Assembly (NCBI GenBank): GCA_028293025.1
Contig: JAQGLF010000010.1
Coordinates: 1-52,909, forward strand
DNA from: Alphaproteobacteria bacterium
GTDB taxonomy: Bacteria; Pseudomonadota; Alphaproteobacteria; Sphingomonadales; Sphingomonadaceae
Reading direction: 5' to 3'
DNA length: 52,909 nucleotides
Under the pieces are notes generated by a model that was given only the letters and a program-made list of their open reading frames with translations, made no database searches and was not told the origin of the DNA. Every line of letters begins with the position of its first letter. Within the stretch, counting starts at the first letter, position 1. A program made the translations under genes and the position numbers. Positions 1-52,909 of the stretch are shown here, in pieces.

Positions 1-381
1 CGCCGTGCCGCCCAGATAATGAAGAATTGCGAGATAATCGGGATCGGTCGAATCGAAATGCGGCACGCGTTGCGGCGACGAAAGCGCCTCGGGCGGCATC
101 GTGACCATCGAGAAGCTCGCCTCCAGCAGGTCGAATGTATCGACCTCGAAAGCCTCGGCGATGAGCGGCGCGGCCTGCTTGAGCGTGGCGACGACATAGG
201 CGTCGGCTGCTCCGTCCCCGCGACGGACGACGCGGCGCAGCCCCGGATAATAGTTGGCGCTGGGTGGAAAGGGCGCGAGCGAAGCCGCGATCCCGACGAT
301 CGCGGCCGGGTCGCCGCCGAAGCCGTCCACGACCATGACGGAATGCTCCCCCGCGCCGACGTGACGAAGCTCCGCACGCAC
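1..381 (-). CDS. DUF6445-family protein (2OG-Fe(II) oxygenase-like), runs off the left edge; not in the ORF track
   Basis: Manual translation of the minus strand gives VRAELRHVGAGEHSVMVVDGFGGDPAAIV...ANYYPGLRR...EASFSMVTMPPEALSSPQRVPHFDSTDPDYLAILHYLG. The YPGxR and QRxPHFD motifs are typical of DUF6445. The GTG start at 381 is uncertain. Confidence 0.75.
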   Translation of the reverse strand, partial: MRAELRHVGAGEHSVMVVDGFGGDPAAIVGIAASLAPFPPSANYYPGLRRVVRRGDGAADAYVVATLKQAAPLIAEAFEVDTFDLLEASFSMVTMPPEALSSPQRVPHFDSTDPDYLAILHYLGGTA

Positions 382-676
382 CGGCTTTATTCCGCCAGGG
401 CCCGGGCCGGCGCCGCGCCAGGCAGGCGCCGCCCGCGCAGCCGTTTGGACACATGCATCGACACCGCCTCCGCCATCGGTCGAGCTTAAGGTGCATCCGC
501 CGCGTTGGAAATATCCGACTCCATCAAAAGCGGCGGCCGGTCGGAACGAGCGCAGCGCACGAGCGGCGGAGAGGCTTCTTCAGTTCCGCCCGCCAGTGGC
601 GGGTGGGCACGAGGCCGGCTTCCATTGGCGCTGACAATCCGTTGATCGCCGGGCGGCGCGTCGGGTGCCCGCGGCT

Positions 677-1819
677 TCAGGAGGCCAGCGGAACGCCTGC
701 AATCCAGGTCTCGGCTACCTGCATGCCTTCGTCCAGGGCGACCAGGTCGGCGTCGTAGCCCTCGGCGATGCGCCCGAGCCGGCGATCGAGGCCGAGGAAC
801 GCTGCCGGCGTCCGGCTGGCCATGGCCAAAGCGGTTTCGAGGGGAAGGCCGAGCATCTCCGTCGCGTTGCGGACGGCGGTCGCCATGTCCAGGTCCGAGC
901 CGGCGAGGGTGCCGCTGTCGTCGACGCAGACGCCGTCGCGGACGCTGATCGTCCGTCCCTGCAGGCGGAACGACTTTTCCGGCTGTCCCACCGTCGGCAT
1001 CGCGTCGGTAACCAGCATCAGGCGGTCGTGCGGCCGGCAGCGAAGCGCGACTCGAAGCGTCGCCGGCGCCACGTGCCGCCCGTCGACGATGATGCCGCAC
1101 CAGGCGGTGTCGTTGTCGAGCGCGGCGCCGACGATCCCCGGCTCCCGCACCGTCAGCGGCGACATGGCGTTGAACAAATGGGTGAAGCCGGTCATCCCTT
1201 CGCCCAGCGCCCGCAACGCATCCTCATAGGTGCCGTTGGTATGGCCGGCCGAAACGATGACGCCGGCTTCCACCAGCCGCCGGACGGTGCCGGCCTTGGT
1301 CTTCTCGGGCGCGAGGGTGACCAAAGTCCGTCCCGATCTGAGGCCGGTCAAAGTGGCGAAGCCGGCTTCGTCGAGCGGCCGGATCTTGCCGGCATCGTGA
1401 ATGCCGCGGCGTTGCGGGTTGAGGAACGGCCCTTCGATGTGGATGCCGAGGACGCCCGGCACCCCTGAAGCGATCGCCCGCTCGACCGCGTCGACCGCTT
1501 CGGCCATGACCTTGACGTCGTCGCTGATCAGGGTGGGCAGGAAGCCGGTCGTGCCGAAGCGCCGGTGCGCCGCGCCGATCGTCGCGATCGCCTCGACCGA
1601 TGGCGCTTCGTTGAACAGGGCGCCGCCGCCGCCATTGACCTGCGTGTCGATGAAGCCCGGCGCCAGCAATTGCCCGTCGAGATCGTGGCGATCGAAGGCG
1701 GCGGGGATGTCGCCGGGCGCGACGATGGCGGCGATGCGGCCGTCCTCGACGAGCACGGCCCGCCCCTCGACGATGCCGTCGTCGAGCAGCACGCGGCCGT
1801 TGACCAGCGCCGTCCGCAT
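677..1819 (-). CDS. nagA: N-acetylglucosamine-6-phosphate deacetylase
   Basis: PGFIDTQVNG, HIEGPF, TLAPE, GHTN, THLFNAM, DGRH, LVTDAM and LAGS motifs. Start reassigned to ATG 1819 (MRTALVNG), overlapping the upstream stop. Confidence 0.95.
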   Translation of the reverse strand: MRTALVNGRVLLDDGIVEGRAVLVEDGRIAAIVAPGDIPAAFDRHDLDGQLLAPGFIDTQVNGGGGALFNEAPSVEAIATIGAAHRRFGTTGFLPTLISDDVKVMAEAVDAVERAIASGVPGVLGIHIEGPFLNPQRRGIHDAGKIRPLDEAGFATLTGLRSGRTLVTLAPEKTKAGTVRRLVEAGVIVSAGHTNGTYEDALRALGEGMTGFTHLFNAMSPLTVREPGIVGAALDNDTAWCGIIVDGRHVAPATLRVALRCRPHDRLMLVTDAMPTVGQPEKSFRLQGRTISVRDGVCVDDSGTLAGSDLDMATAVRNATEMLGLPLETALAMASRTPAAFLGLDRRLGRIAEGYDADLVALDEGMQVAETWIAGVPLAS

Positions 1820-2847
1820 CAGATCGTCTCGGTAACCTTGACGAGCCGCGGCGGCACGTCGGGATCCAGGCCCCGGCGCAGCGACAAAGCGTTCGCCGCG
1901 CGGTAGAAGCTCATTATCTGCAGCATCGGCTCGATCGCAGGATGGGCGGCGACCGACGGCAGCGGAATCGCCGAACCGGCGGTGCCGCCGGCGATGAAGA
2001 CGTCGCTGCCGCGCGCGGCGGCCTCGGCGGCGAACGCCTCCACGCCGTCGCTCGTTTCGTCCGACTGGCGGAAGATGAGCAATGGGAAATCGCGGCCGGC
2101 GAGCGCCATCGGCCCGTGACGGACCTCGGCGACGCTGAACGCTTCGGCATGGAGCCCGGTGATTTCCTTGAGCTTGAGCGCCGCTTCCGACGCGATGCCG
2201 AGGCCAAGGCCCCGGCCGAGCACGTAGAGTCCCTCGGCCTCGCAAAGGCGGTCCACCAGCGCGGACCAGTCGAGATGCCAAGCCCGTTCGAGCTGAGCGG
2301 ACGCCGCTTCGAGCGCCCGGATCAGATCCGCATCCCGGCTCCATATCGCGACCAGCTGGATGATGGCGGCGAGCGAGGCGATATAGGATTTGGTCGCCGC
2401 GACGCTGGTCTCGCAGCCCGCGCGGAGCGGCAGGACGTCGTCGGCGAGCGCGGCGAGAGGCGAGTCGAGGGCGTTGACCAGGGCCAGCGTCCGCGCCCCG
2501 GCCGCGGCTGCCGCCTCGACCAGCGCCAGCAGATCGGGGCTTTTGCCCGATTGGGAAATGGCGAGGCAGAGCATGTTCTCGAGATGCTGGGGCGCGGCAT
2601 AGACCGAGCTGACCGAAGGCGCTCCCGAAGCCACCACCGTTCCGGTGCGGGTCTCGATCAGATATTTGGCGAAGGTCGCCGCATGGTCGGAGCTGCCGCG
2701 GGCACAGGTGAGGATCGCGCTCGGCGGCCGCTCCCGCAGCCCTCCGGCGATCCGCTCGACGAGCATGCGGTTGGCGGCAATCTGCGCCGCGACCACCCGA
2801 GGCGCCTCGCCCGCCTCGGCGAACATGCGCGTCGTCCCGGGCTTCAT
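1819..2847 (-). CDS. nagB: SIS-domain glucosamine-6-phosphate deaminase (NagB-II / GlmS isomerase-like)
   Basis: ARGSSDHAA, ISQSGKSPDL, VAATKSY, EAALKLKE and HGP motifs, with C-terminal LVKVTET. Lies between the GntR regulator and nagA. Confidence 0.88.
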   Translation of the reverse strand: MKPGTTRMFAEAGEAPRVVAAQIAANRMLVERIAGGLRERPPSAILTCARGSSDHAATFAKYLIETRTGTVVASGAPSVSSVYAAPQHLENMLCLAISQSGKSPDLLALVEAAAAAGARTLALVNALDSPLAALADDVLPLRAGCETSVAATKSYIASLAAIIQLVAIWSRDADLIRALEAASAQLERAWHLDWSALVDRLCEAEGLYVLGRGLGLGIASEAALKLKEITGLHAEAFSVAEVRHGPMALAGRDFPLLIFRQSDETSDGVEAFAAEAAARGSDVFIAGGTAGSAIPLPSVAAHPAIEPMLQIMSFYRAANALSLRRGLDPDVPPRLVKVTETI

Positions 2848-3584
2848 GCCAGCGCGTTCAGCTCGGCGACGAAATCATAGGCGTCGCCGCGGTACCAGCT
2901 GTGCGTCATCTCGATCGCTCGGCCGTCTTCGGCGAAGCCGCGGCGCTCGATGAACAGGCCCGGGGCGCCCGGCGCGATGTCGAGAAGGGCCGCCTGCTCG
3001 GCGTCGAACAGCACCGCCCGCAACCGCTGAAGCGCGCGCACCGGACGATTCCGGGCGGCGTCGAGCGCGGCGTAGAGGGACGCCTCGACGACGTCGAGGC
3101 TGGGGAGGCCGAAGCCCGGAATGGTCGAATATTCGAGCGCCATCGGCATCTCGTCGGCGTAGCGGATGCGCGCGAAGCGATAGACCCGGCTGCCCGGGCT
3201 GAGGCCGAGAGTCAGCGATTCGTCCGGAGTCACCGGCCCTTCGCTGCGGGCGAGCCAGCGGCTGCGCGCGACGCGGCCGCGGGTCGCCATATCCTCGGTG
3301 AACGAGGTCAGCTTCGAGAATTGCTTCTCGACCCGGTCGGCGACGAAGGTGCCGGCGCCCTGGCGCCGCGTCAGCAGGCCTTCGCCGACGAGCCCGTCGA
3401 GCGCCTTACGGACGGTGATTCGGGAGATACCGAAGTCGGTGGCGAGATCGCGCTCCGGCGGCAGCGCGTCCTGGGGCTTGAGCAGCCGCGATTCGATCGC
3501 GTCCCGCAGCACCTCCTGCAGCTTCTGATAGAGCGGGGCGCGGCCCTGCCCCCTCAAAGGTCCGATCTGCTCGGCCAAGCTCAT
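2844..3584 (-). CDS. nagQ: GntR/HutC-family regulator with UTRA domain (NagQ-type)
   Basis: PLYQKLQ...LPPERDLA...ISRITVRKAL...QGAGTFV winged HTH, then SFTEDM and YRGDAY UTRA motifs. First gene of the nag operon; ATG at 3584. Confidence 0.85.
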   Translation of the reverse strand: MSLAEQIGPLRGQGRAPLYQKLQEVLRDAIESRLLKPQDALPPERDLATDFGISRITVRKALDGLVGEGLLTRRQGAGTFVADRVEKQFSKLTSFTEDMATRGRVARSRWLARSEGPVTPDESLTLGLSPGSRVYRFARIRYADEMPMALEYSTIPGFGLPSLDVVEASLYAALDAARNRPVRALQRLRAVLFDAEQAALLDIAPGAPGLFIERRGFAEDGRAIEMTHSWYRGDAYDFVAELNALA

Positions 3585-3630
3585 CTTTTCCCTACGTCCT
3601 TCATCCAGGGGCGTTTCATTCGCGACATAG

Positions 3631-3769
3631 GACCAATCAGATACCATTGGCCAGCGAAATTTGCCGGGATCGTTGCGTTTCAGAAAGAATCCCCCTTGAC
3701 GGCGCGATTGGTCTGGCAGATGGTCTGTGTATTGGCACGGGATTGGTAACACAATTGGTATGATATAAT
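3631..3769. promoter_or_regulatory. Divergent promoter region with tandem (A)TTGGT boxes, probable NagQ operators
   Basis: TGGY cores start at 3709, 3721, 3733, 3744 and 3756 (spacing 12,12,11,12), with reverse copies (ACCA) at 3632 and 3643. TTGACG at 3696 and TATAAT at 3764. Confidence 0.7.
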
Positions 3770-3793
3770 CATGCCAGCGATAGGGGACCCGAC

Positions 3794-6505
3794 ATGACCA
3801 TCCAGAAATTCCTCACCGGCTCGGCCGTCGCTCTGGCCCTGGCCGCCTCGGCGACGTCCGCCCGCGCGGCGGATCCGGCACCCGCGGCCGGTGCGCCGCC
3901 GGCGGATGCCTCCCAGACGGCTTCGGGCAATGGCGAAGAGATCGTGGTCACCGGCATCCGCGCGGCGCAGCGCAATTCGCTCGATGCGAAGCGCCGCTCG
4001 GACGTCGTTGCCGACATCGTCTCGGCCGAGGATATCGGCAAGTTCCCGGACAAGAACGTCGCCGAAGCCCTCCAGCGCGTGCCCGGCATCGTCGTCAACC
4101 GCGAGTTCGGCGAGGGCGAGAAGGTCTCGCTTCGCGGCACCGCGCCGAACCTCACGCGCACTTTGGTCAACGGTCATGACATCGCGACGGCGGACTGGTT
4201 CGTCCTCGAGCAGCTTTCGGCCACCCGCAGCTTCAACTACCTCACTTTGCCCGCGGAGATCGTCGGCCAGCTCGACGTCTACAAGAGCCCGGAGGCGGAC
4301 ATCGAGGAAGGCGGCGTCGGCGGCCTCATCAACGTCCACACCCGCGATCCGCTGGACCTGCCCCATTTCACCTTCTCGGCTTCGCTCCAAGGCGTCTATT
4401 CGGACCGCTCGGGCAAGGTCGACCCGCAGGCTTCGGGCCTGATCAGCTGGAAGAATGCGAGCGAGACGTTCGGCATCCTGATCGGCGCGGCTTACCAGCG
4501 GCGCGAGATCCGGCGCGACGGCGTCGAGGTGCTCGGCTACCAGCCGTTCACCGCGGGCGGAGTCACCGCCGACGTGCCGTCGCTGATCGGCTCGGCTTTG
4601 TTCCAGCAGGACCGGGTCCGCTACGGCGGCAATATCGGCATCCAGCTGCGGCCGTCCGACCGCTTCGAGGTCAACGTCACCGGCCTCTACTCTCGGTTCA
4701 ACGCCGACAATTACAACCAGAACTACCTTGCCTGGACCTCCAACGCGCTCGGCGGCGGCGGCACGCTGACCAATGCGACCGCGACCAACGGCACCTTCCT
4801 CAAGGGCACGGTGACCTCGACTCCCGGCGGGCGCGCGGTCGTGTTCGACGCGATCGACCGCAAGGCCTTTTCCGAGATCTGGTCGGGCGATTTCGACATG
4901 AAATGGCATGTCGGCGACCGGGCGCTCCTCCATTTCAAGGCCGGTTACACCGAAGCCCATGGCGATACGACGGCGCAGCCTTTCTACGAGGGCGGCGCGC
5001 CGGGCGCCTTCACCTACGATCTCACCGGGCGCGTTCCGGCGGTGCATTTCACCGGCGTCGATCCGACCAATCCCAACGCGCTCGCCTTCGATTTCGCGTC
5101 GCTCCACCACATCACCAACACCGACCGCGAGAAATATGCCTATCTCGATTTCGAGCAGCCGCTCTCGCTCGGCCCGATCCATGCGATCAAGATCGGCGCC
5201 AAGTTCACCGATCACGATCGCATCTCGCAATTCCTCGCCACCACCTTCGGGGCCTTCTTCCTGACCGTGGCGGGACCGAGCGGCTGCGGCACCCATGCCT
5301 GCACCTCCGCCGATTTCGCCGACGGGCCGACGCCGGGCGATTTCCTGCAGAACATCGCCGTGCCGGGCACGCTCACCAACTATTTCCAGGTCGATCGCAA
5401 CAAGCTGGAACAGATCCTGTTCAACCAGCCGGCCAATGCGCTCGCCCGGATCATCAGCCCGCCCGACAATTTCACGATCAACGAGAAGACCTATGGCGGC
5501 TATGCGATGCTGAAGTTCGGCGGCGACGATTGGGGCGGCAATGCCGGCGTCCGCGTCGTCCGCGCCGACCAGCGCTCCACCGGCAACATCCTCGGCGTGC
5601 CGATCGGACCGGGAACGGTCAACAACAATGCGTTCGGCGTCTATCTGCCGGTCGAGGTCAAGCGCTCCTATACCGACATTCTGCCCAGCGCGAACCTGCG
5701 GTTCAACCTGTCGCCGAAGGTCGTGCTCCGCTTCGCGGCGGCGCGCGTCGTCGCCCGCGCCGACTATACGGACATCGTGCCGCGCGTCAGCCTCAACCCG
5801 GGTTCGCTCACCGGCAATGGCGGCGATCCGAACGTCAATCCGTTCCGCGCCAACCAATATGACATGTCGCTCGAATGGTATCCGGATCGCGACACGATCG
5901 TCGCCGTCGCGCTCTACTACAAGGACATCCAGTCCTACATCGTCAACACGACCCGGCAGGAGATTTTCCCGATCGAGACCAGCACGCCGAACCTCTCGCG
6001 CTGCACCAAGGCGGCGGGCGCGAACCCGGTGCTGTTCAACTGCCTCTTCGACATCAACCGCCGCTCCAACGGCCCCGGCGGCCGCAATCAGGGTTTCGAA
6101 ATCCAGGTCTCCCGGCCGCTCTGGGCCGGCTTCGGAGTGATCGCGAACTACACTTATTCGGACGCCAAGGCGAACCTCGGGGGCGCCCCGATCCCGGGCA
6201 ATTCGAAGCATTCGCTCAACCTCACCGGCTATTACGAGCGCGGGCCGCTGTCCGCCCGGCTCTCCTACAATTACCGGTCGGCCTTCTTCATCGACATCGA
6301 CCGGGCGACGGCGCTGAACCAGGGCAAGACCCAATCGCTCGACGCCTCGTTGAGCTTCAAGGTCACCGACAATATCTCGCTGACCGCAGACGCGGTGAAC
6401 CTCACCAACGACAAGATCTTCCAATATGCGGGGACGCAGGACCGGTTCCGGGCGCTCTACGACAATGGCCGCCAATTCTATTTGGGCGTGCGCGTGAGGA
6501 TGTAA
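3794..6505 (+). CDS. TonB-dependent receptor (probable chito-oligosaccharide/GlcNAc uptake)
   Basis: Signal peptide, TonB box EEIVVTGIR, plug motif DIGKFPDKNVAEALQRVPG and C-terminal NGRQFYLGVRVRM. Substrate inferred from the nag context. Confidence 0.93.
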   Translation: MTIQKFLTGSAVALALAASATSARAADPAPAAGAPPADASQTASGNGEEIVVTGIRAAQRNSLDAKRRSDVVADIVSAEDIGKFPDKNVAEALQRVPGIVVNREFGEGEKVSLRGTAPNLTRTLVNGHDIATADWFVLEQLSATRSFNYLTLPAEIVGQLDVYKSPEADIEEGGVGGLINVHTRDPLDLPHFTFSASLQGVYSDRSGKVDPQASGLISWKNASETFGILIGAAYQRREIRRDGVEVLGYQPFTAGGVTADVPSLIGSALFQQDRVRYGGNIGIQLRPSDRFEVNVTGLYSRFNADNYNQNYLAWTSNALGGGGTLTNATATNGTFLKGTVTSTPGGRAVVFDAIDRKAFSEIWSGDFDMKWHVGDRALLHFKAGYTEAHGDTTAQPFYEGGAPGAFTYDLTGRVPAVHFTGVDPTNPNALAFDFASLHHITNTDREKYAYLDFEQPLSLGPIHAIKIGAKFTDHDRISQFLATTFGAFFLTVAGPSGCGTHACTSADFADGPTPGDFLQNIAVPGTLTNYFQVDRNKLEQILFNQPANALARIISPPDNFTINEKTYGGYAMLKFGGDDWGGNAGVRVVRADQRSTGNILGVPIGPGTVNNNAFGVYLPVEVKRSYTDILPSANLRFNLSPKVVLRFAAARVVARADYTDIVPRVSLNPGSLTGNGGDPNVNPFRANQYDMSLEWYPDRDTIVAVALYYKDIQSYIVNTTRQEIFPIETSTPNLSRCTKAAGANPVLFNCLFDINRRSNGPGGRNQGFEIQVSRPLWAGFGVIANYTYSDAKANLGGAPIPGNSKHSLNLTGYYERGPLSARLSYNYRSAFFIDIDRATALNQGKTQSLDASLSFKVTDNISLTADAVNLTNDKIFQYAGTQDRFRALYDNGRQFYLGVRVRM

Positions 6506-6610
6506 TCGCAGCGGACGCGCCGGGGGGTGCGGCTCGACGGCCCGTCCCCGCGCGAATGTGATGGACCTGCGCCGCAGCCTTATGCATCTTCGACCCGAGA
6601 GGCAGGAGGA

Positions 6611-8905
6611 ATGATGTTCCGGCTGGCGGCTTTCGCCCTGACGCTGCTGGCGCTGGCCGGAGGGATGGAAAAGGCCAAGGCACAGCCAGGCGCCGCGCCG
6701 GCGCCGCCTCCCGCTTTGGCCGTGCTTCCCCGGCCGGTTTCCGTCGCCGCCGGCGCGGGCAGTTTCCAGTTGCGGTCCGGCGGCGCGATCGTCGTCGCGC
6801 CCGGGGACCAAGGCGCAAGGCGCGCCGCCCAACGCCTTGCCGACCTGCTGCTGCGCACGCGCGGGCTGCGGCTGGCGATCCGGACGGGCAAGCGGGGCGG
6901 CGCCATCGGTTTCGCGCGCATCCCCGGTCTTCCCGCCGAGGGCTACCGCCTCACCGTGACGCCGCGGGGCACGACGATCGCCGCGAGCGACGATGCTGGC
7001 CTCTTCTACGGCGGCATCACCCTCTGGCAGCTCGCCACCGCCGGCGGCGAGAACCGCATCCCGGCCACGGCCATCGAAGACGCGCCGCGCTTCGCCTGGC
7101 GCGGCCTGATGCTCGACAGCGCCCGCCATTTTCAGTCGCCGGCCTTCATCCGCCGGCTGATCGACTGGATGGCGGCGAGCAAGCTCAACCGGCTCCACTG
7201 GCATCTGGTCGACGACCAGGGCTGGCGGCTGCAGATCCGCAAATATCCGCGCCTGACCGCCATCGGCGCCTGGCGCGTGCCCGCCTCCGCGCCCGGCGCG
7301 CCGCCTTTGTCCCGCGAAGGGGGTTTCTACAGCCAGGCCGAAGTACGGGCGATCGTCGCCTACGCCGCCGCGCGGCACGTCACCATCGTCCCCGAAATCG
7401 AAATGCCGGGCCACGCCTTGTCGGCGATCCGGGCCTACCCCCGGCTGGGCATGGGGGTGCCGATTCCCCCCGGCATCGAATCGGACTGGGGTATCTTTCC
7501 CTGGCTCTACAATGTCGACGAACCCACGATCGGCTTCCTCGACGACGTGCTCGACGAGGTCATGGCCCTGTTCCCGTCGACCTACATCCATGTCGGCGGC
7601 GACGAAGCGGTCAAGGACCAGTGGAAGGCCGATCCCGCCGTCCAGGCGAAGATCCGCGCGCTCGGCCTCAAGGACGAGAATGCGCTGCAGGGATGGCTGG
7701 TCAAGAGGATCGAGGAGCATCTGGCGGCGCACGGGCGACGGCTGATCGGCTGGGACGAGATATTGGAAGGCGGCGTCGCACCCTCCGCCGCGGTGATGTC
7801 GTGGCGCGGCATCAGCGGCGCGATCGCGGCGGCACAGGGCGGGCACGACACGGTGTTGTCGCCGGCGCCGATCCTCTATTTCGACAATATCCAGAGCCCC
7901 GGCGGGGAAGGCCAGCCGGGCCGCGGGAGCGTCGTCAGCCTCGGCGACGTATATGCCTTCGATCCCGCCCCGGCGACGCTCACGGTCGATCAGCAGCGCC
8001 ACATCCTCGGCCTGCAGGGCAATCTCTGGACCGAGCATGTCCGGGGCGATGCGCGCGCCGCCTTCATGGCCTTTCCCCGCGCGCTGGCGGTGGCGGAGCT
8101 GGGCTGGTCCCCCGCCACGCCTCGCGACTTTCTGGACTTCGCCGACCGCGTGGCGGACCAGCTCGACCGGCTCGCGAAGCTCGGCCTCGGCGCCTCCACC
8201 GCAGCGTTCGCGCCGATTGCCGCCGAAAGCTTCGATACGAAATCGGGGCTCGTCACGATCAAGCTTGCGAACCAGATTGGTTCTGAAATGCGCTATACGC
8301 TGGACGGTACCATGCCGGGCGCCACCGCCGCTCTCTATACGGCGCCATTGTCGTTCGTCGTACCTGCGCGACTCCGGGCGCGCGGATTTCGGGGCGGCCA
8401 TGCGCTGCCCGGCGGTTTCGACCGCATTTACGATCCGGCGAGCGTCAGGCGGCGCGGCAACGCGGAGCTGAGGACCTGCGCCGCCCGGCTAAACCTCGCT
8501 TTGGAGGACGATGCCCCCGCGCAGGGGCGCCGCGCCGTGTTCCTGACCGACATCGTCAATCCGTGCTGGATCTACGAGAAGGCGCCGATGGACGGAATCG
8601 CCTCGATCGCCGTCGACGTCGGCCAGCTGCCCTTCAACTTCCAGATCGGCCACGATCGCGACCATATCGTCTTCACGCCGCCGCGTACCGCCGAGGGAGA
8701 AATGGAGGTGCGAGCCGATACGTGCACCGGAGAGCCGATCGCGGTCCTGCCGCTGGCGCCGGCAGCGCACAACCCGGGCGTCACCACCTTGCGTGCGACC
8801 ATCCGTCCGCTGAGCGGCGCGCACGATCTGTGCTTCACCTACACGGCGCGTGGGCCCGATCCGCTCTGGGCGGTCGCAGCCGTTCAGCTCGAGGCGCCGC
8901 GATGA
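6611..8905 (+). CDS. GH20 beta-N-acetylhexosaminidase with C-terminal Fn3-associated/CBM-like domains
   Basis: Signal peptide after AGGAGG RBS. DAPRFAWRGLMLDSARHF, HWHLVDDQGWR, PEIEMPGH, catalytic HVGGDEA and LWTEH motifs. Confidence 0.93.
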   Translation: MMFRLAAFALTLLALAGGMEKAKAQPGAAPAPPPALAVLPRPVSVAAGAGSFQLRSGGAIVVAPGDQGARRAAQRLADLLLRTRGLRLAIRTGKRGGAIGFARIPGLPAEGYRLTVTPRGTTIAASDDAGLFYGGITLWQLATAGGENRIPATAIEDAPRFAWRGLMLDSARHFQSPAFIRRLIDWMAASKLNRLHWHLVDDQGWRLQIRKYPRLTAIGAWRVPASAPGAPPLSREGGFYSQAEVRAIVAYAAARHVTIVPEIEMPGHALSAIRAYPRLGMGVPIPPGIESDWGIFPWLYNVDEPTIGFLDDVLDEVMALFPSTYIHVGGDEAVKDQWKADPAVQAKIRALGLKDENALQGWLVKRIEEHLAAHGRRLIGWDEILEGGVAPSAAVMSWRGISGAIAAAQGGHDTVLSPAPILYFDNIQSPGGEGQPGRGSVVSLGDVYAFDPAPATLTVDQQRHILGLQGNLWTEHVRGDARAAFMAFPRALAVAELGWSPATPRDFLDFADRVADQLDRLAKLGLGASTAAFAPIAAESFDTKSGLVTIKLANQIGSEMRYTLDGTMPGATAALYTAPLSFVVPARLRARGFRGGHALPGGFDRIYDPASVRRRGNAELRTCAARLNLALEDDAPAQGRRAVFLTDIVNPCWIYEKAPMDGIASIAVDVGQLPFNFQIGHDRDHIVFTPPRTAEGEMEVRADTCTGEPIAVLPLAPAAHNPGVTTLRATIRPLSGAHDLCFTYTARGPDPLWAVAAVQLEAPR

Positions 8906-11388
8906 GCGTGGTGGCGATCGGCGCGCCGTTGCGCGGGTGGGCGGCGCCGCTCGACGAAGTCCCCGATCCGGTCTTCGCGCAACGAATGATGGGCGAGGGC
9001 GTCGCCATCGACCCGCTGGAGGGCCTGATCGTCGCGCCCGCGGCGGGAATCGTCGCCTCGGTGCCGGCGACAGCCCATGCCGTGACCCTCGAACTGGCCA
9101 ATGGCGCGCAGCTCCTGATCCATATCGGGCTCGAGACGGTCGCGCTGGCCGGCGTGGGGTTCGAGGCGCTCGTCGTGGCGGGCCAAAAAGTCGCGGCCGG
9201 CGAGCCGTTGATCCGCTTCGACCTCGACGCGGTGGCGCGCCGGGCGAAGAGCCTGATCACGCCGATCATCCTCATCAACGAGGGCTATCGCATCGAGATC
9301 CTCGCGATCGGTCGGCTGGTGGAGGCGGGCGAGCCGCTGATGCGCATCGTGTCGGCTGGTATTGCGACTGGCGCGGCACCGAGGCAGAGCGGCGCCGCGA
9401 TCGAGCGGCGCCTCGTCATCCCCCAGGCGCACGGCATCCACGCCCGCCCCGCCGCGCGGATCGTGAGCCTGCTCAAGCCTTTCGCCGCCGACGTCACCCT
9501 GGCCGCGCACGGGCGGAGCGCGGACGGTCGAAGCATGGTCGCCTTGATGGCGCTTGGCCTGAAGCGCGGCGACGAAGCGCTGCTATCGGCCATCGGCGCC
9601 GATGCGGCGGCGGCCGTCGCGGCGGTCGCCACCCTGATCGAGACCGGGATGGACGAAGCCGAGCCGGCCCCCGTCGCGCCCGTGCCGGCGGCGCCCGCGG
9701 TCGCTGGCCCAGCGTCGATCCTCGAGGGGGTTTGCGCGGCGCCCGGCTTCGCCGTCGGGCCGGTCGCCTTTCTCCGCGTCGCGGCGATCACCGTTCCGTT
9801 CGACGGCGCCGGCGGCGCGGCGGAGGAGCGGGCCCTGGCGAAGGCGGTCACTTCCGTCGCCGCCTCGTTCGCAGCGAGCGAGGATGCGGGCCTCGCCGAC
9901 GCCCATCGCGCCCTGGTGGCGGATCCGCAGCTGCTCGCGGACGCGCGGATTCACATCGCCGCCGGCAGAAGCGCCGGCCATGCGTGGCGCGCTGCGGTCG
10001 CCACCGCGGCGGAGTCGCTCCGCGCGACCGGCGACCCGCTGCTGATCGAGCGCATCGCCGACTTGGAGGATGTCGAGCGGCAGGTGCTGGCGCGCCTGAC
10101 CGGAACGGCGGCCTTCACCGCCGACGACGTGCCCGAGGGCGCGATCCTCGTCGCCGACACACTGCTGCCGTCGCAATTCCTCGCTTTGCGCGCCACCGTC
10201 GCCGGAATCGTCACCGCCCGCGGCGGCCCCACTTCCCACGTCGCGATCCTCGCGGCCGCGGCCGGAATACCGATGCTGGTCGCGGCCGGGCCCCGGGCCT
10301 TGGCCCTTACGGAAGGACGGACCGTCATTCTCGACGCCGATGCCGGCCGGGCCGACACCGATCCCGATCCAGCGGCCTTCGCCGACGCGCAGCAGCGCCT
10401 CGCCGGACAGAAGGCGCGCCGCGCCGCCGAGGCTGCCGGCGCGCAGGAAGAATGCCGCATGGCGGACGGCACCAGAATCGAGATCTTCGCCAACCTCTCT
10501 TCCGCCGCCGAGGCGGCGGGCGCCGTCGCCGCGGGGGCCGAAGGATGCGGCTTGCTGCGCACCGAATTCCTGTTCCTCGACCGCAATGAGGCCCCCTCCG
10601 AGGACGAGCAAGCCGAGACCTATGCGGCGGTCGCGGCGGCGCTCGGCGGCCGGCCATTGATCGTGCGGACGCTCGACATCGGCGGCGACAAGCCCGTTTC
10701 ATACCTCCCCTTCCCGCAGGAGGAAAATCCAGCCCTCGGCCGGCGCGGCATCCGCTTCGCCCTCGCCCGGCCGGACCTGCTCGAGACCCAGCTGCGCGCA
10801 ATCCTGCGCGGCGTGCCGGCGGCGTCCTGCCGGATCATGGTGCCGATGGTCATCGAGCGCGACGAGCTCCGCGCCGTCCGCGCGCTGCTGGACAAGGCGA
10901 TGGCAGCCGTCGGCCGCCGCGACCCGGTGCAGCTCGGCGTGATGATCGAGACGCCGGCGGCGGCCTTGCTGGCGGAAAGTCTCGCCGCCGAGGCCGATTT
11001 CCTGTCCGTGGGAACGAACGACCTCACCCAATATGCCTTGGCCTGCGATCGCGGCAATCCCGCGACCGCCGCCATGATCGATGCGCTGCACCCGGCGGTG
11101 CTCCATCTCATCCGCCATGCCGCGGAAGGCGCCCGCAAATACGGGCGCTGGTTCGGCATTTGCGGCGGCGTCGCCTCCGATCCGGCGGCCGCCGCCATCC
11201 TTATCGGCCTCGGCGCGGCCGAATTGTCGGCGGCGCCTGCCGCCATTCCCGCGCTCAAGGCGAGCGTGCGGGGCCTCCGCCGCGAGACCTGCGAGGCGCT
11301 GGCCCGGCAGGCGCTGGCCTGCGCCTCGGCCGCCGAGGTCCGCCGGCTCGTCGCGGCCGCCTCGGATGAAATGAAGGGAGCCGCATGA
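8902..11388 (+). CDS. nagF: PTS multiphosphoryl transfer protein EIIA-HPr-EI (NagF/PtsP)
   Basis: EIIA (VPDPVFA, IHIGLETV), HPr (GIHARPAA) and EI (GPTSHVAILA, GLLRTEFLF, RTLDIGGDK, GTNDLTQY) motifs. ATGA overlap with the GH20 gene. Confidence 0.92.
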   Translation: MSVVAIGAPLRGWAAPLDEVPDPVFAQRMMGEGVAIDPLEGLIVAPAAGIVASVPATAHAVTLELANGAQLLIHIGLETVALAGVGFEALVVAGQKVAAGEPLIRFDLDAVARRAKSLITPIILINEGYRIEILAIGRLVEAGEPLMRIVSAGIATGAAPRQSGAAIERRLVIPQAHGIHARPAARIVSLLKPFAADVTLAAHGRSADGRSMVALMALGLKRGDEALLSAIGADAAAAVAAVATLIETGMDEAEPAPVAPVPAAPAVAGPASILEGVCAAPGFAVGPVAFLRVAAITVPFDGAGGAAEERALAKAVTSVAASFAASEDAGLADAHRALVADPQLLADARIHIAAGRSAGHAWRAAVATAAESLRATGDPLLIERIADLEDVERQVLARLTGTAAFTADDVPEGAILVADTLLPSQFLALRATVAGIVTARGGPTSHVAILAAAAGIPMLVAAGPRALALTEGRTVILDADAGRADTDPDPAAFADAQQRLAGQKARRAAEAAGAQEECRMADGTRIEIFANLSSAAEAAGAVAAGAEGCGLLRTEFLFLDRNEAPSEDEQAETYAAVAAALGGRPLIVRTLDIGGDKPVSYLPFPQEENPALGRRGIRFALARPDLLETQLRAILRGVPAASCRIMVPMVIERDELRAVRALLDKAMAAVGRRDPVQLGVMIETPAAALLAESLAAEADFLSVGTNDLTQYALACDRGNPATAAMIDALHPAVLHLIRHAAEGARKYGRWFGICGGVASDPAAAAILIGLGAAELSAAPAAIPALKASVRGLRRETCEALARQALACASAAEVRRLVAAASDEMKGAA

Positions 11389-13097
11389 TGCCCCGTCTCA
11401 GCGCCCTCTCGGCGACCCGCCTCCAGCCTTTGGGCAGGGCGCTGATGCTGCCGATCGCGGTCCTGCCGATCGCCGGCATCCTTCTGCGCCTCGGCCAGGC
11501 CGATCTCCTCGACATCCAGTTCGTCGCCGCGGCCGGAGAGGCGATCTTCTCGAACCTCGGCCTCTTATTCGCGATCGGCGTCGCCGTCGGCCTCGCCCGC
11601 GAAAATCACGGCGCGGCCGGCCTCGCGGGCGTCGTCGCCTATCTCGTCACCGTCGAAGGCGCCAAGACCCTGTTGACGGTCCCGCCGGATAAGATCGCTG
11701 CGTTCTCCGGCCAAGCGGCGAAGGATCTCGCCGCCGCGGCGTGGCGGACGACGGAACTCCGTAAGCTCAGCGTCCCTGCCGGCATCCTTTCGGGCCTCAC
11801 GGCGGGATGGCTCTACAACCGCTATGCGACGATCAAATTGCCCGATTATCTCGCTTTCTTCGGCGGGCGCCGCTTCGTGCCGATCGCGGCGGGCTTTGCC
11901 GGTCTCGCCGGCGCCTTGCTGTTCGGCCTCGGCTTCCCCTTCCTCGAGACCGGCATCGATACGCTCAGCAAATGGGTGGTGGGCGCCGGCTGGATCGGCC
12001 TCTTCCTTTACGGCGTGCTCAACCGGCTGCTGATCGTCACCGGCCTCCACCATATCCTCAACAACATCGCCTGGTTCATCCTCGGCGATTTCCACGGCAA
12101 GACCGGCGACCTCAATCGCTTCTTCGCCGGTGACCCGAGCGCGGGCGGCTTCATGGCCGGCTTCTTCCCGGTGATGATGTTCGGCCTCCCCGCCGCCTGC
12201 CTCGCCATGTATCGCTGCGCCTTGCCCGAACGGCGGAAGGCGGTCGGCGGCATGCTCACGTCGCTGGCGCTGACCTCTTTCCTCACCGGCGTCACCGAGC
12301 CGATCGAGTTCAGCTTCATGTTCCTCGCGCCTCTGCTCTACGTGGTGCACGCGGTGCTGACCGGACTCTCGATGGTGGTGATGAACGCGCTCGGCGTGAA
12401 GCTCGGCTTCGGCTTCTCGGCCGGCCTGGTCGATTATGTCGTGAACTTCAGGCTGGCGACGCGGCCCCTCCTCCTGCTGCCGGTTGGCGCTGCCTATTTC
12501 GCGATCTATTATTTCTCCTTCCGCTTCTGCATCCTCAAATTCGGGCTCAAGACGCCTGGCCGCGAGGCTGCGGCCGATACCGCCGGCGCGGCGCCGCCGC
12601 CACGGGAGGGCGCGCGCGCGCCGGCCTTCGTCGAGGCGCTCGGCGGTGCCGCCAATCTCGTCGAGATCGGCGCCTGCACCACGCGCCTGCGCCTCATCCT
12701 CGCCGATGCCGCCGCGATCGACGAGCCGCGCCTGCGCGCCCTCGGCGCCCGCGGCATCCTGCGGCTGGGAGAACGCGACGTGCAGGTCGTGCTCGGCCCC
12801 ATCGCCGACGCCGTCGCGGAAGAGATACGGGCCTGCCTGCGCAGCCCCAGGCAAGGGCCGGCGCATGTGCTCGAGGATCTCGCCGCGGGCCTGCGAAGCG
12901 GCCTCGCCGCCGGCAACGTTCGGCAGGTGGAGGCCCGATCGACCCGCCTCATCGTCGAGCTGGACGATGCGGACCGCATCGACCTCGCCGCGCTCGAACG
13001 CCTGGGCCTGAGAGGGATCGCACGGGCCGGACCGTCCACGCTCCACATTCTGACCGGCGGCGACGCGGAGGCGCTGGCTGGCCTGCTCAACGACTAG
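11385..13097 (+). CDS. nagE: PTS N-acetylglucosamine-specific EIICB (plus degenerate second EIIB)
   Basis: LGRALMLPIAVLP, FFGGRRFVPI, GLHHILN, GVTEPIEF and KTPGRE linker; EIIB phospho-Cys in ACTTRLR. Confidence 0.92.
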   Translation: MMPRLSALSATRLQPLGRALMLPIAVLPIAGILLRLGQADLLDIQFVAAAGEAIFSNLGLLFAIGVAVGLARENHGAAGLAGVVAYLVTVEGAKTLLTVPPDKIAAFSGQAAKDLAAAAWRTTELRKLSVPAGILSGLTAGWLYNRYATIKLPDYLAFFGGRRFVPIAAGFAGLAGALLFGLGFPFLETGIDTLSKWVVGAGWIGLFLYGVLNRLLIVTGLHHILNNIAWFILGDFHGKTGDLNRFFAGDPSAGGFMAGFFPVMMFGLPAACLAMYRCALPERRKAVGGMLTSLALTSFLTGVTEPIEFSFMFLAPLLYVVHAVLTGLSMVVMNALGVKLGFGFSAGLVDYVVNFRLATRPLLLLPVGAAYFAIYYFSFRFCILKFGLKTPGREAAADTAGAAPPPREGARAPAFVEALGGAANLVEIGACTTRLRLILADAAAIDEPRLRALGARGILRLGERDVQVVLGPIADAVAEEIRACLRSPRQGPAHVLEDLAAGLRSGLAAGNVRQVEARSTRLIVELDDADRIDLAALERLGLRGIARAGPSTLHILTGGDAEALAGLLND

Positions 13098-13157
13098 GAG
13101 GACTGGGCCGGCAAACGCTGTGGAGCCGCTTGCACTCCATCCGCGTCGAATGCGGCG

Positions 13158-16100
13158 TCAAACCTCCAGTCGATCGTCCGAACGGGCGACCAGGGCATAG
13201 AGCGCCGGCATCAGGAAGATGTTGATCAACAGGCACGCGAGCAGGCCGCTGACGATGACCAAAGCAAACGGTCTTTGGGTGTCCGTGCCGACCCCGGTCG
13301 CCAGCGCCGCGGGCAGCAGGCCCAGCGAAGCGACCAAGGCGGTCATCATGATCGGGCGAAGCCGCAGGATCGCGCCCTCGCGGATCGCTTCCGCCACCGG
13401 CGTCCCGGCAAGGCGCAGCTCGTTGACGTAGGAGATGTAGACGATCGCGGTCTGGACCGAGACTCCGAACAAGGCGAGGAAGCCGATCGCCGAGGAGACC
13501 GAAAAGACCGTGCCGGTCATCCACAGAGCGAGGATGCCCCCGACCGGCGCCGACAGCAGCACACCCGCGACGGTGATGAACGGGAATTTCAGATTCTTGT
13601 AGAGGATGAACAGCAGCAGGAAGATGAGGAGCAGGGTCAGCGGCACGATCACGCTCAGCTGCGCGCGCGACGCGGTATATTCGCTATATTCGCCGCCCCA
13701 GTCGAGCCGGTAGCCCTGCGGCAGCGCCACCTTGTCGTGGACCTGGCGGATCGAATCCTGGACCGCTCCGGCAAGGTCGCGGCCCTCGACCGAGAATTGG
13801 ACGCCGATGAAGCGGCTGTTATTCTCGCGGTAGATGAAGGCGGCGCCGTTGGTGACCCCGATCTGCGCGAACTCCTTCAGCGGGATATGCTGGCCGCCGG
13901 GGGTGGCGACCAGGATGTTGCCGATCGCGACCGGATCCTCGCGATATTTCGGGTCGAGGCGGACGACGAGATCGAACTGCTTCTCCTGCTGGACGACCTG
14001 GGTCGCGACGTCGCCGCCGATCGCGGCCTGGATCAGCGCGTTGACGTCGTCGACGTTGACGCCGTAGCGGGCGATCCTGGCCCGATCGATCCTGATCGTG
14101 AGGCTCGGCTGGCCCAGCTCCTGGACGAGGGTGACGTCGCGAATGCCGCGCACATGCTCGAGCACCTGCTTGATCGCCTTGCCCTTCTGCTGAAGGACGG
14201 CGAGGTCGGGCCCGAACACCTTCACCGCCAGGGCGCTCTTGAGCCCGGTCTCGGCCTCGTCGACCGCATCCTCGGCGGGCTGGGTGTAGTTGAAGTCGAT
14301 GCCCGGGAAAGTTTCGAGCTTGCGGTTGATCGCGGCGATCAGGGCCGGCTTGTCGCGATAGGCGCCGTGCCATTGCGAATAGGGTTTGAGGCCGACATAG
14401 AATTCGGCGTTGAAGAAGCCGGTGGCGTCGGTGCCGTCGTCGGGCCGGCCATGCTCGGACCCGACGACCGTGACCTCCGGGAAGGAGCTCAATATCGCGC
14501 GCACCTGCGGCACGATCCTCGCCGATTCGTCGAACGAGATGGTGTAGGGCATGGTGGCGCGCACCCAGAGCGCCCCTTCGTCGAGATGCGGCATGAATTC
14601 GGCGCCGACCGCGGGGACCAGCAGCAAGGAGGCGATGAACAGGATCGCCGAGGCGATCGTCGTTCCCCATGGCCGGGCCAGGCAGAAATCGAGGCCGCTG
14701 GCATAAGCCGAACGGATCATTTCGAAGATCGCATTGCGCCGCTCGCGAACGCCCCGCCGCATCAGCCACGAGCACAGGACCGGCAGCAGGGTCAGGGTGA
14801 CGATCAGCGAGCCGATCAGGGCGAAAATCATCGTGTCGGCCATCGGCCTGAACAGGGTTCCCGACGGTCCGGTGAGAACGTAGATCGGCAGGAAGCTGAC
14901 GACGATGACGGCGACCGCATAGAATAAGGGCCGGTCGACCTCGGCGGCGGCATCGCCGATGATCTCGACCACGCTGACGCCCGAATCGCGGCGCAATGCG
15001 AGCTGGCGGTAGATGTTCTCGACCATCACCACCGCCGCCTCGACCAGGATGCCGAAGTCGATCGCCCCGATCGAGAGCAGGTTCGCGGAAGCGTGCTGGA
15101 GATCGAGGCAGGCGAAGGCGAACAGCAAGGCGAGCGGAATCGTCGCCGCGACGATCAGCCCCGCCCTGATGTCGTAGAGGAAGAAGATCAGCACGACGAC
15201 GACGAGCAGCATGCCGCGCAGCAAATTGTTTTCGACCACCGCCGTCGTCACCGCGACGAGATCGGTGCGGTCGTAGAACGGCACGACCTTCACGTCCTTC
15301 GGCAGGATCTGCTCGTTCAATTCGCGGGTCTTGGCCTCGACGCGGGTCAGGACGTCCTGCGTCTTCTCGCCGGTGCGGAGCATGACCACCCCTTCGACCG
15401 CGTCGTTCTGCCGGCCGATCCCGAACTCCCCCAGCCTCGGCGCGATGCCGAGCGTCACCCGGCCGATATCCTTGACGAGGACCGGCGTCCCGTCGTGGAC
15501 CGCGACCACGACATTGCCGATATCCTCGACCGTCTGGATCCGGCCGACGCCGCGCACGTAATAGAATTTGCCGCCCTCCGAGTAGAAGCCGCCGCCGCCA
15601 TTGCCGTTATTGGCGCCGAGCGCGGTTTCGACCTGCTGGATCGAGAGGCCCGCCGCGGCTAGCCGAACCTGGTCGACCAGCACCTGATATTGCATCGTGC
15701 CGCCGCCGAAGCCGGAATCGTCGGCGACTCCGGAGACCGACTTGAACTGCGGCTCGACCGTCCAGTCCTCGAAGGTCTTGAGCTCGGTCGGCGAGCGGTC
15801 GGGGCTTTGCAGCGTGTAGCGGTAGATGAGGCCGGAGGGCGAGGTCAGCGGCGATATCGACGGCGTGACCCCCGTCGGCAGGCTGATGTCGCCGATCCGG
15901 TTGAACGCCTGCTGGCGCGCGAACTCCCGGTCGGTGCCCTGGTCGAGCGTGATGACGACGTCGGACAGACCGTAGAGCGAGACCGAGCGGACGATGGTGG
16001 CATGGGGAATGCCGTTCATGCCGATCTCGACCGGCACGGTGATCAGCCTTTCCACCTCCTCGGCCGCATGGTCGGGCCATTGGGTGATGATCTCCACCAT

Positions 16101-16286
16101 CGGCGGCGACAGATCGGGATAGGCGTCGACCGGCAGCCGGTGCAGCGCCCGCAGGCCGATGCCGATCAGGAGGATCGTCAGCAGCCCGACCAGCAGCCGC
16201 TGCTTCAGGCTCGTCGCCACGATCCGGTTGATGAAGGACGAACCGGGGGGTGGCGGCAGGCCCGGCCCGGGCGGGTGGTCGCTCAT
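13158..16286 (-). CDS. CusA/CzcA-family heavy-metal efflux RND permease
   Basis: LPVDAYPDL, EEVERLITVPVE, SLYGLS, GAIDFGIL, EFMPHLDEG and RLRPIMMTA motifs; 1042 aa. Confidence 0.92.
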   Translation of the reverse strand: MSDHPPGPGLPPPPGSSFINRIVATSLKQRLLVGLLTILLIGIGLRALHRLPVDAYPDLSPPMVEIITQWPDHAAEEVERLITVPVEIGMNGIPHATIVRSVSLYGLSDVVITLDQGTDREFARQQAFNRIGDISLPTGVTPSISPLTSPSGLIYRYTLQSPDRSPTELKTFEDWTVEPQFKSVSGVADDSGFGGGTMQYQVLVDQVRLAAAGLSIQQVETALGANNGNGGGGFYSEGGKFYYVRGVGRIQTVEDIGNVVVAVHDGTPVLVKDIGRVTLGIAPRLGEFGIGRQNDAVEGVVMLRTGEKTQDVLTRVEAKTRELNEQILPKDVKVVPFYDRTDLVAVTTAVVENNLLRGMLLVVVVLIFFLYDIRAGLIVAATIPLALLFAFACLDLQHASANLLSIGAIDFGILVEAAVVMVENIYRQLALRRDSGVSVVEIIGDAAAEVDRPLFYAVAVIVVSFLPIYVLTGPSGTLFRPMADTMIFALIGSLIVTLTLLPVLCSWLMRRGVRERRNAIFEMIRSAYASGLDFCLARPWGTTIASAILFIASLLLVPAVGAEFMPHLDEGALWVRATMPYTISFDESARIVPQVRAILSSFPEVTVVGSEHGRPDDGTDATGFFNAEFYVGLKPYSQWHGAYRDKPALIAAINRKLETFPGIDFNYTQPAEDAVDEAETGLKSALAVKVFGPDLAVLQQKGKAIKQVLEHVRGIRDVTLVQELGQPSLTIRIDRARIARYGVNVDDVNALIQAAIGGDVATQVVQQEKQFDLVVRLDPKYREDPVAIGNILVATPGGQHIPLKEFAQIGVTNGAAFIYRENNSRFIGVQFSVEGRDLAGAVQDSIRQVHDKVALPQGYRLDWGGEYSEYTASRAQLSVIVPLTLLLIFLLLFILYKNLKFPFITVAGVLLSAPVGGILALWMTGTVFSVSSAIGFLALFGVSVQTAIVYISYVNELRLAGTPVAEAIREGAILRLRPIMMTALVASLGLLPAALATGVGTDTQRPFALVIVSGLLACLLINIFLMPALYALVARSDDRLEV

Positions 16287-17401
16287 TGATTCTGCATGAA
16301 TTGGAGGAAGATCGCGCCGTCGACGACGACCCGGTCACCCGCCGCCAGGCCCTCGGTGGCGTCGTAGCGATCGCCGTCGCGATAGCCGAGGGTGACGTGG
16401 CGGCGCGCGAAGCGGCCGTCCGGCAAGGCGAGATAGACGAAGGGCAGGTTCTGGTCGTCGCGCAGCACCGCCGAGACCGGCACCATCAGGCCGGTCATCG
16501 CCCGCGCCGACTTGATCGAGACGTCGACATACATTTGCCGCTTCAGCAGGGCGCCCGGATTGGCGAGGACGATGCGCGCGATCACCGCGCGGCTGTTCGG
16601 ATCCACCGAGGCCGAGATGTTGTCGACGATGCCGTGGAAGCTGCCGATGCCGGCGCCCGCATCGACCTCGGCGGGATCGTGGGGAGCGATCGCCACGACG
16701 TCGCTGCTCGCAACCTGGGCCAGCACCCAGACGCGGGAGAGGTTGGCGACGGTGAAGAGCGGAGTCGTTCCCGCCTGGAGAAGCTGGCCCGGCGTGGCCG
16801 GCCTGTCGACGATCGTGCCGGCGATCGGCGCGCGGATGATGGCGCCGCCGTCGCGCGCGATGCGGGCGCCCGGGACGCCGCCGTTCATGGCGGTGAGCGC
16901 CTGCAGCGCCGCGTCGCGGTCCGCCGCGGCGCCGGCGGCATCGACCTGAGCCTGCGCCGCCTCGCGCTGCGAGATGCCGTCATGCGCGGCAAGGTCCCTG
17001 TCGACCGCGGCGAGCTTGCGGGCGTTGGCGGCGGCGGCGAGCGCCTTGCGATAAGCGCCGACCGCCGCGGCATAATCCCCCGACTGGACCAAAGCGAGCG
17101 GCTGGCCCTTGGCGACGTGCTGGCCGATCGAGACGAGCAGCCGCGTCACCGGTCCGGTGAAGGGCGACACCACGGCGGTCGCCTGGTCGTTGTCGAAATC
17201 GACCGTTCCGGGCGCCACGACGGTCCGGCTGAAGGTCGACGGGACGATCGTGTAGATGCGGATATGGCGCCGCTGGGCGTCGGTCAGCTTCACATTGCCG
17301 GCCGGCGCCTGCGCATCGTAGGAATCGTCGTTTCGCGAGGAGCAGCCGGCAAGCAGCAGCGCCGCGGCGGCGGCGGCGAGAACGGCCTTCTTATTGCGCA
17401 T
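16283..17401 (-). CDS. RND periplasmic adaptor (CzcB-like membrane fusion lipoprotein)
   Basis: Lipobox LLAGC; IRAPIAGTIV, LFTVANLSRVWV and GLAAGDRVVVDGA motifs. ATG 17401 overlaps the upstream gene. Confidence 0.9.
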   Translation of the reverse strand: MRNKKAVLAAAAAALLLAGCSSRNDDSYDAQAPAGNVKLTDAQRRHIRIYTIVPSTFSRTVVAPGTVDFDNDQATAVVSPFTGPVTRLLVSIGQHVAKGQPLALVQSGDYAAAVGAYRKALAAAANARKLAAVDRDLAAHDGISQREAAQAQVDAAGAAADRDAALQALTAMNGGVPGARIARDGGAIIRAPIAGTIVDRPATPGQLLQAGTTPLFTVANLSRVWVLAQVASSDVVAIAPHDPAEVDAGAGIGSFHGIVDNISASVDPNSRAVIARIVLANPGALLKRQMYVDVSIKSARAMTGLMVPVSAVLRDDQNLPFVYLALPDGRFARRHVTLGYRDGDRYDATEGLAAGDRVVVDGAIFLQFMQNQ

Positions 17402-18887
17402 GCACGGCCTCTCCGAGGTCGGAACGGTGCCACCAGCCGCCGCCGAGCGCCTGGAACAGGGCCGCGGTGTCGGCATAGCGATTGGCCTCGGCCTGGACGA
17501 GGCTGATCCGCGCCTGCTGGTAGGCCTGCTCGGCGTTGAGCAACGCCAGATAATTGGCATAGCCCGCTTTGTACTGGCGCTGCGACAGCTCGAGCGTGAC
17601 CCTGGCGGCGCCGGCCGCGGCCGCCGAATCCCTCAGGCCGTCGGCATCCTGCGCGAGCGCCGTCAGGCTGTCGGCGACGTTCTGGAATGCGGTCAGCACG
17701 GTCGCGCGATATTGCTCGGCGGCTTCCTGATAAGCCGCCTTTGCCCCGCGCTGCTGGTGCCGCAGCGTGCCGCCATCGAAGATCGGCGCCAGCAAGGCCG
17801 CGCCGATGTTCCAGAAGCCGGTGCCGGGACCGAATATCTGACCGATCGCCAGCGCCGTGCTGCCGGCATTGGCGGTCAGGCTGATGTTCGGCAGCCTGTT
17901 GGCGGTCGCCACGCCCACCTGCGCGCTCGCGGCGTGAAGATTGGCCTCGGCCTGGAGCACGTCGGGGCGCTGCGCGACGAGCACCGAGGGCAGGCTGACC
18001 GGCAGGTCGCGCGGCAGATCCAGGCCCGCCAGCGTGAATTTCTCGGCCCGCGCCTCGCTGGGGAAGCGGCCGGCGAGCACGGCGAGGAGGTTGCGCTGCT
18101 GGTCCAGCTGCTTGAGCAAAGGCGGCAGCGTCGCCGTCATCTGGGCCAGTTGCGATTGCTGCGCGGCGAGATCGATCCCGCCCGCATAGCCCTTCGCCTT
18201 CTGGTAGCGCAGGATCGCCAGCATCTTGCCGTTGATGTCGATCAGCTGCCGCGTCGCATCGACCTGGTCTTCCAGCGATGCTTCCTGGATCGCGGCGGCG
18301 GCGACATTGGCGCTGAGCGTGATGTCGGTCGCGATCATCTGGTAGCGGCTCGCCTGCTCCTGCGCGGCGGCGGCCTCGACGGTGCGCCGGTTCAGCCCGA
18401 AAACGTCCGGCACGTAGGAGATGCTGAGCTGCGGCGTCGCCAGGGTGAACAGGGAGGCGTTGTTGCTCGGCACCGGCGCCAGCGCCCCGGTCGGATCCCG
18501 CTCGCGGCTCACCGCGAGCCCCGCCGACACTTTCGGCGCATAGGCCCCGTGCTGCGCGCGCGTATTCTCATGGGCGACGAGCAGGGCTGCCTGCGCCGCC
18601 TTGAGGTTGGGGTTGTTGGCGAGCGCCTGCTCGATCAGCGCGTTGAGCGCGTGCGAATGGAACAAGGTCCACCAGTCGGCGGGAATGTCGCCGCCGCTGA
18701 CGAAGCGTTGCGCCGCGCCGCCGGGGACGCCGGGGGTGGCCGCCGTCGCGGCGGGAAGAGGATAATTGGTATAGCCGGCCACGGTGGGCGCGGCGGGAGT
18801 CTTGAAATTGGGACCGACGACGCAACCGGCCGTGAGCAGCGACGCCGCGAGCGCCGCGACAGGCAGGCCACGCAATTTGACGATCAT
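17391..18887 (-). CDS. Outer-membrane efflux factor (NodT/OprM-type lipoprotein)
   Basis: Lipobox TAGCVVGP; DWWTLF, QRPDVLQAEA and LFQALGGGWW motifs. Confidence 0.9.
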   Translation of the reverse strand: MIVKLRGLPVAALAASLLTAGCVVGPNFKTPAAPTVAGYTNYPLPAATAATPGVPGGAAQRFVSGGDIPADWWTLFHSHALNALIEQALANNPNLKAAQAALLVAHENTRAQHGAYAPKVSAGLAVSRERDPTGALAPVPSNNASLFTLATPQLSISYVPDVFGLNRRTVEAAAAQEQASRYQMIATDITLSANVAAAAIQEASLEDQVDATRQLIDINGKMLAILRYQKAKGYAGGIDLAAQQSQLAQMTATLPPLLKQLDQQRNLLAVLAGRFPSEARAEKFTLAGLDLPRDLPVSLPSVLVAQRPDVLQAEANLHAASAQVGVATANRLPNISLTANAGSTALAIGQIFGPGTGFWNIGAALLAPIFDGGTLRHQQRGAKAAYQEAAEQYRATVLTAFQNVADSLTALAQDADGLRDSAAAAGAARVTLELSQRQYKAGYANYLALLNAEQAYQQARISLVQAEANRYADTAALFQALGGGWWHRSDLGEAVHAQ

Positions 18888-19236
18888 CGGATCCAGCCGC
18901 CCTTTCACCAATTCGCCCTCGACGTGGAAACGGGCTCGGCCCTGCGCCCCGGCTTGATAGTATCACATCGCACGCGTGACAATTGCCATGGCGTAAGAGC
19001 GCGCTGTTACTGAACGCGCGATGAAGGATCGGCGGAGAGGGGGGCTTCACAAGACTCCGCCCTGCTATCGGCCCAGGACGAATTGTTGAAACCATCCACC
19101 CAAATGCCCCCAATGCCCCCTCGTCGCAGGCCGCGCCGGTCAGCGCCCGGTGGCATGGGCGGCCGATCCGATCTAGGAAGGCGGCCGGAACGAAGCCGAC
19201 GAGGATCGACGACGATAATTCCGGGGGAAAAAGTGG

Positions 19237-20304
19237 ATGGATCGTGACGGGACGCCGAACCGCGCCGTGGACCCGGGCGCCTTCTACCGGGGAATGTTCC
19301 AGCACCCCGATGTCGCATTATTCGTCATCCAGGTGTCGCCCGAAGGGCAATTCCTGGTCGAGGACGGAAACAAGGCGCTGGAGAAATGGCTCGGACGTCC
19401 GATCGAGGACATGAAAGGCCGGCCTGTCCGCGAATGCCTTGCGCTGCCGGGAGTCGCGTTCCTGGAATCGAATCTTCGCACCGCCATCGAGAAACGCGAC
19501 AGCCACAGCTACGATCGCGCCGTCGACCTGGCCGACGGCGCCTTGTCCTGGTCCACCACCCTGATACCGGTCATCGAGGGAGACGGGCCGGTGGCGCACG
19601 TCCTCGGCATGGTCCGCGATATCGTTCACGACAAGCCGCCGGGCGGCGATGCGACCCATTACGGGCCGCTGATCGATCAAAGGCACCGGCTGGCGGAGAC
19701 GCTGCACAAGGCGACCGGCCAGCATCTTGCCGCCGCCCATCTCGCCTTGATGCGGCTCGAGATCTTCGCGGCGCCCCACGAATCCGATCGCGGCAAGGAG
19801 CTCGACGAGGCGCTCCGTGACGCCAGGGCCTCGATCGAGGAGATCAAGCGCGAGATCGGGGTGCTGACCTACGTGCTGCGCCCGCCCGCGCTCGACAGCC
19901 GCGGCTTCGGCGAAGCGCTCCGGATCTTTGCGGAGGGTTTCGGGCGGCGGAGCGGAATCGCGGTCGTGCTCCGGATAGACCCGGAGGCCGGCGAGCTCCC
20001 CGTCGTCGCCTCCATGCCGCTTTTCCGCGTCCTCCAGGAGGCCCTCGCCAACGTCCATCGTCATGCCGGCGCGACCCAGGTCGCGGTCGCCCTCGACGTC
20101 GCGGACGGGGAGGCCGTCCTGACGATCGCGGACGACGGCACCGGCTTCGAGGCGCGGCCGGCTTCCGTCCAGGCGGAAAGGGGGAGCGGCTTGGCCGACA
20201 TGCGCGCGCACATGGTCCAGCTTGGAGGAACGCTCGAGATAAGCAGCCACGGCCCCGGAACCACGATCATGGCCAGAACGCCTTTGGTCGCCTTCATCGC
20301 CTGA
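19237..20304 (+). CDS. PAS-domain sensor histidine kinase (HisKA_3/NarX-like)
   Basis: N-terminal PAS_4-like region, H-box RLAETLHK, LRPPAL, N-box QEALANVHRHA, IADDGTGF and GSGLADM. Confidence 0.85.
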   Translation: MDRDGTPNRAVDPGAFYRGMFQHPDVALFVIQVSPEGQFLVEDGNKALEKWLGRPIEDMKGRPVRECLALPGVAFLESNLRTAIEKRDSHSYDRAVDLADGALSWSTTLIPVIEGDGPVAHVLGMVRDIVHDKPPGGDATHYGPLIDQRHRLAETLHKATGQHLAAAHLALMRLEIFAAPHESDRGKELDEALRDARASIEEIKREIGVLTYVLRPPALDSRGFGEALRIFAEGFGRRSGIAVVLRIDPEAGELPVVASMPLFRVLQEALANVHRHAGATQVAVALDVADGEAVLTIADDGTGFEARPASVQAERGSGLADMRAHMVQLGGTLEISSHGPGTTIMARTPLVAFIA

Positions 20305-20515
20305 GCCGCGCGGGCGCCGGCCTCACCCGACCGCAGACCTGCAAGCAACGCCGCACGGCCGCACTCGCCAAGTGGCAGATCCAGCGACCAGCCCCTGCGC
20401 CAAAGGGCCGAATCGCGCGCGCCGGAGACGAGCTCGCATCGGACACCACCCTCGACATCCCTCCCGGTTTCAATCATAGGAAAGCCCCCTTCACGACCAC
20501 CACAAAGAGGCTTGG

Positions 20516-21322
20516 GTGACAGATGTAACGGAACCTGCCTTGAAAGCAGGGTATGTGATCTGCACCGAGGAACGGTCGGGCAGTAACCTGCTGTGTCATC
20601 ACCTTGAATCGACAGGCGTGCTAGGCAGGCCCGATGAAGTCTTCAAATACGCCGCCGCCGTCGCAAGACTGCGCCACGCCGGACCGTCCGGCCTGTACGA
20701 TCGCCTGAAGCCTGCGACCACCGCTAACGGCGTGTATGGCTTTAAGCTCTTTAGCGGTCATTTTGATTTCATCGCGGGCACCGACTGGCTGGAGCGCCTT
20801 CCCGCTCTTCAGTTCGTCTATCTGGAGCGCCGCGACCTTCTGGGGCAGGCCATTTCATTGGTGAAGGCTACGCAAACGCGGAGTTTTCGAGCTTCCATAA
20901 CGCCCATGACCGAGCCGTTCTACGACCGCGCCGCGATCGCCTTCGCGCTACAGAGGCTGACGCTGGCGCAGGCGCGGTGGAAGATATTTTTCGCCACGAA
21001 TGATCTGCGCGCCCTCCCTCTCACCTATGAAGAAATTTGCGACGATCCGATGGCTGCGGTTCGCTCGATTGCGGAGAGAGTCGACGTGGACGTCGCGGGC
21101 ATCGTGTCATCGGCACCCGCCATGAGTGTTCAGCGCAACGCCGTGAGCGATGAATGGCGCGAAAGATACGTTCAGGATGCCGGCGGCTTGCGGCGCATTG
21201 CTCCTCTCGGATTTAGCGCGCTGCGCAACAGCGGCGGTACGGTGGCACGCAAGCTTGTCGGGAGGTTTCCATTTTCCAGCTGGTACGGGCCGACCTTGCC
21301 CGCCGTGCGCCCGCCAGAATAG
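20516..21322 (+). CDS. Stf0-family sulfotransferase
   Basis: 5'-PSB motif CTEERSGSNLL, GRPDE, NGVYGFK, 3'-PB motif RRDLLGQAIS and LTYEE. Confidence 0.85.
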   Translation: MTDVTEPALKAGYVICTEERSGSNLLCHHLESTGVLGRPDEVFKYAAAVARLRHAGPSGLYDRLKPATTANGVYGFKLFSGHFDFIAGTDWLERLPALQFVYLERRDLLGQAISLVKATQTRSFRASITPMTEPFYDRAAIAFALQRLTLAQARWKIFFATNDLRALPLTYEEICDDPMAAVRSIAERVDVDVAGIVSSAPAMSVQRNAVSDEWRERYVQDAGGLRRIAPLGFSALRNSGGTVARKLVGRFPFSSWYGPTLPAVRPPE

Positions 21323-22312
21323 CTACCGGAGATGTTCACGCGGAAGGGGAGCGGGGTGCGCGATCTCCCGGCGTTTTAAATAGGCCGTGAATGAGCCCGC
21401 GAGCTCGATCGACCTAAGCATCACGGCCATCGCCGCAAGGATCGGGATGCTGATCCAGCCGAAGCCCATCTGGCGTCTTTGGGCGACGATGGCGCGCCAG
21501 TCGTTAAGCGTTCGCCGGGTGCTGAGAGCTATCAGGCCAAGAAGGCCGAACCGTCGGATAATGGGCGTACCGCGTAGCACCGCGCCATGATCCTGAAAGT
21601 GGATGCCGATTGCGTCGAGCCCTCGCTGGAAGTGCTTCTCGATGAATGCGAAATTCCCTACGTCGCCAATGCCATGCGACATCAGCATCGTGGAACAGTA
21701 AACAATCCGTTTTCCGGCAGCGCGAAGATGAGCATATTGAACATAGCAGCCGCCGTGGCGCATCACGCGCTCGTCGAAGGGAAAACTTACCGCGACATCT
21801 CGTCGAAATCCGACGTTGTTCAGGTTGAAGGCGGTCGCTTCTCCATCGGGCTTGGCCGTCGCACCGGCAAAGGAGGAAACTGAAAAGGCGCGCGCGATCC
21901 ACGATCCTCCGGGATAGCGGGTGCAGCCGCCGACAACATCGACTCCGTCGTCGCGGAAGACACCGACCATGACTTCCAGCCAGTCGACAGACGGTTCGCA
22001 GTCGCCGTCCAGCATGGCGACGATCTCGCCCGTGGACGCGGCCACGCCCGCATTCTTGGCCGCGAAATAGTTGTTGGCACGCGGTGCGATCACAAACGTG
22101 ATATCCGGATTCAGATGACGCAGATCGTCGGCCTCGGCTGCATCGATTGAATGATCGAGTATGACGATCGGCTGGATAAGCGCCCACGGGTAGGTCTGGC
22201 GTTTTAAGCCCGCCAGTGTCCGGCCCAGATCCTGGGCCAGGGTGGACAATGCGCCTTCAGCCCGGGTCGTGACGGTTTCGATCACGACCGAGACACGGGG
22301 TTGACAGGTCAT
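21323..22312 (-). CDS. Glycosyltransferase family 2
   Basis: VSVVI, QTYP, AKNAG, MLDGDC (DxD) and FPFDE motifs; ATG at 22312. Confidence 0.8.
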   Translation of the reverse strand: MTCQPRVSVVIETVTTRAEGALSTLAQDLGRTLAGLKRQTYPWALIQPIVILDHSIDAAEADDLRHLNPDITFVIAPRANNYFAAKNAGVAASTGEIVAMLDGDCEPSVDWLEVMVGVFRDDGVDVVGGCTRYPGGSWIARAFSVSSFAGATAKPDGEATAFNLNNVGFRRDVAVSFPFDERVMRHGGCYVQYAHLRAAGKRIVYCSTMLMSHGIGDVGNFAFIEKHFQRGLDAIGIHFQDHGAVLRGTPIIRRFGLLGLIALSTRRTLNDWRAIVAQRRQMGFGWISIPILAAMAVMLRSIELAGSFTAYLKRREIAHPAPLPREHLR

Positions 22313-22559
22313 GGCAGCAATCTCCGAACGCCAACCTCCATCTGATCCGGGACGAGGCGGCCAGGAAGCCGACACCTTGGATCACCCGATCCCGACCGCG
22401 CGGCGATAGACCAGATCACGTCGATTGGCGACAGAGCGACCGCGAGCGCGCCCAGGTCAACACAGTCGGCACGCCAGATTGAGGAGCAGCCGATCCAGCA
22501 CATCGACGGCTGCGCGCGATCGCGGTGCCCGCCAAGACCGGTCCGTTTAAGTGCTTTCG

Positions 22560-23594
22560 CTAACGATCCAGGACGGGCCCAAGTTGGAGAAAGCGGTCGC
22601 GGTCGAGCGTCCGCAGCAACCATCCGAGGTAAAGCGAGCGCAGCTCAGCCCGCCGGACTAGGCGCAGCGCGAGCCTGCGGATGAAAGCCGGGACCGGCAG
22701 GCCGAGCAGCCAGCGGCTGAGGAGATTCCACGCGCTGCGCAGCCGCACCAGTCGCCACGCCGCCCGGCGGGAGGTGCCAAGCAGCGACAGCGCCAATCTA
22801 AGATTGGGCGTGCCGCGCGAGAAGGGCTCGGCAACGCCGCGGCGCCGCGCTTCGGCGGCCGCGGTGACGCAAACCGAGGCGAGGGCCATCCGCACCGGCT
22901 GCCGCGCGCTGATGCTTTCGCCGTGGATCCGGTAGCCGATAAGGATCTCATCGAGATTGGCCAGCTCGCAATGTTCGGACATCCGGGTGTAGAGGTCAAA
23001 ATCCTCGGAAACGTTGAGGCCCGTTCGATAGCCGCCGATCCGGTGAAAGACGTTCGCGCGCATTACCGTAGACGATGCGATCAGGGCTGGGCTGGTTCGC
23101 TGGCGCGCGCAGATATCGCGGTGGCGTTGCGGCGGTCTGAGTTCTCCGAGGCGGCGGCCGGCGCCGTCGATCAGTTCCGCCGCGGACCCGAGCAGGCCGA
23201 TGCCGGGCCGTGCCTCCATCGCGGCCAGCTGCGCTGCGAGGCGCCCAGGATAGGCGATATCGTCTCCGTCGAGCCGGGCGAGCAGAGGCGCTCGGGCGAC
23301 GGAGGCGGCGTAATTCAGGGCCGCGGCCAGCTGCGGGCGGCCGAGACGCAACGGACGAAGGCGCGGTTCGCTGCGGGCCCAGTCCACGAGGATGTCGAAG
23401 GTCGCGTCGGCGCTGCCATTGTCCACAGCGACGATCTCGAAGTCACAGAAGGTTTGGGAGGCGAGGCTTTCCAAAGCCTCCCCGAGGAAGCGTGCGGCGT
23501 TGCGCACGGGCATCAGCACCGATACCGCAGGCGGGCACTTGCCGGCCTGAGCCTCCGCGCGGTCGTCGCCGGGGCCATTCGAGGGTGAATCCAT
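22560..23594 (-). CDS. Glycosyltransferase family 2
   Basis: VSVLMPVRN, VDNGSAD, RLDGDD, SEDFDL and YRIH motifs. Confidence 0.88.
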   Translation of the reverse strand: MDSPSNGPGDDRAEAQAGKCPPAVSVLMPVRNAARFLGEALESLASQTFCDFEIVAVDNGSADATFDILVDWARSEPRLRPLRLGRPQLAAALNYAASVARAPLLARLDGDDIAYPGRLAAQLAAMEARPGIGLLGSAAELIDGAGRRLGELRPPQRHRDICARQRTSPALIASSTVMRANVFHRIGGYRTGLNVSEDFDLYTRMSEHCELANLDEILIGYRIHGESISARQPVRMALASVCVTAAAEARRRGVAEPFSRGTPNLRLALSLLGTSRRAAWRLVRLRSAWNLLSRWLLGLPVPAFIRRLALRLVRRAELRSLYLGWLLRTLDRDRFLQLGPVLDR

Positions 23595-23695
23595 GGGGAT
23601 CATTCCGCGGCGTTAGGCTGCCCGCCTCGCCTCGGTCAACGAAGGCCCTGGCGCGGCTGGAGACTCAGGCCCCGCGCGCTTATGGTGCGTCGGGA

Positions 23696-24610
23696 ATGAC
23701 CGGCCCACTCGTCTCTGTCATCCTCCCGGTCTTCGACCGCGCCGGATCGATCGCACGCGCGATCGAGAGCGTCCTCGCCCAGAGCTACGGCCATGTCGAG
23801 CTGATCGTAGTCGACGACGGCTCGACGGACGGCACTGCAGCGATCCTCGAAGCCTATCGCGGCACCGCTGCGATCCTGCGCCAGGCGAATGGAGGCGCCT
23901 ATGCGGCGCGCAATCTCGCGCTCCGCCACGCCACCGGAGAGCATGTCGCCTTCATCGATTCCGACGATGCCTGGCTCCCGCACAAGCTCGAACGTCAGGT
24001 GCCGCTGATGCGGCCCGGAATTGGCCTCGTCTACGGCGATGTCGACATCGTGACGGCACCGGACGATCGCGCGCCACGCACAGGCATGACCGCGTTCAAG
24101 GCGGTGGCGCCCGTCCGGGGACGTGCGCTCGAGGCGTTCGCCCGCGGCAATTTTGTGCCGACCAGCACCGTACTCGTCCGGGGCTCCGCGCTCCAGGAGA
24201 TCGGCGGCTTCCCGGAGAGCCGCATCTCGGCGGATTATCTTGCCTGGTTCCGGATCGCGCAGGCCTATGCCTTCGACTTTGTCGACGCGCCGGTCGCGCT
24301 CTACACCCAGCACCAGGCGGGGATCAGCCACGATCTCGGCCGTTCCCTCGCCGCCCGTATCTCGCTCTTTCGTGCCGAGCGGGAGCGAACGCGGGCTCCG
24401 GCGGCGCGCGAGGTTCTCGACCGGCTGCTGTTCAACCTCGGCGTCTCGATGGCCCTGGCAGCGGTCAGGGGCCGTGCCAGGACAATCGAGCAGCCGTTCC
24501 GGCTCGCCCGTAGCGCGGCGGCAGGTATCGGCACCAGGCGGGCATTGTTGTCTGCCGCGGCCTTCGCGGCTAACCAGATGAAAATACGGGCAAAATGGCT
24601 TTTCTCATGA
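23696..24610 (+). CDS. Glycosyltransferase family 2
   Basis: MTGPLVSVILPVFD, VVDDGSTD, NGGAYAARN and FIDSDDAW motifs. Confidence 0.9.
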   Translation: MTGPLVSVILPVFDRAGSIARAIESVLAQSYGHVELIVVDDGSTDGTAAILEAYRGTAAILRQANGGAYAARNLALRHATGEHVAFIDSDDAWLPHKLERQVPLMRPGIGLVYGDVDIVTAPDDRAPRTGMTAFKAVAPVRGRALEAFARGNFVPTSTVLVRGSALQEIGGFPESRISADYLAWFRIAQAYAFDFVDAPVALYTQHQAGISHDLGRSLAARISLFRAERERTRAPAAREVLDRLLFNLGVSMALAAVRGRARTIEQPFRLARSAAAGIGTRRALLSAAAFAANQMKIRAKWLFS

Positions 24611-24886
24611 CCCTGCCCTCGTAGTCGTCATAGCGGCGATTACCATTTATCGCCCGAGATCGACGGCCTGTGGCGGTGGAGGCAGTCGTCTGCGCACTGA
24701 TCTCCGCCCAAAGCAAACCGAACCGAGGGTGATCGGCTGACAGGCGCGGGTGGTGCACTTGGTCTGACAACGCCCTCTGGAGCCCCTACGCGGTCGCTTA
24801 GCGATCGCAGCCCGCGAGACGTTTGATAGACATTCGAAGAAGAACCACGCAAACCTGAGTCGCTGTACAATCGAGACGAGGCTGCG

Positions 24887-25093
24887 ATGAAAACGTTTGT
24901 CTTTGTGCACGGAACGGGAGTGCGCGAGGCGTCGTACAGCGCCAGTTTCAGCCTGATTCAGCAACAGCTAAATGCAAAACTTGGGCCTTTAAGCCGCGCC
25001 TCTTTGTTCATGGCTATCCGAAGGGTAAGGCCGGTTAAAAGGAATTCCGAGCCCTGTGGCATCGTCACGCTTGCCGACGAACAGCCCATCTAG
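24887..25093 (+). pseudogene. Truncated alpha/beta-hydrolase N-terminal fragment
   Basis: Starts MKTFVFVHGTGVRE (hydrolase beta-strand + HG oxyanion motif) but ends after 68 codons without a nucleophile motif. Confidence 0.5.
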
Positions 25094-25240
25094 CCGACGG
25101 CCGCGAGGTTGAGGTACAGGCACCCGCCCGAACCGATAATCTCCGCACGGCCGCGAAGATCCGCGACCTCAGGCGGCCCAAGGCCGAGCTAGCGCGGCTC
25201 GGGCCAAGGGGGACGTGTGTCGCATGGGTAAAGCATGGAG

Positions 25241-25666
25241 CTACGTGGCGAGCTCGGTTGTGACGTAGCGCACGATGACCGTCCTAAGCTGATTGCCGCT
25301 AAAAATCATCCGAACGGATGTTCTCCCGCGCGTGAAGCACCAGTCGTCCTCTTTAAGCAGATGGTCGCGTGCGTCCGCGGCGGAGTACAATGCAATGCCT
25401 CCCGCCCGATTATCGCCCCAGCAGGCGGGATCAATCTGCATCTTCTGGCGGGTCACAGTCTCGACTACCGCAGCTTTCGTCAGTCCGACAGGAATCCCCA
25501 GAACGCTTCCGGAGCCATACGAGTGATCGAAATTAAACAGCGGAGGGCGTAGAAAGCGGGCGACCTCAGGCCGGGACCGACCGATCCATGGAGCCGCGAA
25601 AAGGCATAAACAGGCGTAAACGCCCAAAGTGCCGGCAACGATAAGGCTGACGGACTTAGCAGCCAT
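25241..25666 (-). CDS. Putative RHS immunity protein (N-terminal TM/signal, exported domain)
   Basis: Overlaps the RHS stop by 11 nt. Hydrophobic N-terminus and a GIPVGLTKAAV motif resembling SmpA/BamE-like folds. Confidence 0.7.
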   Translation of the reverse strand: MAAKSVSLIVAGTLGVYACLCLFAAPWIGRSRPEVARFLRPPLFNFDHSYGSGSVLGIPVGLTKAAVVETVTRQKMQIDPACWGDNRAGGIALYSAADARDHLLKEDDWCFTRGRTSVRMIFSGNQLRTVIVRYVTTELAT

Positions 25667-28600
25667 GGTTGGCCCTCAGTTCCTTCGTACAGCGAAAGGA
25701 AATTTTCTGAGATGCATCGGCTCCCGGAAGGATCAGTGTGAATTTTCCTCGATCGACGGGGCCTGCACCTTCTATGGCATTGGCTTTATCTGCAACGCCA
25801 AAAGCGGCAGAGTTGCTGTTATCCGCGGGCGTTGACCTCCATTCGCCTTCCGGACCGAGAGAGTGGTCGGCCGCGCTCGGCACATAGGAATATGGCCGAT
25901 CTTCCCGCACTGCGTGAGCGACTGCGTCAACAACCGCATCGGGTGCCTTGATCCTTACGACGTTCGAGTTCGAGCCCTTTCTGAGGCGTTCCCACGCGGC
26001 GCGGTCGTCACGGCTCGTATATGCTGCCCCTGAAGACGCTCGCCGTGGGTCCGATATATCGCCGGTGTGGTTGTTCGACATTGGACCAAAAGAGTGGATA
26101 GTTGCGTGCGGGTCACCCAGGTATCGGGCATTGGAAACCACAAACGAGTGGCCGATGCCGAGGCTCCCCAGAGAGGAGCTCAAGCGCCTCGCCACCAAGT
26201 ATGCGTCCTCCCCGGACGGGTCGTTGTGACCGACTGGATCATTGCCGACGTACGCATACAGGTTGACCTGATCCTTGTATCCCACCGGGTCCGTCTGGAG
26301 GAAACGCCCGAGGGTCGGCGAGTAGATTCTCGCCTTGTAGTACCACATGCCAAGCTCGGGGAGCCACGCCTGGCCAGTATAGCCGAACCGGCCCAGGTTC
26401 GTCGAGTTGGGTATTCCCCACGCGTCGTAGCCGTTGATCGCAATGAGATTGCCGTTGTCGTCGGCCACCGAGATGATCGAGCCCTGGTGATCCGTGTGAA
26501 GGTGACGGCGTGTCCATCCCGCGGACGCCTCATACCATTCGAGCACGTCGTCGGCTGCGGGACCGTGGACGTAAGAGCGCAGCGGATTGCCGATGCCGTC
26601 ATATTCCAAGATCAGGCGGTCGCCGTCGTACAGGAACCGGGTGGCGCCGTTCGGCCCCGACACTTGCCACAAGCGCCCCAGGGGGTCGTACCCGAGGCTC
26701 GCGCTCTTCGCCCCCGACGCCGACACTAGCCGATTCTCAGCGTCGTAGACGTAGCTCGTGGCCGCATCCGAGGTGAGATTGCCGTTCGCGTCGTACGTGA
26801 ATGCCGAGGGCCCGGCAGCGGTATACTGGTTAAGCCCGTTGACGCTGTAAGCGCGGCTGACGTTGTAGGCGCTGTTGGACGCGTAGGCGTCGTTCGAGCT
26901 GGCCCGGCTGACGATCTGGCTGGCGGGGCTGTAGCTGAAGGTCAGACTCTGGTCGCCGCCGGTGCCGGCAAGGTCGTGCGTCACGCTGGCGACGCGGCCC
27001 GCCCCGTCATAGCCGTAGCTCGCGGTCGAGGTGGTGTAGCCCGGGCCCATGCTGAGACTGGAGCGCCGCCCCTGCGCATCGTAGCCGATCGACACCACCC
27101 CCAAGTACGCGGTCATGCGGTCGGCGGCATCGTAGCTGAACGACGCTGCATAGCCCCAGTAGCCGCCATCCCCCAACAGCTGCGTTCGGTTCCCCACCGC
27201 GTCATACTGGGAACCGATCGTTCGCGCCGTGCCGTCCATCGTTGTCGCGGAGGAGACCAATCGACCCAGCGTGTCGTACCCGTTGATCACCCCCGGGCCA
27301 ATGTTCGAGCCGAACCGCGCAAAGGTCTGCAGTCCACGCAGATCATAGCCGTAGAACACGCTGTAGCTGGCCGCGCCCGTGGCGGAGGTGGGCACGTTCT
27401 TCTGCGTCATCCGGTCGAGGCCGTCGTACGCATAGCTGATCGTCGTCCCGTCTCGCTTTCTTAGCGACGCGCGGTTGCCGTTGAGGTCGAAGCCATATTG
27501 CTCGTAGTCGGCAGCGTTCACTTGGCCCGCGGTGGTGGCGGAAGGGAACGTCCAGCTTGTCTGCCGGTCTAGGCCATCATAACCCATAGCGGCCAAGTTG
27601 CCGTTAGCATCGGTGACGCTGGTCTGCTTTCCGTTCAGGCTGTAGCCGTAGCTCGCATAATTCTGTTGAAGCGACGTAGCGTAGGCTCTTTGCACCGTCG
27701 TCAGCTGGCCGGCGGCGTCGTAGACATTCCGAGTGATACGGTCCGGGCCGTATGCACCCTGCGCCCCGACCGCGCACGCGGAGGCCGGCAGCGACCCGTA
27801 AGCCGTAGGGTTCATCCGCACCGCTGTGCATTGCAGCCGCCCGACGGGATCATAGCTGAACTGGGTGAGCGATTGGGCCGCTCCGCCCGCAATGAGGGTT
27901 TCAGTCGCCTTGCGCCCTTCAGAATCGTAGGTCGTAGAGATCTGCCGGTCCACCATCATCTCCGCGAGGGCCGCATCGGACTGATCGACCGCGTGGCCGG
28001 TCTCGGCAAGCGTCGGCTGGTTGTCTGCGTTGTAGGTCATACGGATCGCTGCGACAGGGAGCGGTCCGGCGCCGTCGGGGTCCGGTCCCACCGTCGCTAC
28101 GAGTCGCCGAAGGCCATCGTAGACGTAGCGTGTCGTGTCGCCTGGGCCGGGGAGCGGCCCGTCGATCGTGACGAGGTTCCCGACCGCATCGTGTGCCTCT
28201 GTCGTCGTAGCGCTTATTGAATTATCGCCCGCGCGCACAGTCTCGGTCGCCACGAGCAGGTTGTCGTCATAGGTGTAGCTGGTGACTACTTCATCCGCCG
28301 TGCCGGCGCAGATCGCCTGAGTGCGGCAGGTAGAAGTCGACACTAGTTTCCAGATGGAGGTTTCATTTACCAGCTGACCTGTGGGGTTGAGAACCTTCGC
28401 CGAGAGCTGCTGGTAGGTGTAACGTATCTGCGGGCGTATCCCAGCGGGGTCAGGCGGTAGGGTCTTGGTGAGCACGCCGCCATGCACAGGGTCGTAGGTG
28501 TAGTCCGTTCGGTTCCCCTTAGGGTCCACCTCGTAGGCCGGTTTGTTGCAGAAGGTCGACTCCGGCCCGGTGCAGCTGGCCGGATAGCTGCGTGTCCAGG

Positions 28601-29981
28601 ATAGTGCCGGTTCCGCCGTGTTCGGTTTGGGGGCCACCGTAATGCTTTGGAGATTGACGCGGCCGGTCCACACGACGTCGTCATAGACGTAGGTCGCCTT
28701 GTTTCCTTGCGGGTAGGTGACGGTCCTCACCGTCCTGACGTCCTGTCCCGGGGTTGCCGTCTCCCCGTACGGCGCACGGAATTCGTATATCGTATTCCGC
28801 GCCAGTTCATCGGTGATTGTGCTGGCGTTCCTCACCGTCTGCGTCAAATCCGGTGCTATCCTGGTGACGGCATCGCTCAGGCAAGATGTCTGTATTCTCC
28901 CCTGCCCATCCATTACCGAGATGGTGGTGGTCGTGTGGCTGTAGTTCCAGACGCTCGTCGGCGTCTGCACCCTCCAGATCTTCGCCGCCTCGTAACAGGG
29001 CGGCCCGCCGTAGACGCCGCCTTCGAGACCGGAGGGCTGTTGAGGAGCAAATGGCGCTCGGCTCGTATATGTCCTGGTGATGCCTGTGCCGCTCCGGACC
29101 TGGGACGACCATTCGTAGATGGCCTGGCCATTCACGGAACCGACCTGCGGGCCGCGCACGGACCAACCGGAAAAGACGCTCCGCAGGCTAGAGGTGGTCG
29201 CGGTCTTGCCGGAAGCGTCGGAGCCCCAGCTGATCGAAGGCCAGGCGGTGCCGTTTGACGGACAGCTCGCTGTCAGCGGATCGCAATATTGATAGCGGCG
29301 ATTGAGGAGGACAATCCTGGCGAGGGCGGCGCTCGTGCCGCTGCCGCTCCACTCAAACTGCATCTGATAGCCGGCGCTGCTGACGATCGACCGTAGGACC
29401 CCCGTCAAATTGCCGTCGTTTGGGGGCGACGAGTAATTATACTTCAGTACCTCACCATCAGCGCGGGTAATCGAGTTTAAATAGTAGTCGGGGTAATCGG
29501 TGTTCGCGTAGCCAAGGTAAGTGGTGGGCGTGAAATTCCATTTCGCACCGGATCTGTCATAGAGGGCGTAGCCGTTCTGATTTGATGCCAACGAACCATC
29601 GGTCAGCCGGGCGCCCATTGAGCGGTTCGTTTCGATCCGGCCCGCAAGGTAGAATTCGTCGTAAAAAGACGGATAGCTGCCCCGCATGCGATGGAAGGCT
29701 CGATTCGGGGTGCCGCCGAGACCCGCGCTGCCATCGCTGACTTCCAGCGTCGGGGCGTCTGGGGCGCCGATCGAGATAGCGCTGTCGGCGCCGACGCGTC
29801 CTCCGTTTAACAGGTCGATGCCGACCCCGTCCGGCAGGACCGTCTGGGGAAGAGGCGGCGCGTTGCTTGCCGTCTGCGCGTTAGTCTGGGCTCCGCTTGC
29901 AGCCAGGATGAGGAGCAGCACCGCAGAAAGCGGGCGAATAACGCGGATGAGCGATGCCTCGCTCGCGTTAGTGCGCGTCAT
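25656..29981 (-). CDS. RHS/YD-repeat polymorphic toxin with N-terminal signal peptide
   Basis: Many YDxxGRL repeats. Core motifs HTDHQGS, FGYTGQ, YYKARIYSPTLGRFLQTDP and NLYAYVGNDPVGHNDPSG, then a 184-aa C-terminal domain. ATG 29981 overlaps the upstream stop (ATGA). Confidence 0.93.
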   Translation of the reverse strand: MTRTNASEASLIRVIRPLSAVLLLILAASGAQTNAQTASNAPPLPQTVLPDGVGIDLLNGGRVGADSAISIGAPDAPTLEVSDGSAGLGGTPNRAFHRMRGSYPSFYDEFYLAGRIETNRSMGARLTDGSLASNQNGYALYDRSGAKWNFTPTTYLGYANTDYPDYYLNSITRADGEVLKYNYSSPPNDGNLTGVLRSIVSSAGYQMQFEWSGSGTSAALARIVLLNRRYQYCDPLTASCPSNGTAWPSISWGSDASGKTATTSSLRSVFSGWSVRGPQVGSVNGQAIYEWSSQVRSGTGITRTYTSRAPFAPQQPSGLEGGVYGGPPCYEAAKIWRVQTPTSVWNYSHTTTTISVMDGQGRIQTSCLSDAVTRIAPDLTQTVRNASTITDELARNTIYEFRAPYGETATPGQDVRTVRTVTYPQGNKATYVYDDVVWTGRVNLQSITVAPKPNTAEPALSWTRSYPASCTGPESTFCNKPAYEVDPKGNRTDYTYDPVHGGVLTKTLPPDPAGIRPQIRYTYQQLSAKVLNPTGQLVNETSIWKLVSTSTCRTQAICAGTADEVVTSYTYDDNLLVATETVRAGDNSISATTTEAHDAVGNLVTIDGPLPGPGDTTRYVYDGLRRLVATVGPDPDGAGPLPVAAIRMTYNADNQPTLAETGHAVDQSDAALAEMMVDRQISTTYDSEGRKATETLIAGGAAQSLTQFSYDPVGRLQCTAVRMNPTAYGSLPASACAVGAQGAYGPDRITRNVYDAAGQLTTVQRAYATSLQQNYASYGYSLNGKQTSVTDANGNLAAMGYDGLDRQTSWTFPSATTAGQVNAADYEQYGFDLNGNRASLRKRDGTTISYAYDGLDRMTQKNVPTSATGAASYSVFYGYDLRGLQTFARFGSNIGPGVINGYDTLGRLVSSATTMDGTARTIGSQYDAVGNRTQLLGDGGYWGYAASFSYDAADRMTAYLGVVSIGYDAQGRRSSLSMGPGYTTSTASYGYDGAGRVASVTHDLAGTGGDQSLTFSYSPASQIVSRASSNDAYASNSAYNVSRAYSVNGLNQYTAAGPSAFTYDANGNLTSDAATSYVYDAENRLVSASGAKSASLGYDPLGRLWQVSGPNGATRFLYDGDRLILEYDGIGNPLRSYVHGPAADDVLEWYEASAGWTRRHLHTDHQGSIISVADDNGNLIAINGYDAWGIPNSTNLGRFGYTGQAWLPELGMWYYKARIYSPTLGRFLQTDPVGYKDQVNLYAYVGNDPVGHNDPSGEDAYLVARRLSSSLGSLGIGHSFVVSNARYLGDPHATIHSFGPMSNNHTGDISDPRRASSGAAYTSRDDRAAWERLRKGSNSNVVRIKAPDAVVDAVAHAVREDRPYSYVPSAADHSLGPEGEWRSTPADNSNSAAFGVADKANAIEGAGPVDRGKFTLILPGADASQKISFRCTKELRANHGC

Positions 29982-30595
29982 TGGCAAATATCCCTTGGCA
30001 CATCGACGGTGAGCGTCGCAGTTGCGGTCGCGCCCGCGGCATTCTGCACGGTGTAAGTGGTGGCAAACGTTCCGACCTGCCCGCCGTTTGTGTAGCGGAT
30101 CGTGCTCGGGGACAGGATCGAAAAGCCGGAGTCGCCACTCACGAAGATCACTGCCAGCGGGTAATTGCCGTTTGTGTCCGTATCATTTGCGGTGACGTTG
30201 AAATCCCTGGCTTGGCAGCGCTGCCCGGTTCCCGTGTCCGCAACGGCTGTTAACCCACCTCCGGGCGGCGGGGGAGGGGGATGGGGAGGCGGCGGCGGCG
30301 GCGGCGGGGGAGGCGGGGGAGGCGGGGGAGGCGGAGGCGGGGGCGGCGGAGCCGGAGGCGGAGGCGGCGTGCCGCCACCTGCGCCCGTCACGCTGTAGTT
30401 GGAGCGGTTGCCCGCCGCGTCGTAGGCGATGCTTGTCGCCAGGCTGCTATTAACTGTCCCGCTGCTCGTCGTTGCGACGAGACGTCCAAGCGCGTCGTAG
30501 GTGTAGGTCGTCGTCTCGCTTGCCAGTGCCGCTGTCGCCAGCACGCAAGAAGATGACGCCAGGAATAGCCTGGCGGTCATGGTTTTACTGCGCAT
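29978..30595 (-). CDS. Small secreted protein: YD-repeat hairpin, polyproline linker, Ig/cadherin-like (Big_9-type) domain
   Basis: Signal peptide ending ALA-S; ETTTYTYDALGRL...YDAAGNRS; 33 Pro in 35 residues; AVAD...NVTANDTD...TYTVQNAAGATATATLTV. Confidence 0.8.
   Translation of the reverse strand: MRSKTMTARLFLASSSCVLATAALASETTTYTYDALGRLVATTSSGTVNSSLATSIAYDAAGNRSNYSVTGAGGGTPPPPPAPPPPPPPPPPPPPPPPPPPPPPHPPPPPPGGGLTAVADTGTGQRCQARDFNVTANDTDTNGNYPLAVIFVSGDSGFSILSPSTIRYTNGGQVGTFATTYTVQNAAGATATATLTVDVPRDICQ
30263..30367 (-). repeat. Polyproline-encoding (CCN)n low-complexity tract
   Basis: 35 codons, 33 of them Pro, using mixed CCG/CCC/CCT codons. Confidence 0.9.
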
Positions 30596-30835
30596 CGCAA
30601 GCCCCTCTTGCTGCTGAGACGTAACGAACACAAGAGTCGCGCACGTGTCAAGACCGCTAAAGATATTTTATAACAGTTGACGATTATTTGGTTGGTCCTC
30701 GCGATGGATACGGCCGTCTTCGTCTCTCAAATATTTGAGACCCAGAGTGCACCCAAAAGTTCGGGGTTAAGAACCTCTGCGCTCCTTCGCTTCTCTCGAA
30801 GCCCACTCAGAACGTCGCAAATGGGCTAATAACTT

Positions 30836-31133
30836 ATGATTAGGGGAGAGGAAGATTGTGCTGGCGCGGCTCGACAGCCGTTCGAGGTACGCCCGGATCG
30901 AGATTACTCCGGTACGATGGTGAGCGGCGTCTCCGCCGCCGGCGCCAGCCTCACCCGTAGCTTTTTCAACGGCGCAAATTTCGCAGACGTCGTACTACGA
31001 GACTCTGATCCAGCAATACGGAACTCACCGAGATCCAGGCGACGACCGCACGTTCACCGGGTGCAATTTGCACGGGTCGCTCTGTTTACAAGAAATTCAG
31101 CTGAATTGCTTCAAATCGCACTACGCCTTGTAA
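30836..31133 (+). pseudogene. Frameshifted pentapeptide-repeat protein remnant
   Basis: ASLTRSFFNGANFADVVLRDSD continues in another frame as SNTELTEIQAT and in a third as TFTGCNLHGS. Confidence 0.55.
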
Positions 31134-31182
31134 GCGCTTGAATGGCCCAAGCCGGACATCCGGGCGCAATAGCGGAGCGGCC

Positions 31183-31566
31183 CTATCGAGTGGGTACTGT
31201 AGCCCCGGAGTAAGGATCGGAATCAAGCGAGGGAGGCTGAGGAGGCAATCTGGGGATAACAATGGAAGTCGAAGTTTGCGCCGTCTGCAGGGGTGCATAC
31301 AACGCTGCCGGCTCTGTTGTCGATCGGATCCCGGCCACTATGGACGAGACACCAAAGACGATGAAGCACCCCACAATTACACTGGCACCGCGGCGCCAAT
31401 TGGTTCTCCCGGTCAGCATTCCGTAGCCGACGGAAGCCACCGCTATGATAGCGACCGTCGTAGCGATCGTTCCAAGTACACCACCCTGTAGCCAATCGAC
31501 GGCGGCTACGATGGCGTTCGAGCCTGTCGGGTCAGATAAGTCGTTCACAACGAATGGCTGTATCAT
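31183..31566 (-). CDS. TrbC/VirB2-family pilin-like protein with Pro-rich C-terminal tail
   Basis: WLQGGVLGTIATTVAIIAVASVGYGMLTGR...VIVGCFIVFGVSSIV two-helix VirB2 signature; tail ends DPYSGATVPTR. Confidence 0.8.
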   Translation of the reverse strand: MIQPFVVNDLSDPTGSNAIVAAVDWLQGGVLGTIATTVAIIAVASVGYGMLTGRTNWRRGASVIVGCFIVFGVSSIVAGIRSTTEPAALYAPLQTAQTSTSIVIPRLPPQPPSLDSDPYSGATVPTR

Positions 31567-31860
31567 CTGCCGCCGTCGCCCCCAAGCCCAACAAGAACCG
31601 TGACGTTTCCGGGCAGCACGAACTGACTGGCGATTGCGGGACGAATCGCGGCTCTGTAGGCTCCGAAGGGAAGGTGCTAGTTGTTTTCGGATCCTACAGT
31701 GCGCGCCAGTCGCAACGCCGATCCGCCGGCGCGCCTGTCACTTCAAGATCCGTTCGATTTGGCATTTGTGCATTTTCTATAGTATCGCGAAGTATGTACC
31801 AACCGGCCAACGCAATAAGAGAATAAATGTCGTTGAATAGTGGAATGCGGAGAAAGCGCT

Positions 31861-32463
31861 ATGGTAACGGGGTTTGATTTGTTTCTGCAGAGAGGTTACT
31901 ATATCGCTCAGATCGTTTTGGCGGGAATAGCATTGGCTGCGGCTTGGCTCGCCTACCTACACGTTCGCACATTTAAGCTCTTTGAAATCCTGAAATATAT
32001 CGAAAATGATCCGATCAGAGACGCTAGACGTATCGTGATTCAAAAAATAGAAGGGCAAGGGACAGCCGAATGGTGGCTCGAAACGAACTCAAAGTTAGAG
32101 GCGGCAGCTTCAAAGGTATGTAGTACATATGACGTAGTTGGTCTCCTAGTGGAATTTGAGACCATCAAGCTTGTGATGATTAGACCGAGATACTGGGGCT
32201 TGTTTGAAAAGTATTGGGCCGTTAGTATATATAGAACGCACGAAGCTCTTAGGTCGTTCTTGGCTCATCGCCGGTTAACCGCGCCGAATGCGTACGAGGG
32301 CTATACCCGGTTAGCGCAGTTAGTTAAGCCGTATGTTCCCGCTCCGACAATTGAAATCATAGCGAAGGCAAATTCCGCGCAGAGGCCACGTCCCACCGAC
32401 GATGTGCCAAGATTCTTAGAGGGCGCCGGCACTAAGCTGGCGCCGACCCCGCGACCGGATTAG
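31861..32463 (+). CDS. Hypothetical membrane-anchored protein (DUF4760-like)
   Basis: N-terminal TM helix, IRDARRIV and VCSTYDVVGLLVE motifs, AT-rich codons. Confidence 0.5.
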   Translation: MVTGFDLFLQRGYYIAQIVLAGIALAAAWLAYLHVRTFKLFEILKYIENDPIRDARRIVIQKIEGQGTAEWWLETNSKLEAAASKVCSTYDVVGLLVEFETIKLVMIRPRYWGLFEKYWAVSIYRTHEALRSFLAHRRLTAPNAYEGYTRLAQLVKPYVPAPTIEIIAKANSAQRPRPTDDVPRFLEGAGTKLAPTPRPD

Positions 32464-32501
32464 TTAGAGGCTGGGCTCGCTCGTCAATCAGGGGGCGCTT
32501 C

Positions 32502-32861
32502 ATGCGCAGGATAGCATTGCTTCTCGCACTGGTCGGCGCGGCCACGGCGGCAGCGTCGCAGCAGGTCGACAGCGGCGATTCCACCTTCGTAGACGGAATA
32601 TTGGTGACGAGCTCAGATGTGACCACCTGCCCCTATCATTTCGTTCAGCCGGTGAGCGTAAGCGTAACGACGGACTGGGGCGGCAACGGCCGGTCAGTGA
32701 TTTTCGAGAAGCTTCGCAACCAGGCGCGAAAGATCGGCGCCGATGCGGTCGTGCTGGTTTCCAAGGGTGGCAAACACATGACCGCCTGGGCGTGGACTCG
32801 CCGTGAATACAATGGGGGGGCCATCCGCTACGTCGATCGTCGTTGCGCCCCGAGCCGCTAG
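32502..32861 (+). CDS. Secreted YbjQ/RcsF-like small protein
   Basis: Signal peptide, EKLRNQARKIGADAVV motif, two cysteines. Confidence 0.6.
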   Translation: MRRIALLLALVGAATAAASQQVDSGDSTFVDGILVTSSDVTTCPYHFVQPVSVSVTTDWGGNGRSVIFEKLRNQARKIGADAVVLVSKGGKHMTAWAWTRREYNGGAIRYVDRRCAPSR

Positions 32862-33168
32862 CGGCGACGTATCATGATCTTTCCCAAAATGGTGAGGCTG
32901 CCAGCGACCGTGGGAGTCCAGCAGGATCGGTCAGTTAAGCAGGTATTTCTTGCTCTTGGTCGAACAGGACAGCGGAGCCGGTCACCTCGATGTGCGCTGA
33001 CTGACGTTATATAAAAAGCGGTTCGAGTCTCTCCGCACCCCGTGCTTCGGGTTCGTCGGGTGGCTACTTTCGTAGTTAGGGTGACTTGGGAAAACGGGAC
33101 CGTTCTTTTGCGCATCATTGAGGCCCTCAAGCGCGATCGTCGGGACTTCGGCCATGCCCATCGACTCC

Positions 33169-33392
33169 GGCCTGTTATTTGTTGTTATCGCCCCTGATAA
33201 GGCCACGAGCATCCCTGTTATGACGGCTAAAATTGCCTGTTCCGGCGAAGAACAGGAAAGTGGATTTTGACCGCGCTAGAGTACTGTGAATGCGCAGTTT
33301 TCTGCGCAGGGGCGGCCCCGATGTTGCGCGATTGGCCTGTTTTGAGCGGCGAATTTGCGAAAATTCCCTGTTAATTGCCTGCTAGCAGGGAA
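33169..33392. repeat. Helically phased CCTG(T/A/C)T box array next to the tRNA
   Basis: CCTG cores at 33171, 33193, 33214, 33236, 33336, 33367 and 33378; inverted copies at 33251 and 33385. Confidence 0.65.
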
Positions 33393-33555
33393 ACTCACCC
33401 GTGCATCGGACAGCCAGAGACCGCGGCCATATCCTAGGCATATTTAGGCCTCTGATCTCCGCAAAGACCGCCCGGCAGATTGGATTGGGGCGGAATAGCG
33501 CCGCAAGTTCCGCACGCTGCAGGACGGGCCCTGTTAGGAGACAGATTCTGGGGGT

Positions 33556-33648
<93 letters not shown>

Positions 33649-33799
33649 GCATCTCGCGAAATCGCCCCGGCGCGAAGGCGGGGCGGGTCGACAGGCGCGG
33701 GGCCTTAGCTCAAGCCTTCGCCCTTGCCAAGCACGTCCCGAGCGACGACGAGGGGTCGGCTCGCTTGCCTCACCCCGTTCAATGCCTACATAGGAGGCG

Positions 33800-34183
33800 A
33801 TGATCGACCGACCGGAGACCTTCGCCAGCGATGTCGCCGCGGCTTTGCTGGCGCCGGCGGTCGCCCACGCCCGCTTTACCATCGGCGACGTGGTCCGCCA
33901 CCGCCTGTTCGATTTCCGCGGCGTGATCTTCGACGTCGATCCGGTCTTCGCCAATAGCGAGGAATGGTACGACGCGATCCCCGCCGAGATCAGGCCGGAC
34001 AAGGACCAGCCTTTCTATCACCTCCTCGCCGAGAACGGGGAATCCTCCTTCGTCGCTTATGTCAGCCAGCAGAATCTGCTGGCCGACGACAGCGAGGAGC
34101 CGGTCGACCATCCCGCCATTTCCGGCCTGTTCGACGCCTTTGCCGACGGCCGTTACCGGCTGAAGCGGGAGCACCGCCACTGA
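33800..34183 (+). CDS. hspQ: Heat shock protein HspQ (YccV-like)
   Basis: ARFTIGDVVRHRLFDFRGVIFDVDP, QPFYHLLAEN and AYVSQQNL motifs; AGGAGG RBS. Confidence 0.92.
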   Translation: MIDRPETFASDVAAALLAPAVAHARFTIGDVVRHRLFDFRGVIFDVDPVFANSEEWYDAIPAEIRPDKDQPFYHLLAENGESSFVAYVSQQNLLADDSEEPVDHPAISGLFDAFADGRYRLKREHRH

Positions 34184-34193
34184 CGGCGCAAGC

Positions 34194-34280
34194 CGTCACC
34201 CCAGCGAAGGCTGGGGTCCCGGCGGGCGAAAAGCGCGGTTTTGTTCACCCACTGGGATGCCAGCCTCCGCTGGCATGACG
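34194..34280. repeat. Paired CGTC-type REP-like palindromes
   Basis: CGTCACCCCAGCGAAGGCTGGGGTCCC ... GGGATGCCAGCCTCCGCTGGCATGACG in inverted orientation. Confidence 0.75.
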
Positions 34281-34389
34281 AGGGAAGTTGACAGCCGGGC
34301 CCTCTCTTTGTAGCAGCCCGGTTCCCGCGCAGGGGTTCGGCTGCGGCCGATGTTTTGCGCGGGCAGCATCAGTTTTTTTGGGAAGAGCC

Positions 34390-34992
34390 ATGTTCGCAGT
34401 CGTGCGCACGGGCGGCAAGCAATATCGCGTCGCCCCGGGAGACAAGATCGTCGTCGAGAAGCTGGCAGGCGCTGCCGGCGACACCATCTCGCTGGGCGAC
34501 ATCCTGCTCGCCGGCGACGGCGGCGAGCTCCGCTCGACCGACGGTCTCATCGTCTCGGCCGAGATCATCGCCCAGGCCAAGGCCGACAAGGTGATCGTCT
34601 TCAAGAAGCGCCGCCGGCACAATTACCGGCGCAAGAAAGGCCATCGCCAGCAGCACACGATCTTGCGCATCCTCGGCATCGGCGATCGGCAGGCCGAGAA
34701 GCCGGCGAAGAAGGCCAAGCCAGCCGCCGCACCGGCCGAGGCCGACGCCTTCCCGACGCACGTCAACGATCAGATCACCGAAATCGTCGCCGAGACCGCA
34801 CCGGCGAAGAAGCCGCGGGCGAAGAAGGCTCCGGAAGCTTCCGAGCCTCCTGCGGCCGCCGAGCCCCAGGCGCAGGCGCCGCTCAAGGTCGAAGGCGCCG
34901 CGAGCGAGATGACCGACAGCCCGGCCCCAACGAGCCCGGCTCCGAAGAAAAAAGCTTCCCCGAAGAAGCCGGCGGCTGATAAGAACGCGTAA
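34390..34992 (+). CDS. rplU: 50S ribosomal protein L21 with C-terminal low-complexity extension
   Basis: [14 protein letters not shown]...[17 protein letters not shown]. Confidence 0.96.
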
Positions 34993-35017
34993 ACCACAAG
35001 CAGGTTAGAGCTTAGTC

Positions 35018-35290
35018 ATGGCACACAAGAAAGCAGGCGGATCCTCACGCAACGGTCGCGACAGCGCGGGCCGTCGGCTGGGCGTCAAGAAATTCGGCGG
35101 CGAAGCCGTGCTCGCCGGCAACATCATCGTCCGTCAGCGCGGGACCAAATGGTATCCCGGCGCCGGCGTCGGCATGGGCAAGGACCATACCCTCTTTGCG
35201 CTTACCGACGGCCGGGTCTCGTTCCGCGACGGGAAGCTCGGCCGAAAATTCGCCTGCGTAGAGATGATCGCGAGCGACGCGGCGGAATAG
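35018..35290 (+). CDS. rpmA: 50S ribosomal protein L27
   Basis: [24 protein letters not shown]...GKDHTLFAL. Confidence 0.97.
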
Positions 35291-35354
35291 GGACGACCGA
35301 TCAAGGGTCGTCCCGGAGGACGGCCCCCCAAGGTACTCGGCAGAGAACCGTTTC

Positions 35355-35390
35355 GAGGGAGAGGGGCCCACCCCTCTCCCTTTTTATTTC
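35355..35390 (+). terminator. Rho-independent terminator after rplU-rpmA
   Basis: GGGAGAGGGG-ccca-CCCCTCTCCC stem followed by TTTTTATTT. Confidence 0.8.
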
Positions 35391-35459
35391 TCCCTCGAAA
35401 TTGTCGCCGGCCTGAAACCCTCGCGGGTTAGGCGGCGCCGAAGGCGGAGGAGCGAGACG

Positions 35460-36014
35460 ATGTTCGCGAGGACCGAAAGATTGCTGCTGCGGCCCGGCTG
35501 GATCGAGGACGCGCCCGCCCTTCACCGCGCAATCGCCGAGGAAGCGGTGGTCCGCAACCTCGCCACCGCGCCCTGGCCCTACCGCATGGAGCATGCCGAA
35601 GCGTTCCTGGCGGCCGAGCGGCGCCCGCGCGACGTCAGCCTGCTCGTCTTCCGCCGCACAAGCGGGGCGCCGGAGCTGATCGGCACTGCGGGCCTCGGCC
35701 GGCGGCCCGACGGCCCGATCGAGCTCGGCTATTGGATCGGCCGGCGCTGGTGGAATCGCGGCTATGCGACCGAGGCGGCGCGCGCCGTCGTCGCCATCGC
35801 GCGGGGCAGCCTGCGTCTGCCAAGGCTGCGTGCCGGCCATTTCCTCGACAATCCGGCCTCGGGGCGAGTGCTGGAGAAGGTCGGCTTCCGTCCCACCGGC
35901 CTCGTCGCCCCCCGCTTCAGCGCCGGGCGCGGCGAAGCGGCGCCGTGCCGGCTCTTCGAGCTGGAGCTGGCGGAGGAAGGCTGTCCGGCGGCAATGGCGG
36001 CGATCGCGGCGTGA
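35460..36014 (+). CDS. GNAT N-acetyltransferase (RimJ/RimL family)
   Basis: TERLLLRP, ELGYWI, WNRGYATEA and NPASGRVLEKVGF motifs. Confidence 0.9.
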   Translation: MFARTERLLLRPGWIEDAPALHRAIAEEAVVRNLATAPWPYRMEHAEAFLAAERRPRDVSLLVFRRTSGAPELIGTAGLGRRPDGPIELGYWIGRRWWNRGYATEAARAVVAIARGSLRLPRLRAGHFLDNPASGRVLEKVGFRPTGLVAPRFSAGRGEAAPCRLFELELAEEGCPAAMAAIAA

Positions 36015-36020
36015 ACGCGC

Positions 36021-36857
36021 TCAGCCCGCGTAGCTGAGCTCGCGCTCGGCCCGTGCGATCAGCGCGCGGTCGTCATGTTTCCAGGGATGGAAACCGGGCA
36101 GGAAGAAGGCGAACCAGGCGCCGAGGATCTTGCGCATCATCCCGGGCCGCACGAAGGAGAACCAGAACAGGCGCGCCCAGGCGCGGGGGCCGGTGATGCC
36201 GTCCTGCGCCAGCAGCTTCAGCGTGCCGTGGGCGCGGTCGACGACGAAGTTCCTGGTGACGTAGAGCATCACCTTCGCCTTCACCTTCCAGCGCTTGCCC
36301 CGCGGCCAGCCCCGCGTCGCGTGCAGCCAGGTGTCGTAGGCGACGCCCTTATGCTCGATCTCCTCGATCGAGTGCCAGCGCCAGAGCGCCGCCGATTCCG
36401 GATCGGCGCCCGCCAGATGGCGCGGGTTGCCGAGCAGCTGGTGGGCGAGGATGGCGGTGAAATGCTCGAGCGCCATGGTCGCGGCGAGGTTGACGATCGG
36501 CGGCCGCGATTTGACGATCTCCAGCCGTTCGTCGACCCGCCGCTCGAGCGCCGACATGTCGTAGCCGGCCTCGACGGCCCGGCGGTTGAACTGCACATGC
36601 TCGCGGCTGTGCATCACCTCCTGGGTGGTGAAGGCCTTGATCTCGGCGGCGAGCCGGGGCGGCGCGCCGTCGCGGAAGGCGCGCACGCTCTCGACGAAGA
36701 AGGCCTCGCCCTTCGGAAAGGTCACCGACAGCGCGTCGTACATGGTCGATCCGACCGGATCGCCGCCCAGCCACCAGCGGCCGGTGGCGGCGCCGCGGCC
36801 GAAGCGCCGGTCGCGCGGCGTGATCGTGAGATCGGAGGGTGTCGCTTTGCTCGCCAT
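36021..36857 (-). CDS. Predicted metal-dependent hydrolase
   Basis: TFPKGEAFF, QEVMHSREH, ALEHFTA, WHSIEEIEHK and PGFHPW motifs; ATG at 36857. Confidence 0.85.
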   Translation of the reverse strand: MASKATPSDLTITPRDRRFGRGAATGRWWLGGDPVGSTMYDALSVTFPKGEAFFVESVRAFRDGAPPRLAAEIKAFTTQEVMHSREHVQFNRRAVEAGYDMSALERRVDERLEIVKSRPPIVNLAATMALEHFTAILAHQLLGNPRHLAGADPESAALWRWHSIEEIEHKGVAYDTWLHATRGWPRGKRWKVKAKVMLYVTRNFVVDRAHGTLKLLAQDGITGPRAWARLFWFSFVRPGMMRKILGAWFAFFLPGFHPWKHDDRALIARAERELSYAG

Positions 36858-36887
36858 GCTGTATCTCCGGGGCGAGGAATGCATCTT

Positions 36888-36897
36888 ACTTACACCA

Positions 36898-36905
<8 letters not shown>
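36888..36905. promoter_or_regulatory. Possible TetR operator between divergent genes
   Basis: Imperfect palindrome ACTTACA-ccaa-TGTCAAT overlapping the tetR start codon; the intergenic gap is only 40 bp. Confidence 0.4.
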
Positions 36906-39565
<2,660 letters not shown>

Positions 39566-39566
39566 G

Positions 39567-40073
39567 TTAGACCACCCGCTCAGCCACGAAGGCGATCAGG
39601 CTCGCCGTCATGCCGAGCAGGAAGATGCGATAGGCATAGCCCAGCATCCGGTACTTCTTGCGGGCGAGGACGAGGCCGTTCTGGTACATGTCGCGAGCCA
39701 TGGTCCGGTAGGATTCCTCCTCGTCGCGGAGGGTGGCGATCAGCCGGTCGAGATATTCCTCTTCCTCGAGCGCCGAGAAGGAGCCGAAGAAGAGGAGGTT
39801 GGTCCGCGCGTCCGGCCGCTTCTGCCGCGTCGCCGGCACGATCGCGAGCACCGCGCAGACCGCCGAGGCGAAGGCCGTGCCGCCGAGGATGAGCAGCGGC
39901 AAGGGCGGCGTCGTGCCGTGCGCCTGGCCGATCGCGATGGTGAAGATGACGAAGGTCGCGCCCATCAGGATGCTCGCCTTCTGGTCGGCCATGGCCGAGA
40001 GCTGGACGTTGATCTGCTGCGCCGTCCGCACGACGTGGATGGCGTTGACCCAAAACGGCTTGTCCTCCGCCAT
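39567..40073 (-). CDS. Pycsar-effector-like (DUF5706/PycTM-type) membrane protein
   Basis: LSAMADQKASILMG, TM hairpin, NLLFFGSF, ARKKYRML and a C-terminal TM helix. Confidence 0.75.
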   Translation of the reverse strand: MAEDKPFWVNAIHVVRTAQQINVQLSAMADQKASILMGATFVIFTIAIGQAHGTTPPLPLLILGGTAFASAVCAVLAIVPATRQKRPDARTNLLFFGSFSALEEEEYLDRLIATLRDEEESYRTMARDMYQNGLVLARKKYRMLGYAYRIFLLGMTASLIAFVAERVV

Positions 40074-40185
40074 CTCTTCCCTCGCTTTTGCGGAGCATCG
40101 CACGGCGCCTCCCCCCTGCCAAGCCGCGGCCACGTTTGGGCCCTAATCCCTTGGCACGGTCGGTCGGGGATCATAAGGGAAGCCG

Positions 40186-40434
40186 ATGACCGACCGAGAA
40201 GAGACCTTCGCCAGGGTCGCGCAGCTGATCGCCCCGTTCGACAAGAAGGGCGTCGCTCTCGCCGAAGGCACGACCTTCGCCGGCGACCTCGAATGGGACA
40301 GCCTCACCGTCATGGACTTCGTCGCCGCGATCGAGGACGAGTTCGACATCCTCATCACCATGAACATGCAGGCCGAGATCGAGACCGTCGGCCAGCTCGT
40401 CGACGCCGTCGAGCAGCTGAGGAACGACGGATGA
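40186..40434 (+). CDS. acp: Sphingolipid-specific acyl carrier protein
   Basis: DLEWDSLTVMDFV phosphopantetheine site; overlaps the spt start. Confidence 0.9.
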   Translation: MTDREETFARVAQLIAPFDKKGVALAEGTTFAGDLEWDSLTVMDFVAAIEDEFDILITMNMQAEIETVGQLVDAVEQLRNDG

Positions 40435-41696
40435 CCGAGGCGCTGAGCACGCCGACGGACCCCGCGGACCACCCCGTCCCCCCGACCGCCCCCGGCGCCG
40501 ATCTCTTCTCCAAGTTCGACGCCCTGATCGCCGAGCGCGAGGCGCTGCTCGACACCGGCGTCCGCGATCCGTTCGGCGTGGTCATGGAGAAGGTCCTCTC
40601 CCCCACCCTCGCCATCGTCCGCGGCAAGGAGACGATCCTGCTCGGCACCTACAATTATATGGGCATGACCTTCGATCCGGACGTGATCGAAGCCGGCAAG
40701 CAGGCGCTCGACGAATTCGGCTCGGGCACGACCGGCAGCCGCGTCCTCAACGGCACCTACCAGGGCCACAAGGAATGCGAGGAAGCGCTCAAGGATTTTT
40801 ACGGCACCGCTCATGCGATGGTCTTCTCGACCGGCTACCAGGCCAATCTCGGCCTGATGTCGACCATCGCCGGCAAGGAGGATTACATCATCCTCGACGC
40901 CGACAGCCACGCTTCCATCTATGACGGCTGCGCGCTCGGCAACGCCCAGATCGTCCGCTTCCGCCACAACAATGTCGAGGATCTAGAGAAGAGGCTGAAG
41001 CGCCTGCCGGCCGAAGGCGGCCGTCTCGTCGTCCTCGAAGGCGTCTATTCGATGCTCGGCGACATCGCCCCTCTCAAGGAGATGGTCGAGGTCTCCAAGC
41101 GCCACGGCGCCATGGTCGCGGTCGACGAGGCGCACGGCATGGGCTTTTTCGGGGCCAACGGCCGCGGCGTGTTCGAGGAAGCGGGGGTCGAGGACCAGGT
41201 CGACTTCGTCGTCGGCACCTTCTCCAAGTCGGTCGGCACGGTCGGCGGCTTCATCGTCTCGAACCACCCGAAGTTCGAAGTGCTCCGCCTGGTCTGCCGG
41301 CCCTATGTCTTCACCGCCTCGCTGCCGCCCTCGGTCGTCGCCACCGCCGCGACCTCGATCCGCAAGCTGAAATATGCCGGCAACAAGCGCGCGCACCTCT
41401 GGGAGAACAGCAAGCGCATGCATCAGGGCCTGCGCGACCTCGGCTTCACCCTCGCCACGCCCGAAGCCCAGTCGGCGATCATCGCGATCCTCCTCCCCGA
41501 CCAGGACGTGACGGTGCGGATGTGGCAGGCGCTGCTCGAGGCCGGCGTCTACGTCAACATGGCCCGCCCGCCCGCGACCCCCGCCGGCATGTACCTCCTC
41601 CGCTGCTCGCTATGCGCCGACCATACGAGCGAGCAGGTCGGCGACATCCTAGCGATGTTCGAAAGCGCGGGGAAGGCGATCGGGTATCTCTCCTAA
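40431..41696 (+). CDS. spt: Serine palmitoyltransferase
   Basis: LGTYNYMG, GTTGSRVLNG, DSHASI, DEAH, GTFSKSVG (PLP Lys) and ARPPATP motifs; next to acp. Confidence 0.92.
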   Translation: MTEALSTPTDPADHPVPPTAPGADLFSKFDALIAEREALLDTGVRDPFGVVMEKVLSPTLAIVRGKETILLGTYNYMGMTFDPDVIEAGKQALDEFGSGTTGSRVLNGTYQGHKECEEALKDFYGTAHAMVFSTGYQANLGLMSTIAGKEDYIILDADSHASIYDGCALGNAQIVRFRHNNVEDLEKRLKRLPAEGGRLVVLEGVYSMLGDIAPLKEMVEVSKRHGAMVAVDEAHGMGFFGANGRGVFEEAGVEDQVDFVVGTFSKSVGTVGGFIVSNHPKFEVLRLVCRPYVFTASLPPSVVATAATSIRKLKYAGNKRAHLWENSKRMHQGLRDLGFTLATPEAQSAIIAILLPDQDVTVRMWQALLEAGVYVNMARPPATPAGMYLLRCSLCADHTSEQVGDILAMFESAGKAIGYLS

Positions 41697-41839
41697 CTCC
41701 GCTTCCTGAAGGGAGGGTAGGGGGTGGGTGCGCGCGAAGCGCGCTCTGCAGCCCGAGCCCCCAATTTCGCGGCGAAACGAATCCCCTGATGCGGTGAACC
41801 GGCTTTCCAGCCTTCGCCGTCCGGGCTAGAATCCCGTCC

Positions 41840-43852
41840 ATGGCGGGTGAGGATTTGGGCGCCGTGCCGGAGGGGGAAGGGACCTCCGGTTCCTGGCGCG
41901 GCGTGGCCGCGAGCGCCGGTGCGCTGCTCGCGACCATCCTGCTCGCCGCCTTGCTGCTCATGGTCGACGCCTCGAACACGGCCCGCGACGACGCGCTCGC
42001 CTCGGAACGGCACAGCTACGACGTGATGCTGCTCACCCGCACCGCCGACGGCAGCATCGCCCGCGCCGAGGCGGCGCTCGGCCGCTACGTTCTCGACGAA
42101 CAGTCGACGACCGGCACCATCTATTACAATGAATGGCTGGCCGCCGCGCAGCAGATCGACGAGCTGCGGCGGCTGGTCCGCGACACTCCCGGGCAGAGCG
42201 CCCGCGTCGATCAGCTCCGCCGGCTCTATAACCAGCGCGGCACGCAGCTTGCCGAGGCGGCGACGGCCGCCCGCGGCAAGAAGGGGGTCGGCGGCGTCAG
42301 CATCTTCTACCAGGCCGGCAAGCTGAAGCTGGGGGACGATCTGCGCGCCAAGCTCGCCGAGATCGCCGCCGCCGAGCGGGAGGATCTGCGCGCGCGGATG
42401 GACGCGACCCGCCGCTCCAGCGACCGGGCGGACGAGTTGACCGGCTGGTTCGGCTGGCTGGCGATGCTGATCGGCCTCGCCGCTGTCGTCCTGGGCTATC
42501 TCGCCTATCGCGCGCTCAACGACCGGATCGCGGCCTTGCGCGAGGCGGATAGCGAGGCCGGGCGCGCCCAGCGGCTCGAAGCGGCGGTGCAGGAGCGGAC
42601 CCGCGAGTTGACCGAGGCCAATCAGCGGCTCAAGGAGGAAGGCGCCGAGCGCGAAGCCGCCGAGGCGCAGCTGCGCCAGGTCCAGAAAATGGAGGCGGTG
42701 GGCCAACTGACCGGCGGCATCGCGCATGATTTCAACAACATGCTCGCGGTCGTGGTCGGCGGCCTCGATCTCGCCCGGCGCAAGCTCAGCGGCTCGCGGC
42801 GCGAGGTCGAGTTCCACCTCGACAATGCGATGGAGGGGGCGACCCGCGCCGCCGCCCTCACCCGCCGGCTGCTCGCTTTCGCCCGCGCCGAGCCTTTGCT
42901 GCCGATCGCGCTCGCACCCGGCGCTCTGGTCGAGAACATGCTCGATCTCGTCGACCGCTCGATCGGCGAGCGGATCGTGGTGCGCACTCGCTTCCCGGCA
43001 GAGCCCTGGCCCGTCAAGGTCGACCCGAACCAGCTCGAGAACGCCGTGCTCAACCTCGCCGTCAACGCACGCGATGCGATGGATGGGGAAGGCGAGCTCA
43101 CCATCGCCATCGACCATGAGCGGCTGGGCGAAGGCGAGGTCGGCCAGCTCCCCGCCGGCGACTATGTCCGCATCCATGTCGCCGACACCGGCGGCGGCAT
43201 CCCGCCCGAGCATCTGGAGCGGGTGTTCGAGCCCTTCTTCACCACCAAGCCCGTCGGCAAGGGCACCGGCCTCGGCCTCAGCCAGATTTTCGGCTTCGCC
43301 CGCCAGTCGGGCGGCGACGTCACCATCGACTCGCAGCTCGGCCGCGGCACCATCGTCTCGCTCTATTTGCCCCGCTCGACCGAGGCGGCGGAGGCGGCGG
43401 GCGAGACGGCGATGCCGCAGGGCGCCGCCGCGGCGCATCCCCCGGCGCCGGGCACGACGATCCTCGTCGTCGAGGACGATCCGCGGGTCAGCCGGGCGAC
43501 GGTCGGCGCGCTGGAAGAGCTCGGCTACCGGCCGATCCCCTGTTCGAGCGGCCGCGACGCGCTCGACATCCTTGCCCGCGAGCCGGGCGTCGAGCTGATC
43601 CTGACCGACGTGATGATGCCGGAGATGACCGGCACCGAGCTCGTCCGCCGCGCCGCCGCCGTCTATCCCTGGATCGCGGTGCTGTTCGTCACCGGCTATG
43701 TCGGCGATGCGGGCGACGCGGACGGCCTCAGCGGCCACGATCTGCTGAGGAAGCCGTTCACCGTTTCCGCGCTTGCGGATGCGGTGGCGACGGCCCTCTC
43801 CCGCCGCCCTACCGAATCGCCCTCCGCTTCAAAAGCCGCGGCAGCAGGGTGA
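41840..43852 (+). CDS. Hybrid sensor histidine kinase/response regulator (CHASE3-like sensor)
   Basis: Two TM segments; [33 protein letters not shown]; receiver LVVEDD/TDVMMP/KPF. Confidence 0.92.
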
Positions 43853-44702
43853 TCGCCGCGGCCAGCGGCCAGCGCCGCTGCCAGGGCTTCAGCACGATCT
43901 GCGTGCCGGCGTGGCGGTTGATCTTCCAGGCGAGGTAATCGACGCCGCCGGCGAAGGTCGCGCTCGCCTTGACCAGCCGGACGATGGTGAGCGCCTTGCC
44001 CTTGCGCCGCCGCCATCGCCATGCCCGCTGCATTGCCTTCGGCCCGGCCTCCATCTCCCCTCCCCGCTCGGCGATCGCCGCCCGGCCGAAGCGGCGGTAG
44101 CGCTCCGCATCGGCGTCGACGATCGAGCCGGCGCGCTGCCGCCGCTCCGCCCTGAGCTCCGCGCCATAGGTCAAGGCGAAGCCGGCCCGGAACACCGCCA
44201 GCGGATCGTTGCGTGCGTCGCCCCGGACCAGCGGCCGGGTCAGAGCGAACAGCGTCGACGCAGCCTCGGCGATGCTGGCGACCGCCCGCGCCCGCGCCGC
44301 GGCGTCCGCCGCCCAGGCCAGCCGCGACGGCTGGGCAAAGCGCGCCCAGACCGAGACGCTGCGCGCCCGTAGGCCGCATTCGCGCGCGAAATCCGCCTCG
44401 CTCAGCACCGCATATTTTGCGGCGAGGCCGTCATGCTCGAACGGGAAGACGTTGGGCGGGATCAGCCGGTTCGCCGCCGCCAGCCAGCTCCGGCCGTAAG
44501 CGGCGCGGTAGCCGGAGACGATCAGGTAGAAATCGAGCATCAGCCCTTCGAGCTGCCGCTCCCTCAGGCACGAGCCGTAGAACAGGACCGCGCGCGCCGC
44601 GCCGGGATAAAGCGCGGCGATCGCCGCCGCCATCGCGGCGACGCGCGGATCCACCGGCTCGGCCAGCTCGGCGGCGACGAGATCGGTCAGGGTCTCAGCC
44701 AT
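43809..44702 (-). CDS. Tam41-like cytidylyltransferase (CpgC-like, putative CDP-ceramide synthase)
   Basis: LFYGSCLR...MLDFYLIV nucleotidyltransferase signature, NRLIPPNVF, WARFAQP and DYLAWKI; directly downstream of the lipid kinase. Confidence 0.65.
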   Translation of the reverse strand: MAETLTDLVAAELAEPVDPRVAAMAAAIAALYPGAARAVLFYGSCLRERQLEGLMLDFYLIVSGYRAAYGRSWLAAANRLIPPNVFPFEHDGLAAKYAVLSEADFARECGLRARSVSVWARFAQPSRLAWAADAAARARAVASIAEAASTLFALTRPLVRGDARNDPLAVFRAGFALTYGAELRAERRQRAGSIVDADAERYRRFGRAAIAERGGEMEAGPKAMQRAWRWRRRKGKALTIVRLVKASATFAGGVDYLAWKINRHAGTQIVLKPWQRRWPLAAAITLLPRLLKRRAIR

Positions 44703-44724
44703 GTCTCACCGGAGTACCAGTTTC

Positions 44725-44769
44725 ACGTTCCCCGGCGAAGGCTGGACCCCGGCCTTCGCCGGGGAACGT
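44725..44769. repeat. REP-like perfect 18-bp inverted repeat
   Basis: ACGTTCCCCGGCGAAGGC / GCCTTCGCCGGGGAACGT. Confidence 0.8.
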
Positions 44770-44776
44770 CCAAAGC

Positions 44777-45748
44777 TCAGGCGGCCAGCCTCAGGAAGGA
44801 GATCGGCGGCGACGACTTGAGGACGATCGGCCGGCCCCTGCGCGCCTGGAACAGCTCGCCGTCGAGGATCACGTTCGAATCCTCGCTTTCGATCCGGATC
44901 TCCTCGCCCCGCTCGACATGGACGCCGGGATCGGTCAGGCGGCCGAGCCGGCCGCGGATCGCCGCGACGATGCCGCGCAGCAGCGGCCCCCTTTTCTGCT
45001 CCACGAGCAGCATCGAGAGCGCGCCGCGCGATCCGTTGCTCGGCGAGAACCGGTCGTTGAGCAGCATCTTGTCGAGGGTCGTCACCATCAGCACCGCGAA
45101 GCTGCCGCGGAAGGAGGATCCGGCCATCGACACCAGCACCGGCGACGGGCGCGGCGGCAGGAACCGGGCGGTCACGCCGATGACGATCGCCAGCACGGCC
45201 GCGAAGAAGGTCAGGAAATGGGCGAAGCCATTGGGCAGGCCGAGCGGATAGATATTGTGCCGGCAGAACAGCATCGTGTCGGCGAGGCCGGCGCCGCCCA
45301 GGAACATGCCGACCACCTTCTTGCCGGTCGGCGTGCCGTCGGACAGCGAGATGAGCTCGCGCCGCACGATATGGGCATCGAGGTCGGAGCGGGCGATCTC
45401 CAGCACGCGCTCGAGCGCCGCGATCGGATCGCCGCCGGCGCCGAGATCGTAGGCGATGAGGTTGGTCTTGCCGTTGGGCAATACGGCGACCGGCGGCGGC
45501 TCGTCGCCGAAATGGCCGCCGTTGAACATCTCGGTCAACGCCGCCTGGACGGTGCCGTCGCCGCCGTTGATGATCAGGACCTTCGGCTGCACCCGCGCGA
45601 TCGTCCGCATCGCCGCGCCGATCTGGCTGATATGCTCCACCTCATAATGGAAGATGTCCTTCTCCCGCGCGCAGAAGCTCCGCACCCTCGGCAGCATGGA
45701 TTTGTTTCCGGTCGAGCGCGGGTTGGAGAGGAGCGCGACCCGGGCCAT
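44777..45748 (-). CDS. Diacylglycerol-kinase-family lipid kinase (CpgB-like ceramide kinase)
   Basis: NPRSTG, GGDGTV, LPNGKTNLIA and LDGE motifs; inside the spt cluster. Confidence 0.8.
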   Translation of the reverse strand: MARVALLSNPRSTGNKSMLPRVRSFCAREKDIFHYEVEHISQIGAAMRTIARVQPKVLIINGGDGTVQAALTEMFNGGHFGDEPPPVAVLPNGKTNLIAYDLGAGGDPIAALERVLEIARSDLDAHIVRRELISLSDGTPTGKKVVGMFLGGAGLADTMLFCRHNIYPLGLPNGFAHFLTFFAAVLAIVIGVTARFLPPRPSPVLVSMAGSSFRGSFAVLMVTTLDKMLLNDRFSPSNGSRGALSMLLVEQKRGPLLRGIVAAIRGRLGRLTDPGVHVERGEEIRIESEDSNVILDGELFQARRGRPIVLKSSPPISFLRLAA

Positions 45749-45751
45749 GGC

Positions 45752-46261
45752 TCAGTCGCGCCCCGCGGGGCCGATCGAGAGACCGTGGCGGTAGAGGAGG
45801 GTGACGCTGACCGGCTTGACGCCGCCGCCGACATTGATCGCGACCTGCCGCAGCGACGGCTTCAGGTGGAAGAGCGAGAGGCTCGGATTGTTCGAGAAGC
45901 CGCCGCCGTCGCTCCAGTCGCCTTTCTCATTGTCGCCATCGACGTCGTGACGGACCGCGATCGCATAGACGCCCGGATGCGGCACGGCGATGCAGACGTT
46001 CATCGGCCCGGCCGGCGTGACCGGCAGGTCGATGCGCCGCAGCTTGCCGCCCTTGGCGAGGAAGGTGTTCGGATTGTCGCCGTAGAGCTGGACCCTGAGA
46101 CGGCCGCTGCGCGCCTTGAAGCCGTTGACGCTGACCAGCAAAGCCGGCCGTCCCTCGCTGCAGACCGCCGCGTCCGGGCCGAGCGCGGCCGCCGCCGGCG
46201 CGGCGAGGCCGGCCGCGGGCAGGAGCGAAGCGAGGACAAGGATGGACTTCGACCTGTTCAT
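45752..46261 (-). CDS. DUF2141 family secreted protein
   Basis: Signal peptide; PGVYAIAVRHDVDG and GGFSNNP motifs. Confidence 0.8.
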   Translation of the reverse strand: MNRSKSILVLASLLPAAGLAAPAAAALGPDAAVCSEGRPALLVSVNGFKARSGRLRVQLYGDNPNTFLAKGGKLRRIDLPVTPAGPMNVCIAVPHPGVYAIAVRHDVDGDNEKGDWSDGGGFSNNPSLSLFHLKPSLRQVAINVGGGVKPVSVTLLYRHGLSIGPAGRD

Positions 46262-46488
46262 GGAAACTCCGGAGGAAACGCCCCCTCGCGCAGCCTATCG
46301 ATGCAGGTTGCGGCCAAATTATGGTCATGGGGGGACAAAAAGCGCGCACCGGCCCGTAGCCCTGGCCGGCCGAAATGGTGGCGGAAGGGCCGGAGCCCGA
46401 ACTAGCGCTTTGCCCCGCTCCCCGCGCGCGTCTATAGCCGCTCCACCCGCAGCGCCTCGGATCGGGGTCGAAGCAGCTTCGTGAGCCG

Positions 46489-47703
46489 ATGATTCTGACC
46501 GCCACCGACCGTTATCTCGCCCGGCTGATCGTCGTGCCCCTGGTGTCGACGCTGACGCTGGCGGCGATGCTGCTGCTGCTCGACAAGATGCTGAAGCTGT
46601 TCAACATCGTCATCGCGACCGGCGGCCCGGTCGGCATCGTCTGGAAGATGCTGGCCGATCTCCTCCCCGAATATTTCTCGCTTGGCATCCCGATCGGCGT
46701 GCTGCTCGGCGTCCTCCTCGCCTTCCGCAAGCTCGCTTTGACCTCCGAGCTCGACACTTTGCGCGGCGTCGGCCTCAGCTATACCCGGCTGCTGCGCGTG
46801 CCCTTCCTCTATGCGGTGGGGCTGATGGCGCTGAACATCGTCATCGTCGGCTTCCTCCAGCCTTATGCCCATTACGGCTACCAGCAGCTGCGCTTCGAGC
46901 TGCGCTCCGGTGCGCTCGGCGCCTCGATCCGGGTCGGCGAGTTCACCAGCCTCGGCCGGCACATGACGATGCGGGTCGAGCGCAGCGAGCAGGAGGGGCG
47001 CCTGCTCCACGGCGTCTTCGTCAGCGCCGAGATGAAGGGCGGCAAGTCGATCGCGGTCACCGCCGATCACGGCACCTTCCTCGCCACCGACGATCCCGAT
47101 GTGATCCTGCTCCGCCTCCAGAACGGGCGCCTCGTCCACAATGCGCCCGATTATCCACGGCCCCGCGTGCTCACCTTCACGACCCAGGACCTGCCGGTGA
47201 ACGTGCCCGCGGTCGAGCGCTTCCGCGGCCGCAGCGGCAGCGACGAGCTGACCCTGCCCGAATTGCTGAAGCTCGGCACCGCGCAACGCATCCCGCCGGA
47301 CCAGGCGCTGGCCGCGCGGGCGCAATTCCACTACCGGCTGGTCGAGATCGTGATGATGCTGCTGATGCCGGTGCTCGCGGTCGCGCTGGCGGTGCCGCCG
47401 AAGCGCAGCACCTCCGGTCTCGGCATCTTCGTCGCGATCGTGATGGTGGTGACCTATCACAAGGTCAATCAATATGCCGAGCATATGGGCGAGCTCGGCC
47501 GCGTCCACCCGGTCGTCGCTTTGTGGACGCCCTTCCTGCTCTTCTCCGCCTTGATCCTCTGGATGTACTGGACGCTCGCCTACAAGCCCGGCGGCCAGCC
47601 GATCGGCGCGCTCGAACGCGTCGCCGACAAGGCGAAGAAGGCATTCCTGCGGCTGCTGCGCCTCGGCAAGAGCCGGGAGCGCGACCCGGTGCCGGCCGCA
47701 TGA
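46489..47703 (+). CDS. lptF: LptF-family ABC permease
   Basis: DRYL, SELDTLRGVGLS and a beta-jellyroll region with six TM segments; paired with lptG. Confidence 0.88.
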   Translation: MILTATDRYLARLIVVPLVSTLTLAAMLLLLDKMLKLFNIVIATGGPVGIVWKMLADLLPEYFSLGIPIGVLLGVLLAFRKLALTSELDTLRGVGLSYTRLLRVPFLYAVGLMALNIVIVGFLQPYAHYGYQQLRFELRSGALGASIRVGEFTSLGRHMTMRVERSEQEGRLLHGVFVSAEMKGGKSIAVTADHGTFLATDDPDVILLRLQNGRLVHNAPDYPRPRVLTFTTQDLPVNVPAVERFRGRSGSDELTLPELLKLGTAQRIPPDQALAARAQFHYRLVEIVMMLLMPVLAVALAVPPKRSTSGLGIFVAIVMVVTYHKVNQYAEHMGELGRVHPVVALWTPFLLFSALILWMYWTLAYKPGGQPIGALERVADKAKKAFLRLLRLGKSRERDPVPAA

Positions 47704-48797
47704 TCAACCTCCAATTCTTCCCGTCGCGGCGGATCGCCTTCTACATGGCGCGCCTCTTCCTGGTGCGCAGCTTCGCCGTGCTCGCGGCCCTGATCGTCGT
47801 CCTGCAGATGCTCGATCTGCTCGGCGAGTCCGGCAAGATCCTCGCCCATCCCGGCAATACCGACGCCGAGCTCTGGCGCTACGTCTCGCTGCGCATGCCG
47901 CAGCTGATCGCCCGCTTCCTGCCCTTCTCTGTGCTGCTCGGCACCTTGATCACGCTGGCGACGCTCAACCAGAATAGCGAGATCGTCAGCATGAAGGCGG
48001 CGGGCATCTCCGCCCACCAGATCATCGCCCCGTTGATCGTCGCCAGCCTCGGCGTCGCCGCCCTGAGCTTCGCCTTCAACGAACGGGTCGTCACCCGCGC
48101 CACCGACACGCTCAACGCCTGGGAGGCGGTCGATTACGGGCCGGTGCCGAAGGACAGCGGCGTCCGCCCCAACGTCTGGGTCCGCTGGAGCGACGATCTC
48201 GTCTTCGCGCAGCAGGTGAAGGGCGCCGGCGAGGGGACGCAGCTGATCGGCGTGACTATCTACGACCGCACCGGCGAGACGCTGCAGCGGATCGTCAAGG
48301 CGAAGCTGGGCCGGCGGCAGAACCGGCAATGGCTGCTCACCGGGCTCGACATTTTCGACGTCGCCACCGGCAGCCAGACCGAAATGCCGGCCATGGCCTG
48401 GGGCAAGGGGCTCGATCCGCTCCAGTTCACCCTCGCCAAGGTCAGCGCCGACGAGGAGGATTTCGGCACCTTGCGCAATTCGATCCGCGAGCTGAAGCTG
48501 ACCGGGCGCGACACCGCCGAGCTCGAATCCGGCTTCTGGCACAAATTGTCGGGACCGCTCTCGGCGGTGCTGATGCCGCTGCTCGCCGCGATCGCCGCCT
48601 TCGGCCTCGCCCGCTCGGGCCAGCTCTTCCTGCGCGCCGTGATCGGCATGGGGCTCGGCTTCGCTTATTTCGTCGCCGACAATTTCGCCCTCGCCATGGG
48701 CAATCTCGGCGCCTACCCGCCGCTCGTCGCCGCCTGGGCGCCCTTCCTCCTCTTCCTCCTCCTCGGCGAGGCCGTGCTGATCCGGACGGAGGAGTGA
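47700..48797 (+). CDS. lptG: LptG-family ABC permease
   Basis: NSEIVSMKAAGIS and YPPLVAAWAP motifs; ATGA overlap with lptF. Confidence 0.88.
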   Translation: MINLQFFPSRRIAFYMARLFLVRSFAVLAALIVVLQMLDLLGESGKILAHPGNTDAELWRYVSLRMPQLIARFLPFSVLLGTLITLATLNQNSEIVSMKAAGISAHQIIAPLIVASLGVAALSFAFNERVVTRATDTLNAWEAVDYGPVPKDSGVRPNVWVRWSDDLVFAQQVKGAGEGTQLIGVTIYDRTGETLQRIVKAKLGRRQNRQWLLTGLDIFDVATGSQTEMPAMAWGKGLDPLQFTLAKVSADEEDFGTLRNSIRELKLTGRDTAELESGFWHKLSGPLSAVLMPLLAAIAAFGLARSGQLFLRAVIGMGLGFAYFVADNFALAMGNLGAYPPLVAAWAPFLLFLLLGEAVLIRTEE

Positions 48798-50341
48798 GCC
48801 CGGAGCCCGTAAGCGACTCACCTGTGAGCGACTCGGCCGGAAGCGATTCGCCGATCAGCCGTTCGGACATCGCGCGCGGCGCCGGCCTCGTCGGCCTCTC
48901 CCGCGCCGCCGCCCTGATCGAGGCGGTCGCCCAGCCGCTCTTCGTCTGGCTCTACGGCCTCGCCGCCTACGGCATCTATGTCGTGCTGTGGGGCGCGATC
49001 AACCTCGCCGAGAATGTCGTCGACCTCTCGCTCACCGCCGCTTTGCAGCGGATCGTGCCGACCGGGGACGAGGACCGCGCCCACGGCGCCGTCAAGCTCG
49101 CCTTCATCCTCGCGCTCGTCCCCGCGACCCTGATCGCGCTGCTGGTGACGCTGAACGCCGCCTGGGTCGCCCATTTCTTCTCCGCCGCGCCAGAGGACCG
49201 CGCCCTCCTGCCCCGCGCCGTCGCCCTGTTCGCCTGGGGCCTGCCGCTCTGGACCTTCATCGAGATCGCGACCTCGGCCGCCCGCGCCCGCCGCGCCTTC
49301 GGCCCCGAGATCCGCCTGCGGCTGTTCTGGGAGCAGATCGCCCGCATCCTCTACGCCCTCGGCTTCTTCGCGCTCGGCATGGGCAGCCTCGGCCTCGTCG
49401 CCGCCCATCTGGCCTCGCTCACCCTCACCGCGGCCCTCTGCGTGCCTTTGCTCGGCCGCTATTACGACCTGAAGCGCCTGCTGCGCGCGCCGGTCGACGC
49501 CGCCAATCTCAGGCTGCTCGTCGCCACCGGCCTCGCCTTGCTGCCGGCGAATTTCGCGCGTCAGCTGCTGATCGACGGCCCGGCGGTGGTCATCAACCTG
49601 CTGCTGCCGGGCGCGCGGGGCGCGGTCGCCGCCGGCCTGTTCGAGATCGCCCGCAAGATCGCCACCGTCCCGCTCGCCGTCCGCCAGGCCTTCCAATATG
49701 TGATGGCGCCGCTCGCCGCCCACCAGGCCCGCGCCGACCGCGCCGCGATCGGCCCGCTCTACCGCTTCGCCAGCCGGGTCTCGACCGCCTTGGTCGTGCC
49801 GCTCGCCGGCCTGCTGATCTTCGCCGGCGCCGACATCCTCTCGGTCTACCGGCCCGAGGCGATGGCGGCCCTCCCCTTGCTCTGGATCCTCGCCGCCGCC
49901 CGCGCGGCCGAGGCGATCGTCGGGCCGGCGACGCCGATCGTCGAGATGACCGGCCACCGCATCCTGCCTTTGGTCAACAGCCTCGTCGCCGTCGGCCTCT
50001 GGCTCGGCCTCGCTTTGCTGCTCGTCCCCCGGCTCGGCGGCGCCGGCATGGCGCTCGCGGTCGGCGCCGCCACCATCGCCCAGGCTTATGCGGCGACGCT
50101 CGAGCTCAGCCTCTCCGACCGCCTGTCGCCCTTCGACCGCAAGCTCTTCCTCGGCCTCGCCGCCGCCGTCGCCGGCTGCGCGGCCATGGCTTTGGTCGAG
50201 CGCGCCGCCCACGGCCCCGCCCGTTTCGCCGGCGTGCTCTTGCTCTGGGCGGCCGCAAGCTGGACCGCGCTCCGCCTCGGCCTCACCCGCTCCGACCGCG
50301 AGGCGCTCGGCGGCTTTGCAAGGGTGCTGCGCCTGAACTGA
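48794..50341 (+). CDS. MOP-superfamily (MurJ/Wzx-like) flippase
   Basis: Strongly hydrophobic multi-TM protein with YGLAAYGIY and AAGLFEIARKI; GTGA overlap with lptG. Confidence 0.75.
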   Translation: MSPEPVSDSPVSDSAGSDSPISRSDIARGAGLVGLSRAAALIEAVAQPLFVWLYGLAAYGIYVVLWGAINLAENVVDLSLTAALQRIVPTGDEDRAHGAVKLAFILALVPATLIALLVTLNAAWVAHFFSAAPEDRALLPRAVALFAWGLPLWTFIEIATSAARARRAFGPEIRLRLFWEQIARILYALGFFALGMGSLGLVAAHLASLTLTAALCVPLLGRYYDLKRLLRAPVDAANLRLLVATGLALLPANFARQLLIDGPAVVINLLLPGARGAVAAGLFEIARKIATVPLAVRQAFQYVMAPLAAHQARADRAAIGPLYRFASRVSTALVVPLAGLLIFAGADILSVYRPEAMAALPLLWILAAARAAEAIVGPATPIVEMTGHRILPLVNSLVAVGLWLGLALLLVPRLGGAGMALAVGAATIAQAYAATLELSLSDRLSPFDRKLFLGLAAAVAGCAAMALVERAAHGPARFAGVLLLWAAASWTALRLGLTRSDREALGGFARVLRLN

Positions 50342-50482
50342 CCCTTCCCCCCTCCCTTGCAGGAAGGAGAGGAAGGTCTGGGGAGACTCAGCCCCACTTT
50401 GGCCGTATTGAGAATTCATGGGCAGGACACATATGGGAGCCTAAGCCCCGTGCCCCGCGACAAAATCGAGGACCGATAAGCC

Positions 50483-51274
50483 GTGAAGACCGCCCACAGC
50501 CTGCGCCCGAGCTTCTGGCGACGCGAGCATCATCTGGACAAGATGAACCTCCGGGAGCTCGTCATCGCCTATGTCCAATATCCGGCGATCATCGCCTACG
50601 CCCTGCTCGCGCTCGGGGCGATCGCCGTCTACGTGCAGCGGCCGGCGCCGCTCGTCCCGACCCTGATCACGATCGCGGTCGCCACCCTCATCTATCCGGT
50701 CGTCTGGTACGTCCTCCACCGCTGGGTCCTCCACAGCCGCTGGATGTTCAAGGTGCCGCCGCTGGCCGCGACCTGGAAGCGGATCCATTACGACCATCAC
50801 CAGGATCCGAACCATCTCGAGGTCCTGTTCGGCGCGCTCCCCACGACGCTGCCGACGATCGGCATCGCCACCATCCCGATCGGCTGGGGGATCGGCAGCC
50901 TCTGGGGCGCCCAATACGGCCTCGGCGGCGCGGCGGCGGCCTTCGCCACCGGTCTCCTCACCACCTGCTTCTACGAATTCTGCCACTGCATCCAGCACCT
51001 CAGCTACAAGCCGAAGAACAAGTGGCTCGGCGAGATGAAGCGCCAGCACATGGCCCACCATTTCCACGATGAGAACGGCAATTACGGCATCACCAGCTTC
51101 TTCTGGGACAAGCTGCTGGGCACCTATTACGACCGCCCGCAGCGCCCGCAGAAAAGCCCGACCGTGTTCAACCTCGGCTACACGCCGGAGATGGCGGAGC
51201 GCTATCCGCACGTCGCAAAGCTGAGCGGCGGCGTCGCGACGGGGCATCCCCGGCAGCGGGACAAGGCGGCCTGA
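50483..51274 (+). CDS. Sterol desaturase/fatty-acid hydroxylase family protein
   Basis: His boxes HRWVLH, HYDHH, HCIQH and HMAHH; NYGIT...WDKLLGT. Confidence 0.88.
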   Translation: MKTAHSLRPSFWRREHHLDKMNLRELVIAYVQYPAIIAYALLALGAIAVYVQRPAPLVPTLITIAVATLIYPVVWYVLHRWVLHSRWMFKVPPLAATWKRIHYDHHQDPNHLEVLFGALPTTLPTIGIATIPIGWGIGSLWGAQYGLGGAAAAFATGLLTTCFYEFCHCIQHLSYKPKNKWLGEMKRQHMAHHFHDENGNYGITSFFWDKLLGTYYDRPQRPQKSPTVFNLGYTPEMAERYPHVAKLSGGVATGHPRQRDKAA

Positions 51275-51363
51275 AGGTAGCGGACGCGGGCTCTCGTCGC
51301 GGGCGAAACGCCGGAATGAACGCGGTCGATGCGAGAGCGAGAGTCTGTTTGATATACCAAAAG

Positions 51364-51444
51364 CCGTTCGGGCTGAGCTTGTCGAAGCCCTCCCTTCTGT
51401 TTTCAGGAGGACTAGCGAGGGCTCGACAGCTTCGGCCTGAACGG
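51364..51444. repeat. Palindromic intergenic repeat
   Basis: CCGTTCGGGCTGAGCTTGTCGAAGCCC ... GGGCTCGACAGCTTCGGCCTGAACGG. Confidence 0.7.
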
Positions 51445-51449
51445 AGCGG

Positions 51450-52343
51450 GTGTTTCAGTCTGATCGTAATTCACTGGCCGTGACAGAATTACCGACGGAG
51501 GAAAGCCGACTGACTGACGACGCGAGAGGTTCCATATGGACTGACGGCGAGGTCGATCTGATCGTCGCCGACTATTTCGACATGCTCACGTCACAACTTG
51601 CAGATCGTCCCTTCAGCAAGGCCCATCACAATGACGCTCTACAGCAGCTCCTTCCCCGGTCGCGAAAATCGATCGAATTCAAGCACTGCAACATAAGCGC
51701 GGTGCTCGTGCGGCTCGGAATGCCGACGATCCCTGGCTACAAGCCGTTGCCTCACTTCCAGAATGCCCTCGTGGATGCCATCGGCCGCTATCTCGCGATA
51801 AAAGGACAGCCAGTTTTCGCCTTTGCCACGGCGACTGTTCCTCGTTTCGCGGAGGCAAGCCTTTGGTTGGAACCGCCTCCCTCCCCGACGTTGAACGAAG
51901 CGAAGGAAACCGACAGGCTGCGCCGCCTCGTCCGTAAGTTCGACCCGGCGGAACGCGATGCGAGAAATCGGGCGCTGGGGAAGCAGGGTGAAGAGTTGAT
52001 CCTGGCTCACGAGCGTCAGCGACTGATTGCCGGTGAGCGCGCGGACCTGGCCCGCAAGCTGGAGTGGACTTCCGAAGAGCAAGGCGACGGCGCCGGCTAC
52101 GACATCCATTCCTTCGAGCTGGATGGCAGGGATCGTCTCATCGAGGTCAAGACTACCAACGGTCCGGCCATTACCCCGTTCTTCCTCACCGAGAACGAGC
52201 GGGCATTCAGCGAAGAACGACCGGACGCGTTTCGACTGTTGCGCCTCTACAGATTCATTGAAAAGCCCTCCGCCTTCGAGCTTGCGCCGCCACTTCACGA
52301 GCGGCTCACGTTGAGTCCGACAAACTATCGCGCCACATTCTGA
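51450..52343 (+). CDS. DUF3883 (NOV C-terminal) PD-(D/E)xK endonuclease with N-terminal helical domain
   Basis: LGKQGEE, GDGAGYDIHSF, IEVKTT and FFLTENE motifs; N-terminal WTDGE..VADYF and SIEFKHCNISAV. The start is uncertain. Confidence 0.85.
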   Translation: MFQSDRNSLAVTELPTEESRLTDDARGSIWTDGEVDLIVADYFDMLTSQLADRPFSKAHHNDALQQLLPRSRKSIEFKHCNISAVLVRLGMPTIPGYKPLPHFQNALVDAIGRYLAIKGQPVFAFATATVPRFAEASLWLEPPPSPTLNEAKETDRLRRLVRKFDPAERDARNRALGKQGEELILAHERQRLIAGERADLARKLEWTSEEQGDGAGYDIHSFELDGRDRLIEVKTTNGPAITPFFLTENERAFSEERPDAFRLLRLYRFIEKPSAFELAPPLHERLTLSPTNYRATF

Positions 52344-52395
52344 GCAATCGCTCCCAGTCGGTGACAGCCTTGCTTCGACCCGCTACCAAGCGCCC

Positions 52396-52909
52396 ATGAC
52401 CGACACCCCCTCCCCCACCGGCCTCACCATCCGTCCCGTCGAGGACGCGTCCGATCGCAAGGCGTTCGTCGACGTCGCCTTTCGCCTCAATGCCGCTGAT
52501 CCGAACTGGATACCGCCGCTGAAGACCGAGGTGCACGGGCTGCTCGATCCGCGCACCAATCCCTGGTTCGAGCATGCCGAGGCGCGGCTATTCCTCGCCG
52601 AGCGGAACGGGAAGCCGGTCGGGCGGATCTCGGCGCAGGTCGACCAACTCGTGCTCGAGCATATGGGCGCCGGGCTCGGCCAATGGGGGATGTTCGAGGC
52701 GGAAGATGCGGAGACCGCCGCGGCCCTGATCCACCGCGCCGAGGCCTGGCTGCGAGGCCGCGACATGACCCGGTCGATGGGGCCGTTCAGCCTCTCCATC
52801 TGGGACGAGCCGGGCCTGCTCGTCAAAGGCTTCGACCATCCGCCGACGGTGATGATGGGCCATAACAGCCCGCGTTATGCGGCGTGGGTGGAGGCGGAAG
52901 GCTATCGGG
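52396..52909 (+). CDS. bcerS: Bacterial ceramide synthase (GNAT-fold), runs off the right edge; not in the ORF track
   Basis: MTDTPSPTGLTIRPVEDASDRKAFVDV...DPNWIPPL...NPWFEHAE...VGRISAQ...WGMFEA...GPFSLSIWDEPGLLVKGF...MMGHN; located in the spt cluster. Confidence 0.8.
   Translation, partial: MTDTPSPTGLTIRPVEDASDRKAFVDVAFRLNAADPNWIPPLKTEVHGLLDPRTNPWFEHAEARLFLAERNGKPVGRISAQVDQLVLEHMGAGLGQWGMFEAEDAETAAALIHRAEAWLRGRDMTRSMGPFSLSIWDEPGLLVKGFDHPPTVMMGHNSPRYAAWVEAEGYR

Follow-up and report, generated by a model that had tools for sequence, protein, structure and literature searches.

The bactericidal type IV secretion system (T4SS) of Xanthomonadales (X-T4SS) is a VirB-type machine that depends on VirD4; its effectors are cytoplasmic and carry an XVIPCD at the C terminus. 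In the pertussis toxin exporter Ptl, the machine genes are ordered B2-3-4-6-8-9-10-11. Ptl is a VirB machine lacking VirD4 and VirB5; the subunits of its substrate reach the periplasm through Sec and are assembled there before export (PMC12857230). The available text of the same source names as open, and as lacking a structure, the recruitment of a large folded periplasmic toxin by Ptl and its passage across the outer-membrane core. Type II secretion system (T2SS)/Sec-dependent RHS polymorphic toxins, which combine a signal peptide, RHS repeats, and a variable toxin domain, were described by Zhang et al. (2012); according to the available part of that work, T4SSs are not used by classical polymorphic toxins (PMC3482391). 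Bcn-A of Xanthomonas perforans, an RHS antibacterial toxin of approximately 1400 aa encoded with an immunity gene, requires the T2SS gene xpsD for activity (PMC7259588). Bacterial teneurin-like proteins (TLPs) carry variable adhesion domains in cis and have, according to the available text, no obvious delivery machinery (PMC13018210). No description of an association between RHS toxins and a Ptl-like VirB machine was found in the full-text literature, whose coverage takes in few subscription papers.

We analyzed a 52,909-nucleotide stretch (the window) of the genome of a soil-type Sphingomonadaceae bacterium (GCA_028293025.1, contig JAQGLF010000010.1; genome 88% complete). The four co-oriented genes noticed in a first-pass annotation (25241..31566, minus strand) were confirmed by open reading frame (ORF) and domain searches and encode a pilin, a partner protein, an RHS protein, and a small downstream protein (Table 1). 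The two overlaps reported with them were also read directly from the sequence at the junctions, namely, ATGA between the partner and RHS genes (29981-29978) and 11 nt between the RHS gene and the putative immunity gene (25666-25656). The pilin gene is uncoupled from the other three, with 587 bp separating it from the partner ATG. The locus lies in a stretch of lower GC content (approximately 25-33.5 kb; 0.55-0.64 versus about 0.69); a search revealed no duplicated tRNA-Ser 3' end. Promoter and terminator scans stayed at chance level, and no DNA motif common to mini-YD genes was found in a sample of 70 of 163 upstream regions.

Table 1. Features of the candidate toxin locus and its border (window coordinates)
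Feature	Position	Strand	Evidence
Tailed VirB2 paralogue, 127 aa	31183..31566	-	TrbC/VirB2 PF04956, E 2.7e-12
Mini-YD partner, 205 aa	29978..30595	-	Signal-peptide-like start, RHS_repeat, poly-Pro, Big_9
RHS polymorphic toxin with predicted Sec signal, 1441 aa	25656..29981	-	TIGR03696, E 6e-22
Toxin domain at the RHS C terminus, 184 aa	25656..26210	-	Lead only: TseH/DUF3750-like
Likely immunity protein, 141 aa	25241..25666	-	N-terminal hydrophobic helix; no Pfam/NCBIfam family
tRNA-Ser(CGA)	33559..33648	-	Right border of the lower-GC stretch containing the locus

The RHS protein is predicted to consist of a YD-repeat shell and an RHS-associated core with an intact self-cleaving site. The self-cleavage aspartates D1231 and D1254 are present in 69/69 rows, and the predicted model (pLDDT 86) matches Rhs shells (8qja, 8cp6, 7q97, and 8h8a; Z scores reach 30.0, with an rmsd of 7.8 across 861 residues). 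Heuristic scoring agreed with the first-pass annotation in predicting a hydrophobic signal peptide (11-mer mean, 2.94; AxA|Q site at residue 35/36), and by the same kind of heuristic a signal-peptide-like start was found in 45 of the 54 scorable homologues (63 examined). The closely spaced cysteines singled out earlier are present and conserved in most aligned rows; the shell has four such pairs, of which Cys 470/478, 552/558, and 718/736 are kept in 43-52 of 44-52 rows and Cys 233/240 in 21/32 and 32/34 rows. Neither PAAR nor VgrG was detected in Pfam and NCBIfam searches, as had been proposed, but the accompanying claim that DUF6531 is missing did not hold: the mature N terminus is a divergent DUF6531-like start, and PF20148 (DUF6531) matched 7 of 24 related N-terminal segments at E<=0.1 (2 above the cut-off), with no match for the window's own segment. 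We considered delivery by a type VI secretion system (T6SS) and rejected it on the basis of the missing PAAR and VgrG and the signal-peptide-like start. VipB was not found in 5/5 genomes, including the window's (88% complete), in a search that detected its positive control. Related RHS proteins number at least 2391, and in some relatives the protein is divided over two signal-peptide genes.

The C terminus of these proteins is polymorphic. The 78 C termini compared fell into 70 clusters; 14 match families (e.g., HNH, Ntox21/28/44, CdiA RNase A, lysozyme, 3D, and lipase), and the other 64 have no Pfam family. Small genes come after these C termini, and orphan core-plus-C-terminus arrays occur downstream of RHS genes. 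This diversity, the family matches, the arrays, and the invariant protease aspartates speak against the extremely doubtful reading of the RHS protein as a non-toxic surface adhesin followed by a gene unrelated to immunity, to which the adhesin-like partner passengers and the window's own C terminus, lacking a Pfam match and predicted with low confidence (pLDDT 33), would lend themselves. That domain contains conserved H and NSNS motifs and resembles TseH/DUF3750 (permuted NlpC/P60 type), which we treat as a lead only. The 141-aa protein is likely an immunity protein, a role that its gene position and overlap with the RHS gene fit; the functional leads for it (weak BamE/BLIP-like resemblances) and for the toxin domain are look-alikes only.

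The partner consists of a signal peptide, a double YD hairpin of approximately 45 residues (the mini-YD), a proline-rich linker, and an Ig-like passenger. Profile comparison of the mini-YD matched a generic YD pair only. Its tail is variable, with Ig, Calx-beta, RTX, or lectin passengers among relatives (i.e., adhesin-type domains), and its gene, translationally coupled to the RHS gene in the window, lies upstream of the RHS gene in 29 of the 31 loci with sufficient flank. The partner is a fixed component of the toxin locus.

Under the two-step export scheme of the first-pass annotation, a virB operon lacking virD4 and relaxase genes is expected elsewhere in the window's genome, and one was found with B2-B6 on contig C283 and B9-B11 on contig C180. 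Every core VirB is present except VirB8, whose expected position is the gap separating these contigs. No VirD4 or relaxase was found in this genome; absences from it are weak evidence because it is 88% complete. The minimal operon has the order virB2-3-4-6-8-9-10-11, usually with the tailed virB2 last, and is complete by Pfam in G071; no virB1/SLT, virD4, or relaxase gene was found within it. In most operons read, virB4 passes straight into virB6 with no gene between, and no VirB7/PtlI-type gene was found between virB6 and virB8 among called ORFs (>=50 aa only). The VirB5 family PF07996 had no match in five genomes and none in the positive control either. Judged by its genes, the machine has a Ptl-like VirB core (VirB2, 3, 4, 6, 8, 9, 10, and 11) without VirD4.

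Identity as a conjugative MPF_T system was rejected, as no relaxase or coupling protein accompanies the machine (relaxases were searched with PF03432 and one TrwC-like query only) and as a complete Sphingomonas aerolata plasmid that carries the operon, tailed virB2, mini-YD, and RHS genes is non-mobilizable, with no relaxase/T4CP match. It is also very improbable that an integrative element uses the operon for conjugation, in degenerate form or in trans, and carries the RHS cassette as cargo. The window locus does adjoin a tRNA in lower-GC DNA, and VirD4 and relaxase genes lie 38-86 kb from the operon in G071 and G089, but a distant VirB4-like gene of its own lies 4-9 kb from each of these VirD4 genes. 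VirD4 matches adjoin other VirB4-like genes in 3/5 genomes, and none was found in G000 or in the single-contig G136, where the operon is linked to mini-YD and no relaxase or GspD matched. The absence of VirB1 and the intact VirB4 of this type, which retains 56-84% identity across genera, also argue against a conjugation remnant.

The toxin genes are associated with this VirB4 type. Across 250 Sphingomonadales genomes, mini-YD occurs in 18/36 genomes with the type, in 2/71 with a second virB type only, and in 15/143 with neither; it lies within 15 kb of 11/36 virB4 genes of this type and of 0/78 of the second. All RHS links fall in a single VirB4 clade (SH 100 in a FastTree tree with SH-like support only; 56 rows, including the VirB4 of the window's genome) and none in the 23 rows outside; among unselected loci the figures are 11/38 inside and 0/20 outside, confirming the suggested enrichment of partner and RHS genes. 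Related genomes in these counts are not independent, and transposases and integrases frequently surround both the operon and the toxin genes, so shared island hotspots could inflate the linkage. The association is incomplete: 17/35 mini-YD genomes do not have this VirB4 type, and 18/36 genomes of this type showed no mini-YD. Among genomes of the same genus as the window, VirB4 is missing from four that carry the cassette (G003, G004, G008, and G017), and the cognate VirB4 is missing from G007 (99%), which has the tailed VirB2, mini-YD, and RHS.

A Sec-exported RHS protein might leave the cell through some general route, such as a housekeeping T2SS, a Tad secretin, vesicles, or lysis, with virB proximity reflecting shared mobile islands. 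We regard this as unlikely, although GspD is present in 12/17 mini-YD genomes without this VirB4 type, secretin-like matches occur in 41/41 genomes examined for secretins, and G130 (3 contigs, 99%) has mini-YD and a long RHS ORF with neither a VirB4 nor a GspD match. Bcn-A provides a precedent in its requirement for xpsD (PMC7259588), and dedicated T2SS clusters flank the same toxin class in Asticcacaulis pASTEX02, G221, G058, and 3/20 Caulobacterales loci. A general route is at odds with the restriction of the linkage to one VirB4 clade and with the frequent adjacency of operon and mini-YD in several genera (<1.5 kb in G136, G218, and G089). The T2SS searches found no GspD/E/F/G in the window's genome (88% complete) and no GspD in 7/18 genomes with both mini-YD and this VirB4 type. 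Moreover, the operon lacks DNA-transfer parts and therefore does not account for island mobility. Since the same cargo class lies beside a dedicated T2SS in other lineages, the outer-membrane step looks interchangeable.

The tailed VirB2 has two hydrophobic helices without a cleavable leader, a Pro-rich linker, and a conserved C-terminal DP[YF]xGAxVP motif. Its gene usually closes the minimal operon and is detached from it in the window. A sample of the genus, in which RHS lay near 2 of 10 copies, led us to consider it an unrelated orphan; this was dropped, as wider surveys showed linkage to the operon and RHS. Mini-YD was found in 17/25 genomes with a tailed VirB2 and in 18/225 without (the same 250 genomes), an enrichment that the first-pass annotation had anticipated. 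The interpretation given there is supported in part. Its core, export by Sec and then a VirB-like T4SS or T2SS, agrees with every genomic check suggested with it, namely, gene neighborhoods and the virD4-less operon, and with the flanking T2SS clusters elsewhere; the idea of a separate pilin variant for every toxin locus was rejected. Most toxin loci have no pilin gene; a VirB2-like gene was found in only 4/18 mini-YD loci of >=15 kb and in 0/20 RHS loci fetched from relatives, and most genomes have a single tailed copy. An extra VirB2 paralogue and adhesin-type passengers would also suit an adhesive pilus serving cell contact or RHS surface display rather than outer-membrane transport. Trw of Bartonella, thought to be adhesive, likewise lacks VirD4 and has several VirB2 copies (PMC12857230). 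We consider such a pilus quite unlikely here, as Trw has VirB5 tip adhesins whereas virB4 directly abuts virB6 in most operons read, and as the loci showed no further conserved gene for an outer-membrane exit.

These gene sets are best read as encoding an antibacterial RHS toxin that is exported in two steps, as by Ptl, a reading that we favor somewhat. The locus would be a satellite toxin cassette served by a VirB machine encoded elsewhere in the genome. Sec likely exports both the RHS toxin and its partner, which likely fold and associate once in the periplasm; the VirD4-less machine would then drive them across the outer membrane. The mini-YD hairpins may extend the RHS beta-shell and carry the variable passenger, which would act as a binding subunit, following the A-B logic of pertussis toxin; split RHS proteins would yield a three-chain cargo. 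The tailed VirB2 could serve as a minor pilin and stand in for VirB5, with its Pro-rich tail in the periplasm helping to engage or push the cargo. After release, the C-terminal domain would be cleaved and attack rival bacteria, in the window's case probably by hydrolyzing the envelope as a papain-like enzyme; the putatively membrane-anchored 141-aa protein may shield the producer. The full proposal, i.e., a dedicated, Ptl-like sphingomonad T4SS for folded, periplasm-assembled two- or three-chain RHS cages directed at other bacteria, with swappable binders clipped on by mini-YD, a tailed VirB2 replacing VirB5, and possible rewiring to T2SS, is plausible and a little short of probable.

If correct, classical polymorphic toxins would have their first T4SS route, overturning the statement in the available text of PMC3482391. 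Pertussis-type export would also gain a second, tractable model, in which the recruitment question posed for Ptl becomes directly testable; the system is environmental and harmless, has the same parts list and a predicted cage-shaped cargo, and is represented by the cultured strains S. aerolata PDD-32b-11 and S. elodea. A widespread orphan virB operon would gain a function, and the many RHS relatives with unassigned C termini would constitute a large unexplored toxin pool.

Like the X-T4SS, the system described here links a VirB-type machine to toxins, here putatively antibacterial, but it has no cognate VirD4 and its cargo has predicted Sec signals. It shares with Ptl the gene order B2-3-4-6-8-9-10-11. 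Further common features, here deduced from genes, are a VirB-only machine without VirD4, substrate genes adjoining the machine, and Sec-signalled cargo (PMC12857230, available text). The Ptl cargo is an AB5 toxin for animal cells, whereas the proposed cargo here is a polymorphic toxin with an RHS/YD shell and accompanying immunity genes; a tailed VirB2 without a leader is present in addition, and no VirB7/PtlI homologue is among the called ORFs. Compared by description, Bcn-A is likewise an RHS antibacterial toxin of similar size with an immunity gene and two-step secretion, but it uses a T2SS, has its accessory ORFs downstream, and has neither a signal peptide nor a VirB link described in the available text (PMC7259588). 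A signal-peptide-like start, RHS repeats, and a variable toxin domain are features in common with the T2SS/Sec-dependent RHS toxins (PMC3482391). Unlike the TLPs as described in the available text (PMC13018210), adhesion-type domains sit here on a separate mini-YD chain. With the T6SS Rhs effectors, the RHS protein shares the YD-repeat shell, self-cleavage aspartates, polymorphic C terminus with an immunity gene, and DUF6531-like start; it differs from them in having no PAAR/VgrG and in its predicted signal peptide, its conserved pairs of cysteines, the mini-YD partner encoded separately, and the naturally occurring forms split over two genes.

The four minus-strand genes that the first-pass annotation had claimed are present as described, and both of its gene overlaps were borne out by reading the junction sequences. 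The locus lies in lower-GC DNA adjoining a tRNA-Ser gene, with 587 bp separating the partner and pilin genes. The genome (389 contigs; 88% complete) belongs, judging by named homologs, to a sphingomonad near Allosphingosinicella. It is very probable that the toxin cassette is real and that it belongs to a widespread class of Sec-exported RHS proteins with a dedicated partner from the mini-YD family.

Features of the window and of related loci, with their coordinates
Feature	Sequence	Position	Strand	Remarks
Gene 1, pilin	window	31566-31183	-	TrbC/VirB2 match (E 2.7e-12); Pro-rich tail of 45 residues
Gene 2, partner	window	ATG 30595	-	signal-peptide-like start, one RHS repeat match, poly-Pro run, Big_9 domain
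Gene 3, RHS	window		-	1441 aa; TIGR03696 (E 6e-22)
Gene 4, downstream of RHS	window		-	N-terminal hydrophobic helix
Accessory gene	window	31840-32463	+	low GC, between pilin and tRNA-Ser; weak DUF4760 match
Accessory gene	window	32502-32861	+	low GC, between pilin and tRNA-Ser; small secreted protein without family
Gene fragment	window	24887-25093	+	island's left edge; 68 aa, resembling the start of an alpha/beta hydrolase
Flanking genes	window	20516-24610		left of island; Stf0-type sulfotransferase, three GT2 glycosyltransferases
Second RHS of same class	contig C302 of window's genome (L007)	6189-8837		truncated by contig end; C-terminus differs from window's; small gene downstream
Type II virB operon	L219	3629-11459		SLT (VirB1), B2, B3, B4, B6, B9, B10, B11
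mini-YD with VVLPLNG[FY]TxIP-like tail	L232	7772-19998 (region)
mini-YD with VVLPLNG[FY]TxIP-like tail	L239	8602-13586 (region)
mini-YD with VVLPLNG[FY]TxIP-like tail	L233	7902-8216
mini-YD with VVLPLNG[FY]TxIP-like tail	L244	1360-1695
mini-YD-like gene	L055	11705-12394		between virB4 and virB6, virB5's usual place
mini-YD-like gene	L120	13277-13552		between virB4 and virB6, virB5's usual place

An AlphaFold model of RHS residues 58 to 1257 (84 rows; pLDDT 86, pTM 0.83) has a predicted fold resembling Rhs shells (Foldseek E 8e-42; Z 30.0 against 8qja, with an rmsd of 7.8 over 861 residues). Such a shell is probably similar in size to pertussis toxin (60x60x100 Å). Both core aspartates are kept in 69/69 rows. 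Of four Cys pairs, three hardly vary and the other occurs commonly, which is consistent with periplasmic disulfides. The first-pass annotation had proposed a signal peptide in place of DUF6531. The signal start held up, in that 54 of the 63 homologs examined share a conserved N-terminal motif and 45 of these 54 pass a heuristic (a hydrophobic stretch plus an AxA site, as distinct from SignalP); the absence of DUF6531 did not, as the mature N-terminus is DUF6531-like (7/24 segments). Many relatives encode the RHS as two genes, divided near residue 610, and a signal-peptide-like start is present on several of the C-halves themselves. The C-termini are polymorphic (70 clusters from 78 sequences), and the family matches obtained for 14 of the 78 include HNH, Ntox21/28/44, CdiA RNase A, lysozyme, 3D, and lipase. 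For the window's C-terminus there is a single further homolog (48%), and the two share H and NSNS motifs; TseH and DUF3750 clusters (0.92) are among the atlas look-alikes of the window's domain, a likeness we treat as a lead only. The gene 4 product was assigned to no family and has weak BamE/BLIP-like neighbors, under 0.9. The RHS class also occurs in Brevundimonas, Caulobacter, Niveispirillum, and the gammaproteobacterium Steroidobacter.

The partner represents a large unnamed family, mini-YD, in which a signal peptide is followed by about 45 residues of the form ETxxYxYDxxGRL...YDxAxNR. The best 150 profile matches are mostly short proteins with a single match. Family members often measure only ~72 aa; in a scan of 40 proteins, others were found to carry Big_9/cadherin, Calx-beta, RTX, He_PIG, or F5/8 galactose-binding domains. 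Among 80 metagenome loci, 31 had at least 4.5 kb downstream of mini-YD, and because a co-oriented RHS was found in 29 of these, we regard mini-YD as a constant component of the system. Because both proteins contain YD repeats and their genes are translationally coupled, mini-YD may dock on the RHS shell. One partner, P0249, ends in a glycine-rich domain that presumably resembles the adhesin tips of T-even phage gp38, which would fit a receptor-binding role.

In one draw of 250 Sphingomonadales genomes (each at least 98% complete), VirB4 proteins were divided by identity to that of the window's genome into type I (at least 56%; 36 genomes) and type II (50 to 55%; 78 genomes), with both in 7. 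Mini-YD was present in 18/36 type I, 2/71 type-II-only, and 15/143 other genomes, and lay within 15 kb of 11/36 type I versus 0/78 type II virB4 genes, counts in which relatives are not independent and locus sets partly overlap. The tailed VirB2, called by hand with full coverage and no stop required, occurred in 25 genomes, of which 22 were type I and 3 were type-II-only. Mini-YD was present in 17/25 genomes with a tailed VirB2 versus 18/225 without; these genome searches scored top candidates only. In a FastTree phylogeny of 79 VirB4 proteins, a single clade (SH 100; 56 rows, including the window genome's own VirB4) holds every link to a tailed VirB2, mini-YD, or RHS, and VirB1 is found at 1/56 loci inside it versus 18/23 outside. 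Linked loci in the wider scan, which was seeded with tailed pilins, numbered 11/38 inside versus 0/20 outside once 10 loci chosen for their linkage, along with 8 more, were set aside.

Unlike ordinary VirB2, the tailed proteins have no leader, and their last residues read DP[YF]xGAxVP. A genus sample, with RHS near 2/10, had suggested that they are strays, a reading abandoned when the wider scan (79 loci) placed them at the ends of minimal virB operons. The operon in G071 comprises, by Pfam, B2, B3, B4, B6, B8, B9, B10, and B11 plus the tailed B2, and faces mini-YD and an RHS as well as a further RHS in split form. On a complete Sphingomonas aerolata plasmid, typed as non-mobilizable, the operon and tailed B2 are likewise found together with mini-YD and RHS. 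RHS or mini-YD lies near 7/16 detached tailed copies in the wider-scan loci, and there are two detached pairs in G246, of which one is co-oriented like the window's. The predicted virB operon without virD4 or relaxase was located in the window's genome, with B2-B6 on C283 and B9-B11 on C180; VirD4, relaxase, operon VirB1, GspD/E/F/G, and VipB were not found, a weak negative at 88% completeness. No tailed copy follows B11 on C180, and the window's tailed VirB2 is therefore probably the copy detached from this operon. The type II operon lacks VirB8 and VirD4 and showed no RHS link; it is near-universal in some genera (24/24, 16/17, and 9/9) and adjoins TonB-dependent receptors.

Type I VirB4 is absent from 17 of the 35 mini-YD genomes, of which 12 have GspD and 2 have type II VirB. 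Neither was found in G130, G166, or G030; G130, a genome of three contigs, carries mini-YD plus a long RHS ORF, and G166 has a distant VirB4-like gene. Within the window's genus, the cassette is present in G003, G004, G008, and G017 with no VirB4 found (nor GspD/GspF in G004), and in G007 the pilin, partner, and toxin are all present with no cognate VirB4 found. The proposal that each toxin locus brings its own pilin variant is not supported, since a VirB2-like gene occurs in only 4/18 long mini-YD loci. Cassettes without cognate VirB4 may be orphaned or may use another exit, for which the T2SS is a candidate. On Asticcacaulis pASTEX02, RHS genes of the window's class and mini-YD-like genes flank a full T2SS cluster, T2SS genes adjoin mini-YD variants in G221 and G058, and 20 Caulobacterales mini-YD loci include RHS in 15, T2SS genes in 3, and VirB in none. 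The variants in G221 and G058 have the VVLPLNG[FY]TxIP-like tail, and their dedicated T2SS cluster contains several small secreted proteins of ~90 to 140 aa. Recurrent pairing with two different periplasm-to-outside machines would suit the needs of a folded periplasmic cargo.

A literature search found no description of an RHS/mini-YD/VirB association. Bcn-A is an RHS bacteriocin dependent on xpsD (PMC7259588), and teneurin-like proteins combine signal peptides with adhesion domains but have no obvious delivery machine (PMC13018210). For the window's genome, genomic association makes VirB export resembling that of Ptl, the Bordetella pertussis toxin exporter, the best-supported mechanism, at slightly better than an even chance. 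As described in PMC12857230, Ptl has no VirD4 and no VirB5, its cargo is a 60x60x100 Å toxin assembled in the periplasm before export, and the mechanism of that export is an open question. The VirB export proposed here from gene content would work in a similar way.
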